Made by a program: the position numbers and the translations under genes. Shown piece by piece: positions 1 to 64,000 of a stretch of DNA of 64,000 nucleotides; the stretch's first letter is position 1; the number at the start of each line of letters is the position of its first letter. A model generated the notes under the pieces. It did not search any database and had not been told where the DNA came from. It saw only the letters and a program-made list of their open reading frames with translations. Origin of the DNA: Candidatus Parcubacteria bacterium (GTDB lineage Bacteria > Patescibacteriota > Minisyncoccia > Phycocordibacterales > CAIJYI01); assembly GCA_026395595.1 (NCBI GenBank), contig JAPLYL010000003.1:76136-140135 (forward strand), read 5' to 3'.

Positions 1-269
1 AAATATCCTTTGGTTCTTGTGTTGGTGGTTTTCTGTTCTGGTTATGATAAAAATTTTCTTTTATTCCTTGATGTATCACAACACGTGGCATCCGTCTTTT
101 GATTATCCTGCCGTTGCTTATACGGTCATTCTTTTCTGGTTTTTTTTCAAAGACCAGCTCAAATCAGTACTGTACGTCGTTAAAGAAGTGCTTGCGGATA
201 ACACTGCGGCGCAAATTCTTGGTTCGCCACAGCCGGTCATTGGAATTTTAGAAAAATACGTCAAAGAAG

Positions 270-1286
270 ATGCTTTTTCTCAACTGCGGAGGATATCGGC
301 GCTTCGCCGAGTTCTCAAGAAAACATTTTGAAAAAGAAAACACACACCCGTCATTTTACCATGGCGGGTGTTTTCTATTCGCCCATCGTCTGGTACAATG
401 GGAATCAATGGAAGAACAGAAAGCACGAATAGAAGAAATAGAAAAAATGATGTCGCTTCCCGACTTTTGGCAGAATAAAACCAAGGCGCAAGAGCTGGTG
501 AAAGAACTTTCAGATTTGAAAGAGTCGCTCTTGAGTGGAGGAGGGGGGAAATACGATAAAGGCGGAGCCATTATTACCATTTTTTCAGGAGCGGGCGGAG
601 ATGATTCGGAAGACTTCTCGGCGATGCTTTTTCGCATGTATGAAAAATATATCGCCAAGCGCGGGTGGTCAATTTTCATTCTCCACAAAAATGAAAACAC
701 GCAAGGAGGCTTCAGAAATCTCACGTTTGAAGTGGAAGGAAGGAACGCGTATGGTACGCTCAAACATGAGTCAGGAGTACACCGGCTCGTTCGCATTTCG
801 CCGTTCAATGCCAAAAAGCTCCGACACACCTCTTTTTCCATGGTTGAGGTTATCCCTGTATTCAGCAAGACTGAAGACTTGGAAATTCCCGAAAGCGAGC
901 TTTCTATAGAATTTGCGCGTTCCAGCGGGCCGGGCGGGCAGAATGTGAATAAAAGGGAGACCGCCGTCCGTATCGTCCATTTGCCGACAAAGCTTTCCGT
1001 TCACGTTGACTCTGAACGATCCCAGCTCCAAAACAAAGAGAAAGCTCTGAACATTCTTCGCGGGAAATTATATAAAATGAAAGAAGCAGAAAGAAAAAGC
1101 GCCGAGTCGGGAATGTATGTCAGTAAGACCACCGAGATAGAATGGGGAAATCAGATACGTTCCTATGTTCTGCATCCGTACAAAATGGTAAAAGACCACC
1201 GTACCGCGGTAGAAACCAGTAAAGTGGACGCAGTACTGGAAGATGGAGAAATAGACGAATTCATTGAAGCGGAACAGAGTCTGTAA
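270..1286 (+). CDS. prfB: Peptide chain release factor 2 (RF2). The real start is probably the ATG at 408 (MEEQKARIEE...). Domain 1 is shortened compared with E. coli RF2.
   Basis: It carries the RF2 hallmark motifs SPF (tripeptide anticodon), GGQ (GGQNVNKRETAVRIVHLPT) and a DFWQN region. The ORF track gives the frame from 270. The N-terminal 46 residues encoded by 270-407 do not look like RF2. Confidence 0.88.
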   Translation: MLFLNCGGYRRFAEFSRKHFEKENTHPSFYHGGCFLFAHRLVQWESMEEQKARIEEIEKMMSLPDFWQNKTKAQELVKELSDLKESLLSGGGGKYDKGGAIITIFSGAGGDDSEDFSAMLFRMYEKYIAKRGWSIFILHKNENTQGGFRNLTFEVEGRNAYGTLKHESGVHRLVRISPFNAKKLRHTSFSMVEVIPVFSKTEDLEIPESELSIEFARSSGPGGQNVNKRETAVRIVHLPTKLSVHVDSERSQLQNKEKALNILRGKLYKMKEAERKSAESGMYVSKTTEIEWGNQIRSYVLHPYKMVKDHRTAVETSKVDAVLEDGEIDEFIEAEQSL

Positions 1287-1287
1287 G

Positions 1288-1436
1288 TTTTTAGCTGTCA
1301 GCTTTTAGGTTTTAGCTTAACGACGAACAAAATTAATAAACAATTTACTGTTGTCGCATCGTCTCCTTACTGGTAGAATAAGAGGGAACGGCTTTTTTCG
1401 GAAAGCTAAAACCTAAAAGCTAAAACCTAAAAGCTC
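1288..1436. repeat. Intergenic inverted-repeat element built from agcttttag(g) units. The arms are 1300-1318 and 1403-1435. A second family member lies at 53731-53820.
   Basis: The arm agcttttaggttttagctt is the exact reverse complement of aagctaaaacctaaaagct. A tandem duplication of the right arm gives two pairing registers. The loop is about 85 nt. Confidence 0.6.
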
Positions 1437-1440
1437 GCCT

Positions 1441-2121
1441 ATGATTTACTTTGATAAAGTTTCAAAAAAATATCCGAATGAATCTCTTGCTCTTCAGGAT
1501 ATTAATTTTTCCATAGCGCACAATGAGTTTGTTTCTATTGTCGGACACTCCGGTGCGGGGAAGACGACGCTTCTTAAACTCTTACTCGCTGAAGAAAAAC
1601 CCACGGAAGGTTCCGTATTCTTTGAATCGGTCAATGTCCACGATCTCCACCGCAACGATGTTACCAAACTCCGCCGAAGAATAGGTATGATCTTTCAGGA
1701 CTTTCGTCTTTTGCCCGACAAAACCGTGTATGAAAATATCGCTTTCGCTATGGAAGCAGCCGGACGAAGCGACGATGAGATTGCTTTTGACGTACCGCAC
1801 GTTCTTGAACTCGTTGATCTGAACAATAAAGCGTGGGATTTTCCCGGACATCTTTCCGGGGGAGAGAAACAACGCGTTGCTATTGCTCGCGCGATAGTAA
1901 ATCAGCCTGATATTATTATTGCCGATGAACCGACCGGAAACCTTGATCCGGTCAATACGTATGAGATTGTTCAGATATTGAAAAAAATAAACGACATCGG
2001 AACGACGGTCATTCTGACTACTCACAACAAAGGCATCATTGATCTCCTCGGCAAGCGCGTTATTACCATGGAAGGAGGAAAAATAATCCGCGACGACGAA
2101 AGTGGAAAGTATGTTTTATAA
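1441..2121 (+). CDS. ftsE: Cell-division ATP-binding protein FtsE (ABC ATPase).
   Basis: Walker A GHSGAGKTTLLK, ABC signature LSGGEKQRVAIARA and Walker B IIIADEPTGNLD are present. It lies immediately upstream of ftsX. Confidence 0.9.
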   Translation: MIYFDKVSKKYPNESLALQDINFSIAHNEFVSIVGHSGAGKTTLLKLLLAEEKPTEGSVFFESVNVHDLHRNDVTKLRRRIGMIFQDFRLLPDKTVYENIAFAMEAAGRSDDEIAFDVPHVLELVDLNNKAWDFPGHLSGGEKQRVAIARAIVNQPDIIIADEPTGNLDPVNTYEIVQILKKINDIGTTVILTTHNKGIIDLLGKRVITMEGGKIIRDDESGKYVL

Positions 2122-2133
2122 ATAAGCTTTTAG

Positions 2134-3075
2134 TTGTCATCTAACACTATGTTTTGGCTCAACACAAAAAGGATATTGCGCGCGGGGGTTTTAAGTTTTT
2201 GGAGAAACGGTTTTGTGTCGCTTTCTTCCATTCTTGTGGTTACCGTAACGCTTTTTACGGTTATCTCGCTTATCTTCACGAATGTCATTTTGGAGGCGGT
2301 TCTTTCTGATTTTAAAGACAAAGTGGACGTAAATGTCTATTTTGTTACTGCCGCACCCGAAGCTGATATTCTGCAGATGAAATCCAATCTGGAAAAACAG
2401 CCGGAGGTCGCTTCTGTCGTCTACGTGTCTCGCGATAAAGCCATTGCCGAATTCAAAGACAAACATAAAGACGACTATCTTACGTTGCAGGCTTTGAACG
2501 AAATCGGGGATAACCCGCTCGGTGCGCGATTAAATGTGGTAGCCAAAGATCCGTCTCAATACGAAGGCGTCGCGAAAAAGATAGAAAGTCAAAATACTCT
2601 TATTGCCGGCGGAACCAACATTATAGACAAGGTTAATTTCAGACAGAATAAAGATATTATTGACCGTTTGACAAAAATCATCGCCGGAACCAAACAATTC
2701 GGCTATACTTTTGCTCTTGTCCTCTTCTGTACCTCTCTTCTCATTACGTTTAATACCATTCGTTTGGTTATTTATATGACACGCGAAGAGATTAACGTTA
2801 TGCGTCTCGTCGGTGCGAGCAGTATGTACGTTCGTGGGCCGTTTATTGTCGGGGGAATGATGTATGGAGCGGTTTCCGCTTTACTGGCAATGATTCTCTT
2901 TTATCCGATAACCCTCTGGCTTACGGGAACGACTCAAGATTTCTTTGGCGGGGTCAACCTCTATTCGTACTATCTCAAAAATTTCTTCCAGATATTTATC
3001 ATCGTTCTTCTTGTTGGGATGTCTCTCGGCGCCGTTTCAAGTTTCCTTGCCGTTCGGAAGTATCTCAAAGTATAA
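2134..3075 (+). CDS. ftsX: Cell-division permease FtsX.
   Basis: It is 313 aa with one N-terminal TM helix, a periplasmic domain, and three C-terminal TM helices of the FtsX type. It is encoded in an operon with ftsE. Confidence 0.85.
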   Translation: MSSNTMFWLNTKRILRAGVLSFWRNGFVSLSSILVVTVTLFTVISLIFTNVILEAVLSDFKDKVDVNVYFVTAAPEADILQMKSNLEKQPEVASVVYVSRDKAIAEFKDKHKDDYLTLQALNEIGDNPLGARLNVVAKDPSQYEGVAKKIESQNTLIAGGTNIIDKVNFRQNKDIIDRLTKIIAGTKQFGYTFALVLFCTSLLITFNTIRLVIYMTREEINVMRLVGASSMYVRGPFIVGGMMYGAVSALLAMILFYPITLWLTGTTQDFFGGVNLYSYYLKNFFQIFIIVLLVGMSLGAVSSFLAVRKYLKV

Positions 3076-3081
3076 AAAATA

Positions 3082-3108
3082 AAGGCCCGGAAATTCCGGG
3101 CCTTTATG
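3082..3108. terminator. Bidirectional intrinsic terminator shared by ftsX (+) and a convergent small ORF (-).
   Basis: The hairpin aaaggcccggaaattccgggccttt is a perfect stem with a flanking T-rich run. Confidence 0.7.
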
Positions 3109-3117
3109 CGGGGGGGG

Positions 3118-3273
3118 TCAGATTACTCCCGCAAATACGTCGTCGTTGAAATCAGGATAGAAAGGTTTTGAACTTCTTGGTTTTTCTTCCTCTTTTCTGG
3201 CATTTCGCCATTTTTCCATCGTTTGATAGGGCCATGGCGGAATGGTTGTTTTGTTTTGCATGGTTGTTTCCAT
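3118..3273 (-). CDS. Small hypothetical protein of 51 aa (METTMQNKTTIPPWPYQTMEKWRNARKEEEKPRSSKPFYPDFNDDVFAGVI).
   Basis: An AGAGGAG Shine-Dalgarno sequence lies 7 nt upstream of the ATG at 3271-3273 on the minus strand. The ORF ends at the shared terminator. The longer track ORF 3118..3636 overlaps pyrG and is not credible beyond this start. Confidence 0.4.
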   Translation of the reverse strand: METTMQNKTTIPPWPYQTMEKWRNARKEEEKPRSSKPFYPDFNDDVFAGVI

Positions 3274-3396
3274 GTGCATCTCCTCTGATGAAAGAAACCG
3301 TCCTGAAAATATAATGGTATATATTGGTAAAAAAGTCAATAACTCGTCAGACCTTTTGAAAAAGAGTATACTGTGGGAGAATAAAATATAATACAT

Positions 3397-5073
3397 ATGG
3401 CAACAAAGAAAAAAACAGCGGTCAAGCGAAGAAAATATATTTTTGTAGTCGGTGGCGTGATGTCGGGAGTGGGGAAAGGCATTACGGCATCGTCCATCGG
3501 CGTCATTTTGCAAGACCGCGGTTTTAAGGTAACTTCCATAAAAATTGATCCGTATGTGAACGTTGATGCGGGTACCATGAACCCGACAGAACACGGAGAA
3601 GTGTTCGTTTTGAACGACGGTTTTGAAACTGACCAAGATATGGGAAACTATGAACGGTTTTTGAATGTCTCCATTCCTTCCGATAACTACATGACGACCG
3701 GACGCGTATACCTTTCTGTCATAGAAAAAGAACGAAACTTAAAATATAAAGGCAAATGCGTGCAGGTTGTTCCCCACATTCCTCTTGAAGTTATTTCCCG
3801 CATTAAATTTGCCGCGGAAAAAGCCGATGCGGATATTGCCATTATTGAAGTCGGAGGTACTGTCGGCGAATACGAGAACATTCTCTTTGTGGAAGCCGCC
3901 CGTATGATGGAATTGCAAAACCCAGATGATGTTTCCTGCGTGATGGTTTCGTATCTCCCCGTCCCTTCAAAGCTCGGAGAAATGAAAACGAAACCGACCC
4001 AGCATGCTGTCCGCGCGCTCAATTCAAACGGCGTTCAACCGAATGTCATTATTGCTCGTTCCAGTGAACCGCTTGACCAGGTGAGGAAAGAAAAGATTGC
4101 GCTCTTCTGCAATATGCGTCCGGAAAATGTCATTTCCGCGCCCGATGTGGAAAGCATTTATGACGTGCCGATAAACTTTGAGAAAGATAAATTATCAGAC
4201 AAACTTCTCTCTTCTTTGAAACTGAAAGCGAAGAAAGATTCTTCTTTGAAAGAATGGAGAAAATTCGTCGCGACAACCAAGAATACCAAAAAAGAAGTGA
4301 ACATTGCCGTGGTGGGAAAGTACTTCAGTACGGGGGATTTTGTTTTGTCTGATGCGTACATTTCCGTCATTGAAGCGATAAAATATGCAGCGTACGTGAA
4401 TGGAGCGAAGCCGATTTTGACATGGCTTTCGTCGGAAGAATTTGAAGGCGATGCGGCAAAAACCAATCTCCGCACCCTCTCAAATTATGACGGTATTTTG
4501 GTACCGGGAGGTTTTGGTTCTCGCGGAATAGAAGGGAAGCTCTCCGTTATTAAATACGCGCGCGAACATAAAATTCCGTATTTCGGTTTATGTTACGGTA
4601 TGCAGCTTTTGGTTATAGAATTTGCGCGGAATGTTCTTGGGTTTGATGTGGCTAATACGGCGGAAATAGATCCGAATTCTCCGCATTTGGTCATTGATAT
4701 TATGCCCGATCAGAAAAAGAAAATGAAAGAAGAAAATTACGGCGGAAGCATGAGGCTCGGCGCCTATCCTGCTATTTTGAAAAAGGGAACCGTTGCCGGA
4801 AAAGCATACGGCGAAAAAAAAGAAATTTCCGAAAGACATCGTCATCGCTATGAAGTGAATCCAGAATACGTTGAACGATTGGAAAAAGGCGGACTTGTTT
4901 TTTCCGCCACTTCTCCTGACGGCGTGTTGATGGAAATAGCCGAGCTTCCCGAAAGCAAACACCCATTTTTCCTCGGCACCCAATTCCACCCCGAACTTAT
5001 CGCCCGTCCGCTTGATCCACATCCTTTGTTCGTGGAATTTGTGCGGGTCGCTTTGTTTCAGAGTAAAAAATAA
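3397..5073 (+). CDS. pyrG: CTP synthase.
   Basis: The N-terminal synthetase motif GGVMSGVGKGITASS is present. The C-terminal class I glutamine amidotransferase has a GLCYGMQ cysteine and a HPE histidine-glutamate pair. Confidence 0.95.
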   Translation: MATKKKTAVKRRKYIFVVGGVMSGVGKGITASSIGVILQDRGFKVTSIKIDPYVNVDAGTMNPTEHGEVFVLNDGFETDQDMGNYERFLNVSIPSDNYMTTGRVYLSVIEKERNLKYKGKCVQVVPHIPLEVISRIKFAAEKADADIAIIEVGGTVGEYENILFVEAARMMELQNPDDVSCVMVSYLPVPSKLGEMKTKPTQHAVRALNSNGVQPNVIIARSSEPLDQVRKEKIALFCNMRPENVISAPDVESIYDVPINFEKDKLSDKLLSSLKLKAKKDSSLKEWRKFVATTKNTKKEVNIAVVGKYFSTGDFVLSDAYISVIEAIKYAAYVNGAKPILTWLSSEEFEGDAAKTNLRTLSNYDGILVPGGFGSRGIEGKLSVIKYAREHKIPYFGLCYGMQLLVIEFARNVLGFDVANTAEIDPNSPHLVIDIMPDQKKKMKEENYGGSMRLGAYPAILKKGTVAGKAYGEKKEISERHRHRYEVNPEYVERLEKGGLVFSATSPDGVLMEIAELPESKHPFFLGTQFHPELIARPLDPHPLFVEFVRVALFQSKK

Positions 5074-5085
5074 TATATTTTAACC

Positions 5086-6189
5086 ATGAATCCAAGAGAA
5101 CAATTTTCGGTGCAAAGAAATGAAAGCGACCCTCAATCAGAGAGGTATGACGACATGGAATTTTATCGGGAATACCAAGATCCGGGGAAAATTCTTGATG
5201 CGGTTGCTCGGCTTCAAATAATCAAAAATCTTCGGGTCGCAGGAAACAATGAGAATCCGCTTCGGCCTCTTCTGGAATATCGCGAATCACACCCGTCTCC
5301 TCATGGAGTAACTATGGGGATTGAAGTAGAATTACCGGAGGAGTCAGTGCTTGGCGAAGAAACAGAAGGAATGAATCGCGGGCAAAAGAAAAAATATCTT
5401 TTTGAACTGAAAGAACAATATCGGGAAACGGAAAAAATCGGCGTCCCCCGCGGAGAAGATCAGTTCTGGGAATTCGCACAACTGCCCGCTCATAACCCTG
5501 AAACGCTCGCGCGAGAAGTGCAGGCTCTTGTCGGCATGGGGCTCATCAACCCCGATTACGAAAAATTCCCGCTTCATGTAACTATCGGCGGAATTTCATT
5601 TTCCTCTAAAAACGATGACGGAGCGAATGTACTCGCGAGAGCTCTGGAAGCCACCGGTTGGGCGACGACCGGCGAGAGACTCATGGCTCCTTATACCGAT
5701 CCTGATTCAAATTGGACTTCCCACGATTTACCTTCCGGCATTCGCGAAAGAGGAAAGAATCGGCTGGCTCAACCGAAGACGGGAGAGACCACAACGGCCG
5801 TTGAGCTTCGCACTCCCGTTCTTCGCAGTCTTTTTGGACTAGATAGGTACCTTCACAGCGCTTATTATCTTTCCTCGGCCCTCCGCGCTTATCAGGAACA
5901 AAAGAAAGGCGACTGGATAGGAAAACAGCTCTCCAAGATTTGGCGGGTGTTTGCAGGAAAATGCGAGGCTCGTTTTGAGGAGGAGGGGATAACAAGTCCG
6001 TCGGAACTTTGGACGCTCAATACCGAGAATCCAAATGAAAATTCACCCTTCAAACAGCTGGCAAAGGTGCTGGATAAAGCCGAGGCGGATCCCGAAGGGA
6101 AGGAAGCGACATTCGTCCACGATATCCGCCATCTGATCATTTCCACCCGGGCCGAGGTCAAAGAAATCCTTGAAATGGACAGAAAATAA
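5086..6189 (+). CDS. Hypothetical protein of 367 aa with noticeably higher GC than its neighbours.
   Basis: The ORF is long and uninterrupted and starts 13 nt after pyrG. No family was recognised with confidence. The motifs GVTMGIEVELP and PLHVTIGG faintly resemble carboxylate-amine ligase or amidoligase signatures. Confidence 0.55.
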   Translation: MNPREQFSVQRNESDPQSERYDDMEFYREYQDPGKILDAVARLQIIKNLRVAGNNENPLRPLLEYRESHPSPHGVTMGIEVELPEESVLGEETEGMNRGQKKKYLFELKEQYRETEKIGVPRGEDQFWEFAQLPAHNPETLAREVQALVGMGLINPDYEKFPLHVTIGGISFSSKNDDGANVLARALEATGWATTGERLMAPYTDPDSNWTSHDLPSGIRERGKNRLAQPKTGETTTAVELRTPVLRSLFGLDRYLHSAYYLSSALRAYQEQKKGDWIGKQLSKIWRVFAGKCEARFEEEGITSPSELWTLNTENPNENSPFKQLAKVLDKAEADPEGKEATFVHDIRHLIISTRAEVKEILEMDRK

Positions 6190-6223
6190 TGGGTTTGGGG
6201 AAACCCTTGCGGAAAAATAAGAT

Positions 6224-6499
6224 TTGTGGTATTGTTGGGTTATGAAAGGGAAAAGGAACATAAATGCTGAATTTAACGAGACTTTTACGACTATTTCTGT
6301 CTTCATGGAGTACTACAACAAGAACATCCCCGTAAGTTATCCCCATGCGACCAGAGGGTCCTTAGAAGCGTTCCGGAAGGCGTATCCGGGTCTTTTTGCT
6401 GATGGAAAAAAGTGGTCTATAGACAAACATCGCAAACGCCTCATGGACTGGCTCCCGTCCTACGACTTTAGCAAGGAAGTACCCTCAGAAGTTGAATAA
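6224..6499 (+). CDS. Small hypothetical protein. An alternative start is the internal Met of MEYYNKN... at about 6305.
   Basis: The ORF is followed directly by a strong intrinsic terminator. No homology was recognised. Confidence 0.3.
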   Translation: MWYCWVMKGKRNINAEFNETFTTISVFMEYYNKNIPVSYPHATRGSLEAFRKAYPGLFADGKKWSIDKHRKRLMDWLPSYDFSKEVPSEVE

Positions 6500-6503
6500 A
6501 ACC

Positions 6504-6531
6504 AAAAAATGCCCCAATCGGGGCATTTTTC
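6504..6531. terminator. Intrinsic terminator.
   Basis: The sequence aaaaaatgccccaatcggggcatttttc forms a GC hairpin followed by a T-run. Confidence 0.7.
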
Positions 6532-6538
6532 ATATTGC

Positions 6539-6591
6539 AAGGTCTTCCCTTAAGGAGGAGTGAAGTGACGGGGAAAGGGGAGACCTTGGGG
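6539..6591. repeat. Conserved hairpin element, copy 1 of 2 (the other is at 43180-43241). It has an 11-bp stem, aaggtcttccc pairing with ggggagacctt, and the loop contains a perfect SD sequence taaggagga.
   Basis: The 50-nt core is near-identical to the 43180 copy. The stem was checked base by base. It sits between convergent genes, so no downstream CDS could use the SD. Confidence 0.5.
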
Positions 6592-6610
6592 CTATTTCAC
6601 TCTGTTCCTT

Positions 6611-8062
6611 CTAAAACTTACTCCAGAGCATCTGGTTGGTAATCTCATGGTGATAGATTACCTCGCTTTTTTTAATGATGGCTCCGAGACCTTTCGGACT
6701 TCGGTCTGCCGTTTCTTGTTTGTAAGAAACAAACTTTTCGTGAGGTCTTTCTCCCAGCGTTTTTTTGAGGAATTCGCTTCCTTTGAAGAGCTTGATGGCA
6801 TCATTGATATTTCCGGGCAAGTAGCGGAGGCGGTCGCGTTTACTTTCATCTTTCAAAAGAGGTTCTCCTTCCATCGCCGTTTTGAGAATGGCATAGACGG
6901 CGATGTACGGGTTGGCGTCAGGAGCAACAGAGCGGATTTCAATGCGGGCGGATTTTTCATTTCCCGCCGGAATGCGTATCATGGAACTGCGGTCAATGGA
7001 AGAAACTTTGATTTGGTTCGGGGCTTCAAAGTGAGGGTCCAGTCGGCGATACGCATTGACGCTCGCATTCAAAAGAAGAGAAAGTTCCGGAGCATGATTG
7101 AGAAGTCGTGAAATGGAATCCCATGCAAGAGGAGATAACCCATCGTCTCCGTCTTTTCTGTAAAAGACATTCTTTCCTCCCTTCATAAAAGAGAGGTTGA
7201 TGTGCATTCCCGATCCGTTTATATTCGCCACCGGTTTCGGAAGAAAGGTCGCGGTCATTCCTTGGTTCGTCGCAATCTGCCGGCAAACCAATTTGTAAAG
7301 CTGAATTCTGTCGCATGCTTTAACGGCATCGGCGTAAGAGAAGGCAAGTTCAAACTGAGATGGCGCGACTTCGGGGTGATCTTTTTCGTTTTTGAATCCC
7401 ATCGCTCTTTGTGCTTCCGCGGCGGCATCAATAAAAATTTTCAAACGGTCTAGCGGGAGGGAGTGAAAATATCCGCCGGTTGAGATAAGTTTGAAACCTT
7501 CTTCCTCTTGAAAATTCTGTTCCGCATTTACTCCGTCAACAAGAAAACCTTCCACTTCCGCTGCTATGTAGGCGGTAAGACCTTGTTTCTTTTTCAGTTC
7601 TTGACTGAAGGACATGAGTTGCCCTCTGAAGTCTGAATCGTAGGGGGTTTTATCGCGATTCAAAACATTGGCAAAAAAGATAACTTTTCCGGGCCCGAAA
7701 ACATCGGAAGGAAGCCAGAGAATACTTGACCAATCCACCTCCATGCGGAGGTCGGACTCTTTCTGTACGGAAAAACCGCGGATGGATGAACCGTCAAAGG
7801 TAAGGTTATCGGCAGAATCTAAAAAGTAGTGCTTGTCATAATCAAGCATGTGAAATCGTCCTTCAATATCGGAGAAACAAAGCGTAACCGCTTTTATGCG
7901 TTTTTCTTTGGCAAGATAGTCGCGATATTCTTTTTCAAGAATCGCAGAACTTTCCGTTCCGGCTCTTTCAGAAGCTTTGAGATTCATCTCTTCCAAGAGG
8001 TCGTAAGGGATTTCCAAGAAGTTTTTAAGCCCTACGGGGCTAGAAATAGGTTCTTTTGCCAT
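6611..8062 (-). CDS. glnA: Glutamine synthetase family protein.
   Basis: It is 483 aa and has the GS beta-grasp motif FDGSSIRGF, a catalytic-domain layout, and an NxxxE-rich C-terminal half typical of GS. Confidence 0.75.
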   Translation of the reverse strand: MAKEPISSPVGLKNFLEIPYDLLEEMNLKASERAGTESSAILEKEYRDYLAKEKRIKAVTLCFSDIEGRFHMLDYDKHYFLDSADNLTFDGSSIRGFSVQKESDLRMEVDWSSILWLPSDVFGPGKVIFFANVLNRDKTPYDSDFRGQLMSFSQELKKKQGLTAYIAAEVEGFLVDGVNAEQNFQEEEGFKLISTGGYFHSLPLDRLKIFIDAAAEAQRAMGFKNEKDHPEVAPSQFELAFSYADAVKACDRIQLYKLVCRQIATNQGMTATFLPKPVANINGSGMHINLSFMKGGKNVFYRKDGDDGLSPLAWDSISRLLNHAPELSLLLNASVNAYRRLDPHFEAPNQIKVSSIDRSSMIRIPAGNEKSARIEIRSVAPDANPYIAVYAILKTAMEGEPLLKDESKRDRLRYLPGNINDAIKLFKGSEFLKKTLGERPHEKFVSYKQETADRSPKGLGAIIKKSEVIYHHEITNQMLWSKF

Positions 8063-8145
8063 ATATTTATACTAAAATGTTAGTAATTTACTATAAATAT
8101 ACTCCAATTTATATAAAAAGTCAATAACTTTATCCACTTTTTGTC

Positions 8146-8170
8146 GCCGGTACGAGGTTGTACCTCGTAC
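8146..8170. promoter_or_regulatory. Perfect 11-bp inverted repeat with a 3-nt spacer (cggtacgaggt tgt acctcgtaccg) in the divergent glnA / zinc-ribbon promoter region. It is a candidate operator.
   Basis: The palindrome was verified by reverse complement. It contains a GTA-N8-TAC arrangement. It lies about 80 nt upstream of glnA, next to a TTGACT-N18-TATATT promoter on the minus strand. Confidence 0.4.
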
Positions 8171-8270
8171 CGAAATGTTTGTATAACGAAATAATCTCTG
8201 TTTTTTATCTAAACTTTGTCATACACCTCCCCTTGGAAATTTCCCAAAAATCTGTTATTCTAATGACATT

Positions 8271-8516
8271 ATGGAGAACAAGAACCGTAAAAATTGCGAA
8301 AGCTGTCTTTTCCCCCTTTCCAAAGATCCCGGAGTAAGCGGGTCGGAAAAATACTGCAGTTATTGTTTCAAAGATGGAAAACTCGTTTACGAAGGCTCTG
8401 ACCTGAAAGAGTTTCAGAATCGTTCGTATCAAGAAATGATCAAGAAAGGAATGAATAAGTATCAGGCAAAATTTTTCACATGGATGATGCACTTTGCTCC
8501 CCGTTGGAAAAAGTAG
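8271..8516 (+). CDS. Small zinc-ribbon protein with two CxxC pairs (CESC...CSYC).
   Basis: It is 81 aa. The two cysteine pairs are spaced like a zinc-ribbon domain. Confidence 0.55.
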   Translation: MENKNRKNCESCLFPLSKDPGVSGSEKYCSYCFKDGKLVYEGSDLKEFQNRSYQEMIKKGMNKYQAKFFTWMMHFAPRWKK

Positions 8517-8561
8517 ACAATTCATTAAGAAAAAGTTAGATTTAAATCGGTTAAATCACAT

Positions 8562-8635
8562 TGCGGGATCATCTAATGGTAGGATGCGACTCTCTGAAAG
8601 TCGTCATCTTGGTTCGAATCCAAGTCCCGCAGCCA
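8562..8635 (+). tRNA. tRNA-Gln with anticodon CUG.
   Basis: The fold was built by hand. The acceptor TGCGGGA pairs with TCCCGCA. The D-arm is ATCT/GGAT with loop AATGGTA. The anticodon stem is CGACT/AGTCG with loop CTCTGAA. The T-arm is CTTGG-TTCGAAT-CCAAG. Discriminator G and CCA are encoded. Confidence 0.85.
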
Positions 8636-8659
8636 ACACGTGCTAGCACGAGAGGAGTT

Positions 8660-9616
8660 ATGAATAAAAATAAAAACAGACATGTTGCCATTAAATTTCT
8701 TGAAACGGCAAGAAAAGCAACTTTTGAAGATTGCACCATAAATGGGGGCATTGATTTAGCAGGTTCTGGACATAAGTTTATTCATACCTCAATAAATGTC
8801 TTTAAACAAGAACACCCTTTTTGGTTTTGGTTTGCTTCTGCTGGAACTCTTATAGGTCTCCTTACTTCACTCATGTTCTTAGCACAATTTTTTGGATATC
8901 TTCCTCTTTCCCTGAAAGATAATATCGTGGCTCTTTCAGGGCCGGGAGCTGAAAAGCAACAAGGAATGGCACTGGTCGCTTCTCCTCTCCAATTAAAATC
9001 TGGTTACATATCGGAAAAAACAAATAAATACGATATAAGTATTAAAGTTCCTATTTTTAACAATTCAAAAATAGACGATATTGTCCGCTCAGCTATTGAT
9101 GAAAAAATTGAAAAAATAAAATATAATCACTCCCTTGATAAAGATGAGTATATACAAAAATTAACCCTATACGGTGATTATGAAACTCCTTATGTTTCGG
9201 ATAGTATAATTAGCATAAAGTTTAATTTAGGTCAAAGTTATATATTTTCGGATGGCGGGTCTTCAATGGGTAATCTTAATTTGGCGTATGGGATAAACAT
9301 TGATACAAAGAATAACAAAGTTATCACCTTGTCTGATGAATTAAAATCTTTCGGTATAAATATTCGCCAGTTATCTGAAAGAATTAAAGAAAAACTATTT
9401 GAAAAGTATAAAATACGTGATTTACACTCAGACACAGGTTTAGATCCTTTTGGTTCAAATTATTCTGAATTCGTAATCTCAGACGAAAGAGTAACTTTTC
9501 TCTTTCAGGGGTTTCAAATAGATTCTTTAGGAAAATGTATGCCAGAAATTTCATTTACGACAGATGGTGGATTTTTAGACATTACTGATGCTACAAATTG
9601 GTGTTCGGGCAATTAA
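8660..9616 (+). CDS. Hypothetical membrane-anchored protein. Its start was re-assigned to the ATG after an AGAGGAG Shine-Dalgarno sequence, because the track ORF from 8561 overlaps the tRNA.
   Basis: There is an RBS agaggag followed by ATG. One TM helix is present (FWFWFASAGTLIGLLTSLMFLAQFF). No homology was recognised. Confidence 0.5.
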   Translation: MNKNKNRHVAIKFLETARKATFEDCTINGGIDLAGSGHKFIHTSINVFKQEHPFWFWFASAGTLIGLLTSLMFLAQFFGYLPLSLKDNIVALSGPGAEKQQGMALVASPLQLKSGYISEKTNKYDISIKVPIFNNSKIDDIVRSAIDEKIEKIKYNHSLDKDEYIQKLTLYGDYETPYVSDSIISIKFNLGQSYIFSDGGSSMGNLNLAYGINIDTKNNKVITLSDELKSFGINIRQLSERIKEKLFEKYKIRDLHSDTGLDPFGSNYSEFVISDERVTFLFQGFQIDSLGKCMPEISFTTDGGFLDITDATNWCSGN

Positions 9617-9693
9617 AAAGAGGGTAACCACACAATCTCTCCTGAACTATATCGTATTTCCACCAAATATCACTAATCAATTTCTGTAGATTT

Positions 9694-10737
9694 ATGAGAG
9701 TATATTTAGATACCCGTGGCAGATTCACAATTGGCATTCCGGACCATTGGATTTGTCGAGAAGAAGATACCGCTAATGGAAATCCCGTTACGTTTGATTT
9801 AGGCGATAAATCAGATGATTATTTTCAGATAAGTTGTTTTTCCACGAACCAAGGTATCGTCTCAAAAGTAGGGCATCATTATGTGGAGAATAAGTATTCG
9901 GATTCCCCAATAGTTTTTTTGAGACGAGTCATTCATATAGCAGATATGGTAACGACGGTCTTTGAGGCAAAGGTGGAGGGTCATTTTATATTAGTCACTC
10001 ATATCACATCAAAAAAGCAGATCCATTCTAAAACCACTAAAAAACACCTCCATCAAATTGAGCGGACACTGGAAAAGCTTCGTGTCGTTAATCCGTCAAG
10101 TTGGGCGTACGTTTCGACACACGCAAAATATAATAGATTCATGGTTTCTTTACTTGCGGCTATCGATTTGACAAACAAGGCACAGGAAAACGGATCATCA
10201 ATCGAATTGGTTATTCTTTATGCAAATCAGATTGATGCACACCTTCGTTTGGCACTGATACTACAAGAGCAGTTACAAAATTCTACGGATAATATTGACG
10301 CCACCCTCATTTTTCAAGGAAAGACGGATAAGCCGATATTTGAAAAAGAAATATATGAACGCGCTTTAAATCAAGGGGTGATTGAAAAATCTTTATACGA
10401 AAGGCTAAAAAATTTGTATGAATTGAGAAACGGAGTAGTGCATAGGTACATTATCTCAGACCTGAAAACAAACGACATTGTAAAACTTGTTGTCGATTAT
10501 ATGGATATTCATGAAATACTTGGAAAAAAGCTTTCAGCGCTTGAACAAGAACAATTTGAGAAAAATATTGGTATTTATGGTGGCGGAAATAATCCTACAA
10601 ATCCAATTGAAATTACTCAGATGAGGGGGCTGTTGACAGAATTGAAAGAAAAGCACAATAATGCACAAATTATAAAAGAAATGACAATTAAGGTAGAGGC
10701 GAATAATTCGCGGTCTAGTAAACCTAATGAGAAATAA
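9694..10737 (+). CDS. Hypothetical protein whose C-terminal region has an Rx4H motif (ELRNGVVHRY) consistent with a HEPN-type fold.
   Basis: It is a 347-aa intact ORF. The RNxxxH motif sits in a helical context. The HEPN assignment is inference from motif only. Confidence 0.5.
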   Translation: MRVYLDTRGRFTIGIPDHWICREEDTANGNPVTFDLGDKSDDYFQISCFSTNQGIVSKVGHHYVENKYSDSPIVFLRRVIHIADMVTTVFEAKVEGHFILVTHITSKKQIHSKTTKKHLHQIERTLEKLRVVNPSSWAYVSTHAKYNRFMVSLLAAIDLTNKAQENGSSIELVILYANQIDAHLRLALILQEQLQNSTDNIDATLIFQGKTDKPIFEKEIYERALNQGVIEKSLYERLKNLYELRNGVVHRYIISDLKTNDIVKLVVDYMDIHEILGKKLSALEQEQFEKNIGIYGGGNNPTNPIEITQMRGLLTELKEKHNNAQIIKEMTIKVEANNSRSSKPNEK

Positions 10738-10760
10738 AGCGTGTCATATTTGTCGCTTTT

Positions 10761-11567
10761 ATGAATCCACAAAATAAATCGTTAAAAGAAGAATTTCTAA
10801 AGCTTAAAAATGAAGTTGAGCCTTATATTCAGAATGGTCGAGTAAAAGACAAGAGCCATTTACAAAGCTACTTATACTTTGCTTACTACCCACTATTTAG
10901 TTTCGTAGAGTCAATATTAATTCTTTGTGAGAGTGGAAAATTCCGTAGTGCCGAATCACTCTTACGGTCGCTTATCGAGCTGCATATAAACGTCATTTAC
11001 TACCAAGTAGCTGACTCTGATCGCAGGCTTGCTATTTCCGTGAAAAAAGATCTTGAGGAGAAAATAACCGGGATTAGAGGAATTAGAGAGCTAATACGAA
11101 AATATCCTAATCTGAAATCCGACAACCCTAAAGACTTATTCAGTAATGAATGGCTAAAGGAAGCTGAAGACTGGGCAGAAGAACGACGACAAGCTATTTT
11201 GCGGGGAAATCACCTAATCAAGGCCGATAATGATTTGAGTTTAAAGGATAAGGCAATTAAGTGTGACCAGGCGAAAATGAAAGATATTGAAGCTGGGCAC
11301 TTTGAGCGAATGTATCATATGATTTACCGTCAGCTCTCACCATCGACGCACTTAAACATTGGTGGCATACAAGGTTTTGTTGATCAGAAAGAAGGGGGTA
11401 ATTATTTATTTAGTGATGGAGGTCAAAAAGATTACTACTTAATGCAAGAAGCTATTGCAATTTGTGTGGCCTTAACCAAGGATCTTTATGAAAATGGAGT
11501 GATTGTTGCAAAACTTCCAGATACTATTGGTCGCCTTGAAAAACTTCTAACTCGGAATTTGAGATAG
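10761..11567 (+). CDS. Hypothetical protein of 268 aa.
   Basis: It is an intact ORF 23 nt downstream of the previous gene and probably co-transcribed. It has an Rx6H-like segment (RQLSPSTH). No family was recognised. Confidence 0.5.
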   Translation: MNPQNKSLKEEFLKLKNEVEPYIQNGRVKDKSHLQSYLYFAYYPLFSFVESILILCESGKFRSAESLLRSLIELHINVIYYQVADSDRRLAISVKKDLEEKITGIRGIRELIRKYPNLKSDNPKDLFSNEWLKEAEDWAEERRQAILRGNHLIKADNDLSLKDKAIKCDQAKMKDIEAGHFERMYHMIYRQLSPSTHLNIGGIQGFVDQKEGGNYLFSDGGQKDYYLMQEAIAICVALTKDLYENGVIVAKLPDTIGRLEKLLTRNLR

Positions 11568-11649
11568 TCACGATTCTTTTTAATATCTCTTAATTTTCGG
11601 AATCGGGATTAGTCCCTAATCTTTGTGAAAGTATTGGTTAATTTCAACT

Positions 11650-12252
11650 ATGAACAAAAAACAAACAACAATCCTCGAAACTTTTAAAACAAACGTAGAT
11701 ATTGATACACTTCGTTGTGATGCTGATAAAATTGTCATTTCGCATGATACTTCTTATTTTATTTCATATCCGGAATTTATTAAATATTTCAGCGACATAA
11801 AACAGATTTCAAAACACAATGTTATTATCGGTATAAATTTTACCTACGGTTGGATGCCGACGATTTTCAATTTTCGGTCGAAAGATTTTGATAATGTGGT
11901 ATTAATTCTGAATAATGCTAAGAAGGGTATAGTTCCGCAAGTCCACGAGTTAGAGACGTTAAAAAAATGTTTTAATAATTCTCTTGTTGGGACATCAAAA
12001 CTTTTACATTTTATAAATCCCGAAATATTTGCAATCTGGGACAGCCGAGTGTATCGGTATTTAACAAATCATAGAGCTTATAATTATCACCTTAATAATT
12101 ATGAATCATATTTAGCTTATTTAGAATTTTGTAAATATATAACAAATCAGCCCGGTTTCGATTATATTCATAATTCTATCATTAAAAAAATGGGGAATGA
12201 AATAACAAAATATCGAACCGCAGAACTCGTTATGTTTTTATCTGTACAATAA
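11650..12252 (+). CDS. Hypothetical protein of 200 aa.
   Basis: It is an intact ORF with an AT-rich codon usage like the neighbouring island genes. Confidence 0.45.
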   Translation: MNKKQTTILETFKTNVDIDTLRCDADKIVISHDTSYFISYPEFIKYFSDIKQISKHNVIIGINFTYGWMPTIFNFRSKDFDNVVLILNNAKKGIVPQVHELETLKKCFNNSLVGTSKLLHFINPEIFAIWDSRVYRYLTNHRAYNYHLNNYESYLAYLEFCKYITNQPGFDYIHNSIIKKMGNEITKYRTAELVMFLSVQ

Positions 12253-12264
12253 GTATTTAAAAAT

Positions 12265-12447
12265 ATGAAAACACCTGAAACTTGTTTGTCCTGTAACAAA
12301 CTTTATTTAAAAAACCAGAATGATGTAGGAAAATTATGTTCAGAATGTGTATTGGATGAATCAATGCATGAATACCTGCAAGCATTGAGAAAGATTGAGC
12401 GCCGTTTGACTTTTGTTGAATGGTTGTTTGTTTTAGCAAAAGGTTAA
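12265..12447 (+). CDS. Small zinc-ribbon protein (CLSC...CSEC).
   Basis: It is 60 aa with two CxxC pairs. It starts 12 nt after the previous gene. Confidence 0.4.
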   Translation: MKTPETCLSCNKLYLKNQNDVGKLCSECVLDESMHEYLQALRKIERRLTFVEWLFVLAKG

Positions 12448-12504
12448 TTTTATGTGAAAAATTCGGGGCACGATTCTTTTTAAAACTTATGATATAATCA
12501 ATAA

Positions 12505-13257
12505 ATGGAAAAAATAAAAAAGCGACTTCCCGGACAATCTCTCGATGAAAAACTTCAAGATTTTGTTGATGAAAAACTTATTTTTTATCTTTTTTATATC
12601 ACTGTAATTGTGATTGTTATTATTGGAGAATGGGTCCGTTTCTTTTGGAAATTTGAACCGCACCCGGTGGTAATTTCGATTGTTGGTTTAATTGTAGTAA
12701 TTTATCTTGTAAACCAAATTTTTAATAATCTAAAGGATGTCAAAAAGTTAAAAAAGGGGAGAGACGGAGAAAGAGAAGTCGGTCAGTATCTTGAGGAAAT
12801 GCGGTCGACGGGTGCACTCATTTTTCACGATATCCTTGGGCCGAATTTCAATATAGATCATGTCATTGTGTCACCGCATGGAATTTTTACTGTAGAGACG
12901 AAAACCTGGAGTAAGCGAGCCAAAAATGAGTCAATAAAGTTTGATGGAAAACATTTAATCGTAAATGGATATTCTCCAGACAGAGATCCTCTTGCTCAAT
13001 CGCTCGCTCAATCTCAATGGTTGAAAAATCTCTTGAAAGAAAGTACTGGAAAAGAATTTATTGTGAACCCTGTAATCGTTTTCAATGGGTGGTTTGTAGA
13101 GTCAGAAACAACTCGTCAGGTTAAAGAATATGGAGTCTTAGTTTTAAATCCAAAAGCCTTGCCGTCATTTGTGAATAATAATTTTACTAACATGAGTAAT
13201 GAAGATTTGCATTTAATCGCCTATCATCTCGCTCGCCATATACAATCACCAATTTAA
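12505..13257 (+). CDS. NERD (nuclease-related domain) protein with an N-terminal double TM anchor.
   Basis: The NERD signature is GRDGEREVGQYL ... FHDI ... IDHVIVSPHGIFTVETKTW. Two N-terminal hydrophobic helices are present. Confidence 0.65.
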   Translation: MEKIKKRLPGQSLDEKLQDFVDEKLIFYLFYITVIVIVIIGEWVRFFWKFEPHPVVISIVGLIVVIYLVNQIFNNLKDVKKLKKGRDGEREVGQYLEEMRSTGALIFHDILGPNFNIDHVIVSPHGIFTVETKTWSKRAKNESIKFDGKHLIVNGYSPDRDPLAQSLAQSQWLKNLLKESTGKEFIVNPVIVFNGWFVESETTRQVKEYGVLVLNPKALPSFVNNNFTNMSNEDLHLIAYHLARHIQSPI

Positions 13258-13342
13258 CGGATTCATGAATTAAAGCTGCCCCCATTCCTTGCTAGCACGA
13301 GAACAATTTTAGAATAATATTTCTCGGTAGTATTTTAAATAT

Positions 13343-13993
13343 ATGAAATTATCTCTTCAAAAAACATTATTTTCTATTGCCTCAGAGATGCAGGTAAAAG
13401 GCGACCCTTCGCATGATTTTTCTCATGTTGAGAGAGTTTTACACTTGGCAGTAGATATTGCAAAAACAGTGAATGCTGATTTAGATATTGTTATTCCAGC
13501 CGCTTTATTTCACGATATTATTGTGTATAAAAAAGACAGCAAGGAAAGTAAAAATGAAGCGAACGAAAGTGCTGATGTTGCAGAAAAAGTACTACGAAGT
13601 ATGTCGGAATATCCAAACAAAAAGGTAGAGTCAGTAAAGACCTGTATAACTCAATGTTCCTTTTCAAAAGGCATCACGCCAACCCTCTTGGAAGCAAAGG
13701 TACTTCAAGATGCCGACCGATTGGAAGCGACAGGTGCTATTTCTATCATGCGAACATTTGCCTCTTGTGGTCAGATGGGGAGACCTTTTTACTCAAAAGA
13801 TGACCCGTTGTGCAAAAAAGAAGCGATACCTTTTCGTTCCGGTATTGATTTGTTCTATAACAGACTTCTTATCGTTGAGAGTATGATGCATACGAAATAT
13901 ACCAAAAAAATAGCAAGACAAAGAACAAAATTTCTTAAACAATTTCTTGCTCAGTTTGAAAAGGAATTGAAGGAATCGGGAATCATTGAATAA
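13343..13993 (+). CDS. HD-domain phosphohydrolase.
   Basis: The H...HD...D metal-binding pattern is present (FSHVERV, LFHDI, QDADRLEATG). Confidence 0.65.
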   Translation: MKLSLQKTLFSIASEMQVKGDPSHDFSHVERVLHLAVDIAKTVNADLDIVIPAALFHDIIVYKKDSKESKNEANESADVAEKVLRSMSEYPNKKVESVKTCITQCSFSKGITPTLLEAKVLQDADRLEATGAISIMRTFASCGQMGRPFYSKDDPLCKKEAIPFRSGIDLFYNRLLIVESMMHTKYTKKIARQRTKFLKQFLAQFEKELKESGIIE

Positions 13994-14015
13994 TATTATT
14001 CTAAACAAAAATAGC

Positions 14016-14120
14016 CGCCCGAGAGCCGTCGATGTGATATTCTTAAATTAAGTAAATCCGCCTTGCAGGGCTTGGTTTCGCACGGTTCCAGTCCGGGGAC
14101 GACAGCCAAATCGTGCTATG
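14016..14120. repeat. Island repeat family C, copy 1. It starts 23 nt after the HD gene stop.
   Basis: Conserved blocks are shared with copies at 16062-16165, 16950-16975 (partial) and 18272-18397. They are CGAGAGCCGTCG, GGCTTGGTTTCGCA, a T-arm-like GGTTCCAGTCC, and CGACAGC. Confidence 0.6.
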
Positions 14121-14189
14121 TTATTTCGCTCGAGATGCATCGATAAATAGAAAATAACATCAAAATGTCGTAGGTGATAAAATTCATAA

Positions 14190-16052
14190 ATGGGAAACGA
14201 ATCAAGCAAAACCTCTATTGAAGATTTGTTCGTCTCTCCAAAAGACGCGTCTTTTTATAACTATGTGCTGGTCTTGGTTCGACCCAAGGGTGTATCCCGA
14301 TTTGCCGACCCACTTTGGGTGGCATATAGCCAATTTCTCAGATCAGAAAAGTTCAAGCTTACGGAGGATTTACTGATTGAAACGCTTTCTCTCGTTTTTA
14401 ACCTTAGTGAACACAAAGCAAATAGGGAGTATCACCCATTTCCTTTTGGTAAGTCGCTTAGTGAAGGCAAGAGAGTCACTGTTGCCCTCCTCAAAAAGAA
14501 TGGGCAAGAGACGCTCGCGCAGGTAATTGAGGAGAACTTCCCTGAAGAAGCTACCTACGGACTAGAAGCATCAGCACCACTTTCAGACTTCCTGCAAGAG
14601 CTTACGAATCGTTATTTTCAGGCACGACTGGATTTCAATAAGACACCTGGAAGGCTTCTATATAAAATGCCTCATTTTGAGGTTTTCGAGGTGTTGAAGG
14701 ATGACACTTACGGTTTGTACGGATTCAATATGTACTTCTCTAACGGTTCACATGCTAACTACGAACGTACAGGAGAACGCACAACGGGAATCAATGTCCT
14801 TACTGACTATCCAATAAACTACAATGTCGGTCTAATAGATGACCTAAAACGAGAATGGAAAGTAGGAACCCAACGTGCCTATGAGGTAGGAATATCAGGA
14901 AGATACAACGATTGGGGAGAGTGGATGCCGCTTGTATATCCAGGCGACAACCACCAGATGTTTCTAACTGAAAGTGAACGAATAGCTGGAGACGATCATC
15001 AGGTTGCGGGAATACTCTTCTATATCATGTGTACTGGTCACCGAATCATAGAATTCGCTGTCAAAACCCCCATTGAACTTCCAAACAAGTATTTCTCGCT
15101 TGGAAGCAGAATGCACATGTATAAATGCGAACCACTCGACCAGACCAGCCATAGTGCGAGGGACTTTCATATTTATGACGGCCACTACGAACTTGATGAC
15201 TTAGACCCTAAGACCATAAGAAACGCAATTGCTTCAATCAATGTTGGCTTAAATCGAATGGCCTTTTCCTACGACTCTAGTGTTGATTGGTGCATCAAGT
15301 ATTCAATCTATAAAGAAGGAGGTCATTCAAAACCAACTCCCACCAATGAACAATTGGATGTGCTTAATTCGATGTTAGTAGACTTTCCAGACACAGAGGA
15401 TGCCATTGTATTGGATATCTGTATTGACTGGTTTCACCGTGGAGAACTTGCCCGACGTAAGAATGTATTTCTTGCTTTCCTGTCCTATTACATCGCATTA
15501 GAGAGTGTCGCAACAGCTATTGCTGATGGCGATGCTGACTTAGGTTTGGGATACGTCAAGGAAACAAAGGCCGAACGCAAAACCCGAGTTGTTTCTGAGA
15601 TACAGAAACTCCATGACGAACTCTATAATTCAGACCCACAGAAGTTTATTGAACGAGCCTATTTTGAACAGGTTGTCGGCTTAAAGGCCAAGACTCGAAA
15701 GGTCATGGAGTTGGTATTTGGTACTGACCATGCGTATGTAAAAACTTTATTTGAAAAAGTAGACGGCAAGGAATCTATATATGACTTACGAGGAGAACTT
15801 GCTCATGGGGGCATCACATTACTAGACTCTAGTCATCAAAAGAGGATTCGGGAACGACTTCCTGAACTCGCGGAGATAGTGAGGGAGTTTGTTAGGAAAA
15901 TAATTGTGAAGCCTGGTCAGGAACTTCCGCGATGGACAGGTGGAAGCACGTTCTCTGTGTTTCCAAGCGATCCAAGAGACATGATGATTTCCTCGGATAT
16001 GAGAATGTATGAAAGGCTCGACTGGAAAATTAAGCCAGAATGGTTCGATTAA
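14190..16052 (+). CDS. Hypothetical protein of 620 aa from a higher-GC (about 45%) foreign block. The N-terminus is MGNESSK.
   Basis: It is a long intact ORF whose composition differs from the flanking AT-rich genes. No family was recognised. Confidence 0.6.
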   Translation: MGNESSKTSIEDLFVSPKDASFYNYVLVLVRPKGVSRFADPLWVAYSQFLRSEKFKLTEDLLIETLSLVFNLSEHKANREYHPFPFGKSLSEGKRVTVALLKKNGQETLAQVIEENFPEEATYGLEASAPLSDFLQELTNRYFQARLDFNKTPGRLLYKMPHFEVFEVLKDDTYGLYGFNMYFSNGSHANYERTGERTTGINVLTDYPINYNVGLIDDLKREWKVGTQRAYEVGISGRYNDWGEWMPLVYPGDNHQMFLTESERIAGDDHQVAGILFYIMCTGHRIIEFAVKTPIELPNKYFSLGSRMHMYKCEPLDQTSHSARDFHIYDGHYELDDLDPKTIRNAIASINVGLNRMAFSYDSSVDWCIKYSIYKEGGHSKPTPTNEQLDVLNSMLVDFPDTEDAIVLDICIDWFHRGELARRKNVFLAFLSYYIALESVATAIADGDADLGLGYVKETKAERKTRVVSEIQKLHDELYNSDPQKFIERAYFEQVVGLKAKTRKVMELVFGTDHAYVKTLFEKVDGKESIYDLRGELAHGGITLLDSSHQKRIRERLPELAEIVREFVRKIIVKPGQELPRWTGGSTFSVFPSDPRDMMISSDMRMYERLDWKIKPEWFD

Positions 16053-16061
16053 TTCCTGGGT

Positions 16062-16165
16062 GCTCGAGACTCGTCGTTTTTGATTCTAGAAACTTACCAA
16101 ACTGACTAACCCAGGCTTGGTTCTATCCGGTTCTAACTCGAGACGGACAGCCGGTTTGAGCTAGC
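16062..16165. repeat. Island repeat family C, copy 2 (divergent). It starts 10 nt after the stop of the 620-aa gene.
   Basis: It shares ctcgagactcgtcg, aggcttggtt, ggttc and gacagcc with copies 1 and 3. Confidence 0.5.
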
Positions 16166-16208
16166 TCGAGTCGTTTCTCTTACGCCTGTTCTGCAATATA
16201 ATAAATAG

Positions 16209-16944
16209 ATGGAAAACTATTCCGAATTTTCAGACTCCCGTTTGGTAGGGATTTATGACACATTAAACCCCTTTTCTGCGGATACTAAATTTTATATAGA
16301 ACTTGCAACCAGCCTCAATAATTGTTGATATCGGTTGTGGTACCGGATTGCTTGCCTCTGAATTAGCCAAACGGGGTCACAAAGTAATTGGCGTCGAACC
16401 TGAAAAGACAATGCTTGAAGTTGCACGCAATCGACCTAATGGTGAACTTGTTCATTGGATTGAAGGCGATGCAACAAAAGTTGGGCAAACAAACGCCGAC
16501 CTTGCGATTATGACCGGTCATGTGGCTCAAGTATTTCTTGATGATAAAAAATGGAGAGAAACATTAAAGGCTATATACAAATCATTACGTGCATGTGGTA
16601 CTATTGCTTTTGAAAGTCGCAACCCGGTTGTTAAACCATGGGCTTCGTGGGTACCTGAAACATCTCGTCGAGAAAAGGTTGACCCAGTGTTTGGTAAGGT
16701 TGTTGTTTGGAGTCAGTTGCGAGAACTCAAAGATAATCGAGCACGATATGAAATGCATTACCATTTTGAAAAAACAGGAGAAGACCTTGTGTCAGTAAAT
16801 GAGATTATATTCCGTTCACAAAATGAGATAACCAAATCATTAATCGATGTAGGTTTTTCAGTACAAAGTATTTATGGCAGTTGGGACAGGGGTCTCGTCA
16901 ATGAAAAAAGTTCTGAATTGATTTTTGTTGCAGTACGGAACTAA
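16209..16944 (+). pseudogene. Class I SAM-dependent methyltransferase broken by a frameshift around 16300-16325.
   Basis: Frame 0 (16209-16328) encodes MENYSEFSDSRLVGIYDTLNPFSADTKFYIELA, a typical MTase N-terminus. Frame +1 from 16303 continues with motif I VDIGCGTG and the rest of the fold. The codons were checked by hand. Confidence 0.55.
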
Positions 16945-17298
16945 TTATTAGCGCCCGAGACGAGGGAATAGTGTCAGACCCATTTGTTTTATAAAAAATA
17001 TGGTCTAATTAAAGAAATTCTAGACATTCACTCTATTCACAAACCCCACTTATCAAAACTAAAAAATACGCTCATGAACCTCCGGAACTTTTTTATTGGG
17101 AGAGCCATCGGTTTTTTGGTTGTTCTCGTTATCGCCCTTTTTTGGTTTCTGTTGTTTAAGTAGGAAAGCGGAAATTCGGAAATTCAGGCTGTCACGATTT
17201 CTTCACAAAACTCTAGTCGGGCATTAAAAAATCAAAATGGCCCGCGATTTTTTGTGTGGTATTATGTCTGCATAAACGCGTAAAATTAAGACGAAACG

Positions 17299-18249
17299 GT
17301 GAAGATATCCAACATGGTACGACGCGCAATCGTTTATTATTTGAATAAATTTTTTATATCTATGGACAAGGTACTTATTCGGATCCACGAAAATATGGAG
17401 TCGGTAAAAAGAATGTCTCAAGATGAAAATCCAATGGAATTCTGGTCGGCTCGCGATTTGATGCCGCTATTGGGTTATTCCACTTGGCGTCAGTTTTCTG
17501 AGTCCATTGAACGGGCAAAAAACGCATGTAAAACAAGTGATCAGGTTGTTGATAGCCACTTTTTGCCGGCGCCGGCAAAAAGTCATGGAGGTCGTCCACA
17601 AGAAGATTATTATCTCACTCGCTATGCCTGTTATCTTATTGCTCAAAACGGCGACCCGCGTAAACCAGAGATTGCACTCGCTCAAACATATTTTGCAACA
17701 CAGACGAGAAAACAAGAACTTTTAGAAAAAAGAGAATACGAAGATAAACGTTTGGAATCGCGCGCAAAACTCAAAGATACGGAAAAGAAAATTGAGGGGA
17801 CGGTCTATCAGAGGGGTATCCGACTTCCTGTTGAGTTTGCAACTTTTAAAAATAAACACATTGAAGCACTCTATGGCGAAATCACCGCCGGCGAATTGAA
17901 ACGAATCCGAAAAATTCCGGGAGGTCAGTCGCTTGCCGATTTTGACAGTAATGTGGAGTTGAAGGCAAAAGATTTTGCACTCGCTATGACCGACCACAAC
18001 ATAAAAGAGAAAAATATTTTCGGAAAAGAAGCGATGAATGCCGAGGTTGTTAAAAACAGCAAAGAAACCCGACAAGCATTGCTTAATCGCGGAATCAAGC
18101 CTGAACTAATAAAACCGGAAGAAGATTTGAAAGTCATAGCAATAAGACGAAAAAAAGAGGAGAACCAAATAAAACCTCAAGCAAAACCAAAACTCATTGA
18201 GGGGAAGAAGAAAAATAGTAATGGGGACAGCCACCACCATTCTTTTTAA
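17299..18249 (+). CDS. dinD: DNA-damage-inducible protein D (DinD family). The real start may be the Met at 17362 or 17395.
   Basis: MEFWSARDLMPLLGY ... IERAKNACKTSDQVVDSHF matches E. coli DinD (EFWSARDLAPLLEY ... IEKAKTACENSGQ ... DHF). An extended -10 element tgGTATTAT lies at about 17252. Confidence 0.6.
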   Translation: MKISNMVRRAIVYYLNKFFISMDKVLIRIHENMESVKRMSQDENPMEFWSARDLMPLLGYSTWRQFSESIERAKNACKTSDQVVDSHFLPAPAKSHGGRPQEDYYLTRYACYLIAQNGDPRKPEIALAQTYFATQTRKQELLEKREYEDKRLESRAKLKDTEKKIEGTVYQRGIRLPVEFATFKNKHIEALYGEITAGELKRIRKIPGGQSLADFDSNVELKAKDFALAMTDHNIKEKNIFGKEAMNAEVVKNSKETRQALLNRGIKPELIKPEEDLKVIAIRRKKEENQIKPQAKPKLIEGKKKNSNGDSHHHSF

Positions 18250-18271
18250 AAACCGCACATTAATTTTACCT

Positions 18272-18397
18272 CGCCCAAGAGCCGTCGTTGTGGTAATCTG
18301 ATATTAAGCCCTTCGGCTCGTTTTGCTCGCTCAGGATAAACAAATCCGCCTTGCAAGGCTTGGTTTCGCATGGTTCTGGTCCGAGGGCGACAGCGAG
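18272..18397. repeat. Island repeat family C, copy 3. It starts 23 nt after the dinD stop and has a 33-nt insertion relative to copy 1.
   Basis: It is near-identical to copy 1 outside the insertion. Confidence 0.6.
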
Positions 18398-18429
18398 CTT
18401 GAGATAAGTTCGGAGTCCGAGAAGCATTA

Positions 18430-18992
18430 AATCAACCACCCCGCCCCGAAGGGGACGGGGTATGAACAGAACATGGGTGTCAATTCCACAGCGTGGGCTG
18501 CGTGGTAATTCCCATCGTCTTTCCTTGGTTCTCGACATACTGCTTTACGGTATTCCAATTCCCCCGTTCGCTTACAGTGGCAAGGTAATATCCATCGCTC
18601 CAAAATTCACCTCCCCAAAGTTTTTTCCGCAATTCAGGAAATCGCTTGAACAATTCCCGAGCAGTTATACTCTTAAACATTCCTACGATTTGTGAACCCT
18701 TATATTTTGGATGAAAAGAACAGAGTATATGAATATGATTACCATCGGTGCCTACTTTCTCAAACTCAATTTCGTACCTCTCTTCTATTTCCTTAGCGAT
18801 TTCCAGAATTGCTCCTTTTATTTCCTCACTAAGTAATGACTTCCGATACTTTACCGGAAAGACGATATGGTAGTGCGTATCATATACGCAGTGATTGCTT
18901 CGAGTGACACCCATGTTGCTATTATATCAGAAAACCGAGGGTTTTCAGACTTTCCTACACGGTTCCCGCCCCAAGGGGCGGGGTAAGGGCTT
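18430..18992 (-). mobile_element. IS200/IS605-family insertion sequence with minimal tnpA only. It has subterminal hairpins at both ends.
   Basis: tnpA has the HuH motif YDTHYHIVF and a YYLATV catalytic tyrosine region. The hairpins ccccgcccc-gaa-ggggacgggg (18438-18461) and cccgcccc-aa-ggggcggg (18965-18982) flank the gene. Confidence 0.75.
18480..18914 (-). CDS. tnpA: IS200/IS605 family transposase TnpA (Y1 HuH).
   Basis: The 144-aa protein MGVTRSNHCVYDTHYHIVFPVKYRKSLL... is a textbook IS200 TnpA. Confidence 0.85.
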   Translation of the reverse strand: MGVTRSNHCVYDTHYHIVFPVKYRKSLLSEEIKGAILEIAKEIEERYEIEFEKVGTDGNHIHILCSFHPKYKGSQIVGMFKSITARELFKRFPELRKKLWGGEFWSDGYYLATVSERGNWNTVKQYVENQGKTMGITTQPTLWN

Positions 18993-19021
18993 CGCCAATT
19001 TAGTAATAATCTTTTATAAAT

Positions 19022-19558
19022 ATGGATGAACAATGGTACACAATAACTGGAGGAATCGATGTCAATACGGCGCATAACTTAATTACATATATCAATGGAC
19101 AGATTTATAGTTCCAATATTAAAAAATTAAAAATAATTATTTCATCAACTGGAGGAGATGTAGATTCGGCCATCCGAATTTACTCGTATCTAAAGGCATT
19201 ATCTATCGACATTGAAACAATCGCTTTTAGTCAAATTGATTCGGCCGCAAATATTATTTATGCAGCTGGCAGTAAACGTATCGCCATAAAGGGTTGCCGA
19301 TTTTTCCTACACGAAGGAACCTTTACCACAGGTACTCAGACAACGACTCTTCACAATCACGAAGAGGTACTTACTATCTTTAAAGAGTTACTAAAGAAAC
19401 ATACAAGTATTCTCTCAAAAGAAACTGGGAAAAAAGAAAAGGAGATCACCAAACTCTTAACAGAAAGTACAATTCTGACGGCAGAAAAAGCGAAGGAATT
19501 GGGATTAGTCCACGAGATTATGGAAAAGCTTCCACTTACAAAACAAACCCTAAGTTAG
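19022..19558 (+). CDS. ClpP-like (S14 / Clp-fold) serine peptidase homolog.
   Basis: STGGDVDSAIRIYSYLKA ... IAFSQIDSAANIIYAAGSKRIAIKGCRFFLHEG aligns with ClpP INSPGGSVTAGLAIYDTM ... GQAASMGAFLLTAGAKGKR ... MIHQP. A Ser and a His are retained. Confidence 0.5.
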   Translation: MDEQWYTITGGIDVNTAHNLITYINGQIYSSNIKKLKIIISSTGGDVDSAIRIYSYLKALSIDIETIAFSQIDSAANIIYAAGSKRIAIKGCRFFLHEGTFTTGTQTTTLHNHEEVLTIFKELLKKHTSILSKETGKKEKEITKLLTESTILTAEKAKELGLVHEIMEKLPLTKQTLS

Positions 19559-19688
19559 CATCCCGAGGTGTGTCGAAATGTTGGTAATGGAGTCAGATCC
19601 GTTTTACGTTTTAACTTGTTGTAGTTAAGGATCCTCAGGCAAGAATTATTTTTACAATAACAAATAATAAAGAAGACGAAGTTTAAAT

Positions 19689-20162
19689 ATGGAATTTAAT
19701 GCTGTAGATAAATATCGCAGTATGTTGCGTTCATACGATAGATTAAAAAAGATAGAAATTGACAACGGAAACACTATTAGTAATTCTGAATCCAGAGATG
19801 CTGTCGAAGATTTTTTTAATCAATGTTATCACTTAAAAGATTGGATAAAGAAAGATAAAGGGATAAATCTTCCTCTGAACATCGAAGACTATATTAACAA
19901 AAGTCATTTTTTGTCTCTTTCCGCAGATTACTGCAACACTTTTAAACATGCTGGCTTAGATTATAATAGGTCGGACAAAAAACTAGAAAAAATAAATACC
20001 CATATAAATTTTGATCTTACTCCGAGGGGTTTTGTTGCTTCATCAAGACTAGAGTTGACAATTAGTGGTGAAAAATATGATGCATTTGAACTGGCAACTA
20101 ATTGTCTAGAGGATTGGGAAAAATTTATTGTTTCAAATAATATAATATTTCCCAATCCTTAG
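19689..20162 (+). CDS. Hypothetical protein of 157 aa downstream of the ClpP-like gene.
   Basis: It is an intact ORF with no recognised family. Confidence 0.4.
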   Translation: MEFNAVDKYRSMLRSYDRLKKIEIDNGNTISNSESRDAVEDFFNQCYHLKDWIKKDKGINLPLNIEDYINKSHFLSLSADYCNTFKHAGLDYNRSDKKLEKINTHINFDLTPRGFVASSRLELTISGEKYDAFELATNCLEDWEKFIVSNNIIFPNP

Positions 20163-20217
20163 AGATAAGTATAATGGATAGATAATGATAAGGGGGTCTG
20201 ACCGCATTAGCTTTTTT

Positions 20218-20248
20218 CTTGCCTTTGTTTATTTTGTCGTGCTATAAT
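20218..20248 (+). promoter_or_regulatory. Promoter with an extended -10 (gTGcTATAAT) and a TTGCCT -35-like hexamer.
   Basis: The motifs were read directly at 20218-20223 and 20240-20248. It drives the structured RNA candidate downstream. Confidence 0.45.
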
Positions 20249-20254
20249 ATGCGT

Positions 20255-20415
20255 ACAATTGAATAAGTAAGTAGCCTAAACCGATAGTCGTATCGGCATG
20301 GTGAAAAAAAGTCCCGCAAAGACATAAAAAACCCATCATGTGGGGTGTCTTTGCGGGCCATATCGGGAAACCGGTATGAGGGGCTTCGGTCTCTACTCAC
20401 GTGGTGGGCTTTTTG
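20255..20415 (+). ncRNA. Candidate structured small RNA or cis-regulatory leader of about 160 nt. It has a pseudoknot, GAAA and UUCG tetraloop hairpins, and a terminator-like 3' end.
   Basis: Hairpin ccgatagtcgtatcgg is present. A 12-bp helix pairs gtcccgcaaagaca with tgtctttgcggg. A pseudoknot pairs cccaucaugug (inside that loop) with cacguggugggc, including G-U pairs. The GNRA hairpin cgg-gaaa-ccg and the UUCG hairpin gaggggc-uucg-gucuc are present. The RNA ends in a U-run. The G/C-rich reading frame 20340-20461 is not protein-like. Confidence 0.45.
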
Positions 20416-20461
20416 TGTCTCTGAATGCCTACCATAAAAATTATCAATGTATTTTTTATAG

Positions 20462-20756
20462 TATGGAAAATAAACCGATTATTTCACTCAAAGGTGAAGA
20501 TGGACGCGTTGAGCTTTTTGAAGACATGGTAAAGATACGAGAGAGGAGTATTCCCATTAGAGAAATTTTATCTTTAAAAATTAAAAGGCCGGGAAGCACG
20601 CCAGGTTTTTTACATTTTTCCTTAGAGGGTAATATCGCGTCACGCGAATGGACAATCGGGTGTATTCCGGATGAAAACACCCTGTGTTTTTTAGGAAAAG
20701 AAGAATATGATCAAGCGCTTGATTTTTTGAAATACTTTGAGATGCGAAATAAATAA
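20462..20756 (+). CDS. Small hypothetical protein, possibly a bacterial PH-like domain. Its start was re-assigned to the Met of MENKPIIS.
   Basis: The track ORF starts at 20340 inside the structured RNA. The protein-like sequence begins at 20462. No firm homology was found. Confidence 0.4.
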
Positions 20757-20808
20757 TCTTTCCGCTCGTCTTCTCTTACGGGGTCATTATTGATATAATC
20801 GTCTCATT

Positions 20809-21603
20809 ATGGAAACGATTAAAAACAATCTTCCGGAGAAAAAGCCTTTGGAACATCTTAAGGAAGGGGTGGCTCCCATTATGGCGTGTATTGGTACGCG
20901 AGATGACTTTGAAAAAGAGCCGACGCTCGGGCTGACCGACCGCTTGGGTTTTTGGGGAGAAAATAAACAGAATCTTTTTGTGGATTATTATGCGTACCCT
21001 TATGAAAATAATGCCAAGGGTATAAAAAACGCCGGAGAAAAAACCTACGCTATTTCAGAAATAAGCGACCTCAATAAATTTTCTTTAAAGTATAAAAATT
21101 GTACGGGGGTTATTGTCTCGGGGCAAGACAAAACGAATGGGAAAAATATCTCCTTCTTCACTCATCAGGATTCCATGAAGGTGCTTCCTGAAGGCGAAGT
21201 AAGAAGACAATTTCTTGCCGATCTCAAATGGCGTTTGAAAGAAATGGAAAGCCGGTGTATTCCAGGAACGATAGATGCGGTAATCTTCGGGGGAAATTAC
21301 TTGAATTCTGACGTGGAAGAAAAGAAAGATCCGAATCATAAATTTGGTCCTCGGACTGAATTTGAAAAAAACTATAAGGATTCTATTCACTTGCTTTCTG
21401 AACAAATTTCCGATGTTCTCGGTTTTCAGCCGACCATTATTGCCGGCCCAAAAACGACAATGGGTAGTGATGATGCCATTTATGACAATGAACACAGAAG
21501 GCTTTATCTTCGCCGTCCGGAAATAGGAGAGACTTCTTCTGAAAGTTTTAAGCCCGAAGCAGTAGAAGGAAGAGAAGAACAGTGGAAAAAGGAATGGAAA
21601 TAA
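20809..21603 (+). CDS. Hypothetical protein of 264 aa.
   Basis: It is an intact ORF with no recognised family. Confidence 0.45.
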   Translation: METIKNNLPEKKPLEHLKEGVAPIMACIGTRDDFEKEPTLGLTDRLGFWGENKQNLFVDYYAYPYENNAKGIKNAGEKTYAISEISDLNKFSLKYKNCTGVIVSGQDKTNGKNISFFTHQDSMKVLPEGEVRRQFLADLKWRLKEMESRCIPGTIDAVIFGGNYLNSDVEEKKDPNHKFGPRTEFEKNYKDSIHLLSEQISDVLGFQPTIIAGPKTTMGSDDAIYDNEHRRLYLRRPEIGETSSESFKPEAVEGREEQWKKEWK

Positions 21604-21663
21604 GGCTTTGTCCAGTGGATTTTCTGTTTCATCCTGTGATATCATGATAAGCACTTTCTTATC

Positions 21664-22731
21664 ATGAAAAATACTCAAAAGAAAAAGGGAATACCGGAGA
21701 TTGTTGTAAACCCGCAACGGTCTTTTTTTGATGATAGTATGAAGAAAAAAGCTCTTTTGCTCATTTTAGTTTTTATAATCGGAGGCGTCTTGGGTACGTT
21801 TGTTACTCATTTTATCATGAAAGGGCAGGTTGAAATGGCTTATAAACAGATCCATCCGGTTCGGGAAAAAAATTCTACCTATCAATATATCAATCCTCTT
21901 TTGGCATGCAGTATCCCGAACAGTAAAGAATTTTTCACGAACCTTCCTCTGGAAAACAAAATAAAAAATTTGATAGACGAAGAAAAAGCTTCAGGGAAAA
22001 TAAATTCCGTTTCCGTTTATTATCGCGATCTCGTTTACGGTAGGTGGGTTGGGATTGATGAGAATCAAAAATATGATCCCGCGAGCATGTTGAAGGTTGT
22101 CATTATGATGGCGTTTTATAAACAAGCGGAAGGGGATTCGAATATCTTGAATAAGTATATTGATTACACTCCTGATGTAGCTGATGAAATATCCGCGGTT
22201 CCTCTTCAAGCACCGTCCTCTTTAAAAATCGGCGGAAGATATACGGTAGAAAAATTGATAGAGGCGATGATTGTTGATTCTGACAACGGCGCAAAAAATG
22301 CACTCCTTCTCAGTGTAGATGAACGTTCTCTCTCTGAAACGTATACCGATTTGGGAATAGAAAATCCTGATGATATGAAAGGAAGCTACATCATATCGGC
22401 AAAATCCTATTCTCTCTTTTTCAGAATTTTATACAACGCGACGTATTTAAACAAAGAGTTGTCGGAAAAAGCGCTTGGAGTATTAGCCCGCGCGGAATAC
22501 AAGGAGGGTATTGCTGCCGGAGTGCCTTCTTCTGTTTTTGTGGCTCAAAAATTCGGAGAGCACATTGAGTCAAGCGATAACGTCATCGTTTATGAACTGC
22601 ATAATTGCGGAATCGTCTATAAACCGGAAAAGCCGTATTTGCTCTGTGTGATGACTAAAGGAAAAGACCTCTCTCTTTTGACAAAGGCAATACAGGATAT
22701 CTCGCGAATCATTTATTCCTCTGAAGACTAA
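21664..22731 (+). CDS. Membrane-anchored serine hydrolase of the class A beta-lactamase / PBP-like fold.
   Basis: An N-terminal TM helix is present. The SxxK motif (ASMLK) and the SDN motif (VDSDNGAKNALL) are spaced as in class A enzymes. The KTG motif is not obvious. Confidence 0.5.
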   Translation: MKNTQKKKGIPEIVVNPQRSFFDDSMKKKALLLILVFIIGGVLGTFVTHFIMKGQVEMAYKQIHPVREKNSTYQYINPLLACSIPNSKEFFTNLPLENKIKNLIDEEKASGKINSVSVYYRDLVYGRWVGIDENQKYDPASMLKVVIMMAFYKQAEGDSNILNKYIDYTPDVADEISAVPLQAPSSLKIGGRYTVEKLIEAMIVDSDNGAKNALLLSVDERSLSETYTDLGIENPDDMKGSYIISAKSYSLFFRILYNATYLNKELSEKALGVLARAEYKEGIAAGVPSSVFVAQKFGEHIESSDNVIVYELHNCGIVYKPEKPYLLCVMTKGKDLSLLTKAIQDISRIIYSSED

Positions 22732-22740
22732 AGGGTCTTC

Positions 22741-24228
22741 TTATCTTTGTATTTTTTTATGCATCTCTCTTGAAAGAGAGATGTTCTCTTCCGTGATGGT
22801 TTTGGAAAGTCCGATATACTTTGCTTTTTTGAGAACAGGAGCTTCAAAGATTTCTGCGCTCGTTGCCGATATCGGTCCATCTACCGTCTGAAGCAAGGGC
22901 GCTTTGAATACGCGAGCGCGAAAAGCATTAAGCAATCCGCCCACTGATGTCAGGTTTGGCATATTAAACTCAACCGCTTCTCCCGTATTGAGCGATTCAC
23001 CGACAAACTCCAGTTGCGGAGCTTGAAAATCTTTGGCGGTTTTTGCTTCCACAAAACCGTTTACCGATACGAGATTATCATACAAGAAAACAGAAGAAGA
23101 ATCCGTCATGTTTCCCGCCCACTCAGTTATTCCATGTTTTATTTCCGGACGAAGATTTGTGAGATTTGTTGCCACTGACGGAATTTTTGAAATGAATTCG
23201 GTCTCTTCTCCTGTTGTTTCTTTTGTCATTTCAATTTTTCCGGATAAGACCAGCGCGTCTTTTTTAGGATCATATTCACTAAAAGGAATTTCTCCCCGTT
23301 CCGTACAAAGATGGTTCGGCGCGACAATGATGTCTTCCGACGCTTCACGATATACCGATGTTATTTTTCTTTTCTTTCCGTCGTCATCGGTCGTTTCCTC
23401 CATTTTTTTCAGTACCTCTATAAATTCGCCGAAGAACGGATCGGAAGGAAGAAGTTTCGCTTCATAGACCTTTTTGATTTGAGTGAGCGATCTTTTTATT
23501 CTATTGTACTCAAAAGTGATGACAGGCTTATCTCCTTCTTTCTCTTTGAACGAAAAAGTATCGATGTCTCCCGCTTTCATTCTATATATATAGGAGCTTG
23601 CGCTGGTTGGAGCGCCGATACAGTGATGCATCTCTTTTCCCTCTTGTTCCAAATGAGGCTGGTTGAGAAGGCGCGCTAAATAATATCTTCCCGAATTCGT
23701 TTCAAATTCAATGAGGTAAGGGTTATAAGATTCTTTGTCGTTAAGATTGATCCGTTTTTTTATTTCTTCGCGCGTCTGTTTGATTGTTTTTGTTTTATAA
23801 TTTTCCACCAGATTTTTGAGTGGTCCTTTAAGAAAGTTCGGTGTTTCAAAGATTGCTTGACGGAGCATAGCGATATCTATTTCATTATTCTCTTGAAAGT
23901 ATTGTAAAAGTTTGAGGCGGAGCACGGCAGATTTTGCCGGTGAAAGATCAAGAGAAAGAGAACAGAGGGCGTCGTCTGCCTTTTGTCGTATTTCTTGACG
24001 GTTTTTCTCCGGGATTTTTTTGATTGCTTCATTTGCTTCTCCCTCAATTTTTTGAAGGAATTCCTGCTCATACTTTTGTTCAGAGGACTCCTTGGTTTCG
24101 TGTTCAAGTTTTGTTTCCATGTTTGTTTTCTTGTTTATATCTCCGATTATATCCCATAAAACGCAACAGCAAAAGTAATTTTTGAGTTTCTTGCTTTGTT
24201 CTGATATACTCAAAACATATGGATACAA
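22741..24228 (-). CDS. Hypothetical protein of 495 aa with C-terminal BspA-like leucine-rich repeats (F.AP.L..V.G units).
   Basis: Repeated segments of about 22 aa recur: FQAPQLEFVGESL, FNMPNLTSVGGLL, FKAPLLQTVDGPI and FEAPVLKKAKYIGL. Confidence 0.5.
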   Translation of the reverse strand: MYPYVLSISEQSKKLKNYFCCCVLWDIIGDINKKTNMETKLEHETKESSEQKYEQEFLQKIEGEANEAIKKIPEKNRQEIRQKADDALCSLSLDLSPAKSAVLRLKLLQYFQENNEIDIAMLRQAIFETPNFLKGPLKNLVENYKTKTIKQTREEIKKRINLNDKESYNPYLIEFETNSGRYYLARLLNQPHLEQEGKEMHHCIGAPTSASSYIYRMKAGDIDTFSFKEKEGDKPVITFEYNRIKRSLTQIKKVYEAKLLPSDPFFGEFIEVLKKMEETTDDDGKKRKITSVYREASEDIIVAPNHLCTERGEIPFSEYDPKKDALVLSGKIEMTKETTGEETEFISKIPSVATNLTNLRPEIKHGITEWAGNMTDSSSVFLYDNLVSVNGFVEAKTAKDFQAPQLEFVGESLNTGEAVEFNMPNLTSVGGLLNAFRARVFKAPLLQTVDGPISATSAEIFEAPVLKKAKYIGLSKTITEENISLSREMHKKIQR

Positions 24229-25337
24229 ATTATACTCCTCGCGAGAAAAATAATGGATCGTCAGCGCGCTTTTGGATTATCACCGGTGTGTTGTTTTTTG
24301 GAGCTTTGTTTTTTTTCGGAGCTCAATACCAAGAAAATGCAAAATCTTTGACCTATGAAAGAAAACAGAAAATGAAACCCTTGCCTCCTCCGAAACCGGT
24401 GCTTGATAAAGTCGCTTATGATAAAAAATTGGCGAGAATGGCCAATAACATGGTGCTGAGTGTTTCCACTTCCACTGGCGCTTCAACATATGTTCTCGCG
24501 ACTTCCACTGAAAATTATCTTTGGCCGGTAAAAACCGTATACCCGAACCCCGGAGCCATTCTTCCTTTTCATCGTATCATTGCCTACTATGGAAATTTAT
24601 ACTCTACGAAAATGGGCGTGCTTGGCGAATATCCGGAAGATGAAATGCTTGCGAGACTTGATATTGAGATGGCAAAATGGAATAAAGCCGACCCAAAAAC
24701 TCCCGCCATGCCCGCGCTTCACTATATTGCGGCTACCGCGCAAGGTTCTGCCGGAAAAGAAGGGAAATATATTCTCCGTATGCCGGACAGTCAGATAGAC
24801 GAGGTGTTGAGAATCGCTAAAAAAAGAGATGCCATTGTCTTTTTAGATCTTCAGGTTGCTTTGAGCAATCTACAGAAAGAACTTCCTTACATTGAAAAAT
24901 ATCTGAAGATGCCCCAAGTCCATCTGGGAATTGATCCGGAATTTTCGATGAAGTCGGGAGCAAGACCGGGAACTGAAGTTGGCACGTATGACGCGGCCGA
25001 TATAAATTATGCGGCGAATTATTTGGCGAAACTCGTTCGCGAGAATAATCTTCCTCCGAAGGTTCTCGTCGTTCACCGATATACTCAAGCAATGGTGACG
25101 AACTACAAAGCGATCAAACCTTTGCCCGAAGTACAGATTGTCATGCATATGGACGGATGGGGTCCGGCTCCGAAAAAGATAAATACCTATCAGAGGTTTA
25201 TTTATGGCGAGCCGGTTCAATTTACCGGTTTCAAACTTTTCTATAAAAATGACATTTGGAATCCCGGTACAAAACTTATGACGCCGGAAGATCTGCTTAA
25301 ACTCAAGCCTCAGCCGGTATATATACAGTATCAGTAA
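24219..25337 (+). CDS. Hypothetical membrane-anchored or secreted protein of 372 aa.
   Basis: There is an N-terminal TM helix or signal peptide (FWIITGVLFFGALFFFGA). No confident family was found. Confidence 0.5.
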   Translation: MDTNYTPREKNNGSSARFWIITGVLFFGALFFFGAQYQENAKSLTYERKQKMKPLPPPKPVLDKVAYDKKLARMANNMVLSVSTSTGASTYVLATSTENYLWPVKTVYPNPGAILPFHRIIAYYGNLYSTKMGVLGEYPEDEMLARLDIEMAKWNKADPKTPAMPALHYIAATAQGSAGKEGKYILRMPDSQIDEVLRIAKKRDAIVFLDLQVALSNLQKELPYIEKYLKMPQVHLGIDPEFSMKSGARPGTEVGTYDAADINYAANYLAKLVRENNLPPKVLVVHRYTQAMVTNYKAIKPLPEVQIVMHMDGWGPAPKKINTYQRFIYGEPVQFTGFKLFYKNDIWNPGTKLMTPEDLLKLKPQPVYIQYQ

Positions 25338-25388
25338 AAAATGATACCGTAGAAAAAGATTTCTTTTTAGAAAAAAAAAGGGGGGGTT

Positions 25389-26183
25389 TTGTACGCTCAA
25401 AAGTGGCACTATTGCATGGCCGTTATTGTTTTTGTCGCGTTAATTTTAATTTCACTGACAGCAGGAGGATCTTCAATGAATGTTTGGTCTGAAACAATTC
25501 AAAGTAAATTTTTAAAGATAGGGCATCGCGGAGCGATGGGGTATGAGCCGGAAAATACGATTCGTTCGTTTCGAAAAGCGATTGATCTCGGTGTTGATGC
25601 GGTTGAATTAGATGTCCGTATTTGTGAGAGCGGGGAAGTTGTCGTGATTCACGATGATCGCGTTGACGGTACGACTGATGGAATGGGTTTTGTTCGTGAT
25701 AAAGCTTTGGAAGAATTAAAAAAACTTGATGCGGGGAAAGGAGAAAAAATTCCTTTGCTTACAGAAGTTTTGGATGCGGTTAAAAAAAGCGCTATCATTG
25801 ACATTGAACTCAAAGAAGTGGGGACGGCGGGACCTGTTGCGGAAATCATACGGCAATATATTTTGAGAAGGCGATGGGGTTACGATTTATTTATCGTTTC
25901 TTCTTTTCTTCCCGATGAGCTGAAAGATTTTAAGAAGCTGATACCGGATATTAAAGTTTCTCTTCTCGGAAATTCGTCGCGGGATTTGCTTCTTTTGGGG
26001 CAGAAACTTTTAGTAAGCTCTCTTGCTGTTCATTATGGGGCAGTCACCGAAGATTTTATCGCTGAGGCTCATAGGAAAAAAATGGAAGTTTTTGTCTGGA
26101 CGGTAAATCATGAAAATGATATTGCAAGAATGAAATCGCTTGGCGTTGACGGGATCATCTCTGACTTTCCGAATAAGCTTTAG
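25389..26183 (+). CDS. Glycerophosphodiester phosphodiesterase (GDPD family).
   Basis: GHRGAMGYEPENTIRSF ... VELDVRICESGEVVVIHDD is the canonical GDPD active-site region. An N-terminal TM helix is present. Confidence 0.85.
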   Translation: MYAQKWHYCMAVIVFVALILISLTAGGSSMNVWSETIQSKFLKIGHRGAMGYEPENTIRSFRKAIDLGVDAVELDVRICESGEVVVIHDDRVDGTTDGMGFVRDKALEELKKLDAGKGEKIPLLTEVLDAVKKSAIIDIELKEVGTAGPVAEIIRQYILRRRWGYDLFIVSSFLPDELKDFKKLIPDIKVSLLGNSSRDLLLLGQKLLVSSLAVHYGAVTEDFIAEAHRKKMEVFVWTVNHENDIARMKSLGVDGIISDFPNKL

Positions 26184-26318
26184 AAAAGAGATGTCATCGG
26201 GTCATTATCCTTTTGATTCCCGCGGTTACTTGCATTATTTGAAATAATATGGTATTATCCTTATTAGGAATTTCATATAATTTCTGTTCTTATAACAAGA
26301 CAACCGGAGGAAAAAAAG

Positions 26319-26501
26319 ATGGTAATAGGACGATTTACAACAAGCGACTACGGGGTGGCGATTTTTGTTGAAAAAACGGACGCGCACTTTGTAGACGATT
26401 ATGGAAATGAAGTATCTGACAAACTTTTTCTTTTAGTAACGAATGATTATGGGGTTAGCGTCTCCGTACTATATAAAGGGTTTCCCGATAGTGGGGTTTA
26501 A
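26319..26501 (+). CDS. Small hypothetical protein of 60 aa with its own promoter, RBS and terminator.
   Basis: The promoter is TTGCAT-17-TATTAT (26231-26259). The RBS is ggagg and lies 10 nt before the ATG. A terminator follows. Confidence 0.45.
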   Translation: MVIGRFTTSDYGVAIFVEKTDAHFVDDYGNEVSDKLFLLVTNDYGVSVSVLYKGFPDSGV

Positions 26502-26509
26502 CTTTTCAA

Positions 26510-26546
26510 GAGCGATATCCTGGAAGGATGTCGCTCTTTTTTTCTC
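26510..26546 (+). terminator. Intrinsic terminator.
   Basis: The sequence agagcgatatcctggaaggatgtcgctcttttttt forms a hairpin followed by a T-run. Confidence 0.7.
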
Positions 26547-26595
26547 AAAGAGTTGTCATTTGATTTTTGTCTTTAATGGACTTATTATTATCAAT

Positions 26596-28461
26596 ATGGA
26601 AAAAAACTCTCAAAACGATCATATGGAACGCCGTTCTTTGGAACGGTCTTTTTCTCCCGCAAAAAGCGCATTAAAGGCATTTCAAAAAGTAAAAAGATTG
26701 CTTTCTGTTTCTGCTATTGCAGCCTTTCTTTTTTATGTTGTTCATGTTGCGAGAGAAATTCATGAAATAGACGTTCTCGGGATGAGCATCGGACTTCTTG
26801 CCGGTCTTTCTATTTTTTTGTACGGAATGTCAAAGATGGAAAGTTCTCTTGATCGACTTGCGGGCAATCGCGTCAAAAAAATGCTGGAAAGCGCGACCGA
26901 AACGAAACTTTCCGGAGTCGCGACAGGCGCCGCCGTTACGGCTCTCGTTGGATCTTCTTCTATTACGACTGTTCTTCTGATTAACCTTGTTGGTACGAGT
27001 ATACTTTCTTTTGCTCGTTCTGTTCCCGTTATATTCGGGACGAATATCGGATCAACCATTACTCTTCAATTGCTCGCTTTTAATGTTGATGCGCTTATTC
27101 CATACTTTCTCGTATTCGGATTTCTTTTGTTGTTTCTCAACAAAAACAATAAAAAAATGTATGCGGTCGGGAACATTGTTTTCGGTTTGGCACTCATTTT
27201 TTTCGGTTTGTATCTCATGAAGACCGCGATGATTCCTCTTCGCACGTTTGAACCGTTTCGTGAAATAATGATGAACATGGAGAATCCTCTTCTCGGGATG
27301 CTTATAGGATTCTTCTTCGCCGGTCTCATTCAGTCAAGCGCGGGAACAGTGGCTATCGTGATAGCGCTTGCGGCGAACGGATTAGTAACGCTTCCTGCCG
27401 GTATTGCTCTCATTCTCGGCGTACACATCGGGAAATGCAGTACGGCTCTTTTGGCTGGTATCGGAAAGAACGGGTTGGCAAGAAGAGTGGTCATAGCCAC
27501 GGTCATCTTTGCTGTTTCCAGCGCTCTTATTTTCATCTTCTTTATTCCAGAACTGGTGTATGCCGTAACTCATATCGGAGGAAGTATTCCGAGACAGATC
27601 GCCAACGCTCATACGATATTCAATGTTTTGGCAACGTTGGTCTTTTTGCCGTTCACCTCGCTTTTCACTTCTTTTGTTGAAAAAATCGTTCCCGCAAAAA
27701 GAACGAAAGAGGAGGAAGAATCCATACCGAAATACCTGCGGACAGAAGAAGAAATTCATGGCCCGATGGGTGTGTATTTCGGGCTTCTTGGCGTCAAACA
27801 AGAGATCCACAGAATGGGAACGACCGTTCTTGAAATGTACGATGACGTTCTTAATGGCATGCTTCATGGAACGGAAGAGGAATTGGAAAAGATTGAAAAA
27901 AGAGATAACAGCGTTGACACTCTTTATGATAGGATTTATGAAAATATCGTTACTATACGCCTTGCTGATAGAACGGAAGAGCAATTGGAGATATCTAATA
28001 CTTTGGAGCACTTCGCTGATGAACTGGAACGCGCGGGCGATACCGTGAAAAGACTGGCTCACTATGGAATTGAACGAGAGCAAAAAGAAGTGGAGATTAG
28101 TGAAGGAACTCAGCAAAAAATTATGGAAATGCACGGACTCATCCGTGAACAATTCCTGCGCTTGCTCAATGTTGTTTCAGGCGTTATGTCCAAAGAAGAA
28201 ACGGTGAATACGGAAAAAGAAATCATGGATGAGAGAAAACTCATTCTGAAAAGAACCGATGAATTTATCCAGTATCTGGAAAGGATCAGAGGGGAAGGCG
28301 AAATGCCTTTCCGTATAGAGGCGTTTAAAATTGAACGCGATATGCTCCGCTATATGACGAGATTTTATAAAAAGATTCACCATATGGCTTCGCTTCATCT
28401 TTCAAATTACTCGTTGAAGGAAGAAGAAGAAATTCTCTCCTCTGAGAATGAGGGAGAGTAA
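26596..28461 (+). CDS. Na/Pi cotransporter family protein (NptA/YjbB type) with a C-terminal PhoU-like domain. Its start was re-assigned to the Met of MEKNSQNDH.
   Basis: There are two repeated polytopic halves carrying GTNIGSTIT and GVHIGKCSTALLAGIG. The C-terminal 250 aa is helical and coiled, like PhoU. The track ORF start at 26443 overlaps the upstream terminator. Confidence 0.7.
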   Translation: MEKNSQNDHMERRSLERSFSPAKSALKAFQKVKRLLSVSAIAAFLFYVVHVAREIHEIDVLGMSIGLLAGLSIFLYGMSKMESSLDRLAGNRVKKMLESATETKLSGVATGAAVTALVGSSSITTVLLINLVGTSILSFARSVPVIFGTNIGSTITLQLLAFNVDALIPYFLVFGFLLLFLNKNNKKMYAVGNIVFGLALIFFGLYLMKTAMIPLRTFEPFREIMMNMENPLLGMLIGFFFAGLIQSSAGTVAIVIALAANGLVTLPAGIALILGVHIGKCSTALLAGIGKNGLARRVVIATVIFAVSSALIFIFFIPELVYAVTHIGGSIPRQIANAHTIFNVLATLVFLPFTSLFTSFVEKIVPAKRTKEEEESIPKYLRTEEEIHGPMGVYFGLLGVKQEIHRMGTTVLEMYDDVLNGMLHGTEEELEKIEKRDNSVDTLYDRIYENIVTIRLADRTEEQLEISNTLEHFADELERAGDTVKRLAHYGIEREQKEVEISEGTQQKIMEMHGLIREQFLRLLNVVSGVMSKEETVNTEKEIMDERKLILKRTDEFIQYLERIRGEGEMPFRIEAFKIERDMLRYMTRFYKKIHHMASLHLSNYSLKEEEEILSSENEGE

Positions 28462-28491
28462 TTCATGCAACTTTAACAATAACACTTTACT

Positions 28492-29472
28492 ATGGAATAT
28501 ATTATATTCTTTGTTCTCGTAGTTCTGTCCGCCTTTTTTTCCAGCGCTGAAACCGCTTACTTCAGCATACGGCATAGTCAGGTTCGCATAATGCAGGAAC
28601 AGAAGAAAAAGAATGCCGATCTGGTGCATCGCCTCAAAAATGATTCCGAGGGCCTTCTTATTACTATCCTCATTGGAAGCAATATCGTAAATTTTTCGGC
28701 TGCTTCCATGGCAACGATGCTTGGTGTGGAACATTTTGGCTCCATCGGGGTTGGTATTGCGACAGGCGCTGTTACGCTCATTGTTCTTATCTTTGGGGAG
28801 ATATTTCCAAAGACCATTTCTATTGTATACAATGCCGTTCTTGTTCGTTTAATGGCGAAACCTCTTTATGCTTGCGTTCTTGTTTTTGCTCCCGTGACGT
28901 GGCTTTTGCTTAAATTGCACCATTCAGTAACGGCCACCATGAAAATTAAAAAACAGTCGGTGGTGAGTGAAGAAGAAATTCGCGCGATGAGTCTTCTTGG
29001 GGTTGAACACGGAGAAATAGATAAAAGCGAACAAGAAATGATAGAAAAGATCTTTCGGTTTGATGATGTAAAGGCGGGCGACATAATGACTCCTATTGAT
29101 AAAGTTGAAGTATTGAACGGGGATGTTCCGATAGAACAAATTGCTTATTTTGTTGCTCATTCCGCTTTCTCGCGATTTCCCGTTCATGACGGAGGAACTG
29201 CCGAGAGGATCGTCGGGTATGTTCATGTAAATGACATCATGAAAGCGCTTAATTCAGACGACCGAGAGAGGCCCGTTATTGACTTCATGGATGAAATAAA
29301 ATGTGTGAGCGAGAATAAACCGGTGGATAGTATTTTCCGAAGCATGCAGAAAAGCAGACATCATTTGTATCTCGTTTATGAAGACGAGCATAAAACGGCT
29401 GTCGGTATCGTGACCATGGAAAATGTTCTGGAAGAGATAGTCGGAGAGATAAAAGATGAGACAGACGACTAA
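28492..29472 (+). CDS. CNNM / DUF21 transmembrane domain plus tandem CBS domain protein (TlyC / hemolysin-family).
   Basis: The N-terminus VLSAFFSSAETAYFSI is the DUF21 signature. It is followed by a CBS pair. Confidence 0.75.
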   Translation: MEYIIFFVLVVLSAFFSSAETAYFSIRHSQVRIMQEQKKKNADLVHRLKNDSEGLLITILIGSNIVNFSAASMATMLGVEHFGSIGVGIATGAVTLIVLIFGEIFPKTISIVYNAVLVRLMAKPLYACVLVFAPVTWLLLKLHHSVTATMKIKKQSVVSEEEIRAMSLLGVEHGEIDKSEQEMIEKIFRFDDVKAGDIMTPIDKVEVLNGDVPIEQIAYFVAHSAFSRFPVHDGGTAERIVGYVHVNDIMKALNSDDRERPVIDFMDEIKCVSENKPVDSIFRSMQKSRHHLYLVYEDEHKTAVGIVTMENVLEEIVGEIKDETDD

Positions 29473-29477
29473 AAAAA

Positions 29478-29509
29478 AGCCGTATCACTCAATGGGTGAT
29501 ACGGCTTTG
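29478..29509. terminator. Bidirectional intrinsic terminator between convergent genes.
   Basis: aaaagccgtatcactcaatgggtgatacggcttt forms a hairpin with A/T runs on both sides. Confidence 0.7.
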
Positions 29510-29513
29510 ATTT

Positions 29514-30371
29514 TTATACAAAAAATTGGATTACTTGAAAGTATCCGTAAAGAGCGTGGCTCCATGCGGCAACGCCGAATCCTTTTTTAAGATATACCCA
29601 CCCGAGGAATCCTCCTGACAGAAAACGGAAAGCAAACCCTCCTATCGTATAAGGATTATCCGGGTTATCAACTATACCGAAGTGTTGTCCTAATCCCGGG
29701 AAAAAGTGAAAGTAGTGGATTTCCGCAAAAACGAGCGAAGAAAATATGATGGCAATGAGAGAACTTTTGGATTCTTCCATCTCGCATCTTTTCAAAACCC
29801 AGAATGTACCACCCAGCAGTATTACTCGGCAAAGCAATTCTTCAAAAAATCCCGCTCCGCTTCTCATCGCAAACAATAACGGGAGAAGAGAAAAAGAGCT
29901 TTGATTCCCTTGCGGTAGACCGGACTGCATAAGGGATATAACAAAGGCAATGACCCAAAGTATGGCGGCAAAAGGAAATGCTTGTTTTATGGTAAACAAA
30001 ACATCTCCGGGGTTAAGGTCTAAAGGACCGGATTTTTTGCTTTCTCTGTAACAGAGAAAGAATAAAACCGCCATGACGAGAAACCCGGCAAGACTCTGTG
30101 GAATAAGACCAAACAGTGTTGCAAATTTTTTGAGCACGAGTTCGGCGTTTAGTACCATTTCCATCGGGCTTCCCGATAGAATAGAGTCTGACTCAGTGAT
30201 GACATAATGAAGGAAAAGCGGGATGGTTACGTATAGCCCGTACCTGACAGACATGGAAAGATTTGTTTCCTGTTTATTGATATCCATAATTTCCCCTTTG
30301 GAAAATGGCAAAGAATCTATTTTTACGATATCGGACTTATTTCGTTTTGTCAAACATAAAAAGTTCCCCAT
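29514..30371 (-). CDS. CPBP-family intramembrane glutamic endopeptidase (CAAX protease / Abi-domain).
   Basis: It has the EExxxR motif (FFEELLCR), the FxxxH motif (FAEIHYF) and a downstream His (HALYGY) in a polytopic membrane protein. Confidence 0.6.
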   Translation of the reverse strand: MGNFLCLTKRNKSDIVKIDSLPFSKGEIMDINKQETNLSMSVRYGLYVTIPLFLHYVITESDSILSGSPMEMVLNAELVLKKFATLFGLIPQSLAGFLVMAVLFFLCYRESKKSGPLDLNPGDVLFTIKQAFPFAAILWVIAFVISLMQSGLPQGNQSSFSLLPLLFAMRSGAGFFEELLCRVILLGGTFWVLKRCEMEESKSSLIAIIFSSLVFAEIHYFHFFPGLGQHFGIVDNPDNPYTIGGFAFRFLSGGFLGWVYLKKGFGVAAWSHALYGYFQVIQFFV

Positions 30372-30397
30372 TCCAAAACAGGAACGGAGAACATTAT

Positions 30398-31294
30398 TTA
30401 TTTCATATCAACTTGTTTCAGGGCTTTTTGAATTTCCCAAAAAGGTACGGCTCCTGATTGTTGCGTCATGCCGCCAAAATCTGGTTTTGTCATGGTCGCC
30501 ATTCCAATGACTTTAAAATCAAGCAATGAAATGACCGGACCCCCTGAGTTTCCTGAATTGATTGGGGCGATAAAATGAAGGTATGGCGTTTTTCCTCCTA
30601 CTCGGAATGTATTGTTTCCCAACATTCCTCGGGTAATAGTGAAAGGAAGTTCCAACGGGGTTCCTATCATGATAATCGGTTCGTCGGGGACGACATATGG
30701 TCCCGTTCCCGAAACTACTTTTCCGTTCACGATATGTGGCGATCCTGTGCGGAACTCTGCGACTTTCCATTTTTTTGGAGGCGTTCCGCTTGTTTGATCG
30801 TTTGAAATTTTAAGCACGGCGACATCCGACTCGGGAAAGGTCTTTATTACGTCTACATTCCAACGACGGTTTTGCGAGTCAATAATAAAGTTTTTGACGT
30901 TAAACCTCAATCCAAAAAGAGAAGAAACGGGAACGTTTCTGGTTTTTGCCAGATTATCCGTGCAGAATTTTTCTTTTGCCGCAACATCGACCACATGATT
31001 ATTGGTCGCGAAGTATCCTTTTTCGTCTACTGTAAAGGCAGAACCAACGCCTTCCACACATACAGATGTAACATCTTTTTGCGAAGCCTTGTCTTTTTCT
31101 GTTATATACAGTTTCATTTCAAAAGAAAAAACAGAAGGGGAGAGAAGTGCACGCGCGAATGTTGTTTCTTTGTATTCCTCAATAGCGGGTGCGTTCGGAG
31201 GGGACTGTCTTAGTGTCCCGACAGCGAAGACAACAGCAAGAGCGGTAAGAATGACCAGTGTGAAATTTCGCGCAAGAGCGAAATAGTATTTCAT
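30398..31294 (-). CDS. Secreted trypsin-like serine protease (S1 / HtrA-like catalytic domain, no PDZ).
   Basis: A signal peptide is present. The catalytic His is in GSAFTVDEKGYFATNNHVV and the Ser is in NSGNSGGPVI. Confidence 0.75.
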   Translation of the reverse strand: MKYYFALARNFTLVILTALAVVFAVGTLRQSPPNAPAIEEYKETTFARALLSPSVFSFEMKLYITEKDKASQKDVTSVCVEGVGSAFTVDEKGYFATNNHVVDVAAKEKFCTDNLAKTRNVPVSSLFGLRFNVKNFIIDSQNRRWNVDVIKTFPESDVAVLKISNDQTSGTPPKKWKVAEFRTGSPHIVNGKVVSGTGPYVVPDEPIIMIGTPLELPFTITRGMLGNNTFRVGGKTPYLHFIAPINSGNSGGPVISLLDFKVIGMATMTKPDFGGMTQQSGAVPFWEIQKALKQVDMK

Positions 31295-31408
31295 GATAAA
31301 CTCCTTTGTTATCTATGGCAAACAGCTAAATTCTGCATTCAGACTACCTAACTTGCGCGACACTGTCAAATTTCTTTCCTTGTGTTTTTTCTGCTATTAT
31401 CGTGAGAT

Positions 31409-32323
31409 ATGAAGCATCCCCTGCTTATTGGCATAATTTTTGCGAGCGCTTTTTTTTCTGTAAGAAAAGAGGGGTTTGTTCTTGTTTCGCCGTCAAGAAA
31501 TGAAGCAACTATCATTGCGGTTGGGGACATTATGCTCGGACGTTATGTGGAAGAACTTTCTCTCCGTAAAGGCCGGAATTACCCGTTCGCTTCCACGACG
31601 AAAATTTTTTCCGGCGCCGATGTTGTTTTTGGAAACCTTGAAGGAACCGTTCCGAATGAACACGAAAAAACGCCAAACTATGGCTGGCGTTTTTCTTTCA
31701 ATAAAGAGGCAGTGAAGGAGGCTCGTCGTGCAGGAATAAATGTGGTTACTCTCGCAAACAATCATTCAACTGATTTTGGCGGAAGCGGATATGATGAGAC
31801 GGTTTCTTCTTTGAACGATATCGGGATTGTATCTGTGGGAAAACATTCTGATTATTTATATGAAAAAGAAGGGATAAAAATCCGGTTCATGGGTTGGAAT
31901 GATACGTTTGCGCCTCTTTCTCTAAAAACCGTTTCGGATAAAATTCGGGCATCAAAAAAAGAAAACGAATTTTTGATTGCCGCCGTTCATTTTGGTGAAG
32001 AATATGCGACCAGTTCCACTTCTCGCCAAAAAGAATTGGCGCGCGCCATGATAGATGCCGGCGCAGATGTCGTTATTGGGTCTCATCCTCATGTTGTAGA
32101 AGAAAAAGAAATCTACCACGAAAAACCGATATTTTATTCGCTGGGAAATTTTATTTTTGATCAGTATTTTTCGGAAGAAACACAAAAGGGACTTGCAGTA
32201 AAAATGACCATAACAGGGAGTACTGTGAAGTATGAAATGATGCCGATAAGCTTGCATAAAAGTCGTCCTCAATTGGATATGAATGCTGAAATTCAGAGTT
32301 TTTCACTCCCGCGTGTAAAATAA
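31409..32323 (+). CDS. CapA / PGA_cap family metallophosphatase-like protein.
   Basis: It has IIAVGDIMLGR, LANNHSTDFG and a GSHPHVV histidine cluster. A signal peptide is present. Confidence 0.7.
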   Translation: MKHPLLIGIIFASAFFSVRKEGFVLVSPSRNEATIIAVGDIMLGRYVEELSLRKGRNYPFASTTKIFSGADVVFGNLEGTVPNEHEKTPNYGWRFSFNKEAVKEARRAGINVVTLANNHSTDFGGSGYDETVSSLNDIGIVSVGKHSDYLYEKEGIKIRFMGWNDTFAPLSLKTVSDKIRASKKENEFLIAAVHFGEEYATSSTSRQKELARAMIDAGADVVIGSHPHVVEEKEIYHEKPIFYSLGNFIFDQYFSEETQKGLAVKMTITGSTVKYEMMPISLHKSRPQLDMNAEIQSFSLPRVK

Positions 32324-32331
32324 AGATTTTT

Positions 32332-33435
32332 TTGTGGTATAATATATACTATTGTATGGTTTCTTTATTATTTATCATCGTTTTATTAGTAGTTATAATA
32401 ACAATTTTTTTTATGGCCGAATCAAATGCTTCAAAACACGAGAACATGAAATCAAAGTCTTCCCCCAAAGACGTCTTTCTTCATATTTTGATGATCGGTG
32501 CTCTCTATGTGAGTACTTTCATGATTTCTTCGCTGTGGTTTGATTACATTAATTTCTGGTTTCCGGATAAATTGAATTATAACTATCGAGCTATTCTTGA
32601 AGGAATCCTCGTAGGCACTTCAACCCTCATTGTTATCTTTCCGGTATACTTGCTCACTTCGTGGCTTCTTGAAAAGGAAATCAAAATGGATAAAGAGAAA
32701 AGGGAAATGCTGGTTAGGAAGTGGCTTATCTATTTGACCCTCTTTGTGTCAGCGATTGCTATTATCGTTGAAGTTGTCCGTTTGGTATATAATTTCCTTT
32801 CAGGTGAACTTACGATGAATTTCTTTCTTAAGATATTGGTTGTACTTATTGTTGCAAGCGTCGCTTTTGGTTATTATCTTTGGGACGCAAAACGAAAGAT
32901 AGGCTCCGTCAGCAATCTTCCGAAATATCTCGCATGGACTACCGGTCTTATTATTTTCGGAAGCGTTGCTCTCAGCTTTTTTCTCGTCGGTTCCCCGGCG
33001 CATCAGAGAGCTGTTCGTTTTGATGATCAGCGTCTTGTTGATCTGCAAAGCATTCAAGGACAGGTTATAACCTATTGGCAACAAAAAGAGGCTTTGCCTC
33101 CCGCGTTACCTAACCTTGTTGACAGTGTCGGATGGTTTGTTTTGCCAACCGATCCCGATACTCGCACTCAATATGAATATATTGTAAAAGGTCCGCTTGC
33201 GTTTGAACTGTGCGCTACCTTTGGAGCAAAAAGCATTGAGACCGAGGCTCCGGATAGGGCGTATGTTTCTACTCCGTCAGTTCCGGGAAAAGTCGCTCCT
33301 GCTGAAAGCTGGTCTCATGAGATGGGAAGAACTTGTTTTGAAAGAACCATAGACCCGGAAATTTGGAAGATCAATAAGCCTTTGCCGGTCATTATTCAGG
33401 ACAAGACCGCACCTGCAGCCGTTCCTTTGCAATAA
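32332..33435 (+). CDS. Hypothetical polytopic membrane protein. An alternative start is MAESNASK at 32419.
   Basis: It has 5-6 TM helices followed by a soluble C-terminal domain. It starts 9 nt after capA. Confidence 0.5.
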   Translation: MWYNIYYCMVSLLFIIVLLVVIITIFFMAESNASKHENMKSKSSPKDVFLHILMIGALYVSTFMISSLWFDYINFWFPDKLNYNYRAILEGILVGTSTLIVIFPVYLLTSWLLEKEIKMDKEKREMLVRKWLIYLTLFVSAIAIIVEVVRLVYNFLSGELTMNFFLKILVVLIVASVAFGYYLWDAKRKIGSVSNLPKYLAWTTGLIIFGSVALSFFLVGSPAHQRAVRFDDQRLVDLQSIQGQVITYWQQKEALPPALPNLVDSVGWFVLPTDPDTRTQYEYIVKGPLAFELCATFGAKSIETEAPDRAYVSTPSVPGKVAPAESWSHEMGRTCFERTIDPEIWKINKPLPVIIQDKTAPAAVPLQ

Positions 33436-33447
33436 AAAAGAATCTTA

Positions 33448-33479
33448 AAACTGCCGCACAGTTCTTGTGTGGCAGTTTT
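33448..33479 (+). terminator. Intrinsic terminator.
   Basis: aaactgccgcacagttcttgtgtggcagtttt forms a hairpin followed by a T-run. Confidence 0.7.
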
Positions 33480-33486
33480 CGTGTAA

Positions 33487-33521
33487 TTGACAAAAAATCA
33501 TATGTCTGATATACTAAAATC
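33487..33521 (+). promoter_or_regulatory. Near-consensus promoter TTGACA-17-TATACT.
   Basis: The hexamers were read directly and the spacer is 17 nt. It drives the small membrane-protein gene at 33552. Confidence 0.55.
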
Positions 33522-33551
33522 AGATAAGCTATTTAAAAAGTGAGGTGTATT

Positions 33552-33827
33552 ATGTCTCCCATGACATTTGTTGTTGTTCTTGCAATTGTGATGTTTCTTG
33601 TTATTGTGGTGATGGTGCTTTTTTGTTACGTGTTTACGTACAAAAAAGAAAAAGAAATATTGATTATGTTGCTTCGTTCAACACTCGTTCAACTTCCTCT
33701 TGATCAATTGCAAAGAATTTCTATCGTCAAAGTATTCGGTGATGAGACCAACTTACGCCAGGATGCAGACGAAATTCTTCGCGATATCATCAAGCAAAAA
33801 TTGGATAAAAAATCCATCAAGAAATAA
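33552..33827 (+). CDS. Small membrane protein of 91 aa, delimited by its own promoter and terminator.
   Basis: The SD GAGGTG lies 7 nt before the ATG. One TM helix is present. The terminator aaagggcttctttttgaagcccttttt lies at 33833-33861. Confidence 0.5.
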   Translation: MSPMTFVVVLAIVMFLVIVVMVLFCYVFTYKKEKEILIMLLRSTLVQLPLDQLQRISIVKVFGDETNLRQDADEILRDIIKQKLDKKSIKK

Positions 33828-33963
33828 CAGATAAAGGGCTTCTTTTTGAAGCCCTTTTTGATTGACAGAATCGGGTGATTTGACTATCTTTCTTTTAGAG
33901 GTAACTTTCTATTGATAGTATTTGTTATCATAAGTACCCTAAAAATAAAAAAGGAGAAAAATT

Positions 33964-35808
33964 ATGTGTGGAATTGTTGGTGCGGTAAGAAAAAATAAAG
34001 CGGTGATTCCCGTATTGATTGAAGGGCTAAAAGCTCTTGAGTATCGGGGGTATGATTCCTCGGGTGTTGCCGTTATTGAAAACGGCAAGATAACTTGCAT
34101 CAAATCCGTCGGAAAAGTGACGGAATTGGAAAAACGGCTTCACGGACAACAACCTTTGAAGGGTTCTGTCGGGATAGCTCATACGAGATGGGCAACCCAT
34201 GGCGTTCCTTCGGAAAAAAATGCGCACCCGCATGTTTCTTATGGAAACCAAGTGGCGGTGGTGCATAACGGCATTATTGAAAATCACGAAAAACTGCGCG
34301 CACTGCTTGAATCAAGAGGGTACAAATTTTCTTCGGAAACAGATACTGAAGTTATTGCGCATCTCGTGGATTATTATCTCAGCGGAGAAAGTAATCTTTT
34401 TGAAGCGGTGGAAAAAGCGGTTCGCGAACTCAAAGGCGCGTATGCTATTGCTGTCATCAGTCCGAACGCTCCCGATATCATAGTCGCTGCCCGTTCCGGA
34501 AGTCCACTCGTTGTCGGCTTCGGCAATGAAGAAATGTTCGTTGCTTCGGATGTTTCCGCTTTGATTTCTGAAACGAATAATTTTACGTATTTGGAAGACG
34601 GCGATGTTGCTGAAATTTTTGCGGATGGTTGCGCTTTTCGCAATGCAAGCGGAAAAAGGGTCCATCGTCCGATGATCCAAAGCGAACTGACGGCGAGCGA
34701 TACTTCTTTGCATGGATTTCAACACTTCATGCAGAAAGAAATATATGATCAGCCGAAAGCGATTCGCGATACTGTAAAAGACGCATTGGCCGGCGGTGAA
34801 ATTCGGGAAGATTCTTTCGGTAAGAAAGCGCTTTCTGTGTTTCGCAAAATATCATCCGTGCAGATCATTGCGTGCGGAACGAGCTATCATGCCGGTCTTG
34901 CGGCAAAATACTGGATAGAACCGCTTGCGGATCTTCCTTGCAACGTTGATGTGGCGAGCGAGTATCGTTATCGCAATCCCCGTTTTCGCAAAGGAACGCT
35001 CTATGTGTTTATTTCCCAATCGGGAGAAACGGCTGATACGCTGGCATGTCTCAACATGATCAAAAAGGAAAGCCCTGATTCTTATACGCTGGCAATCTGT
35101 AATGCTCCCGAAAGCTCTCTTACGAGGGAAGCGGAACTGACCATTTTTACCCGCGCGGGAAAAGAAATCGGGGTTGCTTCCACAAAAGCATTTACGACGC
35201 AATTGGTAGCACTTCTTCTTCTGACCGTCGTGCTCGGTTGTGTTCGTAAAACGATTCCGTTGAAGACAAAAAAACTTATTACCAAAGGCCTTCTTGAATT
35301 ACCGGAAAAAATAGAAGAAGCGCTTTTGCTTGATTCAACGCTCCGTGCGCTTGCGCCGAAGTTTGTCAAAAAAGAACATTGTCTTTTTCTCGGACGCGGG
35401 ATTGAATATCCGATTGCTTTGGAAGGCGCATTGAAATTGAAAGAAATTTCGTACATTCATGCGGAAGGGTATCAGGCGGGAGAATTGAAACATGGGCCAT
35501 TGGCTCTGGTTGATGAAAATATGCCGGTGATTGCCGTGGCTCCGAATGATGCGCTTGCGGGAAAACTTCAATCCAATTTGAAAGAAGTCCGCGCTCGTAA
35601 CGGAAAGCTTTTTATTTTTGCTTCTCCTGAAACGAAGATCGTAAAAGACGAAGGAACAGAGATTATTCTGATTCCCGAGGTTGATGAACTTTTGGCGCCC
35701 ATCGTTGCCATTGTTCCGCTGCAACTCTTCGCGTATCATGTGGCAGTTCTGCGAGGAAAAGACGTAGACAAGCCGCGCAATCTTGCGAAATCAGTTACCG
35801 TGGAGTAA
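33964..35808 (+). CDS. glmS: Glutamine--fructose-6-phosphate aminotransferase.
   Basis: MCGIVGAV gives the N-terminal Cys2 nucleophile. Two SIS domains are present. The C-terminus is ...KSVTVE. Confidence 0.95.
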   Translation: MCGIVGAVRKNKAVIPVLIEGLKALEYRGYDSSGVAVIENGKITCIKSVGKVTELEKRLHGQQPLKGSVGIAHTRWATHGVPSEKNAHPHVSYGNQVAVVHNGIIENHEKLRALLESRGYKFSSETDTEVIAHLVDYYLSGESNLFEAVEKAVRELKGAYAIAVISPNAPDIIVAARSGSPLVVGFGNEEMFVASDVSALISETNNFTYLEDGDVAEIFADGCAFRNASGKRVHRPMIQSELTASDTSLHGFQHFMQKEIYDQPKAIRDTVKDALAGGEIREDSFGKKALSVFRKISSVQIIACGTSYHAGLAAKYWIEPLADLPCNVDVASEYRYRNPRFRKGTLYVFISQSGETADTLACLNMIKKESPDSYTLAICNAPESSLTREAELTIFTRAGKEIGVASTKAFTTQLVALLLLTVVLGCVRKTIPLKTKKLITKGLLELPEKIEEALLLDSTLRALAPKFVKKEHCLFLGRGIEYPIALEGALKLKEISYIHAEGYQAGELKHGPLALVDENMPVIAVAPNDALAGKLQSNLKEVRARNGKLFIFASPETKIVKDEGTEIILIPEVDELLAPIVAIVPLQLFAYHVAVLRGKDVDKPRNLAKSVTVE

Positions 35809-35814
35809 CTTTAG

Positions 35815-35852
35815 GGAGTGTTAGTGGGTTATACCTGCTGACACTCCTTTTT
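35815..35852 (+). terminator. Intrinsic terminator.
   Basis: ggagtgttagtgggttatacctgctgacactcc forms a hairpin followed by a T-run. Confidence 0.7.
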
Positions 35853-35868
35853 TAATACACAAAAATAT

Positions 35869-36894
35869 ATGAAAAAAATAGTCACTATCGGAGGGGGGAC
35901 GGGGAGCTTTATGCTTCTTTCCGGACTCAAAAAATATCCTTTGGAAATAGGCGCCATTGTTTCTATGGCGGATAACGGCGGTTCCTCCGGTGTTTTGTGC
36001 GACGAACTGGGAGTTCTTCCTCCCGGCGACGTCCGCCAATGTTTGGTTGCGCTCTCTGATGCGTCCGACGATATGAGAGCTCTTATGAATTACCGTTTTA
36101 CGGAAGGAGGGCTTCGCGATCACAGTTTTGGAAACCTTTTTCTTTCTGCTTTGGAAAAAACACATAAAAATTTTCTGGAAGGAATTGATACGGCTATGGA
36201 AATTTTGAAAGTCAAAGGGCGGGTCATTCCCGTTACCGGAGACAAGGCGGAACTTCGCATGGAACTTTCTGACGGGACCTTCATTGAAGGAGAAGACAAT
36301 ATAGATCATGCTCAATTCCAAAAGACGGGAGTGAAAAAATTTCTTTTTGCTTCTCCTGTAAAAGCTAATCCTGTTGCTGTCGCCTCCATTTCCAATGCCG
36401 ATGTTATTGCTATCGGTCCGGGAGATATTTATGGAAGCATTCTCGCGAATTTGATTATTCCGGAAATTGCCGATGCAATACGCCGTTCTTCCGCTCCGAT
36501 AATTTACAACGTGAACCTGACGAATAAAAAAGGGCAGACGGAGGGGTTTGATGTTGATGACTATGTGAACGCGGTTGAGAGAGTCATAGGAAAAGGCCGG
36601 ATCAATTTTGTTTTGTATAACACGAAACAACCGGATCAGAAACTTCTCAAAAAATATGAAGAACAAGAAGGGGAGAACTTTTTGGTGGAATTTCATGCCG
36701 ATAAGAATCCAAAACGCGGGTATCGTCTCGTCCGCGGTGATTTTCTGAAGGAGGGAGAAATCAAACGGACAAAAGGAGATGCGCTCGCTTCTTCCCGTTC
36801 TTTTATTCGTCATGATTCCGAAAAACTTGCGAAAGCGGTTATGCTTGTTTCAGAACTGCCAGAATATGAGAGCATCATTTCCGATATTTTATAA
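35869..36894 (+). CDS. YvcK / CofD-family protein (UPF0052, gluconeogenesis factor-like).
   Basis: IVTIGGGTGSFMLLSGL ... VSMADNGGSSGVL ... DVRQCLVALS is the family signature. Confidence 0.8.
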   Translation: MKKIVTIGGGTGSFMLLSGLKKYPLEIGAIVSMADNGGSSGVLCDELGVLPPGDVRQCLVALSDASDDMRALMNYRFTEGGLRDHSFGNLFLSALEKTHKNFLEGIDTAMEILKVKGRVIPVTGDKAELRMELSDGTFIEGEDNIDHAQFQKTGVKKFLFASPVKANPVAVASISNADVIAIGPGDIYGSILANLIIPEIADAIRRSSAPIIYNVNLTNKKGQTEGFDVDDYVNAVERVIGKGRINFVLYNTKQPDQKLLKKYEEQEGENFLVEFHADKNPKRGYRLVRGDFLKEGEIKRTKGDALASSRSFIRHDSEKLAKAVMLVSELPEYESIISDIL

Positions 36895-37094
36895 GTTGAC
36901 TTTTTCCTCGGCCCCGTGTATCTTTCTTTCTAGTTGAACTTTTTATCCGCTAAAAGATACTATGAAATCTTTTAGCAATGTACAGAAAATCCGATCTTTG
37001 GAATTCCGAAGGTCGGATTTTTGCAATTTGGAATGTTTGTCAACAGAGAGATTTTGAGCTACTATTACTCTATTATTAGTTTATAAAAATAAAC

Positions 37095-37907
37095 ATGGAA
37101 ATACTTTTTAAAAATAAGAGGTTTGTAAATGTCATTATTATACTTCTTTTTTCAGCTTCTCTCTTTTTGCTCGGACTTTTTCTTAATGGAGTAAAACAGT
37201 ATTCTTTTATCGGGCGCGATATTCCGGCTTTGACCACGATTAGCGTTACAGGAGAAAGCGAAGTCTTCGTCAAGCCTGATGTGGTGGAACTTTCTTTTTC
37301 TGTAAGCAAAGACGCCAAGACGGTCGGTGAAGCGCAGAAAACTTCTACTGAAAAAACTAACGAAATCATTTCTTATTTGAAAGAAATGAAGATTGACGAT
37401 GCTGATATTAAAACAACGGATTACAGCGTATATCCGAAGTACGAATATCAAAGAGCTGTTTCTTGTCTTGGAATGATGAACGGTTATTGTCCGGATGGAA
37501 AGCAAATTCTCGTCGGTTATACGGTCAATCAAACCGTTGATATAAAAGTTCGCAAAATAGATGATGCCGGGAAAATTCTCGTTGCCATCGGAGACAAAGG
37601 GGCGACCAATGTAAGCGGACTTAATTTTACGATAGATAAGAAAAAAGAAGTTGAGGCTGACGCTCGCAATAAAGCGATACAAGATGCGCAGAAAAAAGCC
37701 GATGTTTTAGCAAAGAATCTCGGAGTGAAATTAACGCGCGTCATCAACTTCTCTGAAGGACAGGCACCGACTCCTTACTATGGAATGGGAGGAGGAATGA
37801 TGAAAACGGCAAGTTTTGCGATAGCAGAAGACACTCCGGCGCCATCCATTCCTGTCGGAGAAAATAAATTTACTTCCAACGTCACGATTACCTACGAAAT
37901 ACAATAG
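37095..37907 (+). CDS. SIMPL domain (DUF541) periplasmic protein.
   Basis: A signal peptide or TM is present. The SIMPL core is LNFTIDKKKEVEADARNKAIQDAQKKADVLAKNLG. Confidence 0.7.
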   Translation: MEILFKNKRFVNVIIILLFSASLFLLGLFLNGVKQYSFIGRDIPALTTISVTGESEVFVKPDVVELSFSVSKDAKTVGEAQKTSTEKTNEIISYLKEMKIDDADIKTTDYSVYPKYEYQRAVSCLGMMNGYCPDGKQILVGYTVNQTVDIKVRKIDDAGKILVAIGDKGATNVSGLNFTIDKKKEVEADARNKAIQDAQKKADVLAKNLGVKLTRVINFSEGQAPTPYYGMGGGMMKTASFAIAEDTPAPSIPVGENKFTSNVTITYEIQ

Positions 37908-37927
37908 TGTAAAGAAATTCGCAAGAG

Positions 37928-37962
37928 CCTATCTCTTATCAAGGAGATAGGCTCTTGTCGTA
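37928..37962 (+). terminator. Intrinsic terminator after the SIMPL gene.
   Basis: caagagcctatctcttatcaaggagataggctcttg is a perfect stem, followed by tcgtaaaaag. Confidence 0.6.
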
Positions 37963-38031
37963 AAAAGTAAAAAATGTATAATATCGCTACGCTTATAAGA
38001 TAAAGAGCCATGATCGGCTCCTTCAACACCT

Positions 38032-38343
38032 ATGTCCACAAAAACAAAGATCATACCGCTCGCCGACCGCGCGTTGGTCAAGGCGGGAAATCCGAATGAC
38101 GGGAAAAAGACTAAATTCGGCATTATTATCCCCGAAACGGTAGATAAAGAACGCCCTGAAACCGGCGAAGTTCTCGCGGTTGGAGAAGGAAAAACTCTGG
38201 AAAACGGAGAAGTTCTTCCAATGAAAGTCAAAGTGGGAGATGTCGTTCTTTTTTCAAAATACGGCCCTGACGAAGTTACCATTGAAGGCGAAAAATACTT
38301 TATCATCCGCGAAGATTCCATACTCGCCATTATAAAATCTTAA
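38032..38343 (+). CDS. groES: Co-chaperonin GroES.
   Basis: IIPLADRALVK ... GEVLAVGEG ... VKVGDVVLFSKYG matches GroES throughout. An extended -10 tgTATAATA lies at about 37976, followed by a 5' UTR hairpin gagccatgatcggctc. Confidence 0.9.
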   Translation: MSTKTKIIPLADRALVKAGNPNDGKKTKFGIIIPETVDKERPETGEVLAVGEGKTLENGEVLPMKVKVGDVVLFSKYGPDEVTIEGEKYFIIREDSILAIIKS

Positions 38344-38354
38344 ATAAATAATAT

Positions 38355-38441
38355 AAAAATAGTAAAATAGTAAAATAGAAAAATTAGCCAACGTTTTTGT
38401 TTTGAATTTTCTTATTTTTCTATTTTCTTATTTTTCTATTT
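38355..38441. repeat. AT-rich repeat block in the groES-groEL spacer. Tandem 8-mers (agtaaaat x2, agaaaaat) face a perfect 16-nt tandem duplication (tcttatttttctattt x2).
   Basis: The repeats were read directly. The two halves are partially reverse-complementary. Confidence 0.5.
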
Positions 38442-38448
38442 AAAAAAT

Positions 38449-40101
38449 ATGTCAAAGCAAATAATCTACGATGAAAAAGCTCGGGCTCTTTTAAAAGAAG
38501 GGGTTGATAAAGTGGCGAACGCGGTGAAGATCACTATTGGCCCTCGCGGTAAGAATGTTATTCTTGACCGAAGTTATGGATCTCCGATGATTACGAATGA
38601 TGGCGTTACTATCGCCAAAGAAATTTCTCTTTCCGATAAGGTGGAAAATATGGGAGCGGAAATGATCAAAGAGGTCGCTTCCAAAACGAATGAAGTGGCC
38701 GGCGATGGTACGACGACCGCGGTGGTTCTCGCACAAGCGATGATATCTGAAGGAATGAAGAAAACGACTATGGGAGTAAATGCCATGGGCGTTCGTTTGG
38801 GGATTGAAGCCGGAGCGGAAGCAATCGTCGCTGCGCTTAAAGCTATGGCGAAACCGATTAAGAATCATTCTGAAATAAAACAGGTCGCCACTATTTCCGC
38901 CGAGTCCGAAGAGATTGGAAAGATTATTGCCGATACTATTGATAAAGTCGGACAAGACGGCGTTGTGACCGTTGAAGAATCGCAGACAGTCGGCATTGAA
39001 TCCGAAGTGGTGAAAGGCCTGCAATTTGAAAAAGGGTACGTCTCTCCGTATCTCATTACGAATGCAGAAAGAATGGACGCGGAATATAGCGATGTAGCCG
39101 TTCTTCTTACTGACAAAAAAATATCTTCCATTAAAGAAATTCTTCCTTTGTTGGAAAAGTTGGCACAGACCGGAAAAAAAGATTTGGTCATTATCGCTGA
39201 CGATGTTGACGGCGAGGCGCTCTCAACTTTTATCGTCAACAAGCTTCGCGGAACCTTTAACATTCTTGCGGTGAAAGCGCCGGGATTCGGAGACAGAAAA
39301 AAAGAAACCTTGGCTGACATTGCCGTCGTTATTGGAGGAAAAGTTGTCTCCGAAGATGTTGGAATGAAATTGGAAACGGCTGAAATTACGGTTCTCGGAC
39401 ATGCGGGAAAAGTTATCGCCACAAAAGACCATACCACTATCGTCGGAGGAAAAGGGAAGAAGCAGGACATTGATTCTCGTATCGCTCAGATTCGCAAACA
39501 GATGGAAACGACTGATTCAAAATTTGATAAAGAAAAACTGACAGAAAGACTCGCGAAACTCGCTGGAGGCGTAGCGGTCATTAAGGTAGGGGCTGCGACG
39601 GAAACGGAAATGAAATATCTGAAATTAAAAATAGAGGATGCGGTCAATGCGACGAAAGCTGCTATTGAAGAAGGTGTTGTTCCGGGAGGCGGAGTGGCTC
39701 TGGTAAAGGCTGCAGAAAAATTGAGCGCAAAACCTGTGGTCGCACCGCTTAAGAATTTTGAAGCGGAATACAAGGTGGGTTGGGAAATCGTCATGAAGGC
39801 GGTGGAAGCTCCTCTTCGCCAGATCGCCATCAATGCCGGAAAAGACGGTTCCGTAATCGTTGAAAAAGTGCGAACCTCAAAAGGAAATGGCGGTTATGAT
39901 GCTAAGGCGGACGAAATGATCGCTGATATGCTTCTCGCCGGAATCATTGATCCGGTCAAAGTAACCAGAAGTGGATTACAGAACGCCGCGAGTGCCGCAG
40001 CTATTCTTCTTACTACGGAAGTTGCTATTACGGAAGAACCAAAAGAAGAAAAACAAATGGGAGGAGGAATGCCTGGGGGTATGGGTGGAATGGACTACTA
40101 A
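38449..40101 (+). CDS. groL: Chaperonin GroEL.
   Basis: The N-terminus is MSKQIIYDEKARALLKEGVDKVANAVKITIGPRGKNV. The C-terminus is the GGM tail (GGMPGGMGGMDY). Confidence 0.97.
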   Translation: MSKQIIYDEKARALLKEGVDKVANAVKITIGPRGKNVILDRSYGSPMITNDGVTIAKEISLSDKVENMGAEMIKEVASKTNEVAGDGTTTAVVLAQAMISEGMKKTTMGVNAMGVRLGIEAGAEAIVAALKAMAKPIKNHSEIKQVATISAESEEIGKIIADTIDKVGQDGVVTVEESQTVGIESEVVKGLQFEKGYVSPYLITNAERMDAEYSDVAVLLTDKKISSIKEILPLLEKLAQTGKKDLVIIADDVDGEALSTFIVNKLRGTFNILAVKAPGFGDRKKETLADIAVVIGGKVVSEDVGMKLETAEITVLGHAGKVIATKDHTTIVGGKGKKQDIDSRIAQIRKQMETTDSKFDKEKLTERLAKLAGGVAVIKVGAATETEMKYLKLKIEDAVNATKAAIEEGVVPGGGVALVKAAEKLSAKPVVAPLKNFEAEYKVGWEIVMKAVEAPLRQIAINAGKDGSVIVEKVRTSKGNGGYDAKADEMIADMLLAGIIDPVKVTRSGLQNAASAAAILLTTEVAITEEPKEEKQMGGGMPGGMGGMDY

Positions 40102-40123
40102 TAATAGAAAATGGATGCATAAA

Positions 40124-40160
40124 AAACGCTTGTCGGTTAACTCTGACAGGCGTTTTTTGG
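40124..40160 (+). terminator. Intrinsic terminator.
   Basis: aaaacgcttgtcggttaactctgacaggcgtttttt forms a hairpin followed by a T-run. Confidence 0.7.
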
Positions 40161-40270
40161 GATCATCCTATGTATTGTATTGACGCATCTAGTAGCATCT
40201 TGTACTATAAAGAAGGACTTGCTTCGGCAAAAAAGTACATTTTTAAGAATTTAGAGAGGAGTAAAACTTA

Positions 40271-40402
40271 TGGGATATATCGGAAAAGAAAAAATAATCG
40301 TATTGTCAGCCGCAATGTTTGGATTATTCACATTCGGGTGCATCGCATCTTCCATTATTGTCGCCGGGTACATTACCTATCGTCTCGTTCCTTACGTTTA
40401 GA
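40271..40402 (+). CDS. Small hydrophobic peptide of 43 aa (MGYIGKEKIIVLSAAMFGLFTFGCIASSIIVAGYITYRLVPYV).
   Basis: The SD GAGAGGAG lies 8 nt upstream. The terminator aaatcgccttggttacagagccaaggcgatttttt follows at 40428-40462. The track ORF 40170..40475 is in another frame and is not protein-like. Confidence 0.4.
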
Positions 40403-40550
40403 AAAGAAAGTTTTAAAGATTGTTTTAAATCGCCTTGGTTACAGAGCCAAGGCGATTTTTTGTAACTTTTTTTGAGTTTTCCTTTGCGAAAGAACTTTTT
40501 GTCTTATATAATGAAAAGAAATAGTTACCCACTAACTTCTTTTTTGTTCT

Positions 40551-41555
40551 ATGTCTCATGAAATTTTTCACAAACTTAAAAAAATTCTTGTCACCAGCGT
40601 TCTTTTAATTGTCGGCCTCTCTGTTTTTCTGATTATTTCCATTATTTTAATTTCTCTTTCGGGGAAGTCTGGCGGTAATAAAGCAAGTTTATCGACTGTC
40701 GCGTCGTATGGTATTGGACGCGGAAGCGGTTTCCTTGCTGAAGATTCGATGATGAAAAGAGAAGGAACGGTTTCCTCTCCGCTTGCTCCTGAAAATTCAC
40801 AGACGACGAGCGTCAGCTCTGGCAGTGATGTCAGTCCCATTATTGAAAGAAAGCTCATGCAAGATGGCAGTCTTTCTCTTGTCGTCAGGCAGGTAGAAGC
40901 GGCGGTTTCTTCTTTAACTAATGTCGCTCAAAATTTAGGAGGGCGCATAGATGATGTTCAGTATTCCAATGCAAAAGAATTTGGCAGGAAAAGAGCCGTA
41001 GTAACCCTTCGCGTTCCCTCAGTGAATTTTGACTCGGCAATGACCCAAGCGAAACAGATAGCGCTTGCCGTAGAATCGGAAAATATCTCTACACGCGATG
41101 TTACGGAACAATTCATTGATATGCAGGCGCGCCTGAAAAATTTGAAAGCCGAAGAGGAACAATATCAGCAGATTATGCAAAAAACGACCGACATTACTGA
41201 CACGTTGGAAGTTTCTCAATATCTGTTTGATACCCGTCAGCAGATAGAACAACTCCAAGGGCAGATGAATTATCTTTCCCGACAAGTTGATATGTCGGTC
41301 ATTACCATATCGCTTTCATCTGATCCTGATATTGATGCAGCGAATATCGTCTGGAATCCAATGACGACCGTTAAAGGAGCCGTTCAGTATTTTATTCGCG
41401 CGTTTTATTGGTTGATAGATGCGATTATCTGGGGGGTGCTTTCTTTCCTTCCTTTGGTTGTTGTCTTCGGAGGTATTGCTTTTCTTTTTGTCTGGATTTT
41501 TATCAAATTCCTCCGTCCTTGGTACCACAACATTAAAGATTTCTTCCATTTCTAA
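40551..41555 (+). CDS. DUF4349-like membrane protein.
   Basis: It has an N-terminal TM helix, a central coiled-coil region (QARLKNLKAEEEQYQQIMQK ...), and two C-terminal TM helices. Confidence 0.55.
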   Translation: MSHEIFHKLKKILVTSVLLIVGLSVFLIISIILISLSGKSGGNKASLSTVASYGIGRGSGFLAEDSMMKREGTVSSPLAPENSQTTSVSSGSDVSPIIERKLMQDGSLSLVVRQVEAAVSSLTNVAQNLGGRIDDVQYSNAKEFGRKRAVVTLRVPSVNFDSAMTQAKQIALAVESENISTRDVTEQFIDMQARLKNLKAEEEQYQQIMQKTTDITDTLEVSQYLFDTRQQIEQLQGQMNYLSRQVDMSVITISLSSDPDIDAANIVWNPMTTVKGAVQYFIRAFYWLIDAIIWGVLSFLPLVVVFGGIAFLFVWIFIKFLRPWYHNIKDFFHF

Positions 41556-41611
41556 ACTATTCTTTGTGTGGTATAGTACCACTGTAGGTTAACATTATAA
41601 AGAAAACATAT

Positions 41612-42184
41612 ATGATATATCAAACCGCAGGAATGATTCTTGCATCTATTATTATCGTCATTGCTTTGGTTGTACTTTTTGCTTACAACCGGTTCGTCAG
41701 GTTGATGATTAACGCCAAAGAAGCATGGGCGGATATTGATGTTCAATTAAAAAGGCGTTATGACCTAATTCCGAACTTGGTAAATACGGTCAAAGGATAT
41801 GCGACCCACGAAAGCGGAGTTTTTGAAAAAGTTACCGAAGCAAGAAGCAAAGCCATGCAGGCGGGAACTCCCGCAGAAAAAGGACAAGCGGAAGATATGC
41901 TTTCCGGCACCCTCAAATCGCTTTTTGCCATTTCAGAAGCGTATCCGGAACTGAAAGCGAATCAGAATTTTCTTGCTTTGCAAGGCGAACTTTCCGACAC
42001 GGAAAACAAAATTCAAGCCGCCCGAAGATTTTACAACGGCAATGTCCGCGACCTGAACACTGCCATTGAAATGTTCCCCGGAAATATCATCGCCGGCATG
42101 TTCTCAAAATTCGCCAAAATGGAATTCTTCCTGCTCGGAGAAGGAGAGCAATCAGCGAAACAGCCGGTAGAAGTAAAGTTTTAA
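41612..42184 (+). CDS. lemA: LemA family protein.
   Basis: An N-terminal TM helix is followed by the LemA core NRFVRLMINAKEAWADIDVQLKRRYDLIPNLV. Confidence 0.85.
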   Translation: MIYQTAGMILASIIIVIALVVLFAYNRFVRLMINAKEAWADIDVQLKRRYDLIPNLVNTVKGYATHESGVFEKVTEARSKAMQAGTPAEKGQAEDMLSGTLKSLFAISEAYPELKANQNFLALQGELSDTENKIQAARRFYNGNVRDLNTAIEMFPGNIIAGMFSKFAKMEFFLLGEGEQSAKQPVEVKF

Positions 42185-42200
42185 CTTAACATAAAAATTG

Positions 42201-42230
42201 CCGGCCATAAGGTCGGCAATTTTTTGTACT
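42201..42230 (+). terminator. Intrinsic terminator.
   Basis: attgccggccataaggtcggcaatttttt forms a hairpin followed by a T-run. Confidence 0.7.
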
Positions 42231-42264
42231 TTTCTTTTTTGTTTTTTCCGTATACCATATACCT

Positions 42265-43158
42265 ATGGCAACACTATATACTTTGCAAAGCACGAATACT
42301 CGTCGGACGTGGTATCTTATGACCACCTTCTTTATTGTGATTATGATGCTCGGTTGGGCGGTAAGCTGGTATTATGGAAGTTCTGCAATCCTGTATGGCT
42401 TTGTTTTCTTTAGCATATTCATGAACATTTTCAGTTATTGGTTTTCCGACAAAATAGTCCTCTCCATGTCCGGGGCGAAAGAAATAACTCGCAACGCGTA
42501 TTTTGACCTCTGGAACATTGTTGAAAATCTTTCTATTACCGCAGGACTTCCCATGCCGAAAGTCTATGTGATTGATGATCCGGCTCCGAACGCTTTTGCG
42601 ACGGGCCGCGATAAAGAACATTCCGCCGTGGCGGTAACAACAGGACTCCTCGGAATGATGGAACGAAGCGAACTGGAGGGGGTGATCGCTCATGAACTTT
42701 CTCACGTGGGGAATAAAGATATTCTTTTGCAAACCGTCGTTGTTATTCTTGTCGGTTTCGTTACTTTGCTGGCTGACTTTTTTATACGTTCCACTTTTTG
42801 GAGCGGGGGACGAGATCGTGATGATAGGGCGGGAGGTATTGCTTTGGTTATCGGTATTGTTTTGTCTATTTTGGCACCTCTTTTTGCTCAACTCATACAG
42901 CTCGCGATTTCCAGAAAAAGAGAATTTCTCGCCGATGCATCGGGGGCTCTTTTGACTCGTTATCCCGAAGGACTCGCCATGGCTCTGGAAAAAATATCCG
43001 GCTATAAAGGGGGAATGAAAACCGCCAACCGAGCGACCGCCCATATGTTCATCGCCAACCCCTTCGGCCCCGCCGGTTTCAAAGGAAAAGCCGCCACTCT
43101 CTTTATGACCCATCCGCCGGTGGAACAGAGGATTAAGGCCCTCCGAGACATGGCGTAA
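42265..43158 (+). CDS. htpX: Zinc metalloprotease HtpX (M48).
   Basis: N-terminal TM helices are followed by HEXXH (IAHELSHV) and a downstream Glu. It sits immediately after lemA, which is a common pairing. Confidence 0.9.
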   Translation: MATLYTLQSTNTRRTWYLMTTFFIVIMMLGWAVSWYYGSSAILYGFVFFSIFMNIFSYWFSDKIVLSMSGAKEITRNAYFDLWNIVENLSITAGLPMPKVYVIDDPAPNAFATGRDKEHSAVAVTTGLLGMMERSELEGVIAHELSHVGNKDILLQTVVVILVGFVTLLADFFIRSTFWSGGRDRDDRAGGIALVIGIVLSILAPLFAQLIQLAISRKREFLADASGALLTRYPEGLAMALEKISGYKGGMKTANRATAHMFIANPFGPAGFKGKAATLFMTHPPVEQRIKALRDMA

Positions 43159-43179
43159 TGTTTTTTCACTTAGCGGACA

Positions 43180-43241
43180 AAGGTCTTCCCTTAAGGAGGA
43201 ATGAAGCGAAGCGGAATGACGGGGAAAGGGGAGACCTTGGG
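43180..43241. repeat. Conserved hairpin element, copy 2. It is the same stem as 6539-6591 with an SD-containing loop, plus a 10-nt insertion cgaagcggaa.
   Basis: It aligns with copy 1 across aaggtcttcccttaaggagga.tgaag ... tgacggggaaaggggagaccttggg. Confidence 0.5.
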
Positions 43242-43329
43242 TAGCGGTACCCCCCCTGATTTCCCGTTCCAACCACACGTGCAAAAAATCTTTTTTTCTG
43301 ATATAGTGGGAACACAATTTAATAGAGCA

Positions 43330-43414
43330 GGAGGGTTCGCATAGTGGCCGAGTGCGCGCGCTTGGAAAGCGCGTAGGGGGCAACCTCTCATGAGTTCGAA
43401 TCTCATACCCTCCG
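43330..43414 (+). tRNA. tRNA-Ser with anticodon GGA (class II, long variable arm).
   Basis: The fold was built by hand. The acceptor GGAGGGT pairs with ACCCTCC. The D-arm is GCA-TAGTGGCCGAG-TGC. The anticodon stem is CGCGC/GCGCG with loop TTGGAAA. The variable arm TAGGGGGCAACCTCTC is long. The T-arm is ATGAG-TTCGAAT-CTCAT. The discriminator is G. Confidence 0.85.
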
Positions 43415-43508
43415 CAGATTTGGAACGCAGTGGAAAAGCTGCGGAGGGTATGAGATGAGAAGTTTATCCTCGGTAGCGAAGCGGACGGGGAAATCTCATA
43501 CCCTCCGC
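43413..43508. repeat. Left boundary of the tRNA-Ser-adjacent island. It holds a 27-nt core cgcagatttggaacgcagtggaaaagc, which recurs at 45925-45951. It also holds an inverted copy (43441-43456) and a direct copy (43493-43508) of the tRNA 3' end atctcataccctccgc.
   Basis: All copies were read directly. The inverted and direct copies can form a 16-bp stem that mimics the tRNA acceptor/T-arm. Confidence 0.6.
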
Positions 43509-43535
43509 CAAGAATATTTTGTATCGGATGACCCA

Positions 43536-44060
43536 AGTGTATTGAAGATGGAACATTCGAACTGGTTTTGGTATAATATTTATATGAAGGGATTTGAACA
43601 AGCACCAATAGAAAACTCGGACTCTACTATAGAGACAATAGATAACTCGCCCGAAAAGAAACATAGTGAAGAAGAAAATATGTGGGATATTCTGCAAGAT
43701 GTTATTGATAACAGGTTCGAGGTGTTCAATGTAGATACTATGGCAGACTACGACGCGGATTTTTCTGGAAGTGAACCTTTGTTTATAAACATTTGGAATA
43801 AAAAGCCGGGGTCCGGGTTAGGATATGTTGTTTTTCACGATTTCTTACGGAGAGTAGGAACAGGAAAGACTTTTTTGTCGACAGATTTTACAGGACCGGG
43901 GGTGAGTCTTTTTAAGAAAGCGTCCAATGCTGGATTAATCAAGCAAGTGTCAGAACCTACTGGTCTACAAAGACTTACCAAATGGGAGGTCACAGGAGAC
44001 CCTGTTGCTAACATGGAAAAGATGAGAGATTCTTGCAATAAGAATTCCTCTACTAAGTAA
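43536..44060 (+). CDS. Hypothetical protein. Its start was re-assigned to MEHSNWFW, because the track ORF from 43455 begins inside the att-like hairpin.
   Basis: It is an intact ORF with no recognised family. Confidence 0.4.
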   Translation, partial: SVLKMEHSNWFWYNIYMKGFEQAPIENSDSTIETIDNSPEKKHSEEENMWDILQDVIDNRFEVFNVDTMADYDADFSGSEPLFINIWNKKPGSGLGYVVFHDFLRRVGTGKTFLSTDFTGPGVSLFKKASNAGLIKQVSEPTGLQRLTKWEVTGDPVANMEKMRDSCNKNSSTK

Positions 44061-44082
44061 CAAATTTCTTCCTCTTGACCGT

Positions 44083-44190
44083 CCCGACCTGAGTGCCTTA
44101 ACTTCACTCGGGAAAATGATCTACAATACCTTTACAAGGTCTTGCCTCCTGGATACTTAACCCGAGTGGCCCGCTCGTAGTATTTTTTAT
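44083..44190. repeat. Island-2 repeat family R, copy 2.
   Basis: atacctttacaaggtcttgcctcctggatacttaacccgagtggcccgctcgtag is homologous to the copies at 44865-44935 and 45870-45951. An extra hairpin cctgagtg...cactcggg lies upstream. Confidence 0.55.
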
Positions 44191-44237
44191 CGGATCTGTG
44201 CCGCGAGGCTTGGTTTTGGAAAATTTTTAAATTCTAT

Positions 44238-44804
44238 ATGAAATTTTTACTAATCGATAACGGTACAAGCTATCTTTCGCAGCTCAAAAATCTTCTCTCA
44301 GGATACTCCTTTCAGGTTATCAAATATTTTGAGTTGTCATCAATCAATATTGATGATTTTGATGTGATTATCCTTTCTGGCGGACATCGTCTTCCAATAG
44401 AAGGGAATGAAGGCCTTTTTTGCGAGGAAATAACACTGGTGAAAAATTCCAAACAGCCTATCTTCGGCATTTGTTTCGGTTTTGAAATTATCGCGCATGC
44501 CTTTGGGGCAAAACTTGAGCGAATGCAAAACAAAGAGCACAACATTATTGATATTAAAATAAACGAACCCGATAGTATATTTTTGGATATCCTCAATTTC
44601 CAAGTTTTTGAAAACCATCGGTGGGTAGTGAGAGAGGTGCCCGAAAATTTGATGGTATTGGCAGTTTCTAAAGATGGCATTGAAGCAATAAAGCACAAGA
44701 CAAAACCCATATACGCTGTACAATTTCACCCGGAGATGTTTGTGGAAAAGACATGCGGGGACGAAATTTTTTGCAATTTTCTGCGTACCATAAAGAAGAT
44801 ATGA
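44238..44804 (+). CDS. Class I glutamine amidotransferase (stand-alone, GMP-synthase-like GATase domain).
   Basis: The nucleophile cysteine is in GICFGFE. The His/Glu pair is in VQFHPE. Confidence 0.7.
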   Translation: MKFLLIDNGTSYLSQLKNLLSGYSFQVIKYFELSSINIDDFDVIILSGGHRLPIEGNEGLFCEEITLVKNSKQPIFGICFGFEIIAHAFGAKLERMQNKEHNIIDIKINEPDSIFLDILNFQVFENHRWVVREVPENLMVLAVSKDGIEAIKHKTKPIYAVQFHPEMFVEKTCGDEIFCNFLRTIKKI

Positions 44805-44864
44805 GGATTGCCTCAATTTCATAAAAACAGACATACTCGGAGACCTCTGCGTACGTAGGAAAAA

Positions 44865-44935
44865 TATGCTAAAATACCCTTACAAGTTGTTGGACTCGCT
44901 AGTACTGAACCCGAGTGGCCCGCCTTAAGAAAAAA
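44865..44935. repeat. Island-2 repeat family R, copy 3.
   Basis: tatgctaaaatacccttacaagttgttggactcgctagtactgaacccgagtggcccgcc aligns along its full length with the 45870 copy. Confidence 0.55.
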
Positions 44936-45002
44936 ATATCGGCATGACCTGTAAACATTAAAATCCCATTTCGTGTAATCACGAAATGGGATTTCTGCTA
45001 AA

Positions 45003-45770
45003 TTACTTCAAAAGAGCTAGTGCTTTGATGAGATACATTTCGGCCATATTCCAATCAATCGGGTCGAGAGCGTTTCCGCTTTGTCTCAGTTTTCCTTGAG
45101 CATCAATGCTGATATCGGGAAATTCTAGAACAAGAGGTTTAACAAGTCCTACGCTTTCCGGACCAAGTCCTCCGGCTGCAACAATGCTGATTTCGGGAAA
45201 TGCTTCTTTGACTGCTTTTGCGAACGGGATAAGTCCTGTCGCATCCATACCCAGTCCTTGTCCCATGCTTTTATCAAGAAGAACGTACTGAACGATATCT
45301 TTATAACCCGAAAGCCGTTTGACAACTTCTTTTGGATCGTCATTCGCTTCTTCAATGGCGTTCTTTCCGATTTGCAAAATAACCTCTAAATTAACCCCTG
45401 AAGCAAAAACTGCCTTGGCGATGTAATCGGGATTCGGCCATATCATATCGAGTTGCAAAGCATTGATACCGTTGCCGCCGTAGCTTATTGCTTTAGCGAT
45501 ACTGCACTGAACATCAATGGCTTCATAATCTGCATAATGAAGACAGTTCATTGTCTCACTTGAAGAAAAGATGTCCGCAATGTTTTCTTTTTTGGGAAAA
45601 GCCTTTGTCCATCTTGTTTCAAGATTATGAAGCGTCTTGTAGCTCATCATCACACCGACATGAAGCCTGCGGTTTTGGCTCGGAGCAAGGTTTGATTTAA
45701 ACACGGCAAGCATTTGCTGAACCTGTTCAAACGTCATGAAATCAGTGATTCCGACATATGGAATAATCAT
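45003..45770 (-). CDS. Phosphoribosylanthranilate isomerase-like (TrpF-family TIM barrel) protein.
   Basis: IVQYVLLDKSMGQGLGMDATGLIPF ... ISIVAAGGLGPESV resembles the PRAI ...LLDS..GGSG..FDW... and ...AGGL.PENV blocks. No other trp genes are nearby. Confidence 0.45.
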   Translation of the reverse strand: MIIPYVGITDFMTFEQVQQMLAVFKSNLAPSQNRRLHVGVMMSYKTLHNLETRWTKAFPKKENIADIFSSSETMNCLHYADYEAIDVQCSIAKAISYGGNGINALQLDMIWPNPDYIAKAVFASGVNLEVILQIGKNAIEEANDDPKEVVKRLSGYKDIVQYVLLDKSMGQGLGMDATGLIPFAKAVKEAFPEISIVAAGGLGPESVGLVKPLVLEFPDISIDAQGKLRQSGNALDPIDWNMAEMYLIKALALLK

Positions 45771-45869
45771 AAGGTTATCTCCTTTTTTAATGAAATTTCT
45801 GTTTTCAATATTATCGGATTTGCCTCGTAAAGTCCAATATATTAAATGTCTTGCTCTGTTCGCTAAAAG

Positions 45870-45951
45870 TATGCTAAAACATCTTTATATTGCTTGAAAT
45901 CGCTGGTACTGAACCTGAGTAGTACGCAGATTTGGAATGCAGTGGAAAAGC
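45870..45951. repeat. Island-2 repeat family R, copy 4, fused to the right-hand copy of the 27-nt boundary core cgcagatttggaatgcagtggaaaagc.
   Basis: It has one mismatch relative to 43413-43439. Confidence 0.6.
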
Positions 45952-45986
45952 GATAGCCATACTCACAAAAATCGAGATTAAAATTT

Positions 45987-46426
45987 ATGAAAAACACAGA
46001 GATAAAAATTACCAAGGCGGTTACTTTTGAGTCCCAAGAGATACGGGAATTGGAAACCCTTGTTTGGGAAGAAGAAGTGACCAACAAATATGATGTGCCA
46101 ATGTTTGTTCGTTTCGGGTATGTTTTTGTTGCAAAAATCGGAGATAAAATTGTCGGCGCTATGGTTACCGAACGAATGCGAATGAAGTCTATGTGAGCGA
46201 TATTGTCGTTCATCCGCAATATCAGGGCATGAAAATTGGAAAAAAACTCTTTAGAAAATTATTGCGCGTAGTGAGAGGCATGAACGTCGTTTCTTTTCTT
46301 GACCCAGAATTGGTACCGACATTTAATCTTCATAAAAAACTTGGAGGGAAAGTGATCGCAAGAGTAAAAGATCCTTACAACCTTGATACTGGAATTCGGT
46401 TGCTTGTTCGAATATCAAACTCGTAA
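45987..46426 (+). pseudogene. GNAT-family N-acetyltransferase split by a -1 frameshift near 46172-46195.
   Basis: ORF1 ends ...VTERMRMKSM* at 46196. ORF2 starts from GTG 46193 with SDIVVHPQYQGMKIGKKLFRKLL, which is GNAT motif A. The back-translated frame 2 gives ANEVYVSDIVV, the expected beta-4/motif A junction. The codons were checked by hand. Confidence 0.55.
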
Positions 46427-46436
46427 ATTTTTTTAA

Positions 46437-46463
46437 AAAAAGCCCCGTTGTTCGGGGCTTTTA
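46437..46463. terminator. Bidirectional intrinsic terminator.
   Basis: aaaagccccgttgttcggggctttt forms a hairpin. Confidence 0.7.
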
Positions 46464-46475
46464 CTCTAGAAATTT

Positions 46476-46754
46476 TTACCACAGTCCGTATCGTTTGCCT
46501 CCAAGGGGAATGCCGGGACCTTCTGCTATTTTTGGCCATTGGCCGTCTTTAACGCGCATTCGTACTACGGCGATGAATGAGGGTATTGAAAAAATGACAT
46601 ATAATCCGACGAAACCCGCAAGTTTGGTTAATCCGGCGAACCAAAGAATAAAAGGCAGGGCAATCATTCCCAGTATGAGAAAAAGAACCATTATGAATAT
46701 CTCCTCTTTTGTGAATCTAACGGAAAGGATATAGGACTTTTTCTCGCGTTGCAA
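46476..46754 (-). CDS. Small membrane protein of 92 aa.
   Basis: Two TM helices are present. It converges on the shared terminator. Confidence 0.4.
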   Translation of the reverse strand: MQREKKSYILSVRFTKEEIFIMVLFLILGMIALPFILWFAGLTKLAGFVGLYVIFSIPSFIAVVRMRVKDGQWPKIAEGPGIPLGGKRYGLW

Positions 46755-46834
46755 GACTGTCGTCGTTTGACTAATATTGTATTAAGTGATACTATAATCT
46801 TCGGTTTTGATTTTTAACGAAAAGGAGAAAAGAC

Positions 46835-47068
46835 ATGAATGATGTTCTGCCGAATCCTAAAAAAGTTTTAACGATTCTTATGGTCGTACTCGCTTTGATT
46901 GTGGTTGTTTTTTTTACTTTATCCGGAGAACCTTTTTGGCGAACCGGCGTATTGATTCTTTTGCTTTCTTTGATCCGAGTTCCGGGACTTTTAATCTCGT
47001 CTGTCGGGAAAAAGAAATGCGTGGTGCGTAGCAAGCGTGCTCGTCGTAAAGCCCTTTTGAAAAAGTAA
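46835..47068 (+). CDS. Small membrane protein of 77 aa.
   Basis: The RBS aaaaggagaaaag lies before the ATG. Two TM helices are present. The terminator agcggtcggtttatccgaccgcttttt lies at 47081-47106. Confidence 0.45.
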   Translation: MNDVLPNPKKVLTILMVVLALIVVVFFTLSGEPFWRTGVLILLLSLIRVPGLLISSVGKKKCVVRSKRARRKALLKK

Positions 47069-47164
47069 ATTTTGTGAATAGCGGTCGGTTTATCCGACCG
47101 CTTTTTCTTTGTGAATACAGCAGATACTGTTATAATAAAGACAAGATAACTAAATTAAAAAACC

Positions 47165-47557
47165 ATGTTCAAAGAATTCAAACAATTTGTGTTTCGCGGA
47201 AACACCGTGGATCTCGCCGTCGGTATCGTTGTTGGTACGGCCTTTCGCGACATTGTTACTGCTCTTGTTAAAGATATTCTGACTCCGGTTATTGCCGCAG
47301 TGGTAGGAGAAGTTCCGGATTTTGCCAATCTTTCATTTGTTATAAATAAAAGCCGGTTCATGTACGGAGACTTCATTAACTCCGGAATAACTTTTCTTCT
47401 TATTTTTCTAGCCTTGTTTTTCTTTGTCGTCAGACCGATGAACGTTTTGGTTGAGCACACAAAAAAGACTGCTCCTCTTACCAAAAAATGTACCGAATGT
47501 TTAAGCGAGATTCCTCTTGAAGCGAAACGGTGTTCGTTTTGCGGACAAAAGCAATAA
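47165..47557 (+). CDS. mscL: Large-conductance mechanosensitive channel MscL with an extra C-terminal CxxC-x11-CxxC zinc ribbon.
   Basis: The N-terminus is FKEFKQFVFRGNTVDLAVGIVVGTAF. The tail KKCTECLSEIPLEAKRCSFCGQKQ is not present in canonical MscL. Confidence 0.85.
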   Translation: MFKEFKQFVFRGNTVDLAVGIVVGTAFRDIVTALVKDILTPVIAAVVGEVPDFANLSFVINKSRFMYGDFINSGITFLLIFLALFFFVVRPMNVLVEHTKKTAPLTKKCTECLSEIPLEAKRCSFCGQKQ

Positions 47558-47591
47558 AATAGCCAATCAAAACCCCGCAATGTCTGCGTGG

Positions 47592-47620
47592 TTGACTTTT
47601 TTCTTGAAAAACACTATATT
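47592..47620 (+). promoter_or_regulatory. Promoter TTGACT-17-TATATT upstream of rplJ.
   Basis: The hexamers and spacer were read directly. Confidence 0.55.
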
Positions 47621-47626
47621 GTGTAT

Positions 47627-47738
47627 CTAAGCCGCGAAGAAAAGAGGCATCCATAAGCCCTCTCGAGTGGGTCGATCTTCGGTTGTATGGAATTTTTCCA
47701 TACAGAGCACGGCTGTTTAGCCGTTTTTTTATGTATAT
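47627..47738 (+). ncRNA. Ribosomal protein L10 (rplJ) leader-like structured 5' UTR ending in an attenuator hairpin.
   Basis: It is a 110-nt structured leader between the promoter and rplJ. The terminator-like hairpin cggctgtttagccg plus a U-run lies at 47710-47730, just before the start codon. L10(L12)4 autoregulation through a leader is well established. The exact motif match was not verified. Confidence 0.4.
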
Positions 47739-48233
47739 ATGGCAATAAACAAAGCAAAGAAAGTTGAGATATTGGAGCATTTGAAAGGAATCGCCAAAGG
47801 GGAAGGTTCTCGCGTTTTTGTGAACTTCCACGGAGTTTCCGTTTCCGATGTTACCGCAATACGCCGAGCCCTTCACCAAGAAGGAATCGGATACTTTGTG
47901 TCCAAAAAAACTCTCGCGCGAAAAGTATTCAATGAAGCGGGTATAGACGGAGAATTTCCGGAACTTTCCGGAGAGCTCGCTATCGCTTACGGAGAAGATC
48001 CGATCGCACCGGCGAGAGAAATGCAGAAGTTTCAAAAAACACTGAAAGAGAAAATTTCCATTCTCGGAGGGGTTTTTGAACATCGTTTTGTCGGAGCGGA
48101 TGAAATGAAAGTCATCGCCTCCATCCCGACGAGACAGATTTTGTACGGACAATTCGTTAACCTTATCAATTCTCCGATACAAGGATTGGTTATCTCCTTG
48201 GATGGTATCGCACAGAAGAAAGAAGCAGTCTAA
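47739..48233 (+). CDS. rplJ: 50S ribosomal protein L10.
   Basis: MAINKAKKVEILEHLKGIAKGEGSRVFVNFHGVSVSDVTAIRRAL is a typical L10. It sits immediately upstream of rplL. Confidence 0.92.
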   Translation: MAINKAKKVEILEHLKGIAKGEGSRVFVNFHGVSVSDVTAIRRALHQEGIGYFVSKKTLARKVFNEAGIDGEFPELSGELAIAYGEDPIAPAREMQKFQKTLKEKISILGGVFEHRFVGADEMKVIASIPTRQILYGQFVNLINSPIQGLVISLDGIAQKKEAV

Positions 48234-48260
48234 AATATATAAGCACTAATAATAAAATTT

Positions 48261-48653
48261 ATGGAAGAAGAAAAAGTAGAAGTACCGGCGAAGTTCAAAG
48301 ACCTCGTTGAGAAAATTGAAACCATGAGCGTTCTTGAGCTCCATGAGCTCGTGAAATTGCTCGAAAAAAGATTCGGCGTATCAGCGGCTGCGGTTGCTGT
48401 CGCCGGAGCGGCAGCCCCGGCTGCGGAAGCTGCAGACGAAAAGAGTTCCTTCAATGTTGAACTCACTGCTGCCGGAGACCAGAAGATCGGAGTTATTAAA
48501 GTTATCAAAGAGGTTCTCGGACTCGGTTTGAAAGAGGCGAAAGATCTCGTTGAAGCGGCTCCTGCTATGGTCAAAGAAGGATTGAAAAAAGACGAAGCCG
48601 AAGCTTTGAAGAAAAAATTGGAAGAAGTCGGCGCAAAAGTTACGCTTAAATAA
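48261..48653 (+). CDS. rplL: 50S ribosomal protein L7/L12.
   Basis: An N-terminal dimerisation helix is followed by an Ala/Glu-rich hinge ([19 protein letters not shown]) and the C-terminal domain [24 protein letters not shown] ... [12 protein letters not shown]. Confidence 0.95.
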
Positions 48654-48675
48654 AGAAACGTTATACCCAAAGCAA

Positions 48676-48704
48676 AGGCCCCATTATGGGGCTTTTGTTT
48701 TGTT
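48676..48704 (+). terminator. Intrinsic terminator after rplL.
   Basis: aaaggccccattatggggcttttgtttt forms a hairpin followed by a T-run. Confidence 0.75.
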
Positions 48705-48726
48705 GAATTGGCCGGTTTCAAATAAA

Positions 48727-48826
48727 ATTTTCAATTTACAATTTTTAATTTTCAATCAATTTTTAAATAACAATTTTCAAACACAGCGTCGTCCGTGTTT
48801 GAAAATTAAAAATTGTAAATTGAAAA
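48727..48826. repeat. AT-rich palindromic element of 100 nt. It has perfect 28-bp inverted arms and a 43-nt central region with its own sub-hairpin.
   Basis: The arms ttttcaatttacaatttttaattttcaa and ttgaaaattaaaaattgtaaattgaaaa were verified as exact reverse complements. The inner pairing is caattttcaaacac with gtgtttgaaaattg. Confidence 0.65.
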
Positions 48827-48882
48827 CTTTATCGCGTATTTCTCCCGTGTCATAAATTATTTTTTCCTATATAATAAACCAT

Positions 48883-50739
48883 ATGGAACCACTCGTAAAA
48901 AACGAAACTAATCTTACTCGAGCGGGACTTCAGCGAAACGTTCTTCTTGATAGAGCGGAAGAAGTCGCCGAATCTCATCTTCCTTGGGCATGGAAATTAT
49001 TTCCTTTTACGGTATTCATTCTTCTGATTATCGGATCATATTCCACATGGAAGTATGCGACTTCCGTTTTTCCTGTTTCAGTATTTTCTCCTCGTTCCGT
49101 TCTCGCTATTTTTTCGGTCGTTACGCTTTTTTCTGTCGGCGTTATGCTCCTACTTATTGTTTTTATACGTTCATATTTGTCGGTCTTAAAAACAACCAAA
49201 GCTCTATACTTTCAAAATCAAATGTTCTCTCTTGTTACTGAAGGGGAGAATGACGGCGTGTGGGACTGGGATATGGTCGCGAACAAAATATATTTTTCTC
49301 CGCAATGGAACGACATGCTTGGGTATCGACAGACAACGATGTCTGACGACCCGAACGAGTGGTTTGCTCTTATCCACCCCGAAGATATTCCTTCTTTTCA
49401 GCAGGCATTACAGCTTCATATTGAAAGAAGAAGCGCTGTTTTTCGTTCGGAACATCGGGTACGGACGGTAAGCGGAGACTATCGGTGGGTGTTGGATCGC
49501 GGGCATGCCGTGTGGGACAAAAACAATAAAGTTCTTCGGCTCGCCGGTTCTACCACAGACATTTCAAACTTGAAAGAAGTTGAAAACGTACTCCACGGAA
49601 AAACAGAAGAACTTGAACAGGCGAATGAAATCGTACGACGAGAGAAAGTTAAAGACGAAGCGCTTTTGACGAGTATCGGTGATGGAATGATTGCTACAAA
49701 TGAAGACGGAAAGATTGTGGTGATGAACCCTCAGGCCGGGAAAATGCTCATGAGAGATGTTGCTTCTTCTCTCGGAAAATTTTTCGCCGAAATAATGCCG
49801 ATGGAACAGAACGAGAAAGAAGAGTTGCTGGCTCTTGGGGACAGACCCGTTATTCAAACACTCGTGCGGGGCGTTCGCATTACGAAAGTGTCCTACTTAT
49901 TCCGCTCCGATGGTACGAAATTTCCGGCATCAGTTACTTCCGCTCCAATATTTTTGGAAGGAAAAATTATCGGCGCCATTGTCGTGTTTAGAGACATTAC
50001 TCACGAAAAGGAAGTCGATAAAAGCAAAACAGAATTCGTTTCGCTTGCTTCACATCAGTTGAGGACTCCTCTTTCCGCCATTCGCTGGTATTCAGAAATG
50101 CTCTCGTCGGAAAAGTTGGGACCGCTTAATGATCAACAGAAAAGCTATCTCAAAGAAATTTATGACAGCAATAAGCACATGGTTGAGCTGGTCAACGCGC
50201 TTCTCAATGTTTCTCGCATTGACCTCGGTACTTTTGCCATTGAGCCGGAACCGACCGATTTCAAAGAAGTTGCCGAAAGCGTTCTTCATGAATTATTCGT
50301 AAAAATTCAGGAAGCGGAAATGCACGTTGCTTTTTCTTTTGAAGAAAATTTGCCGAAGGTGAACGCTGATCCAAAACTCGTGAGGATTATTTTCCAAAAT
50401 CTTTTATCAAATGCGGTGAAGTATACGAAAAAAGGAGGAAACATTTCCCTCGCTATTTCAAAAGATGCTCAAAATTTGCGTATCAAAGTTTCAGATAATG
50501 GTGTCGGCATCCCGACCAATGTTCAAAGCAAGATATTTACCAAACTTTTCCGCGCAGATAATGCTCGTATCGTTGAGTCGGAAGGAACGGGATTGGGGTT
50601 GTATATCGTAAAATCCATCATAGAAAAAGGAGGAGGAGCAATACGATTTGAATCGGTTGAGAACCAAGGAACGACTTTTTATGTAGACCTGCCTCTCTCT
50701 GGAATGACCGCTGTTTCCGGCGCTAAAGACTTGGCTTGA
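48883..50739 (+). CDS. Sensor histidine kinase with a TM region, PAS, HisKA and HATPase_c.
   Basis: Two N-terminal TM helices are present. The PAS-like region has WDWDMVANKIYFSPQW. The H-box is FVSLASHQLRTPLSAI. N, G1 and G2 boxes are present (LLSNAVKYT, DNGVGIP, GTGLGL). Confidence 0.85.
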   Translation: MEPLVKNETNLTRAGLQRNVLLDRAEEVAESHLPWAWKLFPFTVFILLIIGSYSTWKYATSVFPVSVFSPRSVLAIFSVVTLFSVGVMLLLIVFIRSYLSVLKTTKALYFQNQMFSLVTEGENDGVWDWDMVANKIYFSPQWNDMLGYRQTTMSDDPNEWFALIHPEDIPSFQQALQLHIERRSAVFRSEHRVRTVSGDYRWVLDRGHAVWDKNNKVLRLAGSTTDISNLKEVENVLHGKTEELEQANEIVRREKVKDEALLTSIGDGMIATNEDGKIVVMNPQAGKMLMRDVASSLGKFFAEIMPMEQNEKEELLALGDRPVIQTLVRGVRITKVSYLFRSDGTKFPASVTSAPIFLEGKIIGAIVVFRDITHEKEVDKSKTEFVSLASHQLRTPLSAIRWYSEMLSSEKLGPLNDQQKSYLKEIYDSNKHMVELVNALLNVSRIDLGTFAIEPEPTDFKEVAESVLHELFVKIQEAEMHVAFSFEENLPKVNADPKLVRIIFQNLLSNAVKYTKKGGNISLAISKDAQNLRIKVSDNGVGIPTNVQSKIFTKLFRADNARIVESEGTGLGLYIVKSIIEKGGGAIRFESVENQGTTFYVDLPLSGMTAVSGAKDLA

Positions 50740-50792
50740 GTCGGGAAATCAGATATACTAATTGAGTAACCACCTATAAAAACTCTATTTAT

Positions 50793-51179
50793 ATGAACCA
50801 CAATCAAGATAAAAAAGTTCTTGTCGTTGAAGATGACCGCGTCTTAAGAAGAGTTATTGTGGATAATCTTAAATCAGAAGGATTTACTGTTGTGGAAGCG
50901 GAAGACGGGGCCGCCGGATTAGCAACGGCTGTTGCCGAGCACCCCGATCTTATTTTACTGGATGTCGTTATGCCGAAAATGGACGGTATCGCCATGCTGG
51001 AAAAATTGAGAGAAGACCACTGGGGCAAGGATGCGCAGGTTATCATGCTTACGAACCTAAGCGATGCGGATAAAGTTTCTTTTGCTGCAGAGAAGGGGGT
51101 GAAGGATTATCTGGTCAAAGCGGATTGGGATATTACCAGTATTATCCAAAAAGTCAAGGATAAAATAAGAGGTTTATAA
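50793..51179 (+). CDS. Stand-alone response-regulator receiver domain (CheY-like).
   Basis: It has VLVVEDD, the phospho-acceptor in LILLDVVMP, T in MLT, and K in DYLVKAD. It is 128 aa with no output domain. Confidence 0.85.
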   Translation: MNHNQDKKVLVVEDDRVLRRVIVDNLKSEGFTVVEAEDGAAGLATAVAEHPDLILLDVVMPKMDGIAMLEKLREDHWGKDAQVIMLTNLSDADKVSFAAEKGVKDYLVKADWDITSIIQKVKDKIRGL

Positions 51180-51523
51180 TTTCTGAGCGGTCTATCTGAT
51201 TGATCGCTCGCGTGGCTCGCTATGGCGTCTGGGCCAGTTTGGAAACTGGCGGATGAAAATCTTAGGTTTTTATCCTTTTTTGCTGTGGGATGTTCTGTTA
51301 GAGTCGCACGGCTTTTTTCCTGAAAAAATTAACGTGAATCCTTGCCCTGCCGTAGCTTTAGCGAAGGAGGGTCATCGAAAAATCCTCGTTTTTGTATATG
51401 TGGTAAAACTCAAAAAATCTCAACGAACTTTCTTTTGACAAACTATATATATATGATAAAGTCAGTACGGATTTGTTTTGGTAAAAAATACTTGTTTTTC
51501 ACAAATTGGTGAAGGAAAAAATA

Positions 51524-51681
51524 TGAGTTTATTGTCTTCAAAGAATTGTCGTCGTGAGTTTTTTTGGGTGATTTTGGCCTTGTTCGCCGCTTCTTTAGTT
51601 TTCTCTGGTAACCTGGAAATAGTCTTTTTTTATATGGCCATAGCAGTAAGTGTTGTTGCTGTTACTTTACGAGTTTTTTAG
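51524..51681 (+). CDS. Small membrane protein of 52 aa (MSLLSSKNCRREFFWVILALFAASLVFSGNLEIVFFYMAIAVSVVAVTLRVF).
   Basis: The promoter TTGACA is at 51436. The RBS gaaggaaaaaat lies before the ATG. The terminator ccgcctcggcattttgtcggggcggtttttcc is at 51726-51758. The track ORF starts earlier at 51478 in the same frame. Confidence 0.4.
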
Positions 51682-51797
51682 AAAAGAAAGAAGGTGACAA
51701 CTGTTGGATTGAGAAAATAAAGTTTGTAACCGCCTCGGCATTTTGTCGGGGCGGTTTTTCCTTTTTCAAGTTTTCAAAAATATGGTATTGTACATAC

Positions 51798-53726
51798 ATG
51801 GATCCTCACAAAATCACTTACTTTGCTAAGGCGGATTTCCGCAATAAGATGACTGAGTTTGGCATAAAGGCGGAAGACCGAACTCGCCATGTGTACGTCA
51901 TTGGAAAGACGGGAATGGGGAAGTCTACACTTCTTGAAAACATGGTGGTTCAGGATATTCAGAGCGGAAACGGCTGCGCTTTCATAGATCCGCACGGAGG
52001 AACGGCGGAACTTTTGTTGGATTACGTTCCTGAGCACCGTATCAAAGATGTTATTTATTTCGCGCCTTTTGATACCGACTATCCGGTGGCGTTCAATGTC
52101 ATGGAAGATGTCGGTAAAGATAAACGCCATCTCGTCGCGGCCGGACTCATGAGCGCTTTCAAAAAAATATGGGTGGATGCATGGTCGGCTCGTATGGAAT
52201 ATATCTTGAGCAATACGCTGCTCGCTCTTTTGGAATTTCCCGGCGCGACGCTTCTCGGTGTGAATCGAATGTACTCGGATAAAGATTATCGCAAAAAAGT
52301 CGTTGATAATATCACTGACCCGTCCATCAAATCTTTCTGGGTGGACGAATACGCAAAATACGGCGAACGATATACACAGGAAGCGACTCCAGCCATTCAA
52401 AACAAAGTCGGGCAATTCGTCTCCAATCCGCTCATCAGAAATATCATCGGACAGTCAAAATCCACTTTTGATATTCGCGATGTCATGGACTCCAAAAAGA
52501 TTCTTATCATGAATCTTTCAAAGGGAAGAGTCGGCGATCAGAACACCAGCCTTCTCGGAAGCATGCTCATCACAAAAATATATCTCGCCGCGATGTCTCG
52601 CGCTGACGCTTCCCGTTCTGAAATGTCGGAACTGCCGCCATTTTATTTCTTCGTTGATGAATTCCAATCTTTTGCCAATGAATCTTTTGCGGACATTCTT
52701 TCCGAGGCGAGAAAATACAAACTTAATCTTACTATCGCTCATCAGTACATAGAACAGATGCCTGAAGAAGTGAGAGCGGCCGTATTCGGCAACGTTGGAA
52801 CGATGATTACGTTCCGTGTTGGGTCATACGATGCCGATGTCTTGGAAAAAGAATTTTTGCCGGCATTTTCCGCCGAAGATATTGTGAATCTTGATAAATA
52901 TCAGCTGTATCTCAAACTCATGATTGACGGCGTCGGGTCAAGGCCTTTTTCCGCCGTAGCGCTTCCTCCAATCAAAAAAGATGGTATTTCTTTCAAAGAG
53001 CAAATTCTTGAAAATTCCCGAAACGTATTCGCCAAGAAAAGGGAAGAGGTGGAAAAAGAAATAATGGAATGGCACGAGATGAGTTTTGCTGAGAAAAAGA
53101 ATCCGGTTATTCCTTCAACCTTCACTCCTCCGTCCGGCGGTTTTTCAACCGGCGCTTCCTTTGCCTCGCCGAAGCCTTTGACAGAGGCGGGTTCTCGCCC
53201 GGTACCTTCTCAACCGTCCTCAACTTTTCGTCCCCCAGTGCAACCGTATCGTCCAAATCAAGGAACAACAGGAACCACTCCCTCCCGACCGCCTTTTGTA
53301 CCGCGAAATAATCCTCCTGTCCAGCGTGAAATTCCCCAAGAGCAAAGCGCTAGCGTTTATGTCAAGAAGAGTGAACCGGTTGAGAGACGAAGTGTTCCTC
53401 GTATTATGCCCCGCACAGAACAGGTTCGCCGAGATATCCCTCCGCAAACACCAAGCGTCTCGCTTTCATCGCTCCGAAGAGACGCCGTGAAGACGCCCGA
53501 ACCTTCTCAAAACAGAAACTCTCTGAAAGAAGCCTTGCAATCAATTCTTCCTCCGAAAGAAGCTCAAAACGCTTCTCAGAAAAAAGAGGAAGCGAAGAAA
53601 GAAGAAATTCCCGTTCGTGAAATTCCACAGACCCAGAAACCGACGCCAACTCCGACCTCAACGCAAAGCGCGGTAAAAGAAATCCCCGAAGATGTATTGA
53701 AAGGCATGCTTAAAGTAGAAGAATAA
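51798..53726 (+). CDS. TraD/VirD4/HerA-like P-loop ATPase (type IV secretion-system DNA-binding-domain type) with a Pro/Ser/Thr-rich C-terminal tail.
   Basis: Walker A is VIGKTGMGKSTLL. Walker B is PPFYFFVDEFQSF. The 430-aa ATPase core is followed by 200 aa of low-complexity P/S/T/Q-rich sequence. Confidence 0.6.
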   Translation: MDPHKITYFAKADFRNKMTEFGIKAEDRTRHVYVIGKTGMGKSTLLENMVVQDIQSGNGCAFIDPHGGTAELLLDYVPEHRIKDVIYFAPFDTDYPVAFNVMEDVGKDKRHLVAAGLMSAFKKIWVDAWSARMEYILSNTLLALLEFPGATLLGVNRMYSDKDYRKKVVDNITDPSIKSFWVDEYAKYGERYTQEATPAIQNKVGQFVSNPLIRNIIGQSKSTFDIRDVMDSKKILIMNLSKGRVGDQNTSLLGSMLITKIYLAAMSRADASRSEMSELPPFYFFVDEFQSFANESFADILSEARKYKLNLTIAHQYIEQMPEEVRAAVFGNVGTMITFRVGSYDADVLEKEFLPAFSAEDIVNLDKYQLYLKLMIDGVGSRPFSAVALPPIKKDGISFKEQILENSRNVFAKKREEVEKEIMEWHEMSFAEKKNPVIPSTFTPPSGGFSTGASFASPKPLTEAGSRPVPSQPSSTFRPPVQPYRPNQGTTGTTPSRPPFVPRNNPPVQREIPQEQSASVYVKKSEPVERRSVPRIMPRTEQVRRDIPPQTPSVSLSSLRRDAVKTPEPSQNRNSLKEALQSILPPKEAQNASQKKEEAKKEEIPVREIPQTQKPTPTPTSTQSAVKEIPEDVLKGMLKVEE

Positions 53727-53730
53727 AAAC

Positions 53731-53820
53731 AAGAGCTTTTAGCTGTTAGGTTTTAGGTATGAGCTTAAAACGATTATTTTTGAAAAAGCTAAAAGCTGAT
53801 AGCTAATACCTAAAAGCTAA
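53731..53820. repeat. agcttttag inverted-repeat element, family member 2 (see 1288-1436).
   Basis: The left arm is agcttttagctgttaggttttaggtatgagctt. The right arm is aagctaaaagctgatagctaatacctaaaagcta. It shares the 19-nt block agctgt.aggttttag with the first copy. Confidence 0.55.
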
Positions 53821-53822
53821 TT

Positions 53823-54923
53823 ATGAAACTTCTTATTGCCACACCTCTTTATTTTCCGGAGATCGGCGGGCCGGCAACGTATACCAAATTTTTGGAAGAA
53901 AATCTTCCGAAAGATCAATTTGAAATTGAGGTTGTTCGGTTTAGCGAGGTAAAACATTTGCCGTACATTATTCGGCATATTGCTTTCTTTTGGAAAGTTT
54001 TTTGTTGCGCAAAAAAAGCGGATATGGTGTATGCGCTTGATCCGTTAGGCGTTGGTTTGCCGGCGGGTTTTGTCGCAAAACTTCGCGGTAAAAGATTTTT
54101 TCTGCGTATTGCCGGCGATAGAGCATGGGAAACTGCCCAGCAGAAATTCGGCATAACGGAATCGTTGGACACTTTTTCCGCATCAAAGAATTATTCCTTA
54201 CCGATACGTCTTTTAAAATTCGGTCAAACACGGTGCGCAAAAATGGCAGAGAGGATAATAGTGCCGAGCAGTTATCTCCAATTGGTGATTTCAAACTGGG
54301 GGATAAAAAAAGAAAAAATCAGAGTGGTCTACAACGCTTTTGAACCAATTGAAATTCTCGAAGGCAAAGAAATGCTTCGCCAAAAATTTGATATGAAAGG
54401 TACGGTCTTTATGAGCGCCGGCAGAATGGTGATATGGAAAGGTTTTGAAATGATCATCCGTTTACTGCCGAAATTGAAAAAAGAAATACCCGATGCCATT
54501 TTGCATATCGCAGGAGACGGTCCAGAAAAAGAAAAATTGGAACGCTTAGTCAAAGAACTTTCTCTTCAAAATGAAGTTATATTTTTAGGCAACATACCGA
54601 AAGACGAATTACTGCGAAGAATAAAAGCTTCAGATGTTTTTGTTTTGAATACTTTTTACGAAGGTTTTGCTCATCAGCTTCTTGAAGCGATGTCGGTTGG
54701 AACACCTGTGGTTTCAACCAACGTCGGAGGGAATCCTGAATTGATAGAAGATCAAAAAGAAGGTTTTTTGGTTGAATACAATAACGAGGAAGCCTTCCTT
54801 TCTGTTTTTCGAAAAACTTTGGATAAAGGCATATCTGAAGGGGTAGTACAAAAAGCTAAAGAAAAATTATTACAATTTACGGTCAAAAGAGCGGTTGATT
54901 CGTTTATTAAAGAATGCCAATAA
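53823..54923 (+). CDS. Glycosyltransferase family 4 (GT-B).
   Basis: The C-terminal EX7E-type motif is EGFAHQLLEAMSVGTPVVSTNVGGNPELIED. Confidence 0.8.
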   Translation: MKLLIATPLYFPEIGGPATYTKFLEENLPKDQFEIEVVRFSEVKHLPYIIRHIAFFWKVFCCAKKADMVYALDPLGVGLPAGFVAKLRGKRFFLRIAGDRAWETAQQKFGITESLDTFSASKNYSLPIRLLKFGQTRCAKMAERIIVPSSYLQLVISNWGIKKEKIRVVYNAFEPIEILEGKEMLRQKFDMKGTVFMSAGRMVIWKGFEMIIRLLPKLKKEIPDAILHIAGDGPEKEKLERLVKELSLQNEVIFLGNIPKDELLRRIKASDVFVLNTFYEGFAHQLLEAMSVGTPVVSTNVGGNPELIEDQKEGFLVEYNNEEAFLSVFRKTLDKGISEGVVQKAKEKLLQFTVKRAVDSFIKECQ

Positions 54924-56140
54924 TTATGAACGAACATAAAAAATTGCGAATACTTTCCATTTCCACCGATCGTGACATTTTCAGAGAGGGAAGCGAGGCG
55001 GAAGGGCGTATGAAAGATCTCGGCTCTATCGTTGAGGAGCTTCACATTATCGTTTTCACCAAAGGTTTCAAGTTTTTGAAAAAAAGACAGGTTTCGTCAA
55101 ATGTATGGGCCTATCCGACCAATTCTTTGTCTCGGTGGTTTTATATTTTTGGCGCGTACGCTTTGGCGAAGAAATTGTTTTTATTGCCTCGTGAGGATCT
55201 TTCTCCTTTTCTTTCAAACATTGATCTTATTACAACGCAAGATCCTTTTGAGTGCGGACTTGCCGGATATTTTATTTCAAAAAAACTTCATGCCCCGCTT
55301 CATTTCCAAATTCATACCGATTTCTTGAACGAGAACTTCCGGACGCAATCGCTCTTGAATCGCATAAGAGTGATTATCGCAAAATTCCTTCTTCGCGGCC
55401 GCGCAAATATAAGAGTCGTTTCGGAGAGAATAAAATTCTCCATTTTGGAAAAGATGTTTTATGGAAAACAGCTTTCTCCTCGCATTATAACGCTTCCGGT
55501 TTTTGTTGATGTAACCAGATTTAAAGAAACTCCCGAAACGCGTTTTCTTTCCGAAAAATATCCGGGACACAGTCTTCTTATTCTTGTTGTCTCACGTCTC
55601 GAAAAAGAAAAGAACGTCGGTCTCGCTATTCGTCTTGTTGCGGAAACGCGAAAGAGATCCTCTGATTCTCGTATCGGCATGGTTATTGCGGGAAGCGGAA
55701 GCGAAGAAAAATCTCTTCGCTCTCTTGTTAAAAGACTAAAACTGAAAGATCATGTTTTTTTTGAAGGGAAGGTTAATAATCTTGCTCCCTATTACAAATC
55801 GGCAGATCTTCTTTTTGTTACTTCTTTATATGAGGGGTATGGAAGAATGTTCCTTGAGGCATTCGCTTCGGGGTGTCCGGTCATTACTCATGATGTCGGC
55901 GCCGCGAAAGATATTCTTGGAAACACCAATGGAATAGTCTGTGATGAAGCGGATGAACTCTGTCTTATTCATAATCTGTCTGTGCTTTCAAAAGAGCCCG
56001 CGAGTCTTGATCAACTCAAACATTCCGCTCGCGCCAGCGCGGAACATTTTACTCCGAAAACAAAAGAACAATATCTCTCTGAATACCGCGATATGCTGGA
56101 AAAAGCGTCGGCGCGTGATGAATTTTTCCCGGTCCATTGA
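54914..56140 (+). CDS. Glycosyltransferase family 4 (GT-B).
   Basis: It has EGYGRMFLEAFASGCPVITHDVGAAKDIL. It overlaps the previous gene by 10 nt, so the two are coupled in an operon. Confidence 0.8.
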   Translation: MPIIMNEHKKLRILSISTDRDIFREGSEAEGRMKDLGSIVEELHIIVFTKGFKFLKKRQVSSNVWAYPTNSLSRWFYIFGAYALAKKLFLLPREDLSPFLSNIDLITTQDPFECGLAGYFISKKLHAPLHFQIHTDFLNENFRTQSLLNRIRVIIAKFLLRGRANIRVVSERIKFSILEKMFYGKQLSPRIITLPVFVDVTRFKETPETRFLSEKYPGHSLLILVVSRLEKEKNVGLAIRLVAETRKRSSDSRIGMVIAGSGSEEKSLRSLVKRLKLKDHVFFEGKVNNLAPYYKSADLLFVTSLYEGYGRMFLEAFASGCPVITHDVGAAKDILGNTNGIVCDEADELCLIHNLSVLSKEPASLDQLKHSARASAEHFTPKTKEQYLSEYRDMLEKASARDEFFPVH

Positions 56141-56187
56141 CTTTACCAATAGTTGTGGTTTTTTCTCATTTTTGGTAAGGTTTCTTT

Positions 56188-57906
56188 ATGGTATTTGATA
56201 ATATCCGAACTGAAAGCGATGTAGAGAAACTTAAAAAACGGATCACGAAAGATGCGGTTCTTTTTGCACGTCTGATTGAAATACGCAAAAAAATGAAGTA
56301 CTCCCGAAGAGGAGAACCTACCTCCGCCAAAGGCTTCGGCGAGGTGAGGGAAGACTCGGCGGTAAAAAGTTCTTCTTACGATATGCCGACCAATGCTGAG
56401 GTGCTTGGTTTGTATCGTGAAATGCGCGCTTCGGGAGAAGAACCGGCAAATCCTGTTCTTGAATTGGCGTTGCGAAAAATAAAAACAAAAAGCAATTCGG
56501 GTGTGGCGGTCGTTTCTCTTCTTACGAAGCCTTTTCCTTGCCCGGGGAAATGCACCTATTGTCCGACGGAAGCGAATATGCCGAAAAGTTATTTATCAAA
56601 AGAGCCGGCGGCCGCGCGCGCACTGACGAATGAATTTGATCCAAGGAAACAAATAACTTCCCGGCTTGAGGCGCTCATTACGAACGGACATGCCGTTGAT
56701 AAAATAGAAATAATCGTTATCGGAGGAACGTGGAGTTTTTATCATTCAGCTTACCGTGAATTTGTTATCAAAGAATGTTTCCGCGCCTGCAATGATTTTG
56801 ATCCCATAACCTTTCTGAATCCGAATCCGGAATTACACAGGACTACCCTGTGTACACAGGGTAGTCCTGTGTATGAACTTGACGAACTTCAAAAGCAAAA
56901 CGAGAAGGCAAAATGTCGGATTGTCGGACTTTCCATTGAAACGCGCCCCGATTACATTACCCCCGAAGAAATACAACGTCTGCGCAATTATGGTGTTACA
57001 AAGGTTGAGATAGGCGTACAACATTTAGATGATAAAGTTCTCACCGAGACGAAACGCGATATGACGAAAGCTGATATCGCACGGGCGACAGAATTACTCC
57101 GCGATGCCGGAATAAAGGTGGTGTACCACATGATGCCGAACCTTCCGGGAAGCGATGTAAAAAAAGATATTGAAATGTTCCGAGAGCTTTTCGCGGATGG
57201 TTCCGGGTTTCAACCCGACATGCTAAAAATTTATCCATGCATGGTTTTGGAGGGAAGTGAATTGTATGAAATATGGAAATCCGGAAAATTCCGCACCTAT
57301 ACCAATGATGAGCTTATGGAAGTTCTCCGTGAAGCAAAAAAACTCGTTCCCCCGTATGTTCGCATTTTGCGTGTTATTCGAGATATTCCGGCTGATTATG
57401 TAAAAGCGGGAAGTATCATTTCCAATATGCGCCAATGGCTGGAAGAAGACCAGAAAAAAAATAACTGGAAATGTCGATGTATTCGCTGTCGCGAAGTAAG
57501 GGAAAGGGAAGTGGATGTTTCCGAATGTTCTCTCATAAAAAGAGAATATAATACGCTTTCAGGAAAAGAATTTTTTCTGAGCTACGAAGATGAAAAGAAG
57601 GACATTCTCATTTCTTTTTTGCGTTTACGGTTTCCCGATAAAAATACAGAAACTACTTTACCGGTTTTGAAAAATTCAGCGCTCGTGCGAGAGCTTCATA
57701 CTTACGGAAGATTGGTGCCGATTCACAAAGAAGGAGAACAAGGTCAGCATCGCGGTTTTGGAAAACTCCTTTTGGAAGAGGCTGAAAAACTGGCGCGTAA
57801 AAACGGCTACAAAAAACTCGCCGTTATTTCTGGTGTCGGTGTACGAGAATACTACCGCAAACTCGGTTACGAACTGGAAGAAACCTATATGGTGAAAGAG
57901 TTATAA
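56188..57906 (+). CDS. Elp3-like tRNA carboxymethyluridine synthase (radical SAM plus C-terminal GNAT).
   Basis: The radical-SAM Cys cluster is CPGKCTYCP. The C-terminal GNAT motif A is QHRGFGKLLLEEAEKLARKNGYKKLAVISGVGVREYYRKLGY. Its 572 aa fit bacterial and archaeal Elp3. Confidence 0.8.
   Translation: MVFDNIRTESDVEKLKKRITKDAVLFARLIEIRKKMKYSRRGEPTSAKGFGEVREDSAVKSSSYDMPTNAEVLGLYREMRASGEEPANPVLELALRKIKTKSNSGVAVVSLLTKPFPCPGKCTYCPTEANMPKSYLSKEPAAARALTNEFDPRKQITSRLEALITNGHAVDKIEIIVIGGTWSFYHSAYREFVIKECFRACNDFDPITFLNPNPELHRTTLCTQGSPVYELDELQKQNEKAKCRIVGLSIETRPDYITPEEIQRLRNYGVTKVEIGVQHLDDKVLTETKRDMTKADIARATELLRDAGIKVVYHMMPNLPGSDVKKDIEMFRELFADGSGFQPDMLKIYPCMVLEGSELYEIWKSGKFRTYTNDELMEVLREAKKLVPPYVRILRVIRDIPADYVKAGSIISNMRQWLEEDQKKNNWKCRCIRCREVREREVDVSECSLIKREYNTLSGKEFFLSYEDEKKDILISFLRLRFPDKNTETTLPVLKNSALVRELHTYGRLVPIHKEGEQGQHRGFGKLLLEEAEKLARKNGYKKLAVISGVGVREYYRKLGYELEETYMVKEL
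56834..56873. repeat. Perfect 40-bp palindrome with no spacer inside the Elp3 coding sequence (t-acacaggactaccctgtgt | acacagggtagtcctgtgt-a). It encodes HRTTLCTQGSPVY in frame.
   Basis: It was verified base by base as its own reverse complement. Its local GC is much higher than the surrounding gene. Confidence 0.7.
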
Positions 57907-57911
57907 AAAAT

Positions 57912-57937
57912 ACCGCCCCAAATATCGGGGCGGTATA
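57912..57937. terminator. Bidirectional terminator between the convergent Elp3 and pckA genes.
   Basis: accgccccaaatatcggggcggt forms a hairpin flanked by A/T runs. Confidence 0.7.
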
Positions 57938-57964
57938 ACTTTACGTTACATTAGATTCACTGAA

Positions 57965-59569
57965 TTATACAGAGCCTGTTTGATGAGGTCCTGCTGCGCG
58001 AATGGTTTCAGGAAGATCTGCAAATTTTGCATTATGATTTTCCAGATAGTATCCGATAAGTTTTTCCCTCATTTCACGGTAGGCTTTTTTGTCGCCCCAC
58101 GCGAGTTCCGGATTAAGCAAGTTGTCGTCAATGCCGGGAACATGTTCTGGAATATCCAGGTTGAGCGCGTCAAGATGCTTTGTCGGAACATCGTCCAATT
58201 CGCCGTTTAACGCCGCGTGGATGATTCTTCTTGTTGTTGCAAGAGCGAATCTTCGTCCATTTCCATCGGCGGTCCCGCCTTGCCAACCGGTATTTACCAG
58301 CCAGACTCGGGGTTGATGTGTTTTAACGCGTTCTTCCAAAAGATCGGTATAGTGATGGAAATGAAGAGGGAAGAAAGCCGCTCCGTAACCGAAGCTGAAC
58401 TTATGCTTCACAGTGTCTTTTTCTTGACCCATCACCGTACCGCCGCCTTCTGTTGTATAGGCATTGGCAAAATGGAAGAGCGCCGCTTCTGGCGATAATC
58501 TTGAAACGGCAGGAAGCACGCCATAGGCATCTCTGGTTAAGAAGAAAATGTTTTCGGGGTGTCCTCCTTTGTTGCCGGGCATGACATTTTTGATGTGCGA
58601 ACGATCATAGGACACTCGCACGTTTTCAATGCGCGGATTATGCAGACTCGGAATGTTGTCTTCCGTTACGTCGGCATTTTCCACGATGGCGCCGTCGTAA
58701 ATCGCGTTGTAAATGTCGGGTTCTGTTTCCAGAGAGATACCGATGCCTTTCGCATAACATCCGCCTTCCATGTTACAAACGCCTTCGTCGCACCAGATGT
58801 GTTCATCATCGCCGATAAGATATCGTTCAGGGTCGGCAGACAAGGTGGTTTTTCCTCCGCCGGACAACGCTAAGAAAAGCGCGGTATCGCCATGCTCGCC
58901 GACGTTTGCCGCGCAGTGCATGGTGAGGTTTCCTTCAAGAGGCAATTCGGTATTCATCATCGTGAAGACGGATTTTTTCATTTCTCCACCGTAGTGCATG
59001 CCGGCAAGCAGAATGCGTCTGCCTGTGAAATCAATAAAAATACCGCGTCCTTCTTTCACCCCGTAACTTCGGTGAAGAAGAAATGATGGATCGTTTACTA
59101 TCGTCCACTCGTCTGAAGTTTTCAAGTTGGTATGTTTTTGCAATTCAATAAACATATTGAGCGCAAATATCGCATGCCACGCATAGTGTGTGTATACTTT
59201 TAATTTGCGGGAATGTTTTGTGTTTGCACCGACATACAAGTTGGAAAGGAAAAGCGGTTTTGGCGCATTTTTCGCATGAACGAGCGCGTCTTGCCAGACC
59301 ATTTCAAAAAGCTTGTCATCAAACGGTTGGTTTAATTTAACGCCCCAGTTGATATGCTCGTCATATCTTGAGCCGGTTACAAAATATCGGGCATCTTGCG
59401 AGCGCCCGGTTCTTTCTCCTGTCATGACGCGAATGGCGCCGTGTTTCGTATATCTTGCCTGTGTGACCCCCTCGGTTTCAAATCGGAGGCAGTGACCGGA
59501 GAGTTCGTTTCTCCCGAGACTTACAGTGGATATATCTTCAATTTGATGATTGGAATGGTTTTCTGTCAT
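57965..59569 (-). CDS. pckA: Phosphoenolpyruvate carboxykinase (ATP).
   Basis: The kinase-1a / P-loop is ALSGGGKTTLS and is followed by ...IGDDEHIWCDEGVCNMEGGCYAKG... Its 534 aa are typical of ATP-PEPCK. Confidence 0.9.
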   Translation of the reverse strand: MTENHSNHQIEDISTVSLGRNELSGHCLRFETEGVTQARYTKHGAIRVMTGERTGRSQDARYFVTGSRYDEHINWGVKLNQPFDDKLFEMVWQDALVHAKNAPKPLFLSNLYVGANTKHSRKLKVYTHYAWHAIFALNMFIELQKHTNLKTSDEWTIVNDPSFLLHRSYGVKEGRGIFIDFTGRRILLAGMHYGGEMKKSVFTMMNTELPLEGNLTMHCAANVGEHGDTALFLALSGGGKTTLSADPERYLIGDDEHIWCDEGVCNMEGGCYAKGIGISLETEPDIYNAIYDGAIVENADVTEDNIPSLHNPRIENVRVSYDRSHIKNVMPGNKGGHPENIFFLTRDAYGVLPAVSRLSPEAALFHFANAYTTEGGGTVMGQEKDTVKHKFSFGYGAAFFPLHFHHYTDLLEERVKTHQPRVWLVNTGWQGGTADGNGRRFALATTRRIIHAALNGELDDVPTKHLDALNLDIPEHVPGIDDNLLNPELAWGDKKAYREMREKLIGYYLENHNAKFADLPETIRAAGPHQTGSV

Positions 59570-59745
59570 CTGGACATCTCCTGTTTATTTTTCAGTAATC
59601 TTGTAAAAGTACAAGGCTAGGGGAGAGCATAACACATTTTAAAGAAAACGCAATAGAATTGGAAACCGCAGAGAAATACACAGACAAAATAAAAATGCCG
59701 TGGAAAATCAGCCTAAAAAGGGGTATACTATAATTCTTACGCGAC

Positions 59746-60840
59746 ATGAAAATCATTATCCTTCTTAATCAATTTGAACCCACTGATACGAATAAGCATC
59801 TTCTGGATGACGTTCTTTTTTTAAGACAGCAGAACATTGATGCGAGAATCTTGACTCTTTCCCACGAGGTTCCCGGAAAAACTCTTTACAGCGAATCGTT
59901 GTTCACGAAAGAAAATTTTTCTTGCGTTTCTTTCGGCCGGAAATGGGACCCGAGAGAGTGGAAAAAACTCATCGCTCGTCTTTCTTACGAAGAACCCGAT
60001 CTTATTATTGTCGGAGAAGAAAAAATAAAAATACTCGGAATTATTTCCGCGCGTCTTTCTCATGTTCAAAACCTTTTTATTTTTTCCTATGATCAAAAAA
60101 TGATTCAATCATCCCGATCATTTTTTGGAGGTATTTTTGATTATCTTGCCAATCTTTTTATCGTCGCTTCCGATTCGGTAAAAGAAGAGATTCTTTCTCA
60201 ATGGTTATCTTCTTCTCATGTCGCCGTCATTCCTGCCGGAATCCCCTTTGATGATTACGGAAAACCCCCCGCTCTCAGAATACGAAGTGAATTTGGTTTT
60301 GGAGAAAATGAATTTATTTTTCTTTTTGTCGGAGACCTTCTTCCTGAAAAAGGTGCAGACGTTCTTCTTCGTGCCTTTTCAAAAGTACCGGAAGGAAAGC
60401 TCCTTATTATCGGCGATGGCGTTGAAAAAAGAAATCTTGAATCTCTCTCCGAGAGTCTGGGTTTAAAAGAGAAGGTTTTGTTTATGAAAACCTATTCGGA
60501 TGTTCCAGGACTTTTAATGCAAGCGGGGGCGATAGTTTTTCCTTCCAAAAAAGAAGAACCTCCCTCTGTTTTTGTCCCCGCTCTCATTTCCGGACTTCCT
60601 GTCATTGTATCAGATTTTCCCGGAGCAGAAGAATTGATACGAAACGGAGAAAATGGTTTAATCGTTAGAAAACAGGATTCAGAAGATCTCGCAGAAGCAA
60701 TGAAAACCCTTCTTTTGAATCCAAAGATATTCGCTGAATATCAAAAAGATATGAAGAAAGAATTAGAGAAATTTTCCGTTTCGTCTCATTGCGCAAAAAT
60801 ACTTTCTTTCATTAAAACAACAAAGAAAAACACTTTATGA
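59746..60840 (+). CDS. Glycosyltransferase family 4.
   Basis: The GT-B C-terminal region PALISGLPVIVSDFPGAEELIRNGENGLIV is present. Confidence 0.7.
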   Translation: MKIIILLNQFEPTDTNKHLLDDVLFLRQQNIDARILTLSHEVPGKTLYSESLFTKENFSCVSFGRKWDPREWKKLIARLSYEEPDLIIVGEEKIKILGIISARLSHVQNLFIFSYDQKMIQSSRSFFGGIFDYLANLFIVASDSVKEEILSQWLSSSHVAVIPAGIPFDDYGKPPALRIRSEFGFGENEFIFLFVGDLLPEKGADVLLRAFSKVPEGKLLIIGDGVEKRNLESLSESLGLKEKVLFMKTYSDVPGLLMQAGAIVFPSKKEEPPSVFVPALISGLPVIVSDFPGAEELIRNGENGLIVRKQDSEDLAEAMKTLLLNPKIFAEYQKDMKKELEKFSVSSHCAKILSFIKTTKKNTL

Positions 60841-61970
60841 AACACAAAATTTGTTATGTCCTTCCCGAATACAAAGAAGGTCTGGCGACCCACTTCTCCT
60901 ATATTGAGCGCCTCCTCTGCGAAGCGACCAAAGAGCTTGAGGTTTTTCTTATTATTGAAAAAGGCAATGTACCGAGAGGTAATTTGGGCTGCGTAAAAAT
61001 AAAAACAATCGGTTCTTCCAATTTTCTGCTTCGTTCCATAAAATTGAAATTCTGGCTTTTATATGCGCGTTTTTACGGATACTGCGATTTTTATGTGCAT
61101 TATTCTTTTCTTTCCGCCATTACCGCTTCTTTTATCGCAAAGATTTTTGGAGGCAGGGTTTTTTATTGGAACTGCGGAGAACCATGGAAATACAAACGTT
61201 CTTTTCTTCGTGAGCGATTTGAACGATGGACGTATCGTCTCGTAACTTTTGTCGTTACCGGTACGGATCATCTTGCCGGTGAATATGCCAAGCATTATGA
61301 TATTCCGCGGGAGAAAATACTGGCGATGCCGAACTGGATAGATGTTGAACGATTTGAAGAGGAGCCGAACAAGAGGGAACTGCGAAAAGAATTGGAACTT
61401 CCCGTTGATAAAAAAATAATTCTTTTTGCTCACCGTCTTTCTCTTCGGAAGGGTTCTCGGATGATCCTTCCTGCCGCAAGAGACCTTCTTTCTGTGAGGA
61501 ATGACATCTTTTTTGCCGTCGTCGGAACCGGCCCTGATGAAGAAAAACTCCGCGCGCGTGCGCAGGGTTCCGAATCTTTGCGGCATGCCATTCATTTTTT
61601 TGGAGCCGTTCCCAATCGTGAAATTCAAAAATATTTTGCCGCGTCGGATGTGTTTTTCATGCCGTCTCAAGAAGAGGGTTTTCCTCGCGTCGTTCTTGAG
61701 GCCATGGCATCGGGAGTTCCGATCGTCGCTTCCGATGTCGGCTCTGTTTCTGAAATCATCCCCGTTTCCATGAAGCCGTTTATCGTACACCCGAATGATA
61801 CCTCCGGTTTTGTCCGAACGCTCAACATGGTTCTTTCTCAAAATTCCGAACAGAGACAAAAACAGCAAAAAGAGCTGAGAGAAAGAGCTCGGGAATTTGC
61901 CACCGGTACTGTGGTTAAGAGATTCGTTAAACTTTTTGAACATGCCGGAGGGAAACCTTGCCGACAGTAA
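60837..61970 (+). CDS. Glycosyltransferase family 4.
   Basis: It has EEGFPRVVLEAMASGVPIVASDVGSVSEII. A 4-nt overlap with the previous gene indicates translational coupling. Confidence 0.75.
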   Translation: MKHKICYVLPEYKEGLATHFSYIERLLCEATKELEVFLIIEKGNVPRGNLGCVKIKTIGSSNFLLRSIKLKFWLLYARFYGYCDFYVHYSFLSAITASFIAKIFGGRVFYWNCGEPWKYKRSFLRERFERWTYRLVTFVVTGTDHLAGEYAKHYDIPREKILAMPNWIDVERFEEEPNKRELRKELELPVDKKIILFAHRLSLRKGSRMILPAARDLLSVRNDIFFAVVGTGPDEEKLRARAQGSESLRHAIHFFGAVPNREIQKYFAASDVFFMPSQEEGFPRVVLEAMASGVPIVASDVGSVSEIIPVSMKPFIVHPNDTSGFVRTLNMVLSQNSEQRQKQQKELRERAREFATGTVVKRFVKLFEHAGGKPCRQ

Positions 61971-61983
61971 AAACACTTTTTCT

Positions 61984-62661
61984 ATGGAAAAAAACAGCGT
62001 AAAAGAATTTGAAGATGCGAGGTGGAGAGGAACCGATCAGACCTGCGGTTTTCGCCATTCCGAAGCCCTCAGAATGGTTTCAAAGGGGCAAAATGTCTTG
62101 GACATCGGTTGCGGGGACGGGCTTCTTTTAGAGGCACTGGTTAAGAAGGGTGCCGTCGTTTCCGGGGTTGATATCTCGGAGGAGGGGGTGAAGAAATGCC
62201 GAGCAAAAGGTCTTGAAGCCTCTGTTTCTGATGCTTCTCATGAGAAACTTCCTTTTCCTGATCATTCTGCTGATGTGGTTACTTTGCTTGATATTCTTGA
62301 ACATGTTTATTCGCCGGAAGTTCTTTTGAAAGAAGCCATTCGCGTTTCAAGAGGGAGTCTCATCATCGGCGTTCCGAATTTTAATTCTTTGCCGGCGCGC
62401 GTTCAGGTTTTGTTAGGAAAAGTGCCGGAAAATAATCTTCCTCATAAGGGGCACTTGTACTGGTTTAATTATGGCGTGTTGTTAAAACTCTTGAAAAAAA
62501 ATAATCTCCAAATAGAAGAAATGAGAGGAAATACTTTTTGGGAGAATGCGTCTCTTTTTGGTTTGGTAATGAAAGGGTTGTGCCGACTTTTTCCTTCTCT
62601 TTTTGCTTTGTCTTTTATCGTAAAAGCGACCGTTATAACTTCCGATAAAAATGAATCATAA
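61984..62661 (+). CDS. Class I SAM-dependent methyltransferase. Its start was re-assigned to MEKNSVKEF.
   Basis: Motif I is VLDIGCGDGLLLEAL. The track ORF from 61897 overlaps the previous gene in another frame. Confidence 0.7.
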   Translation: MEKNSVKEFEDARWRGTDQTCGFRHSEALRMVSKGQNVLDIGCGDGLLLEALVKKGAVVSGVDISEEGVKKCRAKGLEASVSDASHEKLPFPDHSADVVTLLDILEHVYSPEVLLKEAIRVSRGSLIIGVPNFNSLPARVQVLLGKVPENNLPHKGHLYWFNYGVLLKLLKKNNLQIEEMRGNTFWENASLFGLVMKGLCRLFPSLFALSFIVKATVITSDKNES

Positions 62662-63802
62662 ACCTTTAAACATTCTCGTTATCAATTGCGACTGGAGAAA
62701 CCTTTTTGAAACGGATTTTGATGAACTTCTCAAAAAGATGGATCGGTGCCTCATGCACACCGAACTCAATAATTTTTTCTTTTTTTCGTGGTCGGATAAA
62801 AGTTACGAAAAGAGAAACGGCGAAAGATTTTTTTCCGTGCATAAAAAAACCGTCTGGAAAAAATTCCGTCCGATGTTTGATTTTTTTTCCATTTTTTCTC
62901 TTCCTCTCACTCTTAAAAAACATCCGTTTCGCCCTGATATTATTTTAGTGTATGATCTCGGTTTTTTGCCGACGGCAAAAGCGGTAAAAAAACGCTTCGG
63001 AGGGAAAATAGTTCTCTGTCTTATAAACAGGCCGGAAGAACTTGCCCGAACGAGGAAGTTCGCTTTAGTAAAAGCGTGGTACTCTCTCCTCGGGGAAAAG
63101 TTTTTCATTCATTCTGCCGATATCGTCTACACCATCAATTCCTCCATGAAGCGCTATATTGAATCTCTTGGATTTCCGAGCGAACAAATAAAGATATTTT
63201 CTTGCGATACTATCCGTCGTGACATTCCTTTTATTGAAAATTCCGTTCGCGGAACAATAAGACGACAATACGGCATTTCGCCCGAGAAAAAGATCATTCT
63301 TTCTGTCGGAAGATTGGAGGCTGAAAAAGATTTTCCTCGCCTCTTTGAAATACTTTCTCGTTTGGATGAAAAATATCTGCTTATTATTCTCGGAAGCGGA
63401 AGTCTTCTTTTTGAATTTCAAAAGAGAGTAAAAGAACTCGGGATTGAAAAAGGGGTCATTTTTGCCGGATTGGTAGAGAGAAAAGACCTTTGGAATTATT
63501 ATTTGGACGCCGATGTTTTTATGTTACTGTCTCTCTCTGAAGCGCTTGGATTAGTGTTTTGGGAAGCCATGTATATGGGTCTTGCTGTTATCGGGAGTAG
63601 GGCAACGGGTATTTTGGAGACTATCGGGAGTGATGGAGAGAGGGGTTTTCTGGTGGGGGAAAAAGATGATATACTGAGCATTACCGAAAAAATAGACTTA
63701 TGCTTTGCCGGCGGTGAAAAAATAGAAGAAATGAAAAAGAGAGCGCGGGAATACGTAGAAGTGCAAATGAAAAATACTCTATCCATTAACGATATCCTCT
63801 AA
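62651..63802 (+). CDS. Glycosyltransferase family 4.
   Basis: It has EALGLVFWEAMYMGLAVIGSRATGILETI. It overlaps the MTase gene by 11 nt. Confidence 0.7.
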   Translation: MNHKPLNILVINCDWRNLFETDFDELLKKMDRCLMHTELNNFFFFSWSDKSYEKRNGERFFSVHKKTVWKKFRPMFDFFSIFSLPLTLKKHPFRPDIILVYDLGFLPTAKAVKKRFGGKIVLCLINRPEELARTRKFALVKAWYSLLGEKFFIHSADIVYTINSSMKRYIESLGFPSEQIKIFSCDTIRRDIPFIENSVRGTIRRQYGISPEKKIILSVGRLEAEKDFPRLFEILSRLDEKYLLIILGSGSLLFEFQKRVKELGIEKGVIFAGLVERKDLWNYYLDADVFMLLSLSEALGLVFWEAMYMGLAVIGSRATGILETIGSDGERGFLVGEKDDILSITEKIDLCFAGGEKIEEMKKRAREYVEVQMKNTLSINDIL

Positions 63803-63805
63803 TTT

Positions 63806-64000
63806 TATGCTTTTTACTCTCAAAAATATCGCCTCTAAATTTAAGTTTACTCCGAAAGGGATTATCCATCTCGGAGCGCATATCGGACAGGAAGCGGAAG
63901 ATTATTCTTTTGTAAAACATGTTTTGTGGATAGAAGGAAATCCTGACATTATGCCGGAGTTGGAAAAGAACATAAGTAAATATCCGGGACAAACCGCTTT
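63806..64000 (+). CDS. FkbM-family methyltransferase, 5' part only (the gene is truncated by the window end).
   Basis: MLFTLKNIASKFKFTPKGIIHLGAHIGQEAEDY resembles the FkbM N-terminal G-rich SAM loop. Confidence 0.4.

Follow-up and report, generated by a model that had tools for sequence, protein, structure and literature searches.

A family of small palindromic repeats with a Shine-Dalgarno-like loop motif in Paceibacteria/Nomurabacteria-like CPR genomes

Two hairpins in a 64,000-nt stretch of a Candidatus Parcubacteria genome (GCA_026395595.1, JAPLYL010000003.1:76136-140135; the whole stretch is referred to below as the window) are, as judged by sequence comparison, true copies of a previously undescribed family of small palindromic repeats. 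As far as sampled, the family is confined to a clade of ultra-small, Paceibacteria/Nomurabacteria-like CPR bacteria, and it occurs in at least six other Paceibacteria or Nomurabacteria MAGs or metagenome contigs. Its units are about 55–95 nt long, with a rarer long form of about 160–200 nt. Our preferred reading, to which we give a probability of roughly 0.55, is that the hairpins are low-copy interspersed palindromic repeats, non-autonomous and comparable to REP, MITE and Rickettsia palindromic elements. CPR bacteria have tiny genomes that are thought to be poor in repetitive DNA, and their non-coding repertoire is almost uncharted. A literature search found no description of such repeats for CPR bacteria; the hairpins thus make up a family that is new but of a familiar general type, in a phylum that has been little explored. 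A preliminary description of the window had reckoned with a chance duplication, in which only these two copies would exist and relatives would show no covariation; what we found is a family that recurs elsewhere, with stems that covary.

Anatomy of the hairpin

Both copies lie on the plus strand where the preliminary description had placed them. Copy 1, a short form, has its core at 6539-6591, and its full covariance-model match extends over 6533-6593 (72.6 bits, E 4.7e-18); copy 2, which has ten extra loop bases, has its core at 43180-43241 and a full match over 43174-43244 (86.6 bits, E 4.3e-22), flanked by the sub-family-specific sequences GCGGACA and GGGTAGCG. The arms are exact repeats: the 21-mer AAGGTCTTCCCTTAAGGAGGA occurs exactly twice in the window (6539-6559 and 43180-43200), as does the 25-mer TGACGGGGAAAGGGGAGACCTTGGG (6566-6590 and 43217-43241), and shuffled sequence yields no match to either, even with three mismatches. 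The differences between the copies amount to one G/A change and the ten extra bases of copy 2, CGAAGCGGAA (43207-43216). The main helix, P2, pairs CAAGGTCTTCCCTT (6538-6551) with AAGGGGAGACCTTG (6575-6588) in copy 1, and 43180-43192 with 43226-43238 in copy 2, as supported in both by the fold and by pair counts; RNAalifold independently predicted the same helix. An 11-bp stem with one G-U pair, which had earlier been checked by hand, is correct and extends to 13–14 bp with one U-G, the minimum free energies being -23.5 kcal/mol (z-score -2.2) for copy 1 and -26.2 kcal/mol (z-score -3.4) for copy 2.

The loop carries the Shine-Dalgarno (SD)-like motif TAAGGAGGA (6551-6559 in copy 1, within the invariant block CTTCCCTTAAGGAGGA; 43192-43200 in copy 2), and direct reading of copy 1 shows an 8-bp palindrome, CCTTAAGG, at 6548-6555. 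In copy 1 the motif is followed by a central mini-hairpin, GTGAAGT (6560-6566), which is GCGAAGC in the orthologous copy of a close relative (L021; loci from other genomes are given as L numbers), so that both of its pairs are G-U in copy 1. The corresponding central region of copy 2, P3 (ATGAAGCGAAGCGGAAT, 43201-43217), contains a GCGAAGC mini-hairpin at 43206-43212; in L010 and the L014 sub-family the same columns pair as perfect 7-bp helices. Next comes the invariant 3' loop block GACGGGGAAAGG (6567-6578 in copy 1; 43218-43229 in copy 2). In the family as a whole the complementary P2 arms, 11–14 nt long, form the ends of the element as terminal inverted repeats, the loop measures 25–35 nt, and the 5' context of the unit is GGACA, CCCC or CTAA, with no GTAG.

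Pair counting for P2 and P3 on an alignment of 14 sequences (A3) gave 86.8% paired cells versus 77.3% in shuffles, none of 500 of which reached the observed value; sliding the partner by 1–3 columns as a control lowered the figure to 38–56%. Changes on both sides were seen in nine pairs, a number attained by one of the 500 shuffles. The outer part of P2 reads AAGGUCU/AGACCUU in most copies (DNA AAGGTCT/AGACCTT), AAGGACU/AGUCCUU in the second copy of L007, L007b (DNA AAGGACT/AGTCCTT), CCCGACU/AGUCGGG in the L014 sub-family (DNA CCCGACT/AGTCGGG), CCAAGGACUGUCC/GGACAGUCCUUGG in L029 (DNA CCAAGGACTGTCC/GGACAGTCCTTGG) and CCAAGGGCAGUCC/GGACUGCCCUUGG in the variant L011b (DNA CCAAGGGCAGTCC/GGACTGCCCTTGG). 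At its smallest the central helix is the GCGAAGC mini-hairpin; at its largest it is a perfect 7-bp helix (GUGAAGC-CGA-GCUUCAC in L010, GACGAGC-CGA-GCUCGUC in L014). Despite this complete turnover of the stem, the purine-rich loop blocks CUUCCCUUAAGGAGGA and GACGGGGAAAGG are near-invariant across the sub-families. One U-G pair is kept in all 13 distinct sequences, and elsewhere G-U pairs do not exceed A-C pairs (3 vs 4); strand asymmetry of wobble pairs, tried as a means of telling RNA from DNA, was thus uninformative beyond that single invariant pair. The statistics show a constrained hairpin, which could equally be read as RNA or as single-stranded DNA, and they draw on few events in a handful of lineages. 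An outer flank helix, P1, is significant in about 6 of 16 copies, among them those of L010 (uaguuuuuau/auaaaaacua) and L014 (gaaaucgc/gcgauuuc). Because of this frequency, and because neither window copy has it, it was rejected as a defining part of the element.

The long form, exemplified by L029 with about 160 nt, has these arms and loop blocks too, but with an extra structured domain inside them. There AAGGAGGU pairs with ACCUUCUU, and the whole folds very stably, at -70.3 kcal/mol with a z-score of -7.5. An AUG lies 6 nt past the SD-like sequence AAGGAGGTGA, inside a small helix, and begins an 11-codon ORF; the homologous unit of L014 has ACG where L029 has AUG, and carries another ORF that is broken by two stops in L029. 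Neither long form (L029, L014) encodes a transposase; each offers only a non-conserved mini-ORF. Judged by sequence, the short forms resemble products of internal deletion in which the ends and both loop blocks have been retained. This bears on the earlier proposal that the hairpin sequesters the SD. In the short forms the SD is unpaired in the loop of the minimum-free-energy structure, and masking is limited to the long form, to L011b, where the SD is paired with UUUCCUCC, and to an alternative small hairpin, CUUCC-CUUAA-GGAGG, which would pair the SD, as read from the sequence rather than from an energy comparison with the main fold.

Distribution, genomic contexts and conservation

Two scans defined the distribution. 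In the first, the 5' arm plus SD (an 18-mer) was compared with 185,579 species genomes; three true matches, all in CPR MAGs and each with the matching 3' arm, came from Candidatus Nomurabacteria Ike-200m-9 and from two sites in one Paceibacterota MAG, beside three chance matches. The second scan required only the two stem halves, separated by a free gap of 30–60 nt, and was run against a metagenome collection: all six true matches (four of them new) contain TTAAGGAGGA, whereas two GC-rich chance matches lack it. Further copies came from nhmmer/profile and covariance-model (model R1) searches of the fetched loci, which added L007b, the L014 sub-family with its arrays, the L011b variant, L021 and the L029 long form; with model R1, true copies score more than 40 bits above noise. 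The copy number is low, with two in the 64-kb window and about one per 50–100 kb in loci fetched by protein anchors. Three patterns run against a viral collection returned nothing or chance matches only, and Rfam 15 contained no family matching the short or long forms at gathering thresholds, with miRNA-type noise alone at E<=10. Inspection by eye for resemblance to tRNA, SRP RNA, rRNA fragments or ribozymes (hammerhead, twister, pistol) found no convincing core motifs.

Both window copies stand 3' of gene ends, as first described, and are neighboured by genes for GlnA, LemA, HtpX and a GATase. Copy 1 falls between convergent genes, a 91-aa ORF on the plus strand (6224-6499, with its terminator at 6503-6532) and glnA on the minus strand (6611-8062). 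Copy 2 begins 22 nt past the end of htpX (42265-43158), and tRNA-Ser(GGA) (43330-43415) starts 90 nt after it. No promoter-like site was seen upstream of either copy; their stems have no T-run on the 3' side and were not called as terminators. The top strand is the G-rich strand (positive GC skew) across the whole window. Copy 1 and its L021 counterpart lie past the terminator of the 91-aa ORF and antisense to glnA, between the glnA stop and terminator, so that the reverse complement of the element is what the main transcript at this site would contain.

Elsewhere the contexts are diverse. The element occurs just after co-directional genes (L002, L010 and L011, in addition to copy 2), between convergent genes (L021 and L011, in addition to copy 1) and just upstream of a gene (L014). 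In L014 it forms tandem arrays on both sides of a winged HTH (wHTH) gene, with units of 54–57 nt of which one, at the end, is a complete hairpin; the arrays hold 4–6 SD-bearing units with near-identical "spacers", and their neighbours are the wHTH gene and ftsK. Other copies reside within genes. A surface protein with NosD, β-helix and LCAT domains has one copy in its C-terminal linker in L001 and two in the same linker of the L007 orthologue, and in both the reading frame stays open through the copies to a conserved C-terminal membrane anchor. In L004 a UPF0102/YraN domain is split after profile position 42 of 80 by an in-frame insert with the element. The encoded peptides are SLKEE(Q/R)SDGERG.LGE in L001/L007 and KGLPLRRSGEKRSD... 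in L004, where the 5' half is read in a different frame. As the 5' halves are read in different frames in the two proteins, there is no conserved peptide. Three in-gene insertion sites were seen in all (the L001/L007a site, L007b and L004). Other small palindromes (gtcattccggcc..ggccggaatc and similar) occupy the same linker or spacer in relatives, also in frame, which indicates that these genomes have several families of this sort, the element being one of them.

Syntenic contigs of close relatives, reached via HtpX and GlnA homologues, revealed presence/absence differences at orthologous sites. Copy 2 follows htpX only in the window among the relatives examined (HtpX identity 84–94%). In L015-20, L026 and L050 (HtpX 85–94%) the spacer between htpX and tRNA-Ser lacks the element and has other palindromes instead, while it retains the tRNA promoter block acgtgcaaaaaa..ttctgatatagtgg; L027-29 (HtpX 84–85%) have no element after htpX and other genes in place of tRNA-Ser. 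Copy 1 is common only to the window and its closest available relative, GCA_026395575.1 (L021; GlnA 96%), and is absent from L022-25, at 87–88% GlnA identity, where the synteny differs too. The same MAG GCA_026395575.1 has copy 1 (L021) and not copy 2 (L050), which implies that each copy has its own history and that the pair does not delimit an island. The surface-protein gene of L007 likewise has one copy more than its L001 ortholog. No target-site duplication or direct flanking repeat was found; where anything was seen in the flanks it was inverted. Because the whole spacer differs between relatives, no clean empty site can be defined.

Where orthologous copies are available, the element is far better conserved than its surroundings. 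Copy 1 and the L021 copy differ at 2 of 53 nt in the element and at 10 of 70 in the flanks; the L001 and L007a copies differ at 1 of 53 nt, with the surrounding, fast-evolving linker at roughly 65–70% protein identity by eye. This excess of conservation calls for selection on the nucleotide sequence, gene conversion or recurrent site-specific insertion, and it is the observation that least fits a purely selfish element.

A related chimeric hairpin module is found at the 3' end of tRNA-Ser as a 92-nt insertion (43417-43509, plus strand) that carries direct, inverted and direct copies of the tRNA end; its stem is made of the inverted and one direct copy, and in its loop is GGTAGCGAAGCGGACGGGGAAA / GGUAGCGAAGCGGACGGGGAAA, a homologue of the 3' half of the loop in the element. 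A 20-nt block said to be common to copy 2 and this hairpin is real, if gapped (AGCGAAGCGGA[ATGA]CGGGGAAA in the element against AGCGAAGCGGACGGGGAAA at about 43477-43495). The insertion is present in the window and L019 and absent from L015-18, L020, L026 and L050. To judge by this insertion, the sequences suggest that the loop module of the element can associate with different stems.

Alternative explanations

The element was previously described as a possible mobile ribosome-binding-site (RBS) hairpin. Mobility is supported by unrelated contexts in several CPR genomes, covarying stems and presence/absence differences, whereas the RBS part is contradicted by the missing conserved start codon or ORF, by the two frames used within ORFs and by a genome whose genes mostly do without an SD. 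A perfect SD, TAAGGAGG, is indeed present in both copies and occurs only there in the 64 kb, and the frames that follow it are short and non-conserved, as had been noted, and unrelated to one another. That the loop SD drives the translation of a downstream ORF or gene, or regulates it when folded, could draw on the GTG or ATG that comes after the motif in the two window copies, from which both read (V/M)TGKGETLG, and on the ATG 6 nt past AAGGAGGTGA in L029 with its 11-codon ORF. Against this, the codon in the start position is GCG in L001/L007 and ACG in the L014 long form, the frames diverge directly past the arm, two stops interrupt the longer L014 ORF in L029, and copy 1 faces a convergent gene. 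SD sequences are also seldom used in this genome: in the upstream regions of 50 window genes an SD-like motif was seen in about 7 and was lacking in about 43, and in many genes a TATAAT-like box lies 5–10 nt ahead of the ATG, an arrangement like that of leaderless or short-leader genes. A portable RBS is thus largely refuted and, in our estimate, very unlikely; the "perfect SD" probably belongs to the conserved recognition or loop motif, or survives from the long form, and is not a working RBS for a neighbouring gene. Also very unlikely is the suggestion that the copies are attL/attR direct repeats bounding a 36.6-kb island, or another site for site-specific recombination. Two direct copies do lie 36,641 nt apart, one of them beside a tRNA-Ser with att-like 3'-end repeats; but the interval consists of core genes (glmS, cofD, groES/EL, DUF4349, lemA and htpX), and their order is the same in relatives without copy 2, a synteny that contradicts the idea. 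One relative has copy 1 alone, as described above, copies elsewhere are solitary, arrayed or inside ORFs, and no integrase adjoins either window copy. Chance duplication of a terminator-like sequence, for its part, is refuted: the position after gene ends would suit it, but chance would give no match to the long arms, other genomes also contain the family, and no T-run follows the stem. A DNA-uptake-type motif present as an inverted repeat fares no better. The single arm AAGGTCTYCCC, allowing one mismatch, occurs 11 times versus 1.8 expected, but this leaves only 7 extra single arms in 64 kb. These are scattered singly, mostly with imperfections and within coding sequence, and they fall far short of the DUS/USS density of about one per kb that would be needed.

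More substantial is the alternative that the hairpin is a functional structured RNA module, domesticated for some RNA role, that happens to be repeated; we regard this as possible, at odds well short of even. The plus-strand hairpin would present an SD-like sequence in the short form and mask it in the long form or through the alternative CUUCC/GGAGG hairpin; its ligand would be the 16S anti-SD or a GGA-binding protein, and it might serve as an mRNA 3'-end stabiliser, a STAB-SD-like element, a 30S decoy or standby site, or, in arrays, a sponge. An anti-SD decoy or sRNA was among the roles suggested in the preliminary description. Such an RNA role is favoured by invariant loop blocks in covarying stems, by orthologous copies far more conserved than their flanks, by the U-G pair kept in 13 of 13 sequences and by the retention of P3 in copy 1 despite two changes from G-C to G-U. 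The majority of copies, moreover, lie in sense within a gene or downstream of one that runs in the same direction. The long form with its AAGGAGGU/ACCUUCUU pairing (-70.3 kcal/mol, z -7.5), the L014 arrays with 4–6 SD-bearing units upstream of a gene, and the restriction of TAAGGAGG to the two copies in a window whose genes mostly lack an SD all point the same way. The opposing evidence is that the same locus lacks the element in close relatives, that its contexts are heterogeneous to the extent of two reading frames within proteins, that the main transcript at copy 1 and L021 would carry the reverse complement, that no promoter-like site lies upstream and no Rfam family matches even at E<=10, and that G-U pairs do not exceed A-C pairs (3 vs 4) apart from the invariant U-G. 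The low-copy repeat that we prefer would be copied or maintained at the DNA level by a putative trans-acting factor reading the folded top strand and the invariant blocks, whether by single-strand hairpin recognition of the REP/RAYT or IS200/IS605 type or else by copy-to-copy recombination. Template switching within the palindrome could then give rise to compensatory changes in the stem and to occasional extension of the stem into flanking DNA, and wherever the repeat is transcribed it would be an RNA hairpin of a 3' UTR, either passive or of slight use. What counts against a mobile repeat is that no transposase, RAYT or integrase stands beside any copy, that neither a target-site duplication nor a clean empty site was definable, that copies are few in the loci covered compared with REPs, that orthologous copies exceed their flanks in conservation, as they would under selection for function, and that the loop blocks stay invariant while the stems turn over. 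The window does encode an IS200/IS605 Y1 transposase (18480-18914), which scores 133 bits with the transpos_IS200 model and 29.7 with the RAYT model (cut-off 80); it was rejected as the mobilising enzyme, as its end hairpins (CCCGCCCC..GGGGCGGG) are unrelated to the element and occur nowhere else in the window. The mobile repeat and the domesticated RNA are not mutually exclusive. A combination of the two, in which a CPR-specific RNA module spreads as a mobile repeat and its loop is a ligand of the 16S anti-SD or of a GGA-binding protein, seems to us rather unlikely. If it held, the short form would expose the SD, while the long form and 5' half-units would mask it with a mimic of the 16S tail (ACCUUCUU/CUUCC); the copies would be dispersed docking or decoy sites for the 30S subunit that stabilise transcripts or titrate ribosomes, and the L014 arrays would be sponges.

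Comparison with known repeat systems

REPs are 20–40 nt long with a small loop and a 5' GTAG or GTGG, and are typically far more numerous per genome. The element resembles the REP/BIME repeats and RAYTs of E. coli and Pseudomonas in being a short imperfect palindrome found mostly 3' of genes or between convergent genes, in its several copies per genome, in its conserved stem mismatch and in a sequence similarity across species that is presumably read by an enzyme; a gene of the Y1 transposase family is even present in the same window. It differs in its length of 55–95 nt, its conserved loop of 25–35 nt with a nested hairpin, its low copy number in the loci covered and its lack of GTAG, and no RAYT was found in the window, where the Y1 protein is an IS200 TnpA with unrelated hairpins. 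RPEs, which measure about 100–150 bp and belong to an alphaproteobacterial genus, have one conserved peptide per family. They occur between genes and in frame within unrelated proteins, to which they add a peptide while leaving the frame intact (PMC10969869). The in-frame copies in the surface-protein linker of L001/L007 and in the YraN domain of L004 are similar in this respect, although the element uses two frames, is mostly intergenic and has only three in-gene sites.

Bacterial MITEs (Correia/CREE, ERIC, BOX, RUP, SPRITE and QMITE2) are small, non-autonomous elements with inverted termini that give RNA hairpins when co-transcribed, often lie in 3' UTRs, have short forms resembling internal deletions and cluster with other repeats (PMC10969869). 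Terminal inverted repeats, presence/absence polymorphism at orthologous sites and short versus long forms are common to the element and the MITEs; in contrast to them, it shows no target-site duplication and has no known parent IS with the same termini, and its long form has no transposase. With the subterminal hairpins of IS200/IS605 and with palindrome-associated transposable elements it shares a strand-specific hairpin architecture. Elements that are processed as single-stranded DNA on the lagging-strand template would be expected in just this orientation, with a G-rich top strand. Unlike these elements, it has a single hairpin per unit without distinct left and right ends, and that hairpin is unrelated to the IS200 of the window. 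Integron attC sites, too, are imperfect palindromes that differ in length, keep their ends conserved while the centre varies, and lie just 3' of ORFs; the element lacks the RYYYAAC/GTTRRRY boxes, an integrase and a cassette array, and its conserved part is the loop blocks. Among RNA systems, SD-sequestering hairpins, STAB-SD elements and the CsrB/RsmZ GGA sponges also have an SD-like tract that is in a loop or paired with an anti-SD mimic, and the L014 arrays resemble multi-site sponges of the CsrB/RsmZ type; the element departs from these in having no regulated ORF, no promoter and no Rfam match, and in its coding contexts. The L014 arrays were also considered as TIGR arrays (TIGR-Tas), which have units of about 36 nt with variable spacers beside a Tas (Nop-domain) gene. 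They were rejected as such for their 54–57-nt period, near-identical spacers and wHTH and ftsK neighbours; the window copies are solitary.

Should the SD-like loop engage the ribosome in this mostly SD-less lineage, the element would be a new kind of translation-linked element; if it does not, it is one more selfish palindrome of the REP/MITE kind, of mainly taxonomic interest. In either case the family provides a defined and searchable motif for the study of repeat dynamics and strain-level variation in Paceibacteria. The motif could be used in phylogenetic profiling for an enzyme or RNA-binding partner of the invariant blocks, and it could flag spurious or extended ORF calls in the annotation of MAGs.

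Repeats around tRNA-Ser and in related genomes

The tRNA-Ser gene of the window bears at its 3' end a 92-nt insertion (43417-43509, plus strand), which comprises direct, inverted and direct copies of the tRNA end and displaces the encoded CCA to the distal copy. Its predicted fold is highly stable, with an MFE of -53.9 kcal/mol (z -6.1). The insertion recurs in the htpX-tRNA-Ser locus L019 of a relative (1684-1778), and is polymorphic between strains whose HtpX sequences are identical, as seen on comparing L019 with the equivalent loci L018 and L020. Further downstream, an intergenic repeat of ~65 nt, reading aaaatatgctaaaataccc..ttacaag..tactKaacccgagtggcccgc, is present in three plus-strand copies (about 44115-44175, 44862-44925 and 45865-45930), each of which opens with a -10-like box. 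Downstream of the third copy lies the block cagatttggaatgcagtggaaaagc, which is also encountered after tRNA-Ser (43415-43440).

Small palindromic repeats of other families fill the htpX-tRNA-Ser spacer in relatives (L015-L020, L026 and L050). Such families also occur in-frame within the linker of the orthologous surface protein that carries copies of the element, the short interspersed palindromic repeat (L001, 3776-4030; L007, 8370-8500). Examples include gtcattccggccttgagccggaatc and tggatcc..gggatgac, and among the peptides that these other repeats encode are VPRHSGPEPES, VIPLKKGIQ and DPRIREDDG.

Tandem and partial forms of the element

At L014, a locus of a diverged sub-family of the element, 54-57-nt units form two tandem arrays on the minus strand (5782-5418 and 4275-3959), which flank a gene for a 289-aa wHTH protein and are divergent from ftsK. 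Each unit combines the 5' arm, the SD block, half of the small central helix P3 and a constant spacer; one complete hairpin closes each array, and a unit of the long form (the ~160-200-nt version) opens the second. In the UPF0102/YraN gene with an in-frame element insert (L004), a partial second match to the loop, GGGAGGAGCGAAGCCGACGG, lies about 110 nt past the element within the same insert (2715-2740, minus strand).

A probable accessory island, a direct repeat and an insertion sequence

A low-GC block (8000-14000; GC 0.34-0.35 versus about 0.42) starts at tRNA-Gln (8562-8635), and its genes for HepT-like, DUF5677, NERD and HD-domain proteins make it a probable accessory or defence island. 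A large serine recombinase is encoded on the equivalent side of glnA in the closest available relative, GCA_026395575.1 (locus L021), together with an AEP primase-helicase.

Two plus-strand copies of a ~75-110-nt direct repeat (80% identity; about 14020-14122 and 18275-18410) lie 4.3 kb apart, show no unusual fold stability (z about 0), and enclose genes for a methyltransferase, a Bro-N protein and a 620-aa ORF with no Pfam match. The second copy adjoins a compact IS200/IS605-type insertion sequence (18430-18990), whose minus-strand gene (18480-18914) encodes a 144-aa Y1 transposase (Pfam Y1_Tnp, 1.5e-37; NCBIfam transpos_IS200, 133 bits). Similar hairpins, ACCCCGCCCCgaagGGGACGGGGT (18438-18461) and CCCGCCCCaaGGGGCGGG (18965-18982), lie on either side of this gene, and the insertion sequence contains no tnpB.

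Gene starts and a curated RNA family

The upstream regions of about 50 genes of the window mostly lack a Shine-Dalgarno sequence. In many genes a (TG)nTATAAT-like box lies a mere 5-10 nt 5' of the ATG, suggesting that leaderless or very short-leader mRNAs are widespread in this organism. Inverted and direct repeats of AAAAGCT/AAAACCT heptamers (1286-1435 and 53734-53818) directly precede two gene starts (1441 and 53823), and long AT-rich inverted repeats occupy the spacers 5' of groEL (38449; repeat at 38348-38450, 40 nt at 80%) and a PAS histidine kinase gene (48883; repeat at 48722-48832, 37 nt at 95%). Of the curated RNA families, the window contains just one besides tRNA: the LOOT RNA (Rfam RF03000), with a full-length plus-strand match at 20273-20394 (77.9 bits versus a gathering threshold of 46.4).

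Follow-up and report, generated by a model that had tools for sequence, protein, structure and literature searches.

The interval at positions 9,694 to 13,993 of the 64,000-nucleotide stretch of Candidatus Parcubacteria DNA analyzed here (the window) is probably the main part of a low-GC accessory island (about 8.64-14.0 kb) next to a tRNA-Gln gene, made up of independent genes that include one for a solitary, antitoxin-less HepT-like HEPN protein. Elsewhere, homologues of the interval's genes are never found as a group, and the interval is therefore read as a patchwork of independent accessory genes and not as a new multi-gene system.

The source is a metagenome-assembled genome of Candidatus Parcubacteria; the sequence of the 347-aa protein encoded in the window is recorded, at 100% identity and coverage, from a MAG of this name. 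All six ORFs of the interval lie on the plus strand with intergenic gaps of 12-85 nt, and the ORF coordinates, lengths, spacings, shared strand and motifs given in a preliminary description of this DNA were reproduced in the ORF list and translations. The G+C content is 32-36% over 8.6-14.0 kb versus 42-46% in the flanks, and this lower value fits an acquired island. On its left, the low-GC stretch is bounded by tRNA-Gln (CTG; 8562..8635, plus strand), called by ARAGORN and matched by the Rfam tRNA model at 56.6 bits. The first gene of the island is a 318-aa ORF (8660..9616, plus strand) with a predicted N-terminal hydrophobic segment, for which Pfam gave only sub-threshold PdaC/DUF3298 matches and whose homologues were not found adjoining any relative of the 347-aa protein discussed below. 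This ORF intervenes between tRNA-Gln and the gene of the 347-aa protein, which had been placed immediately after the tRNA. No second copy of the tRNA-Gln 3′ end was found within the window, and no integrase was recognized among the ORFs scanned between 8.6 and 18.3 kb. An IS200-like transposase is located near the low-GC island. Of two zinc-ribbon mini-proteins attributed to the interval, one is present; the other is probably the 81-aa Zn_ribbon_2 protein encoded upstream of tRNA-Gln (8271-8516).

The 347-aa protein (9694..10737) consists of an unassigned N-terminal domain (residues 1-145) and a HepT-like HEPN domain (residues 146-300). Its segment ELRNGVVHRY (residues 243-252), in which the preliminary description had recognized an Rx4H HEPN motif, contains a complete RX4HXY (residues 245-252, nt 10426-10449; R245-x4-H250-x-Y252). 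The motif is real: all 80 relatives examined (median identity 32%) keep R245, N246, and H250, and 99% of them keep Y252, a degree of conservation that is partly by construction because the metagenome scan behind this set used the peptide pattern RN[KRG]V[VI]HRYI. In an independent set of 14 homologues with identities as low as 27%, R245 and H250 do not vary, and the two residues proposed for a conservation check are thus conserved in both sets. HepT-like is the best Pfam/NCBIfam match of the protein, though below cut-offs: the Pfam model (PF01934) scored 20.7-21.7 bits, under its cut-off of 23.5, and NCBIfam HepT_toxin (NF047751) scored 24.4 bits, under its cut-off of 60. Among the 14 family members, Pfam HepT-like matched nine (best E 1e-4) and HEPN_RiboL-PSP matched two, all below curated cut-offs, while no non-HEPN Pfam family matched any of them. 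A PDB profile search weakly aligned HepT (5yep, E 0.06) at the LRNxxVHxY segment. Judged by its sequence, the 347-aa protein is a convincing candidate for a HEPN-type RNase of the HepT subtype.

Of the pair of HEPN proteins described previously, only one is supported as such. The 268-aa protein (10761..11567), whose gene starts 23 nt after that of the 347-aa protein, is a member of a recognized family, Pfam DUF5677 (PF18928; 56.7 bits versus a gathering threshold of 27.1), a model also matched by all 26 of its close homologues. Its AlphaFold model is all-alpha (pLDDT 88.2), and the suggested fold search with this model found nothing significant in either PDB or BFVD. The Rx6H-like segment reported for this protein is present (YRQLSPSTH, R190-x6-H197), but its arginine is not conserved in the wider family: H197 is kept in 99% of 73 DUF5677 relatives, whereas position 190 holds an Arg in only 33 of them (45%). 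A second pair, R69-x5-H75, has a His at position 75 in only 10 of the 73. Residues conserved across the DUF5677 family, down to 17% identity, are R69, E73, N77, D169, E182, Y185, Y189, S193, and H197. Profile-profile comparison with the 347-aa family gave a probability of <1%. A HEPN identity of the 268-aa protein is not supported: its Rx6H arginine is poorly conserved, and no fold or profile match to HEPN was obtained. Close relatives of the DUF5677 protein were examined at five loci, where the adjoining genes encode a serine recombinase, an OLD-like ATPase, an NYN protein or an unannotated protein, and none of the five contains a 347-aa homologue. A serine recombinase gene directly precedes one of these relatives (L131) and occurs within 6 kb of another (L135), in agreement with the reported enrichment of DUF5677 beside serine recombinases (PMC12632615). 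That preprint also tested a DUF5677 ORF but does not list it with the five ORFs that it reports as protective (PMC12632615).

The 200-aa protein (11650..12252) represents a large family of 1095 homologues without a Pfam family, sharing 55-65% identity across phyla and a conserved LVGTSKLLHF...IWD segment (nt 11983-12060). An OGG/HhH-GPD-like fold is possible for this family, as hinted by its AlphaFold model (pLDDT 88.2), for which the top Foldseek matches were 3fhg (archaeal Ogg), MutY, EndoIII, and 3knt (archaeal Ogg), all non-significant (E 1.4-9, TM ≤0.35). Weak Pfam matches to OGG (PF21790; 3 of 27 members) and DUF6308 (6 of 27), all with E ≥0.05, fall on the conserved G-x-x-K...D, in which K117 and D131 are invariant. 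In the OGG/HhH-GPD superfamily, the Lys-to-Asp spacing is typically 18-19 residues. The spacing of 14 residues in the 200-aa family differs from that of these glycosylases, and no glycosylase was found in a PDB sequence profile search with the 200-aa protein. The following gene encodes a 60-aa CxxC...CxxC zinc-ribbon-like mini-protein, present in the sequence as described (12265..12447), with only chance-level Pfam zinc-ribbon matches. The 250-aa protein (12505..13257) matches Pfam NERD (PF08378) at 73.4 bits (threshold 22.1) over profile positions 1-110 of 111 and carries two hydrophobic, predicted membrane segments at its N-terminus, in accordance with its earlier description as a membrane-anchored NERD protein. 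The last gene of the interval encodes a 216-aa protein (13343..13993) that matches Pfam HD at 45.5 bits (threshold 22), as expected for the HD phosphohydrolase described; with 142 bits to NCBIfam PRK10119, under its cut-off of 286, it is an HD-superfamily member that is YedJ-like only. It also matches PHROG 3921 at 77 bits.

To what extent these genes belong together was assessed from the neighborhoods of their homologues. That all six act jointly as a single new multi-gene system of the abortive-infection or toxin type, as the preliminary description had proposed, is suggested by their common strand and short gaps, the low G+C content of the region, the frequency of HEPN, NERD, and HD domains in defense systems and the absence of terminator-like sites between most of the genes, in a terminator scan that performed at chance level. 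However, a search of 87 loci around members of the 347-aa family revealed none of the other window genes, an absence that rests on about 36-58 informative loci because many metagenomic loci are short (downstream sequence of at least 1 kb in 58 and at least 3 kb in 36). Likewise, none turned up in 42 loci around 200-aa family members, which have no conserved neighbors, are mostly surrounded by housekeeping genes and contain a zinc-ribbon ORF after the 200-aa homologue in just 1 of 39 cases; no partner recurred at the five loci of the close DUF5677 relatives, either. The neighborhood check thus revealed no conserved module: the immediate same-strand neighbors of 347-aa homologues (38 upstream and 39 downstream loci) are not homologous to one another except on redundant contigs, and the 148 nearest neighbors match 102 Pfam families, each matched by no more than two neighbors. 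PADLOC-DB v2 models gave no match for the 347-, 268-, 200-, and 60-aa proteins, consistent with the earlier statement that no named defense system is recognizable, and matched the NERD and HD proteins only at E ≥0.005. The one-system reading is largely refuted by the missing co-occurrence and is now highly improbable.

The sole recurrence in the linkage test concerns distant members of the DUF5677 superfamily that carry the R..E and Y..Y..S..H motifs: of 78 non-redundant loci, five (L004, L060, L081, L085, and L128) have such a gene no more than 4 kb from the 347-aa homologue. Together with the 23-nt gap in the window, this raises the prospect of a loose two-gene module of the HEPN and DUF5677 proteins (e.g., a toxin accompanied by a modulator or by a second effector), to which the rest of the island would be unrelated. 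Under an assumed background of at most 1e-4 per gene, the recurrence has a Poisson p <1e-7; in comparison with 42 control loci, none of which contains a DUF5677-superfamily gene, it is not significant (Fisher p = 0.12). Moreover, the distance varies from 0.85 to 3.9 kb, the DUF5677 gene is on the opposite strand in two of the five loci and upstream in one, about 93% of the loci lack it, and the close DUF5677 relatives occur without a 347-aa homologue. Common residence in defense or mobile islands accounts for the pattern equally well, and a dedicated module is considered unlikely.

Similarly low is the probability that the genes have no role in conflict and are lineage-specific housekeeping or stress genes, namely, an RNA-processing HEPN protein, an HD nucleotidase, a NERD repair nuclease, and a DNA-glycosylase-like protein. 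Such roles would suit the resemblance of the HD protein to the YedJ phosphohydrolase, the very wide distribution of the 200-aa family and its mostly housekeeping neighbors, and those 347-aa homologues that are found among housekeeping genes (L007; neighbors such as FTHFS, RNase PH, and an aminotransferase). In contrast, the 347-aa family is patchy over phyla, with relatives in Parcubacteria and Pseudomonas and some loci whose neighbors suggest Bacteroidota, and the low-GC island and nearby IS200-like transposase point to acquired DNA. The family occupies variable regions in which defense, mobile-element, and housekeeping genes are mixed; its context is never conserved and often includes recombinases, integrases, toxin-antitoxin genes, and known defense genes, with neighbors such as HamA with a helicase, KwaB, Gp49/HTH, PIN, RHS, resolvase, GajB, BrxC, DRT reverse transcriptases, and HEPN_LA2681. 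The defense-island setting initially proposed therefore holds for many 347-aa relatives, which are often located beside defense or mobile-element genes, but not for those among housekeeping genes.

Returning to independent cargo with a solitary HEPN gene as the favored reading, the closest characterized counterpart of the 347-aa protein is HepT of the type VII HepT/MntA system (Shewanella oneidensis SO_3166, PDB 5YEP), with which it shares RX4HXY (LRNGVVHRY versus LRNIAVHDY in 5YEP). This motif is the published HepT signature, and the 347-aa protein retains its tyrosine, the residue that MntA polyadenylylates in HepT (PMC7641770). Unlike HepT, which has about 130-140 aa, it is 347 aa long and has an extra conserved N-terminal domain of ~145 residues. 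A further difference is that MntA is neither adjacent to its gene nor recurrent near its relatives: the neighbors in the window are the 318-aa ORF and the DUF5677 gene, as anticipated in the preliminary description, which had noted no MNT antitoxin partner, and no nucleotidyltransferase was found among the listed Pfam families of the 148 nearest neighbors of 347-aa homologues. Solitary multi-domain HEPN abortive-infection proteins (AbiD/F, AbiJ, AbiU2, AbiV, and the HEPN_LA2681 type) are reportedly covered in the 2013 HEPN superfamily survey by Anantharaman et al. The likeness to these proteins lies in a single gene, the fusion of HEPN with an unrelated domain, a sporadic distribution, and variable, defense-rich neighborhoods; the difference is that their Pfam models fail to match the 347-aa protein, whose HEPN domain is of the HepT subtype.

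From the combined analysis, the 347-aa family appears to comprise sporadically distributed, solitary two-domain proteins, putative RNases whose C-terminal half corresponds to a HepT-type HEPN domain with a complete RX4HXY. By analogy with characterized HEPN toxins, a pair of HEPN domains would create, with their Arg and His residues, an RNase site that needs no metal, and cleavage of cellular or invader RNA by the paired domains would lead to growth arrest. Because no MntA adenylyltransferase is linked, the ~145-residue N-terminal domain is most likely a built-in regulator or sensor that restrains the RNase. The DUF5677, 200-aa, zinc-ribbon, NERD, and HD genes would be separate cargo, each found elsewhere in different company. 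A more far-reaching proposal, which we regard as rather doubtful, is that the 347-aa family constitutes a new class of single-gene defense or abortive-infection RNases whose HepT-type RX4HXY HEPN domain lost the MntA antitoxin and is restrained either by a novel fused N-terminal sensor or by AMPylation of the retained tyrosine by an unlinked enzyme, and that DUF5677 (R-E...D...E-Y-Y-S-H) is a new enzyme family co-localizing with the 347-aa family in mobile defense islands.

The interval illustrates that defense-flavored domains clustered on the same strand of a low-GC island are not evidence of a system and that a neighborhood test should precede naming. Two sizeable unannotated families, the 200-aa family with >1000 members and DUF5677, deserve structural and biochemical attention. 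If the solitary 347-aa protein does have RNase activity, it would exemplify regulation of a type VII toxin without an adenylyltransferase partner and would provide an extra defense candidate from a group that has received little study, the candidate phyla radiation (CPR) bacteria.

The window matches a metagenome-assembled Candidatus Parcubacteria genome, one 181-kb contig of which encodes the exact 347-, 268-, and 200-aa proteins described below. A same-strand run of ORFs begins downstream of the tRNA-Gln gene (8562-8635), encoding proteins of 318 aa (8660-9616), 347 aa (9694-10737), 268 aa (10761-11567), 200 aa (11650-12252, plus strand), 60 aa (12265-12447), 250 aa (12505-13257), and 216 aa (13343-13993). 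The preliminary description of this DNA, which proposed a candidate anti-phage or stress module at 9694-13993, proved largely accurate as an observation: its coordinates, protein lengths, motifs, and the 23-nt spacing between the 347- and 268-aa genes were all correct. However, the 347-aa gene does not directly follow tRNA-Gln, as described, since the 318-aa ORF intervenes, and the interval encodes one zinc-ribbon mini-protein rather than two. The second was probably the 81-aa Zn_ribbon_2 (PF12674) protein encoded on the plus strand at 8271-8516, just 5′ of tRNA-Gln and thus outside both the interval and the low-GC block.

This block is distinguished by a G+C content of 0.32-0.36 over 9-14 kb, compared to 0.42-0.46 in both flanks. 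The tRNA-Gln gene was considered as an integration site and rejected, because its 3′ end has no duplicate. No integrase was recognized in the low-GC block. The tRNA was the sole match in an Rfam search, and a scan for promoters and terminators gave counts no better than chance. Carriage by plasmids was rejected after tblastn with the 347- and 268-aa proteins gave 0 matches (the 200-aa protein gave two weak matches only), as was carriage by phages, with 2, 0, and 2 loci found in 2.9 million viral contigs.

The 347-aa protein matches Pfam HepT-like at 20.7 bits over its whole length and at 21.7 bits for its C-terminal half (cut-off 23.5), and NCBIfam HepT_toxin at 24 bits (cut-off 60). When the PDB was searched with a profile of 14 homologues, Shewanella HepT structures were the only matches (E 0.06), with the family motif LRNkvvHRY set on LRNIAVHDY of HepT. 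Scanned member by member against Pfam, 9 of these 14 proteins matched HepT-like, 2 matched RiboL-PSP-HEPN, and none matched any other family. R245, N246, H250, R251, and Y252 are invariant among the 14, down to 27% identity; in a wider set of 80 distinct relatives (median 32% identity), R245, N246, and H250 are 100% and Y252 99% conserved, although the RX4HXY motif was itself among the two peptide patterns by which the metagenomic loci were collected. RX4HXY is the published HepT toxin signature, and its tyrosine is the residue polyadenylylated by the MntA antitoxin (PMC7641770). Residues 1-145 matched no known family, while P16, W19, F34, F44, Q45, and S47 in this region are conserved within the family. 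Taken together, the RX4HXY conservation and the HepT-type matches point, on sequence grounds, to a HEPN-superfamily protein of the HepT subtype that has an additional N-terminal domain. It falls outside the type VII toxin-antitoxin family by the membership tests applied: it scores below the family cut-offs, has over twice the length of HepT, and lacks an MntA neighbor. On this point the preliminary description is right: a genuine HEPN protein is present, lacks an antitoxin, and lies in surroundings that resemble an island.

The adjacent 268-aa protein had been described as a second HEPN-like protein, but it is a clear member of a named Pfam family, DUF5677 (56.7 bits). Within the close subfamily no variation occurs at R69, H75, R190, or H197, which explains the HEPN-like impression. 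HMMER, run in full against 1.84 billion representative proteins, yielded 123 relatives, of which 73 full-length sequences, down to 17% identity, were aligned. Across these, conservation is high for R69 (99%), E73 (97%), N77 (81%), D169 (92%), E182 (84%), Y185 (99%), Y189 (93%), S193 (88%), and H197 (99%), whereas Arg occupies position 190 in just 33 of the 73 and His occupies position 75 in just 10. Because R190 and H75 vary in this way, DUF5677 lacks a conserved Rx4-6H motif; Foldseek comparisons with PDB and BFVD and hhalign were likewise negative, and the second-HEPN reading was rejected. The conserved polar residues suggest some kind of enzyme. Sequence-profile searches of the PDB with DUF5677 and the 200-aa family returned only spurious CAMP factor and coronavirus PLpro matches, with no significant stretch. 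DUF5677 is reported in a preprint to be enriched beside serine recombinases, and the one DUF5677 ORF assayed there was not among the five described as protective (PMC12632615). Genes upstream of close DUF5677 relatives encode a serine recombinase, an OLD-type ATPase-Toprim, or a NYN or unknown protein. One such locus (L131, 3887-6822) has a large serine recombinase followed by the DUF5677 gene; in another (L135, 4110-7495), with a prophage-like setting of terminase and DNA methylases, the DUF5677 gene lies 14 nt 3′ of an OLD-family ATPase-Toprim gene and overlaps one for a 232-aa zinc-ribbon protein.

Whether the genes form one system was addressed using 87 loci encoding 347-aa relatives (7 from exact look-up and 80 from a metagenome scan), 42 for the 200-aa family, and 5 for close DUF5677 relatives, in which ORFs were called and searched with three family profiles and the other window proteins. 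The other window genes were absent from every one of these loci, at least 1 kb of downstream sequence being available in 58 of the 87 and at least 3 kb in 36, which argues against the proposed six-gene system. A constant partner of the 347-aa family was also rejected: in an all-against-all phmmer comparison, same-strand adjacent genes (38 upstream and 39 downstream loci) showed no mutual homology, and clustering of neighbors within 4 kb recovered redundant contigs and one serine-recombinase cluster (four loci), but nothing else. The 148 nearest neighbors matched 102 Pfam families, each by at most two proteins. They comprise defense genes (GajB, BrxC/DUF6079, two DRT reverse transcriptases, PDC-S05, HEPN_LA2681, Gp49, and RhuM, with HamA plus a helicase and KwaB also near by), mobile-element genes (resolvases and integrases), and genes of ordinary metabolism (FTHFS, RNase PH, glycosyl hydrolases, and a peptidase). 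No constant neighbor was found in the 200-aa family loci. A broad profile of DUF5677 picked up distant members, with the R..E and Y..Y..S..H motifs intact, at distances of 0.85-3.9 kb from a 347-aa homologue; this was seen in 5 of 78 non-redundant loci, in mixed orientation. None of the 42 control loci has such a member near by, and Fisher p for this comparison is 0.12; set against a background assumed not to exceed 1e-4 per gene, Poisson p is < 1e-7. The pattern fits with both families residing in the same type of variable island, and a loose functional link between them is conceivable. The earlier interpretation was partly right, namely for the antitoxin-less HEPN protein; it erred in proposing a second HEPN and in treating the cluster as a system.

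The 200-aa protein belongs to a large family (1095 matches, with 55-65% identity across CPR bacteria, Bacteroidota, and other phyla) that no Pfam, NCBIfam, PADLOC, or PHROGs model matches. Its AlphaFold model is of high confidence (pLDDT 88.2) and among PDB entries best matches archaeal Ogg, MutY, and endonuclease III, though at E ≥ 1.4 and TM ≤ 0.35. Two motifs, GWMPT and LVGxSKxLHF...IWD, are invariant in the family, and weak Pfam matches fall on the latter (LVGTSK117LLHF...IWD131), to OGG in 3 and DUF6308 in 6 of 27 members. An OGG/HhH-GPD-like fold counts as a lead rather than a result. The 60-aa protein has the CxxC...CxxC pattern and no significant family match; a zinc ribbon as partner of the 200-aa gene was rejected, such an ORF following it in just one of the 39 loci. 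In the 250-aa protein, two hydrophobic segments precede a full-length NERD domain, and the 216-aa protein is a YedJ-like HD hydrolase scoring under the equivalog cut-off.

Beyond 14 kb, an imperfect direct repeat (14014-14122 and 18270-18410; 74-nt core, 80% identity) lies on either side of genes for a 620-aa protein, a methyltransferase, and DinD. Its 35-nt near-exact core occurs in two copies only in the window, it has no Rfam match, and a two-sequence consensus fold gave one stem and was uninformative. The repeats could delimit an inserted cassette or be an IS200-associated element; an IS200-like Y1 transposase gene (18480-18914, minus strand; Pfam Y1_Tnp, 129 bits) adjoins the second copy, with a GC-rich hairpin near by (~18440-18462). 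The 620-aa protein (14190-16052, plus strand) is without a Pfam or NCBIfam family, and no homologues were found in the PDB, viral contigs, or plasmids. It has an Rx4H-type segment, RGELAH (residues 534-539, nt 15789-15806), in a stretch weakly matching the PADLOC DzbB C-terminus (E 0.029), and could be a further HEPN-like protein. The SAM methyltransferase gene (16303-16944; partial mad2 match) adjoins that of the DinD/Bro-N protein (17299-18249, plus strand), which matches NCBIfam DNA damage-inducible protein D (266 bits, cut-off 242) and PADLOC candidate system PDC-S13 (290 bits). A few kb past the transposase region, a PcfJ-like gene (22741-24228, minus strand), of a family seemingly tied, by its name, to conjugative elements, stands amid family-less ORFs (19689-21603 and 24219-25337), so the variable or mobile region may reach well past 18 kb.

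Most likely the 347-aa protein works by itself. If it acts as HepT and other HEPN toxins do, a pair of its HEPN domains would form a composite Arg/His RNase site, and activation would lead to RNA cleavage and growth arrest. With no MntA linked, the role of regulator or sensor would fall most plausibly to the conserved N-terminal domain, while the retained Tyr252 would permit AMPylation in trans as a possible control. This mechanism is inferred; what the analysis shows is the RX4HXY motif and its conservation, sequence similarity of the HepT type, a variable context, and no partner gene. The 347-aa family is new and unannotated, though of the well-known HEPN type.

Follow-up and report, generated by a model that had tools for sequence, protein, structure and literature searches.

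The window, that is, the whole 64,000-nt stretch of DNA that was analysed, harbours a tRNA-Gln(CTG) gene that is preceded by glnA and a Zn-ribbon ORF and followed by a series of unrelated genes running up to an IS200 element (Table 1). Three full copies of a conserved repeat unit, each placed after a gene of this series, stand far above chance in nhmmer searches with a model built with the window copies included; five independent metagenome loci score equally well. The units begin 22, 8 and 22 nt past the stop codons of the HD, 620-aa and Bro-N genes, respectively, and a possible 5′ fragment begins about 6 nt past that of the methyltransferase gene. All unit copies of the 64 kb are co-oriented in one array behind tRNA-Gln, and none is dispersed. 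Each of the four window modules has one gene, all in the same orientation, and the tRNA-proximal block has six to seven genes. Apart from a possible remnant of the second box (box2) of the attachment site, the intergenic regions of this block show no further significant likeness to the unit.

A preliminary description of this DNA had already recognised a conserved repeat behind consecutive unrelated genes. Its gene calls hold in Pfam searches (HD, a 620-aa protein without a family, SAM methyltransferase, Bro-N and IS200), as does the frameshift of the methyltransferase gene, in which the frame of the ATG at 16209 stops near 16326 and the body continues from 16303 in the +1 frame. Its 5′ unit fragment at 16950 is likewise seen, but is not significant alone. 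Its view of the middle genes as GC-rich and foreign (45% against 32% in their neighbours) has to be given up: the span 14190–16944 has 42.4% GC and the 620-aa gene 43.2%, close to the window mean of 41.5%, and the compositional outlier is the tRNA-proximal block (8660–13993). A Minisyncoccia MAG has a homologue of the 620-aa gene (89% amino acid and 82% nucleotide identity) in surroundings unrelated to those here, and the segment in common with it is 14156–16052 only, i.e. from box2 to unit 2.

Table 1. Features of the tRNA-Gln locus, with positions in the window
Feature	Position	Strand	Evidence and remarks
tRNA-Gln(CTG)	8562–8635	+	ARAGORN; Rfam tRNA, 56.6 bits; CCA encoded at 8633–8635; array anchor, putative attB-like left half
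att flank CCAACACGT + GCTAGCACGAGAG (spacer + box2)	8633–8654	+	recurs after units of other arrays
tRNA-proximal low-GC block	8655–14015	+	34.5% GC; Pfam, GC, box search
Gene of the block	8660–9616
Gene of the block	9694–10737		weak HepT-like match
DUF5677 gene of the block	10761–11567
Gene of the block	11650–12252
NERD gene of the block	12505–13257
Possible box2 remnant GCTAGCACGAGAA	13291–13303		box search
HD gene of the block	13343–13993
Unit copy 1, 92 nt	14016–14107	+	nhmmer E = 8.6e-28; alignments; putative distal att scar of the HD-containing module
Spacer AAATCGTGCTA, then box2 variant GCTCGAGATGCATCG (14128–14142)	14108–14142	+	CTCGAG type, common with unit 2
620-aa gene, module 2 cargo	14190–16052	+	no Pfam family
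Unit copy 2, 92 nt, divergent	16061–16152	+	nhmmer E = 2.9e-19; alignment; every box reads CTCGAGA
Flank GGTTTGA + GCTAGCTCGAGTCG (spacer + box2)	16153–16173	+
Frameshifted SAM-dependent methyltransferase gene, module 3 cargo	16209–16944	+	Pfam Methyltransf_25, 1.3e-15
Possible 5′ unit fragment GCGCCCGAGACGAGGG	16950–16968	+	read in the sequence; too short for significance alone
Bro-N domain ('DinD-like') gene, module 4 cargo	17299–18249	+	Pfam Bro-N, 7.5e-11
Unit copy 3, 92 nt + 32-nt insert	18272–18395	+	nhmmer E = 6.7e-24; insert at 18309–18340
Diverged flank AGCTTGA...GAGTCCGAGAAGC	18396–18436	+	spacer variant common with the tRNA flank of locus L093
IS200 element	18437–18986	-	TnpA 18480–18914; Pfam Y1_Tnp, 1.5e-37; terminal hairpins

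Anatomy of the repeat unit and its flanks

The unit is exactly 92 nt long in seven of the eight copies first extracted (two from the window and five from metagenome loci), and copy 3 reaches 124 nt because of its insert. This copy had been taken for copy 1 plus 33 nt; the insert is there, but it measures 32 nt, and the two copies are 85% identical. The insert is optional and occupies an equal relative position in two diverged unit families. Copy 2 is divergent, as described, with 55% identity to copy 1 and 57% to copy 3. The shared blocks that had been named are present as well, CGAGAGCCGTCG in copies 1, 2 and 3 with zero, one and two mismatches, and GGCTTGGTTTCGCA exactly in copies 1 and 3.

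Each unit opens at its 5′ end with a GCCCGAGAG box, continues with a conserved middle of 50 nt and closes with a degenerate copy of the T-arm, acceptor and CCA of tRNA-Gln, the remaining ~65 nt of the unit being not tRNA-derived. The T-arm-like block of the preliminary description is real, but its derivation from tRNA-Gln had been missed. A CTCGAG variant occupies all boxes of unit 2 (box1, box3 and box2). Across loci, the att repeats measure 37 to ~110 nt, with three or four GCCCGAGAG boxes in direct orientation. Inverted arms, terminal inverted repeats and palindromes are absent from the unit itself; one flank variant includes a 12-nt palindrome, CGTGCTAGCACG.

The ~20 nt downstream of units are also found downstream of the genuine tRNA-Gln(CTG) gene at 8562–8635. 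The flank of the window tRNA matches that after a unit of another array (L005a) at 20/22 positions, and over 3′ end and flank together, unit and tRNA-Gln agree at 37/49 (17/27 in the tRNA-like part and 20/22 in the flank). Because the post-unit flank also trails tRNA-Gln at 8633–8654, the island begins at 8562, 5.4 kb upstream of the first unit region, and not at 13993, where the array had been thought to start.

Related loci and their recombinases

The locus is highly variable among relatives: it is not invariant, in agreement with the preliminary description, and gene content after the tRNA differs among related contigs. In other Paceibacterota contigs, too, tRNA-Gln heads arrays of the 92-nt unit, and their cargo is altogether different. 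One array (L004) begins at the TTG isoacceptor and has three units, spaced 569 and 717 nt apart, and another (L002+L005) begins at tRNA-Gln(CTG) and has five. In L002, glnA, the Zn-ribbon ORF and tRNA-Gln are syntenic with the window at 73–80% nucleotide identity and the units are ~89% identical to those of the window, while the cargo is wholly different (GrpB, Fic, 2′-5′ RNA ligase, a methyltransferase and a 1326-aa protein). A closer relative (L088, GlnA 96%) matches the window at 90.3% nucleotide identity over 6272–8633, and the homology ends exactly at the 3′ end of the tRNA; two further loci (L006 and L007) diverge from the window at the same base, after ...CCCGCAGC.

Presence and absence of single modules can be followed directly among these relatives. 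Two loci (L089 and L091) carry a 1.4-kb recombinase-less Fic module that is missing from a third (L090), GlnA being identical in all three; the module lies between 37-nt direct repeats that combine the final 9 nt of the tRNA with a further 28 nt. The same Fic module (93–95% amino acid identity) occurs in three arrays with three att types. In L104, a 2.6-kb module without a large serine recombinase (LSR) lies between the tRNA and a composite repeat in which box1, a 22-nt match to the tRNA 3′ end (one mismatch) and the flank are fused; here the unit architecture is connected with a genuine partial tRNA repeat. No presence/absence polymorphism was seen for the modules of the window itself, for whose strain one other contig was on record; the Logan contig of this strain ends at the tRNA and at the IS200. 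The latter is inserted beside the last recognisable att remnant and is not an established part of the system.

ORF and Pfam scans found no LSR or other recombinase or integrase in the 64-kb window, as had been noted for integrases. In relatives a recombinase does lie at the same site, but it is an LSR and not an integron integrase. Type A LSRs lie 1–3.5 kb from tRNA-Gln in four loci (L007, L088, L089 and L098), with a truncated copy in L090. They are 97–99.5% identical to one another, whereas GlnA of their hosts is only 80–96% identical to that of the window. Type B LSRs, 66% identical to type A, are found in L096/L101 and L104/L105. Type A is always paired with the flank CAGC followed by AGTCATATACTAAGTCAGGTGACCGAG, and type B with CAGC followed by CAA(AT/CA)CGTGCTAGC(C/A)CGAG, which is also the flank seen in the window and behind units. 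One contig (L001) is 100% identical to another (L103) over 10 kb, and through this identity a type B LSR element is seen to carry a 92-nt unit at its far end, ~12 kb away from the recombinase gene. This element is laid out like that of L096, whose near end abuts tRNA-Gln; L103 itself has the LSR and no tRNA-Gln within 10 kb.

Recombinase and att type are linked by co-location in ~9 related loci, and an LSR is the most likely cognate enzyme. Classical LSR att sites of the phiC31/Bxb1 type are ~40-50 bp long and consist of inverted half-sites around a non-palindromic central dinucleotide, which is all that they share, with little identity between attP and attB. The repeats described here, of 37 to ~110 nt and with direct boxes, differ from these and resemble arm sites more closely; Ccr-type att sites do have extended shared identity.

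Competing explanations

In integrons, an IntI tyrosine recombinase gene lies beside attI at the array head, and attC is an imperfect inverted repeat (R″-L″/L′-R′) whose bulged hairpin bears RYYYAAC and GTTRRRY cores; the cassettes are promoterless single ORFs in one orientation. The preliminary description had proposed site-specific capture, attC-like or other, and two of its notions are supported, namely that the repeats mark the boundaries of horizontally acquired, unrelated modules and that they stem from site-specific recombination. In favour of an integron, modules are heterogeneous, mostly single-gene and co-oriented, contain no recombinase and have a conserved 92–124-nt element 8–22 nt past each stop. 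The attC-like part does not stand. Hairpins of both strands, folded as RNA or ssDNA, are no better than those of shuffled sequences (z -1.5 to +1.2), the RNAalifold consensus reaches -6.65 kcal/mol with no compensatory pairs, and the RYYYAAC/GTTRRRY cores are absent from the unit alignment. Moreover, the repeated motifs of the unit are direct, not inverted, opposite-strand genes occur in some modules (1961–2353 in L004; Fic in L002), and neither IntI nor another tyrosine recombinase was found in the window or in ~20 related loci. An integron-like system, in which the unit would serve a tyrosine integrase and attI as an ssDNA-folding attC analogue, is highly improbable. It also seems quite unlikely that the unit works as an RNA element of the transcript, with a tRNA-like 3′ structure for RNase P/Z processing, mRNA stabilisation or termination. 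A T-loop-like GGTTCNAGNCC, an acceptor-like pair (5′ GCCGTCG and 3′ CGACAGC) and the encoded CCA speak for such a role, as do the strict length of 92 nt, the position of the optional insert in both families and an acceptor-like pairing that seems, by eye, to shift from GUCG/CGAC to GCG/CGC between unit families. Nevertheless, the unit has no Rfam match, the tRNA model included, at E <= 10, receives no tRNA call from ARAGORN and folds with energies no better than shuffles. In a hand-built tRNA-like structure, 78.8% of cells are paired against 77.8% in shuffles (82/500 as high), and the covariation score is 0.164 against 0.148 (68/500 as high), for 13 sequences that are mostly >80% alike and give limited power. 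The units have no T-tracts and are not ordinary terminators, and in L004 and L002 a unit lies 5′ of, or opposite to, the adjoining gene. An RNA role also fails to account for the sameness of the flanks behind units and behind the tRNA, and for the start of arrays at tRNA-Gln.

Alternatively, the units could be passive homology anchors, with RecA-type swapping and deletion between ~90%-identical units after DNA uptake and no dedicated recombinase. Between genomes, the units (~89–93%) are more conserved than the backbone (glnA, 73% nucleotide identity), arrays are mosaic in att types and the window holds no recombinase. As a full account this is rather unlikely, for it explains neither the origin of a tRNA-derived unit nor the precise 37-nt repeats of the Fic module, the loss of homology precisely at the 3′ end of the tRNA and the recurrence of an LSR with the matching att type; homologous recombination may add to site-specific integration, not replace it. 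REP sequences are mobilised by IS200-like RAYT enzymes, and an IS200 element adjoins copy 3, but a selfish MITE/REP-like repeat spread by the neighbouring IS200-type Y1 transposase is barely plausible. The unit lacks the terminal inverted repeats or palindrome of such a repeat and, within the 64 kb, is confined to a single array behind tRNA-Gln with all copies in one orientation. In sequence, the hairpins of the IS200 bear no relation to it, and Pfam scans of part of the ORFs of the other unit-bearing loci revealed no IS200 homologue.

Probable serial integration at tRNA-Gln

The region from 8562 to ~18436 is probably a genomic island that grew by successive site-specific insertions, catalysed by an LSR, at the tRNA-Gln(CTG) 3′ end; on this best reading, the outcome is integron-like and the mechanism different. 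Its observed basis is the anatomy of the unit, the tRNA anchor, the synteny break, the module polymorphism of relatives and the co-location of LSR and att types, from which we infer that an LSR catalyses the exchange, where crossover takes place and that modules are mobilised in trans. The 92-nt unit would be the element-borne arm of the attachment site and would stay at the tRNA-distal end of each inserted module. The following module opens with a spacer of 7 nt and another GCTAGCNCGAGAG box, the sequence that also stands directly after the true tRNA. The exchange point would fall within ~20 nt past the discriminator base, so that the tRNA would never be disrupted, and newcomers would insert tRNA-proximally, shifting older modules outward. 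The candidate LSR has Resolvase, Recombinase and Zn-ribbon domains and belongs to a family that is very common in CPR bacteria. It is borne by a prophage-like element, with terminase, S24 repressor, ParB-methylase and AEP primase-helicase, that would use the same att. The recombinase-less single-gene modules of the window may be satellites moved in trans or cargo ends of decayed elements, and the array, in a window without a recombinase, may be a fossil.

Several known systems share parts of this organisation. Chromosomal integrons are alike in that unrelated accessory genes, here of toxin or defence character, stand in order and mostly in one orientation, with a conserved 90–130-nt element behind each, and in modules without a recombinase; unlike them, the present system has a tRNA anchor, no IntI, attI/Pc platform or folded R/L-box attC, and some modules are multi-gene or opposite-strand. 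Tycheposons are tRNA-targeting integrative elements that accrete in tandem in Prochlorococcus islands (bioRxiv 10.1101/2020.12.28.424599). As in the window, integration is at tRNA genes, nothing but a partial tRNA copy stands between neighbours, newcomers push older elements inward to the island, decayed remnants and extra partial tRNAs are scattered, and the genome is streamlined with few other mobile elements; they differ in using mostly tyrosine recombinases, with an own integrase per element and an att of ~40 nt of true tRNA (bioRxiv 10.1101/2020.12.28.424599). For the window, in contrast, the candidate enzyme is an LSR, most modules carry no recombinase, and the scar is a 92-nt unit with a degenerate tRNA part and ~65 nt of non-tRNA sequence.

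SCCmec composite islands rely on Ccr large serine recombinases, and recombinase-less pseudo-SCC elements stand in tandem with them at the rlmH 3′ end. The likeness extends to an LSR-family enzyme, integration at the 3′ end of one conserved gene that is kept active, bounding direct repeats and tandem arrays that include recombinase-less elements movable in trans. Here, however, the target is a tRNA and not rlmH, the modules are much smaller (0.6–2.6 kb, often one gene), the repeat is longer with repeated GCCCGAGAG boxes, and a kinship of the candidate LSR with Ccr would be conjectural. CIME/ICE accretion in streptococci involves cis-mobilisable, att-bounded elements moved by the integrase of a related element; integrase-less DNA likewise lies there between attL/attR-type sites that stem from, and remain compatible with, a full element at the same locus, but the integrases are tyrosine integrases, and there are typically one or two elements and no arrays of many single-gene modules.

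It is a tentative and rather doubtful possibility that Paceibacterota, perhaps the wider CPR, run an integron-like gene-capture platform on a different chemistry, with the tRNA-Gln 3′ end as the fixed acceptor, a CPR-wide LSR from a temperate element acting in trans and the 92-nt arm as the attC analogue. If so, promoter-poor single-gene modules would each carry a dedicated arm made up of box1, the conserved core and the pseudo-tRNA end, and cells would use the platform to shuffle defence and toxin genes.

The 92-nt unit and the tRNA-Gln 3′ end

The repeat that the preliminary description placed behind consecutive genes is present where it was said to be, as established by repeat search, four-way alignment and nhmmer (E-values of 1e-19 to 1e-28 for the window copies). 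Once trimmed against five metagenome loci, the unit measures exactly 92 nt, CGCCCGAGAGCCGTCG...GGCTTGGTTTCGCACGGTTCNAGNCCGAGGGCGACAGCC. The repeat search and four-way alignment resolve copies 1 and 3 as a pair, ~85% identical and split by an insert, and copy 2, already described as divergent, as a diverged relative of both. The insert by which copy 3 was said to differ from copy 1 is indeed there, with a length of 32 nt instead of 33 (CCCTTCGGCTCGTTTTGCTCGCTCAGGATAAA). Relatives of it occur in locus L093 (4873-5174; CCCTTCGGCGCGGCTCAGGGTAAAC), at the matching relative position in a unit of a different family, and directly past the unit of locus L001 (~85-118; CCCTTCGACTCGCTCACCGCTCGCTCAGGGCAGG), and it could represent a module present in some units only or a very small mobile insert. 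The fragment reported behind the methyltransferase amounts to a short GCGCCCGAGACGAGGG after the stop codon, which is not significant by itself, and the remaining intergenic regions of the window, including that after the ClpP-like gene, contain nothing significantly unit-like. Pfam agrees with the HD, methyltransferase, Bro-N and IS200 TnpA gene calls, and the methyltransferase frameshift is confirmed. The GC-rich middle ascribed to the array is not borne out: the 620-aa gene has 43.2% GC against a window mean of 41.5%, and the deviant part is the block ahead of unit 1, at 34.5%.

Within the unit, a GCCCGAGAG box is directly repeated, at positions 2-10 and 76-84; a third copy lies 8 nt past the unit end, within GCTAGCCCGAGAG, and elements encoding a large serine recombinase (LSR) have a fourth ~30 nt beyond the third. 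Copy 2 has CTCGAGA in every box, and the box at 14128-14142, ahead of the 620-aa gene, reads likewise, so this module bears its own att variant at each end.

The window array is headed by a tRNA-Gln gene, and the metagenome array L004 likewise begins directly behind tRNA-Gln(TTG), where the first 12 nt, AAATCGTGCTAG, are the same as the 12 nt past each unit. The flank after tRNA-Gln(CTG) also equals the flank after the units in both the L002 contig and the window, and window positions 8633-8654, CCAACACGTGCTAGCACGAGAG, match the flank behind units L005a and L005c. An alignment of tRNA and unit that starts at CAGCC and takes in the 3′ end and flank of each shows 37 identities in 49 positions (17/27 in the T-arm/acceptor part and 20/22 in the flank), and the block noted earlier as resembling a tRNA T-arm is therefore the tRNA-Gln 3′ end in degenerate form, with its encoded CCA.

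The unit was also considered as an attC site, a transcriptional terminator or a known RNA, and all three were rejected. Rfam returns nothing for the units at the gathering threshold or at E <= 10, ARAGORN does not call them, and folding of both strands as RNA and as single-stranded DNA is no better than that of dinucleotide shuffles, which removes the attC-like hairpin initially proposed. Across 13 units, RNAalifold gives -6.65 kcal/mol with no compensatory pairs, and a hand-drawn tRNA-like structure has 78.8% of cells paired versus 77.8% in column shuffles, with no covariation signal. A terminator scan finds nothing within the units, the sole terminator-like site lying in the flank after unit 2, which argues against the ordinary terminators that the preliminary description had named among the outcomes that would refute it. 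Neither attC structure nor IntI was found to place the array among integrons, while the locus has the properties of a tRNA-anchored, att-bounded island.

Features of the window and of related loci (window positions unless a locus is named)
Feature	Position	Remarks
62-nt repeat, first site	6539-6590	between 91-aa ORF and glnA 3′ end
tRNA-Gln	8562-8635	head of window array
Low-GC multi-gene block	8660-13993	last gene HD, then unit 1
Unit copy 1	14016-14107	starts 22 nt past HD gene stop
620-aa gene		then unit 2
Unit copy 2	16061-16152	starts 8 nt past 620-aa gene stop
Methyltransferase pseudogene		frameshifted; then unit fragment
Bro-N gene		then unit 3
Unit copy 3	18272-18395	starts 22 nt past Bro-N gene stop; diverged flank behind, interrupted by IS200
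Insert in unit copy 3	18309-18340	32 nt
IS200	18437-18986	GC-rich terminal hairpins
Short ClpP-family protein	19022-19558 (+)	7.3e-24
LOOT RNA family (RF03000)	20273-20394 (+)	between 157-aa and 138-aa ORFs, ~1.3 kb past IS200
PcfJ-like protein	22741-24228 (-)	1.7e-08
62-nt repeat, second site	43180-43241	~90 nt upstream of tRNA-Ser(GGA)
Giant beta-helix/LCAT-like protein	L005 3245-7225	
Giant beta-helix/LCAT-like protein	L007 2164-7086	
Type B LSR	L096 737-2065	family matches P0121-P0240
Inverted repeats	L096 370-760	minus strand view; upstream of type B LSR start

Arrays and module turnover in relatives

A pattern scan of metagenome contigs yielded five unit loci, all from one sample (Ga0172379), and profile searches showed that the L004 array holds three units, 569 and 717 nt apart, and the contig comprising L005 and L002 five. 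Units were absent from GTDB representative genomes in an exact-pattern scan and from GlnA-anchored loci of 80 GTDB genomes, among which L006 and L007 share tRNA-Gln with the window. Four pattern scans of viral contigs found no units, the only match (L087), on a contig of high GC, being dismissed as due to chance, and an LSR search of the same contigs gave one 67% relative lacking any att-like sequence. In the search for strain variants of the window array, the HD and 620-aa proteins led back to the same strain only, and the exact GlnA sequence of the window had no entry.

By its GlnA, the window belongs to a Paceibacterota/Parcubacteria MAG, the 100% match (P0001) being encoded on a 181-kb contig. 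The locus is not invariant among relatives. A genome locus whose GlnA is 96% identical (L088) matches the window at 90.3% over 6272-8633, ending exactly at the tRNA 3′ end, and its sequence beyond the tRNA, searched for the right edge of the island, has no counterpart in the window. In L006 and L007 (GlnA 80-81%) the tRNA is kept and divergence sets in after ...CCCGCAGC. The L002 contig retains glnA, a Zn-ribbon ORF and tRNA-Gln at 73-80% nucleotide identity and carries cargo unrelated to that of the window, yet its units are ~89% identical. L093 contributes a second, related unit family together with a third flank type.

The clearest case of presence and absence is a 1.4-kb module encoding only Fic, found in L089 and L091 and missing from L090, the GlnA protein being identical in all three. 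It is flanked by a 37-nt repeat, GTCCCGCAGCAGTCATATACTAAGTCAGGTGACCGAG, made up of the final 9 nt of the tRNA and 28 nt more, which is a clean attL/attR signature of a recombinase-less module. The same module (93-95% at the amino acid level) recurs in the L002 array, where it retains the 37-nt repeat on its far side, and in L093/L095. Alternatively, small modules could be what is left, at the cargo end, of LSR elements that have decayed. The Fic polymorphism speaks for precise gain or loss of at least some modules that lack a recombinase. A homolog of the 620-aa gene (89% amino acid, 82% nucleotide identity) lies in an unrelated neighbourhood of a Minisyncoccia MAG, with neither unit nor tRNA-Gln, and nucleotide similarity is confined to 14156-16052, exactly the module interior between box2 (the short direct box that closes the flank) and unit 2, so cargo travels by other routes too.

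Several further observations concern the surroundings. Conflict-type domains abound in the low-GC block (a weak HepT-like match, DUF5677, NERD and HD). More than one genome has, in its tRNA-Gln island, a giant beta-helix/LCAT-like protein (1326-1640 aa), and a similar protein of 1418 aa adjoins an LSR on an ENA contig. L086, a 9853-bp Logan assembly of the same strain, ends at the tRNA-Gln flank and at IS200, which suggests that each occurs more than once in the genome or community concerned. The ClpP-family and PcfJ-like genes lie beyond the last att remnant, and the LOOT RNA is a full-length match scoring 77.9 bits versus a gathering score of 46.4. The two sites of the 62-nt repeat are 82% identical, and L088 also has a matching stretch. 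The island may extend past IS200; no att-like sequence was found there in the window.

A candidate recombinase and its elements

In agreement with the initial reading that no integrase is visible, the window encodes no LSR homolog and no recombinase besides IS200 TnpA. In relatives, an LSR of 427 aa (type A; domains Resolvase, Recombinase and Zn_ribbon_recom) lies 1-3.5 kb from tRNA-Gln in L007, L088, L089 and L098, and in truncated form in L090; these proteins are mutually 97-99.5% identical, though the GlnA of their hosts is only 80-96% identical to that of the window. A 66% identical relative of 437-442 aa (type B) is found behind tRNA-Gln in L096/L101 and L104/L105. LSR type and flank type go together, type A occurring with CAGC followed by AGTCATATACTAAGTCAGGTGACCGAG and type B with CAGC followed by CAA(AT/CA)CGTGCTAGC(C/A)CGAG, the latter being also the flank seen in the window and after the units. 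The annotation of the LSR elements and related loci examined includes no tyrosine recombinase. In CPR this LSR family is both highly abundant and highly conserved, with at least 8000 scored candidates, all at E <= 1e-60, and an identity to the query of 75-81% in 116 of 120 among the matches listed, from Parcubacteria, Yanofskybacteria, Nomurabacteria, WS5 and others.

The type B element resembles a prophage, with the order, from the tRNA, of flank, AEP primase-helicase, PIF1, LSR (on the opposite strand) and ParB-methylase, followed by terminase (L103/L104), S24 repressor and defence cargo (Ymh, CBASS, GmrSD or RM). Since L001 and L103 are 100% identical across 10 kb, the unit of L001 belongs to the far end of such a type B element, ~12 kb from the LSR. 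A 2.6-kb LSR-less module in L104 is bounded by the tRNA and by a short att, behind which come RM genes and the LSR; this att consists of box1, 22 nt that match the tRNA 3′ end with one mismatch, and the flank, and corresponds to the 92-nt unit minus its ~50-nt middle. Upstream of the type B LSR start in L096 are long GC-rich inverted repeats, CCCGCTAAAG...CTTTAGCGGG, and a second pair, GACTCC...GGAGTC, which may be a regulatory or structured part of the element.

Proposed mechanism and significance

We propose that integration is site-specific at the tRNA-Gln 3′ end, with exchange probably inside the ~20 nt past the discriminator base, so that sequence left of the exchange point would be tRNA or pseudo-tRNA and sequence right of box2 module-specific. 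The unit would be the element-side arm, remaining at the tRNA-distal end of every insertion, and renewed use of the tRNA-proximal site would stack modules outward; judged by position, the low-GC block would be the most recent insertion. The LSR is the putative catalyst, and small modules would presumably move in trans. The direct GCCCGAGAG boxes and the conserved middle of the unit are unusual for classical LSR sites, and the mechanism gives no account of either.

Tycheposons are alike in tandem accretion at tRNA genes and CIME/ICE in accretion, SCCmec-type composite arrays, which are driven by serine recombinases, are among the closest concepts, and integrons are alike in outcome only. Literature searches yielded the tycheposon analogy but no account of such arrays, or of this LSR-tRNA-Gln association, in CPR. 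Should small modules prove mobile in trans, this would be a counterpart of the integron based on a serine recombinase, and such a counterpart at work in CPR is the strongest open possibility. A candidate LSR specific for a tRNA end, whose sites are long, well defined and naturally reused in tandem, is of possible interest to genome engineers.

The cargo is mostly of defence or toxin type (NERD, HD, HepT-like, Fic, Bro-N, DUF5677, CBASS, GmrSD, RM and Ymh), and the tRNA-Gln site thus looks like a defence island of these organisms. Little is understood of how CPR/Patescibacteria, whose genomes are tiny and hold few recognised mobile elements, acquire and shed accessory genes, and this locus, with one conserved hotspot (tRNA-Gln beside glnA), a defined att architecture and a candidate enzyme, offers a concrete and testable route.
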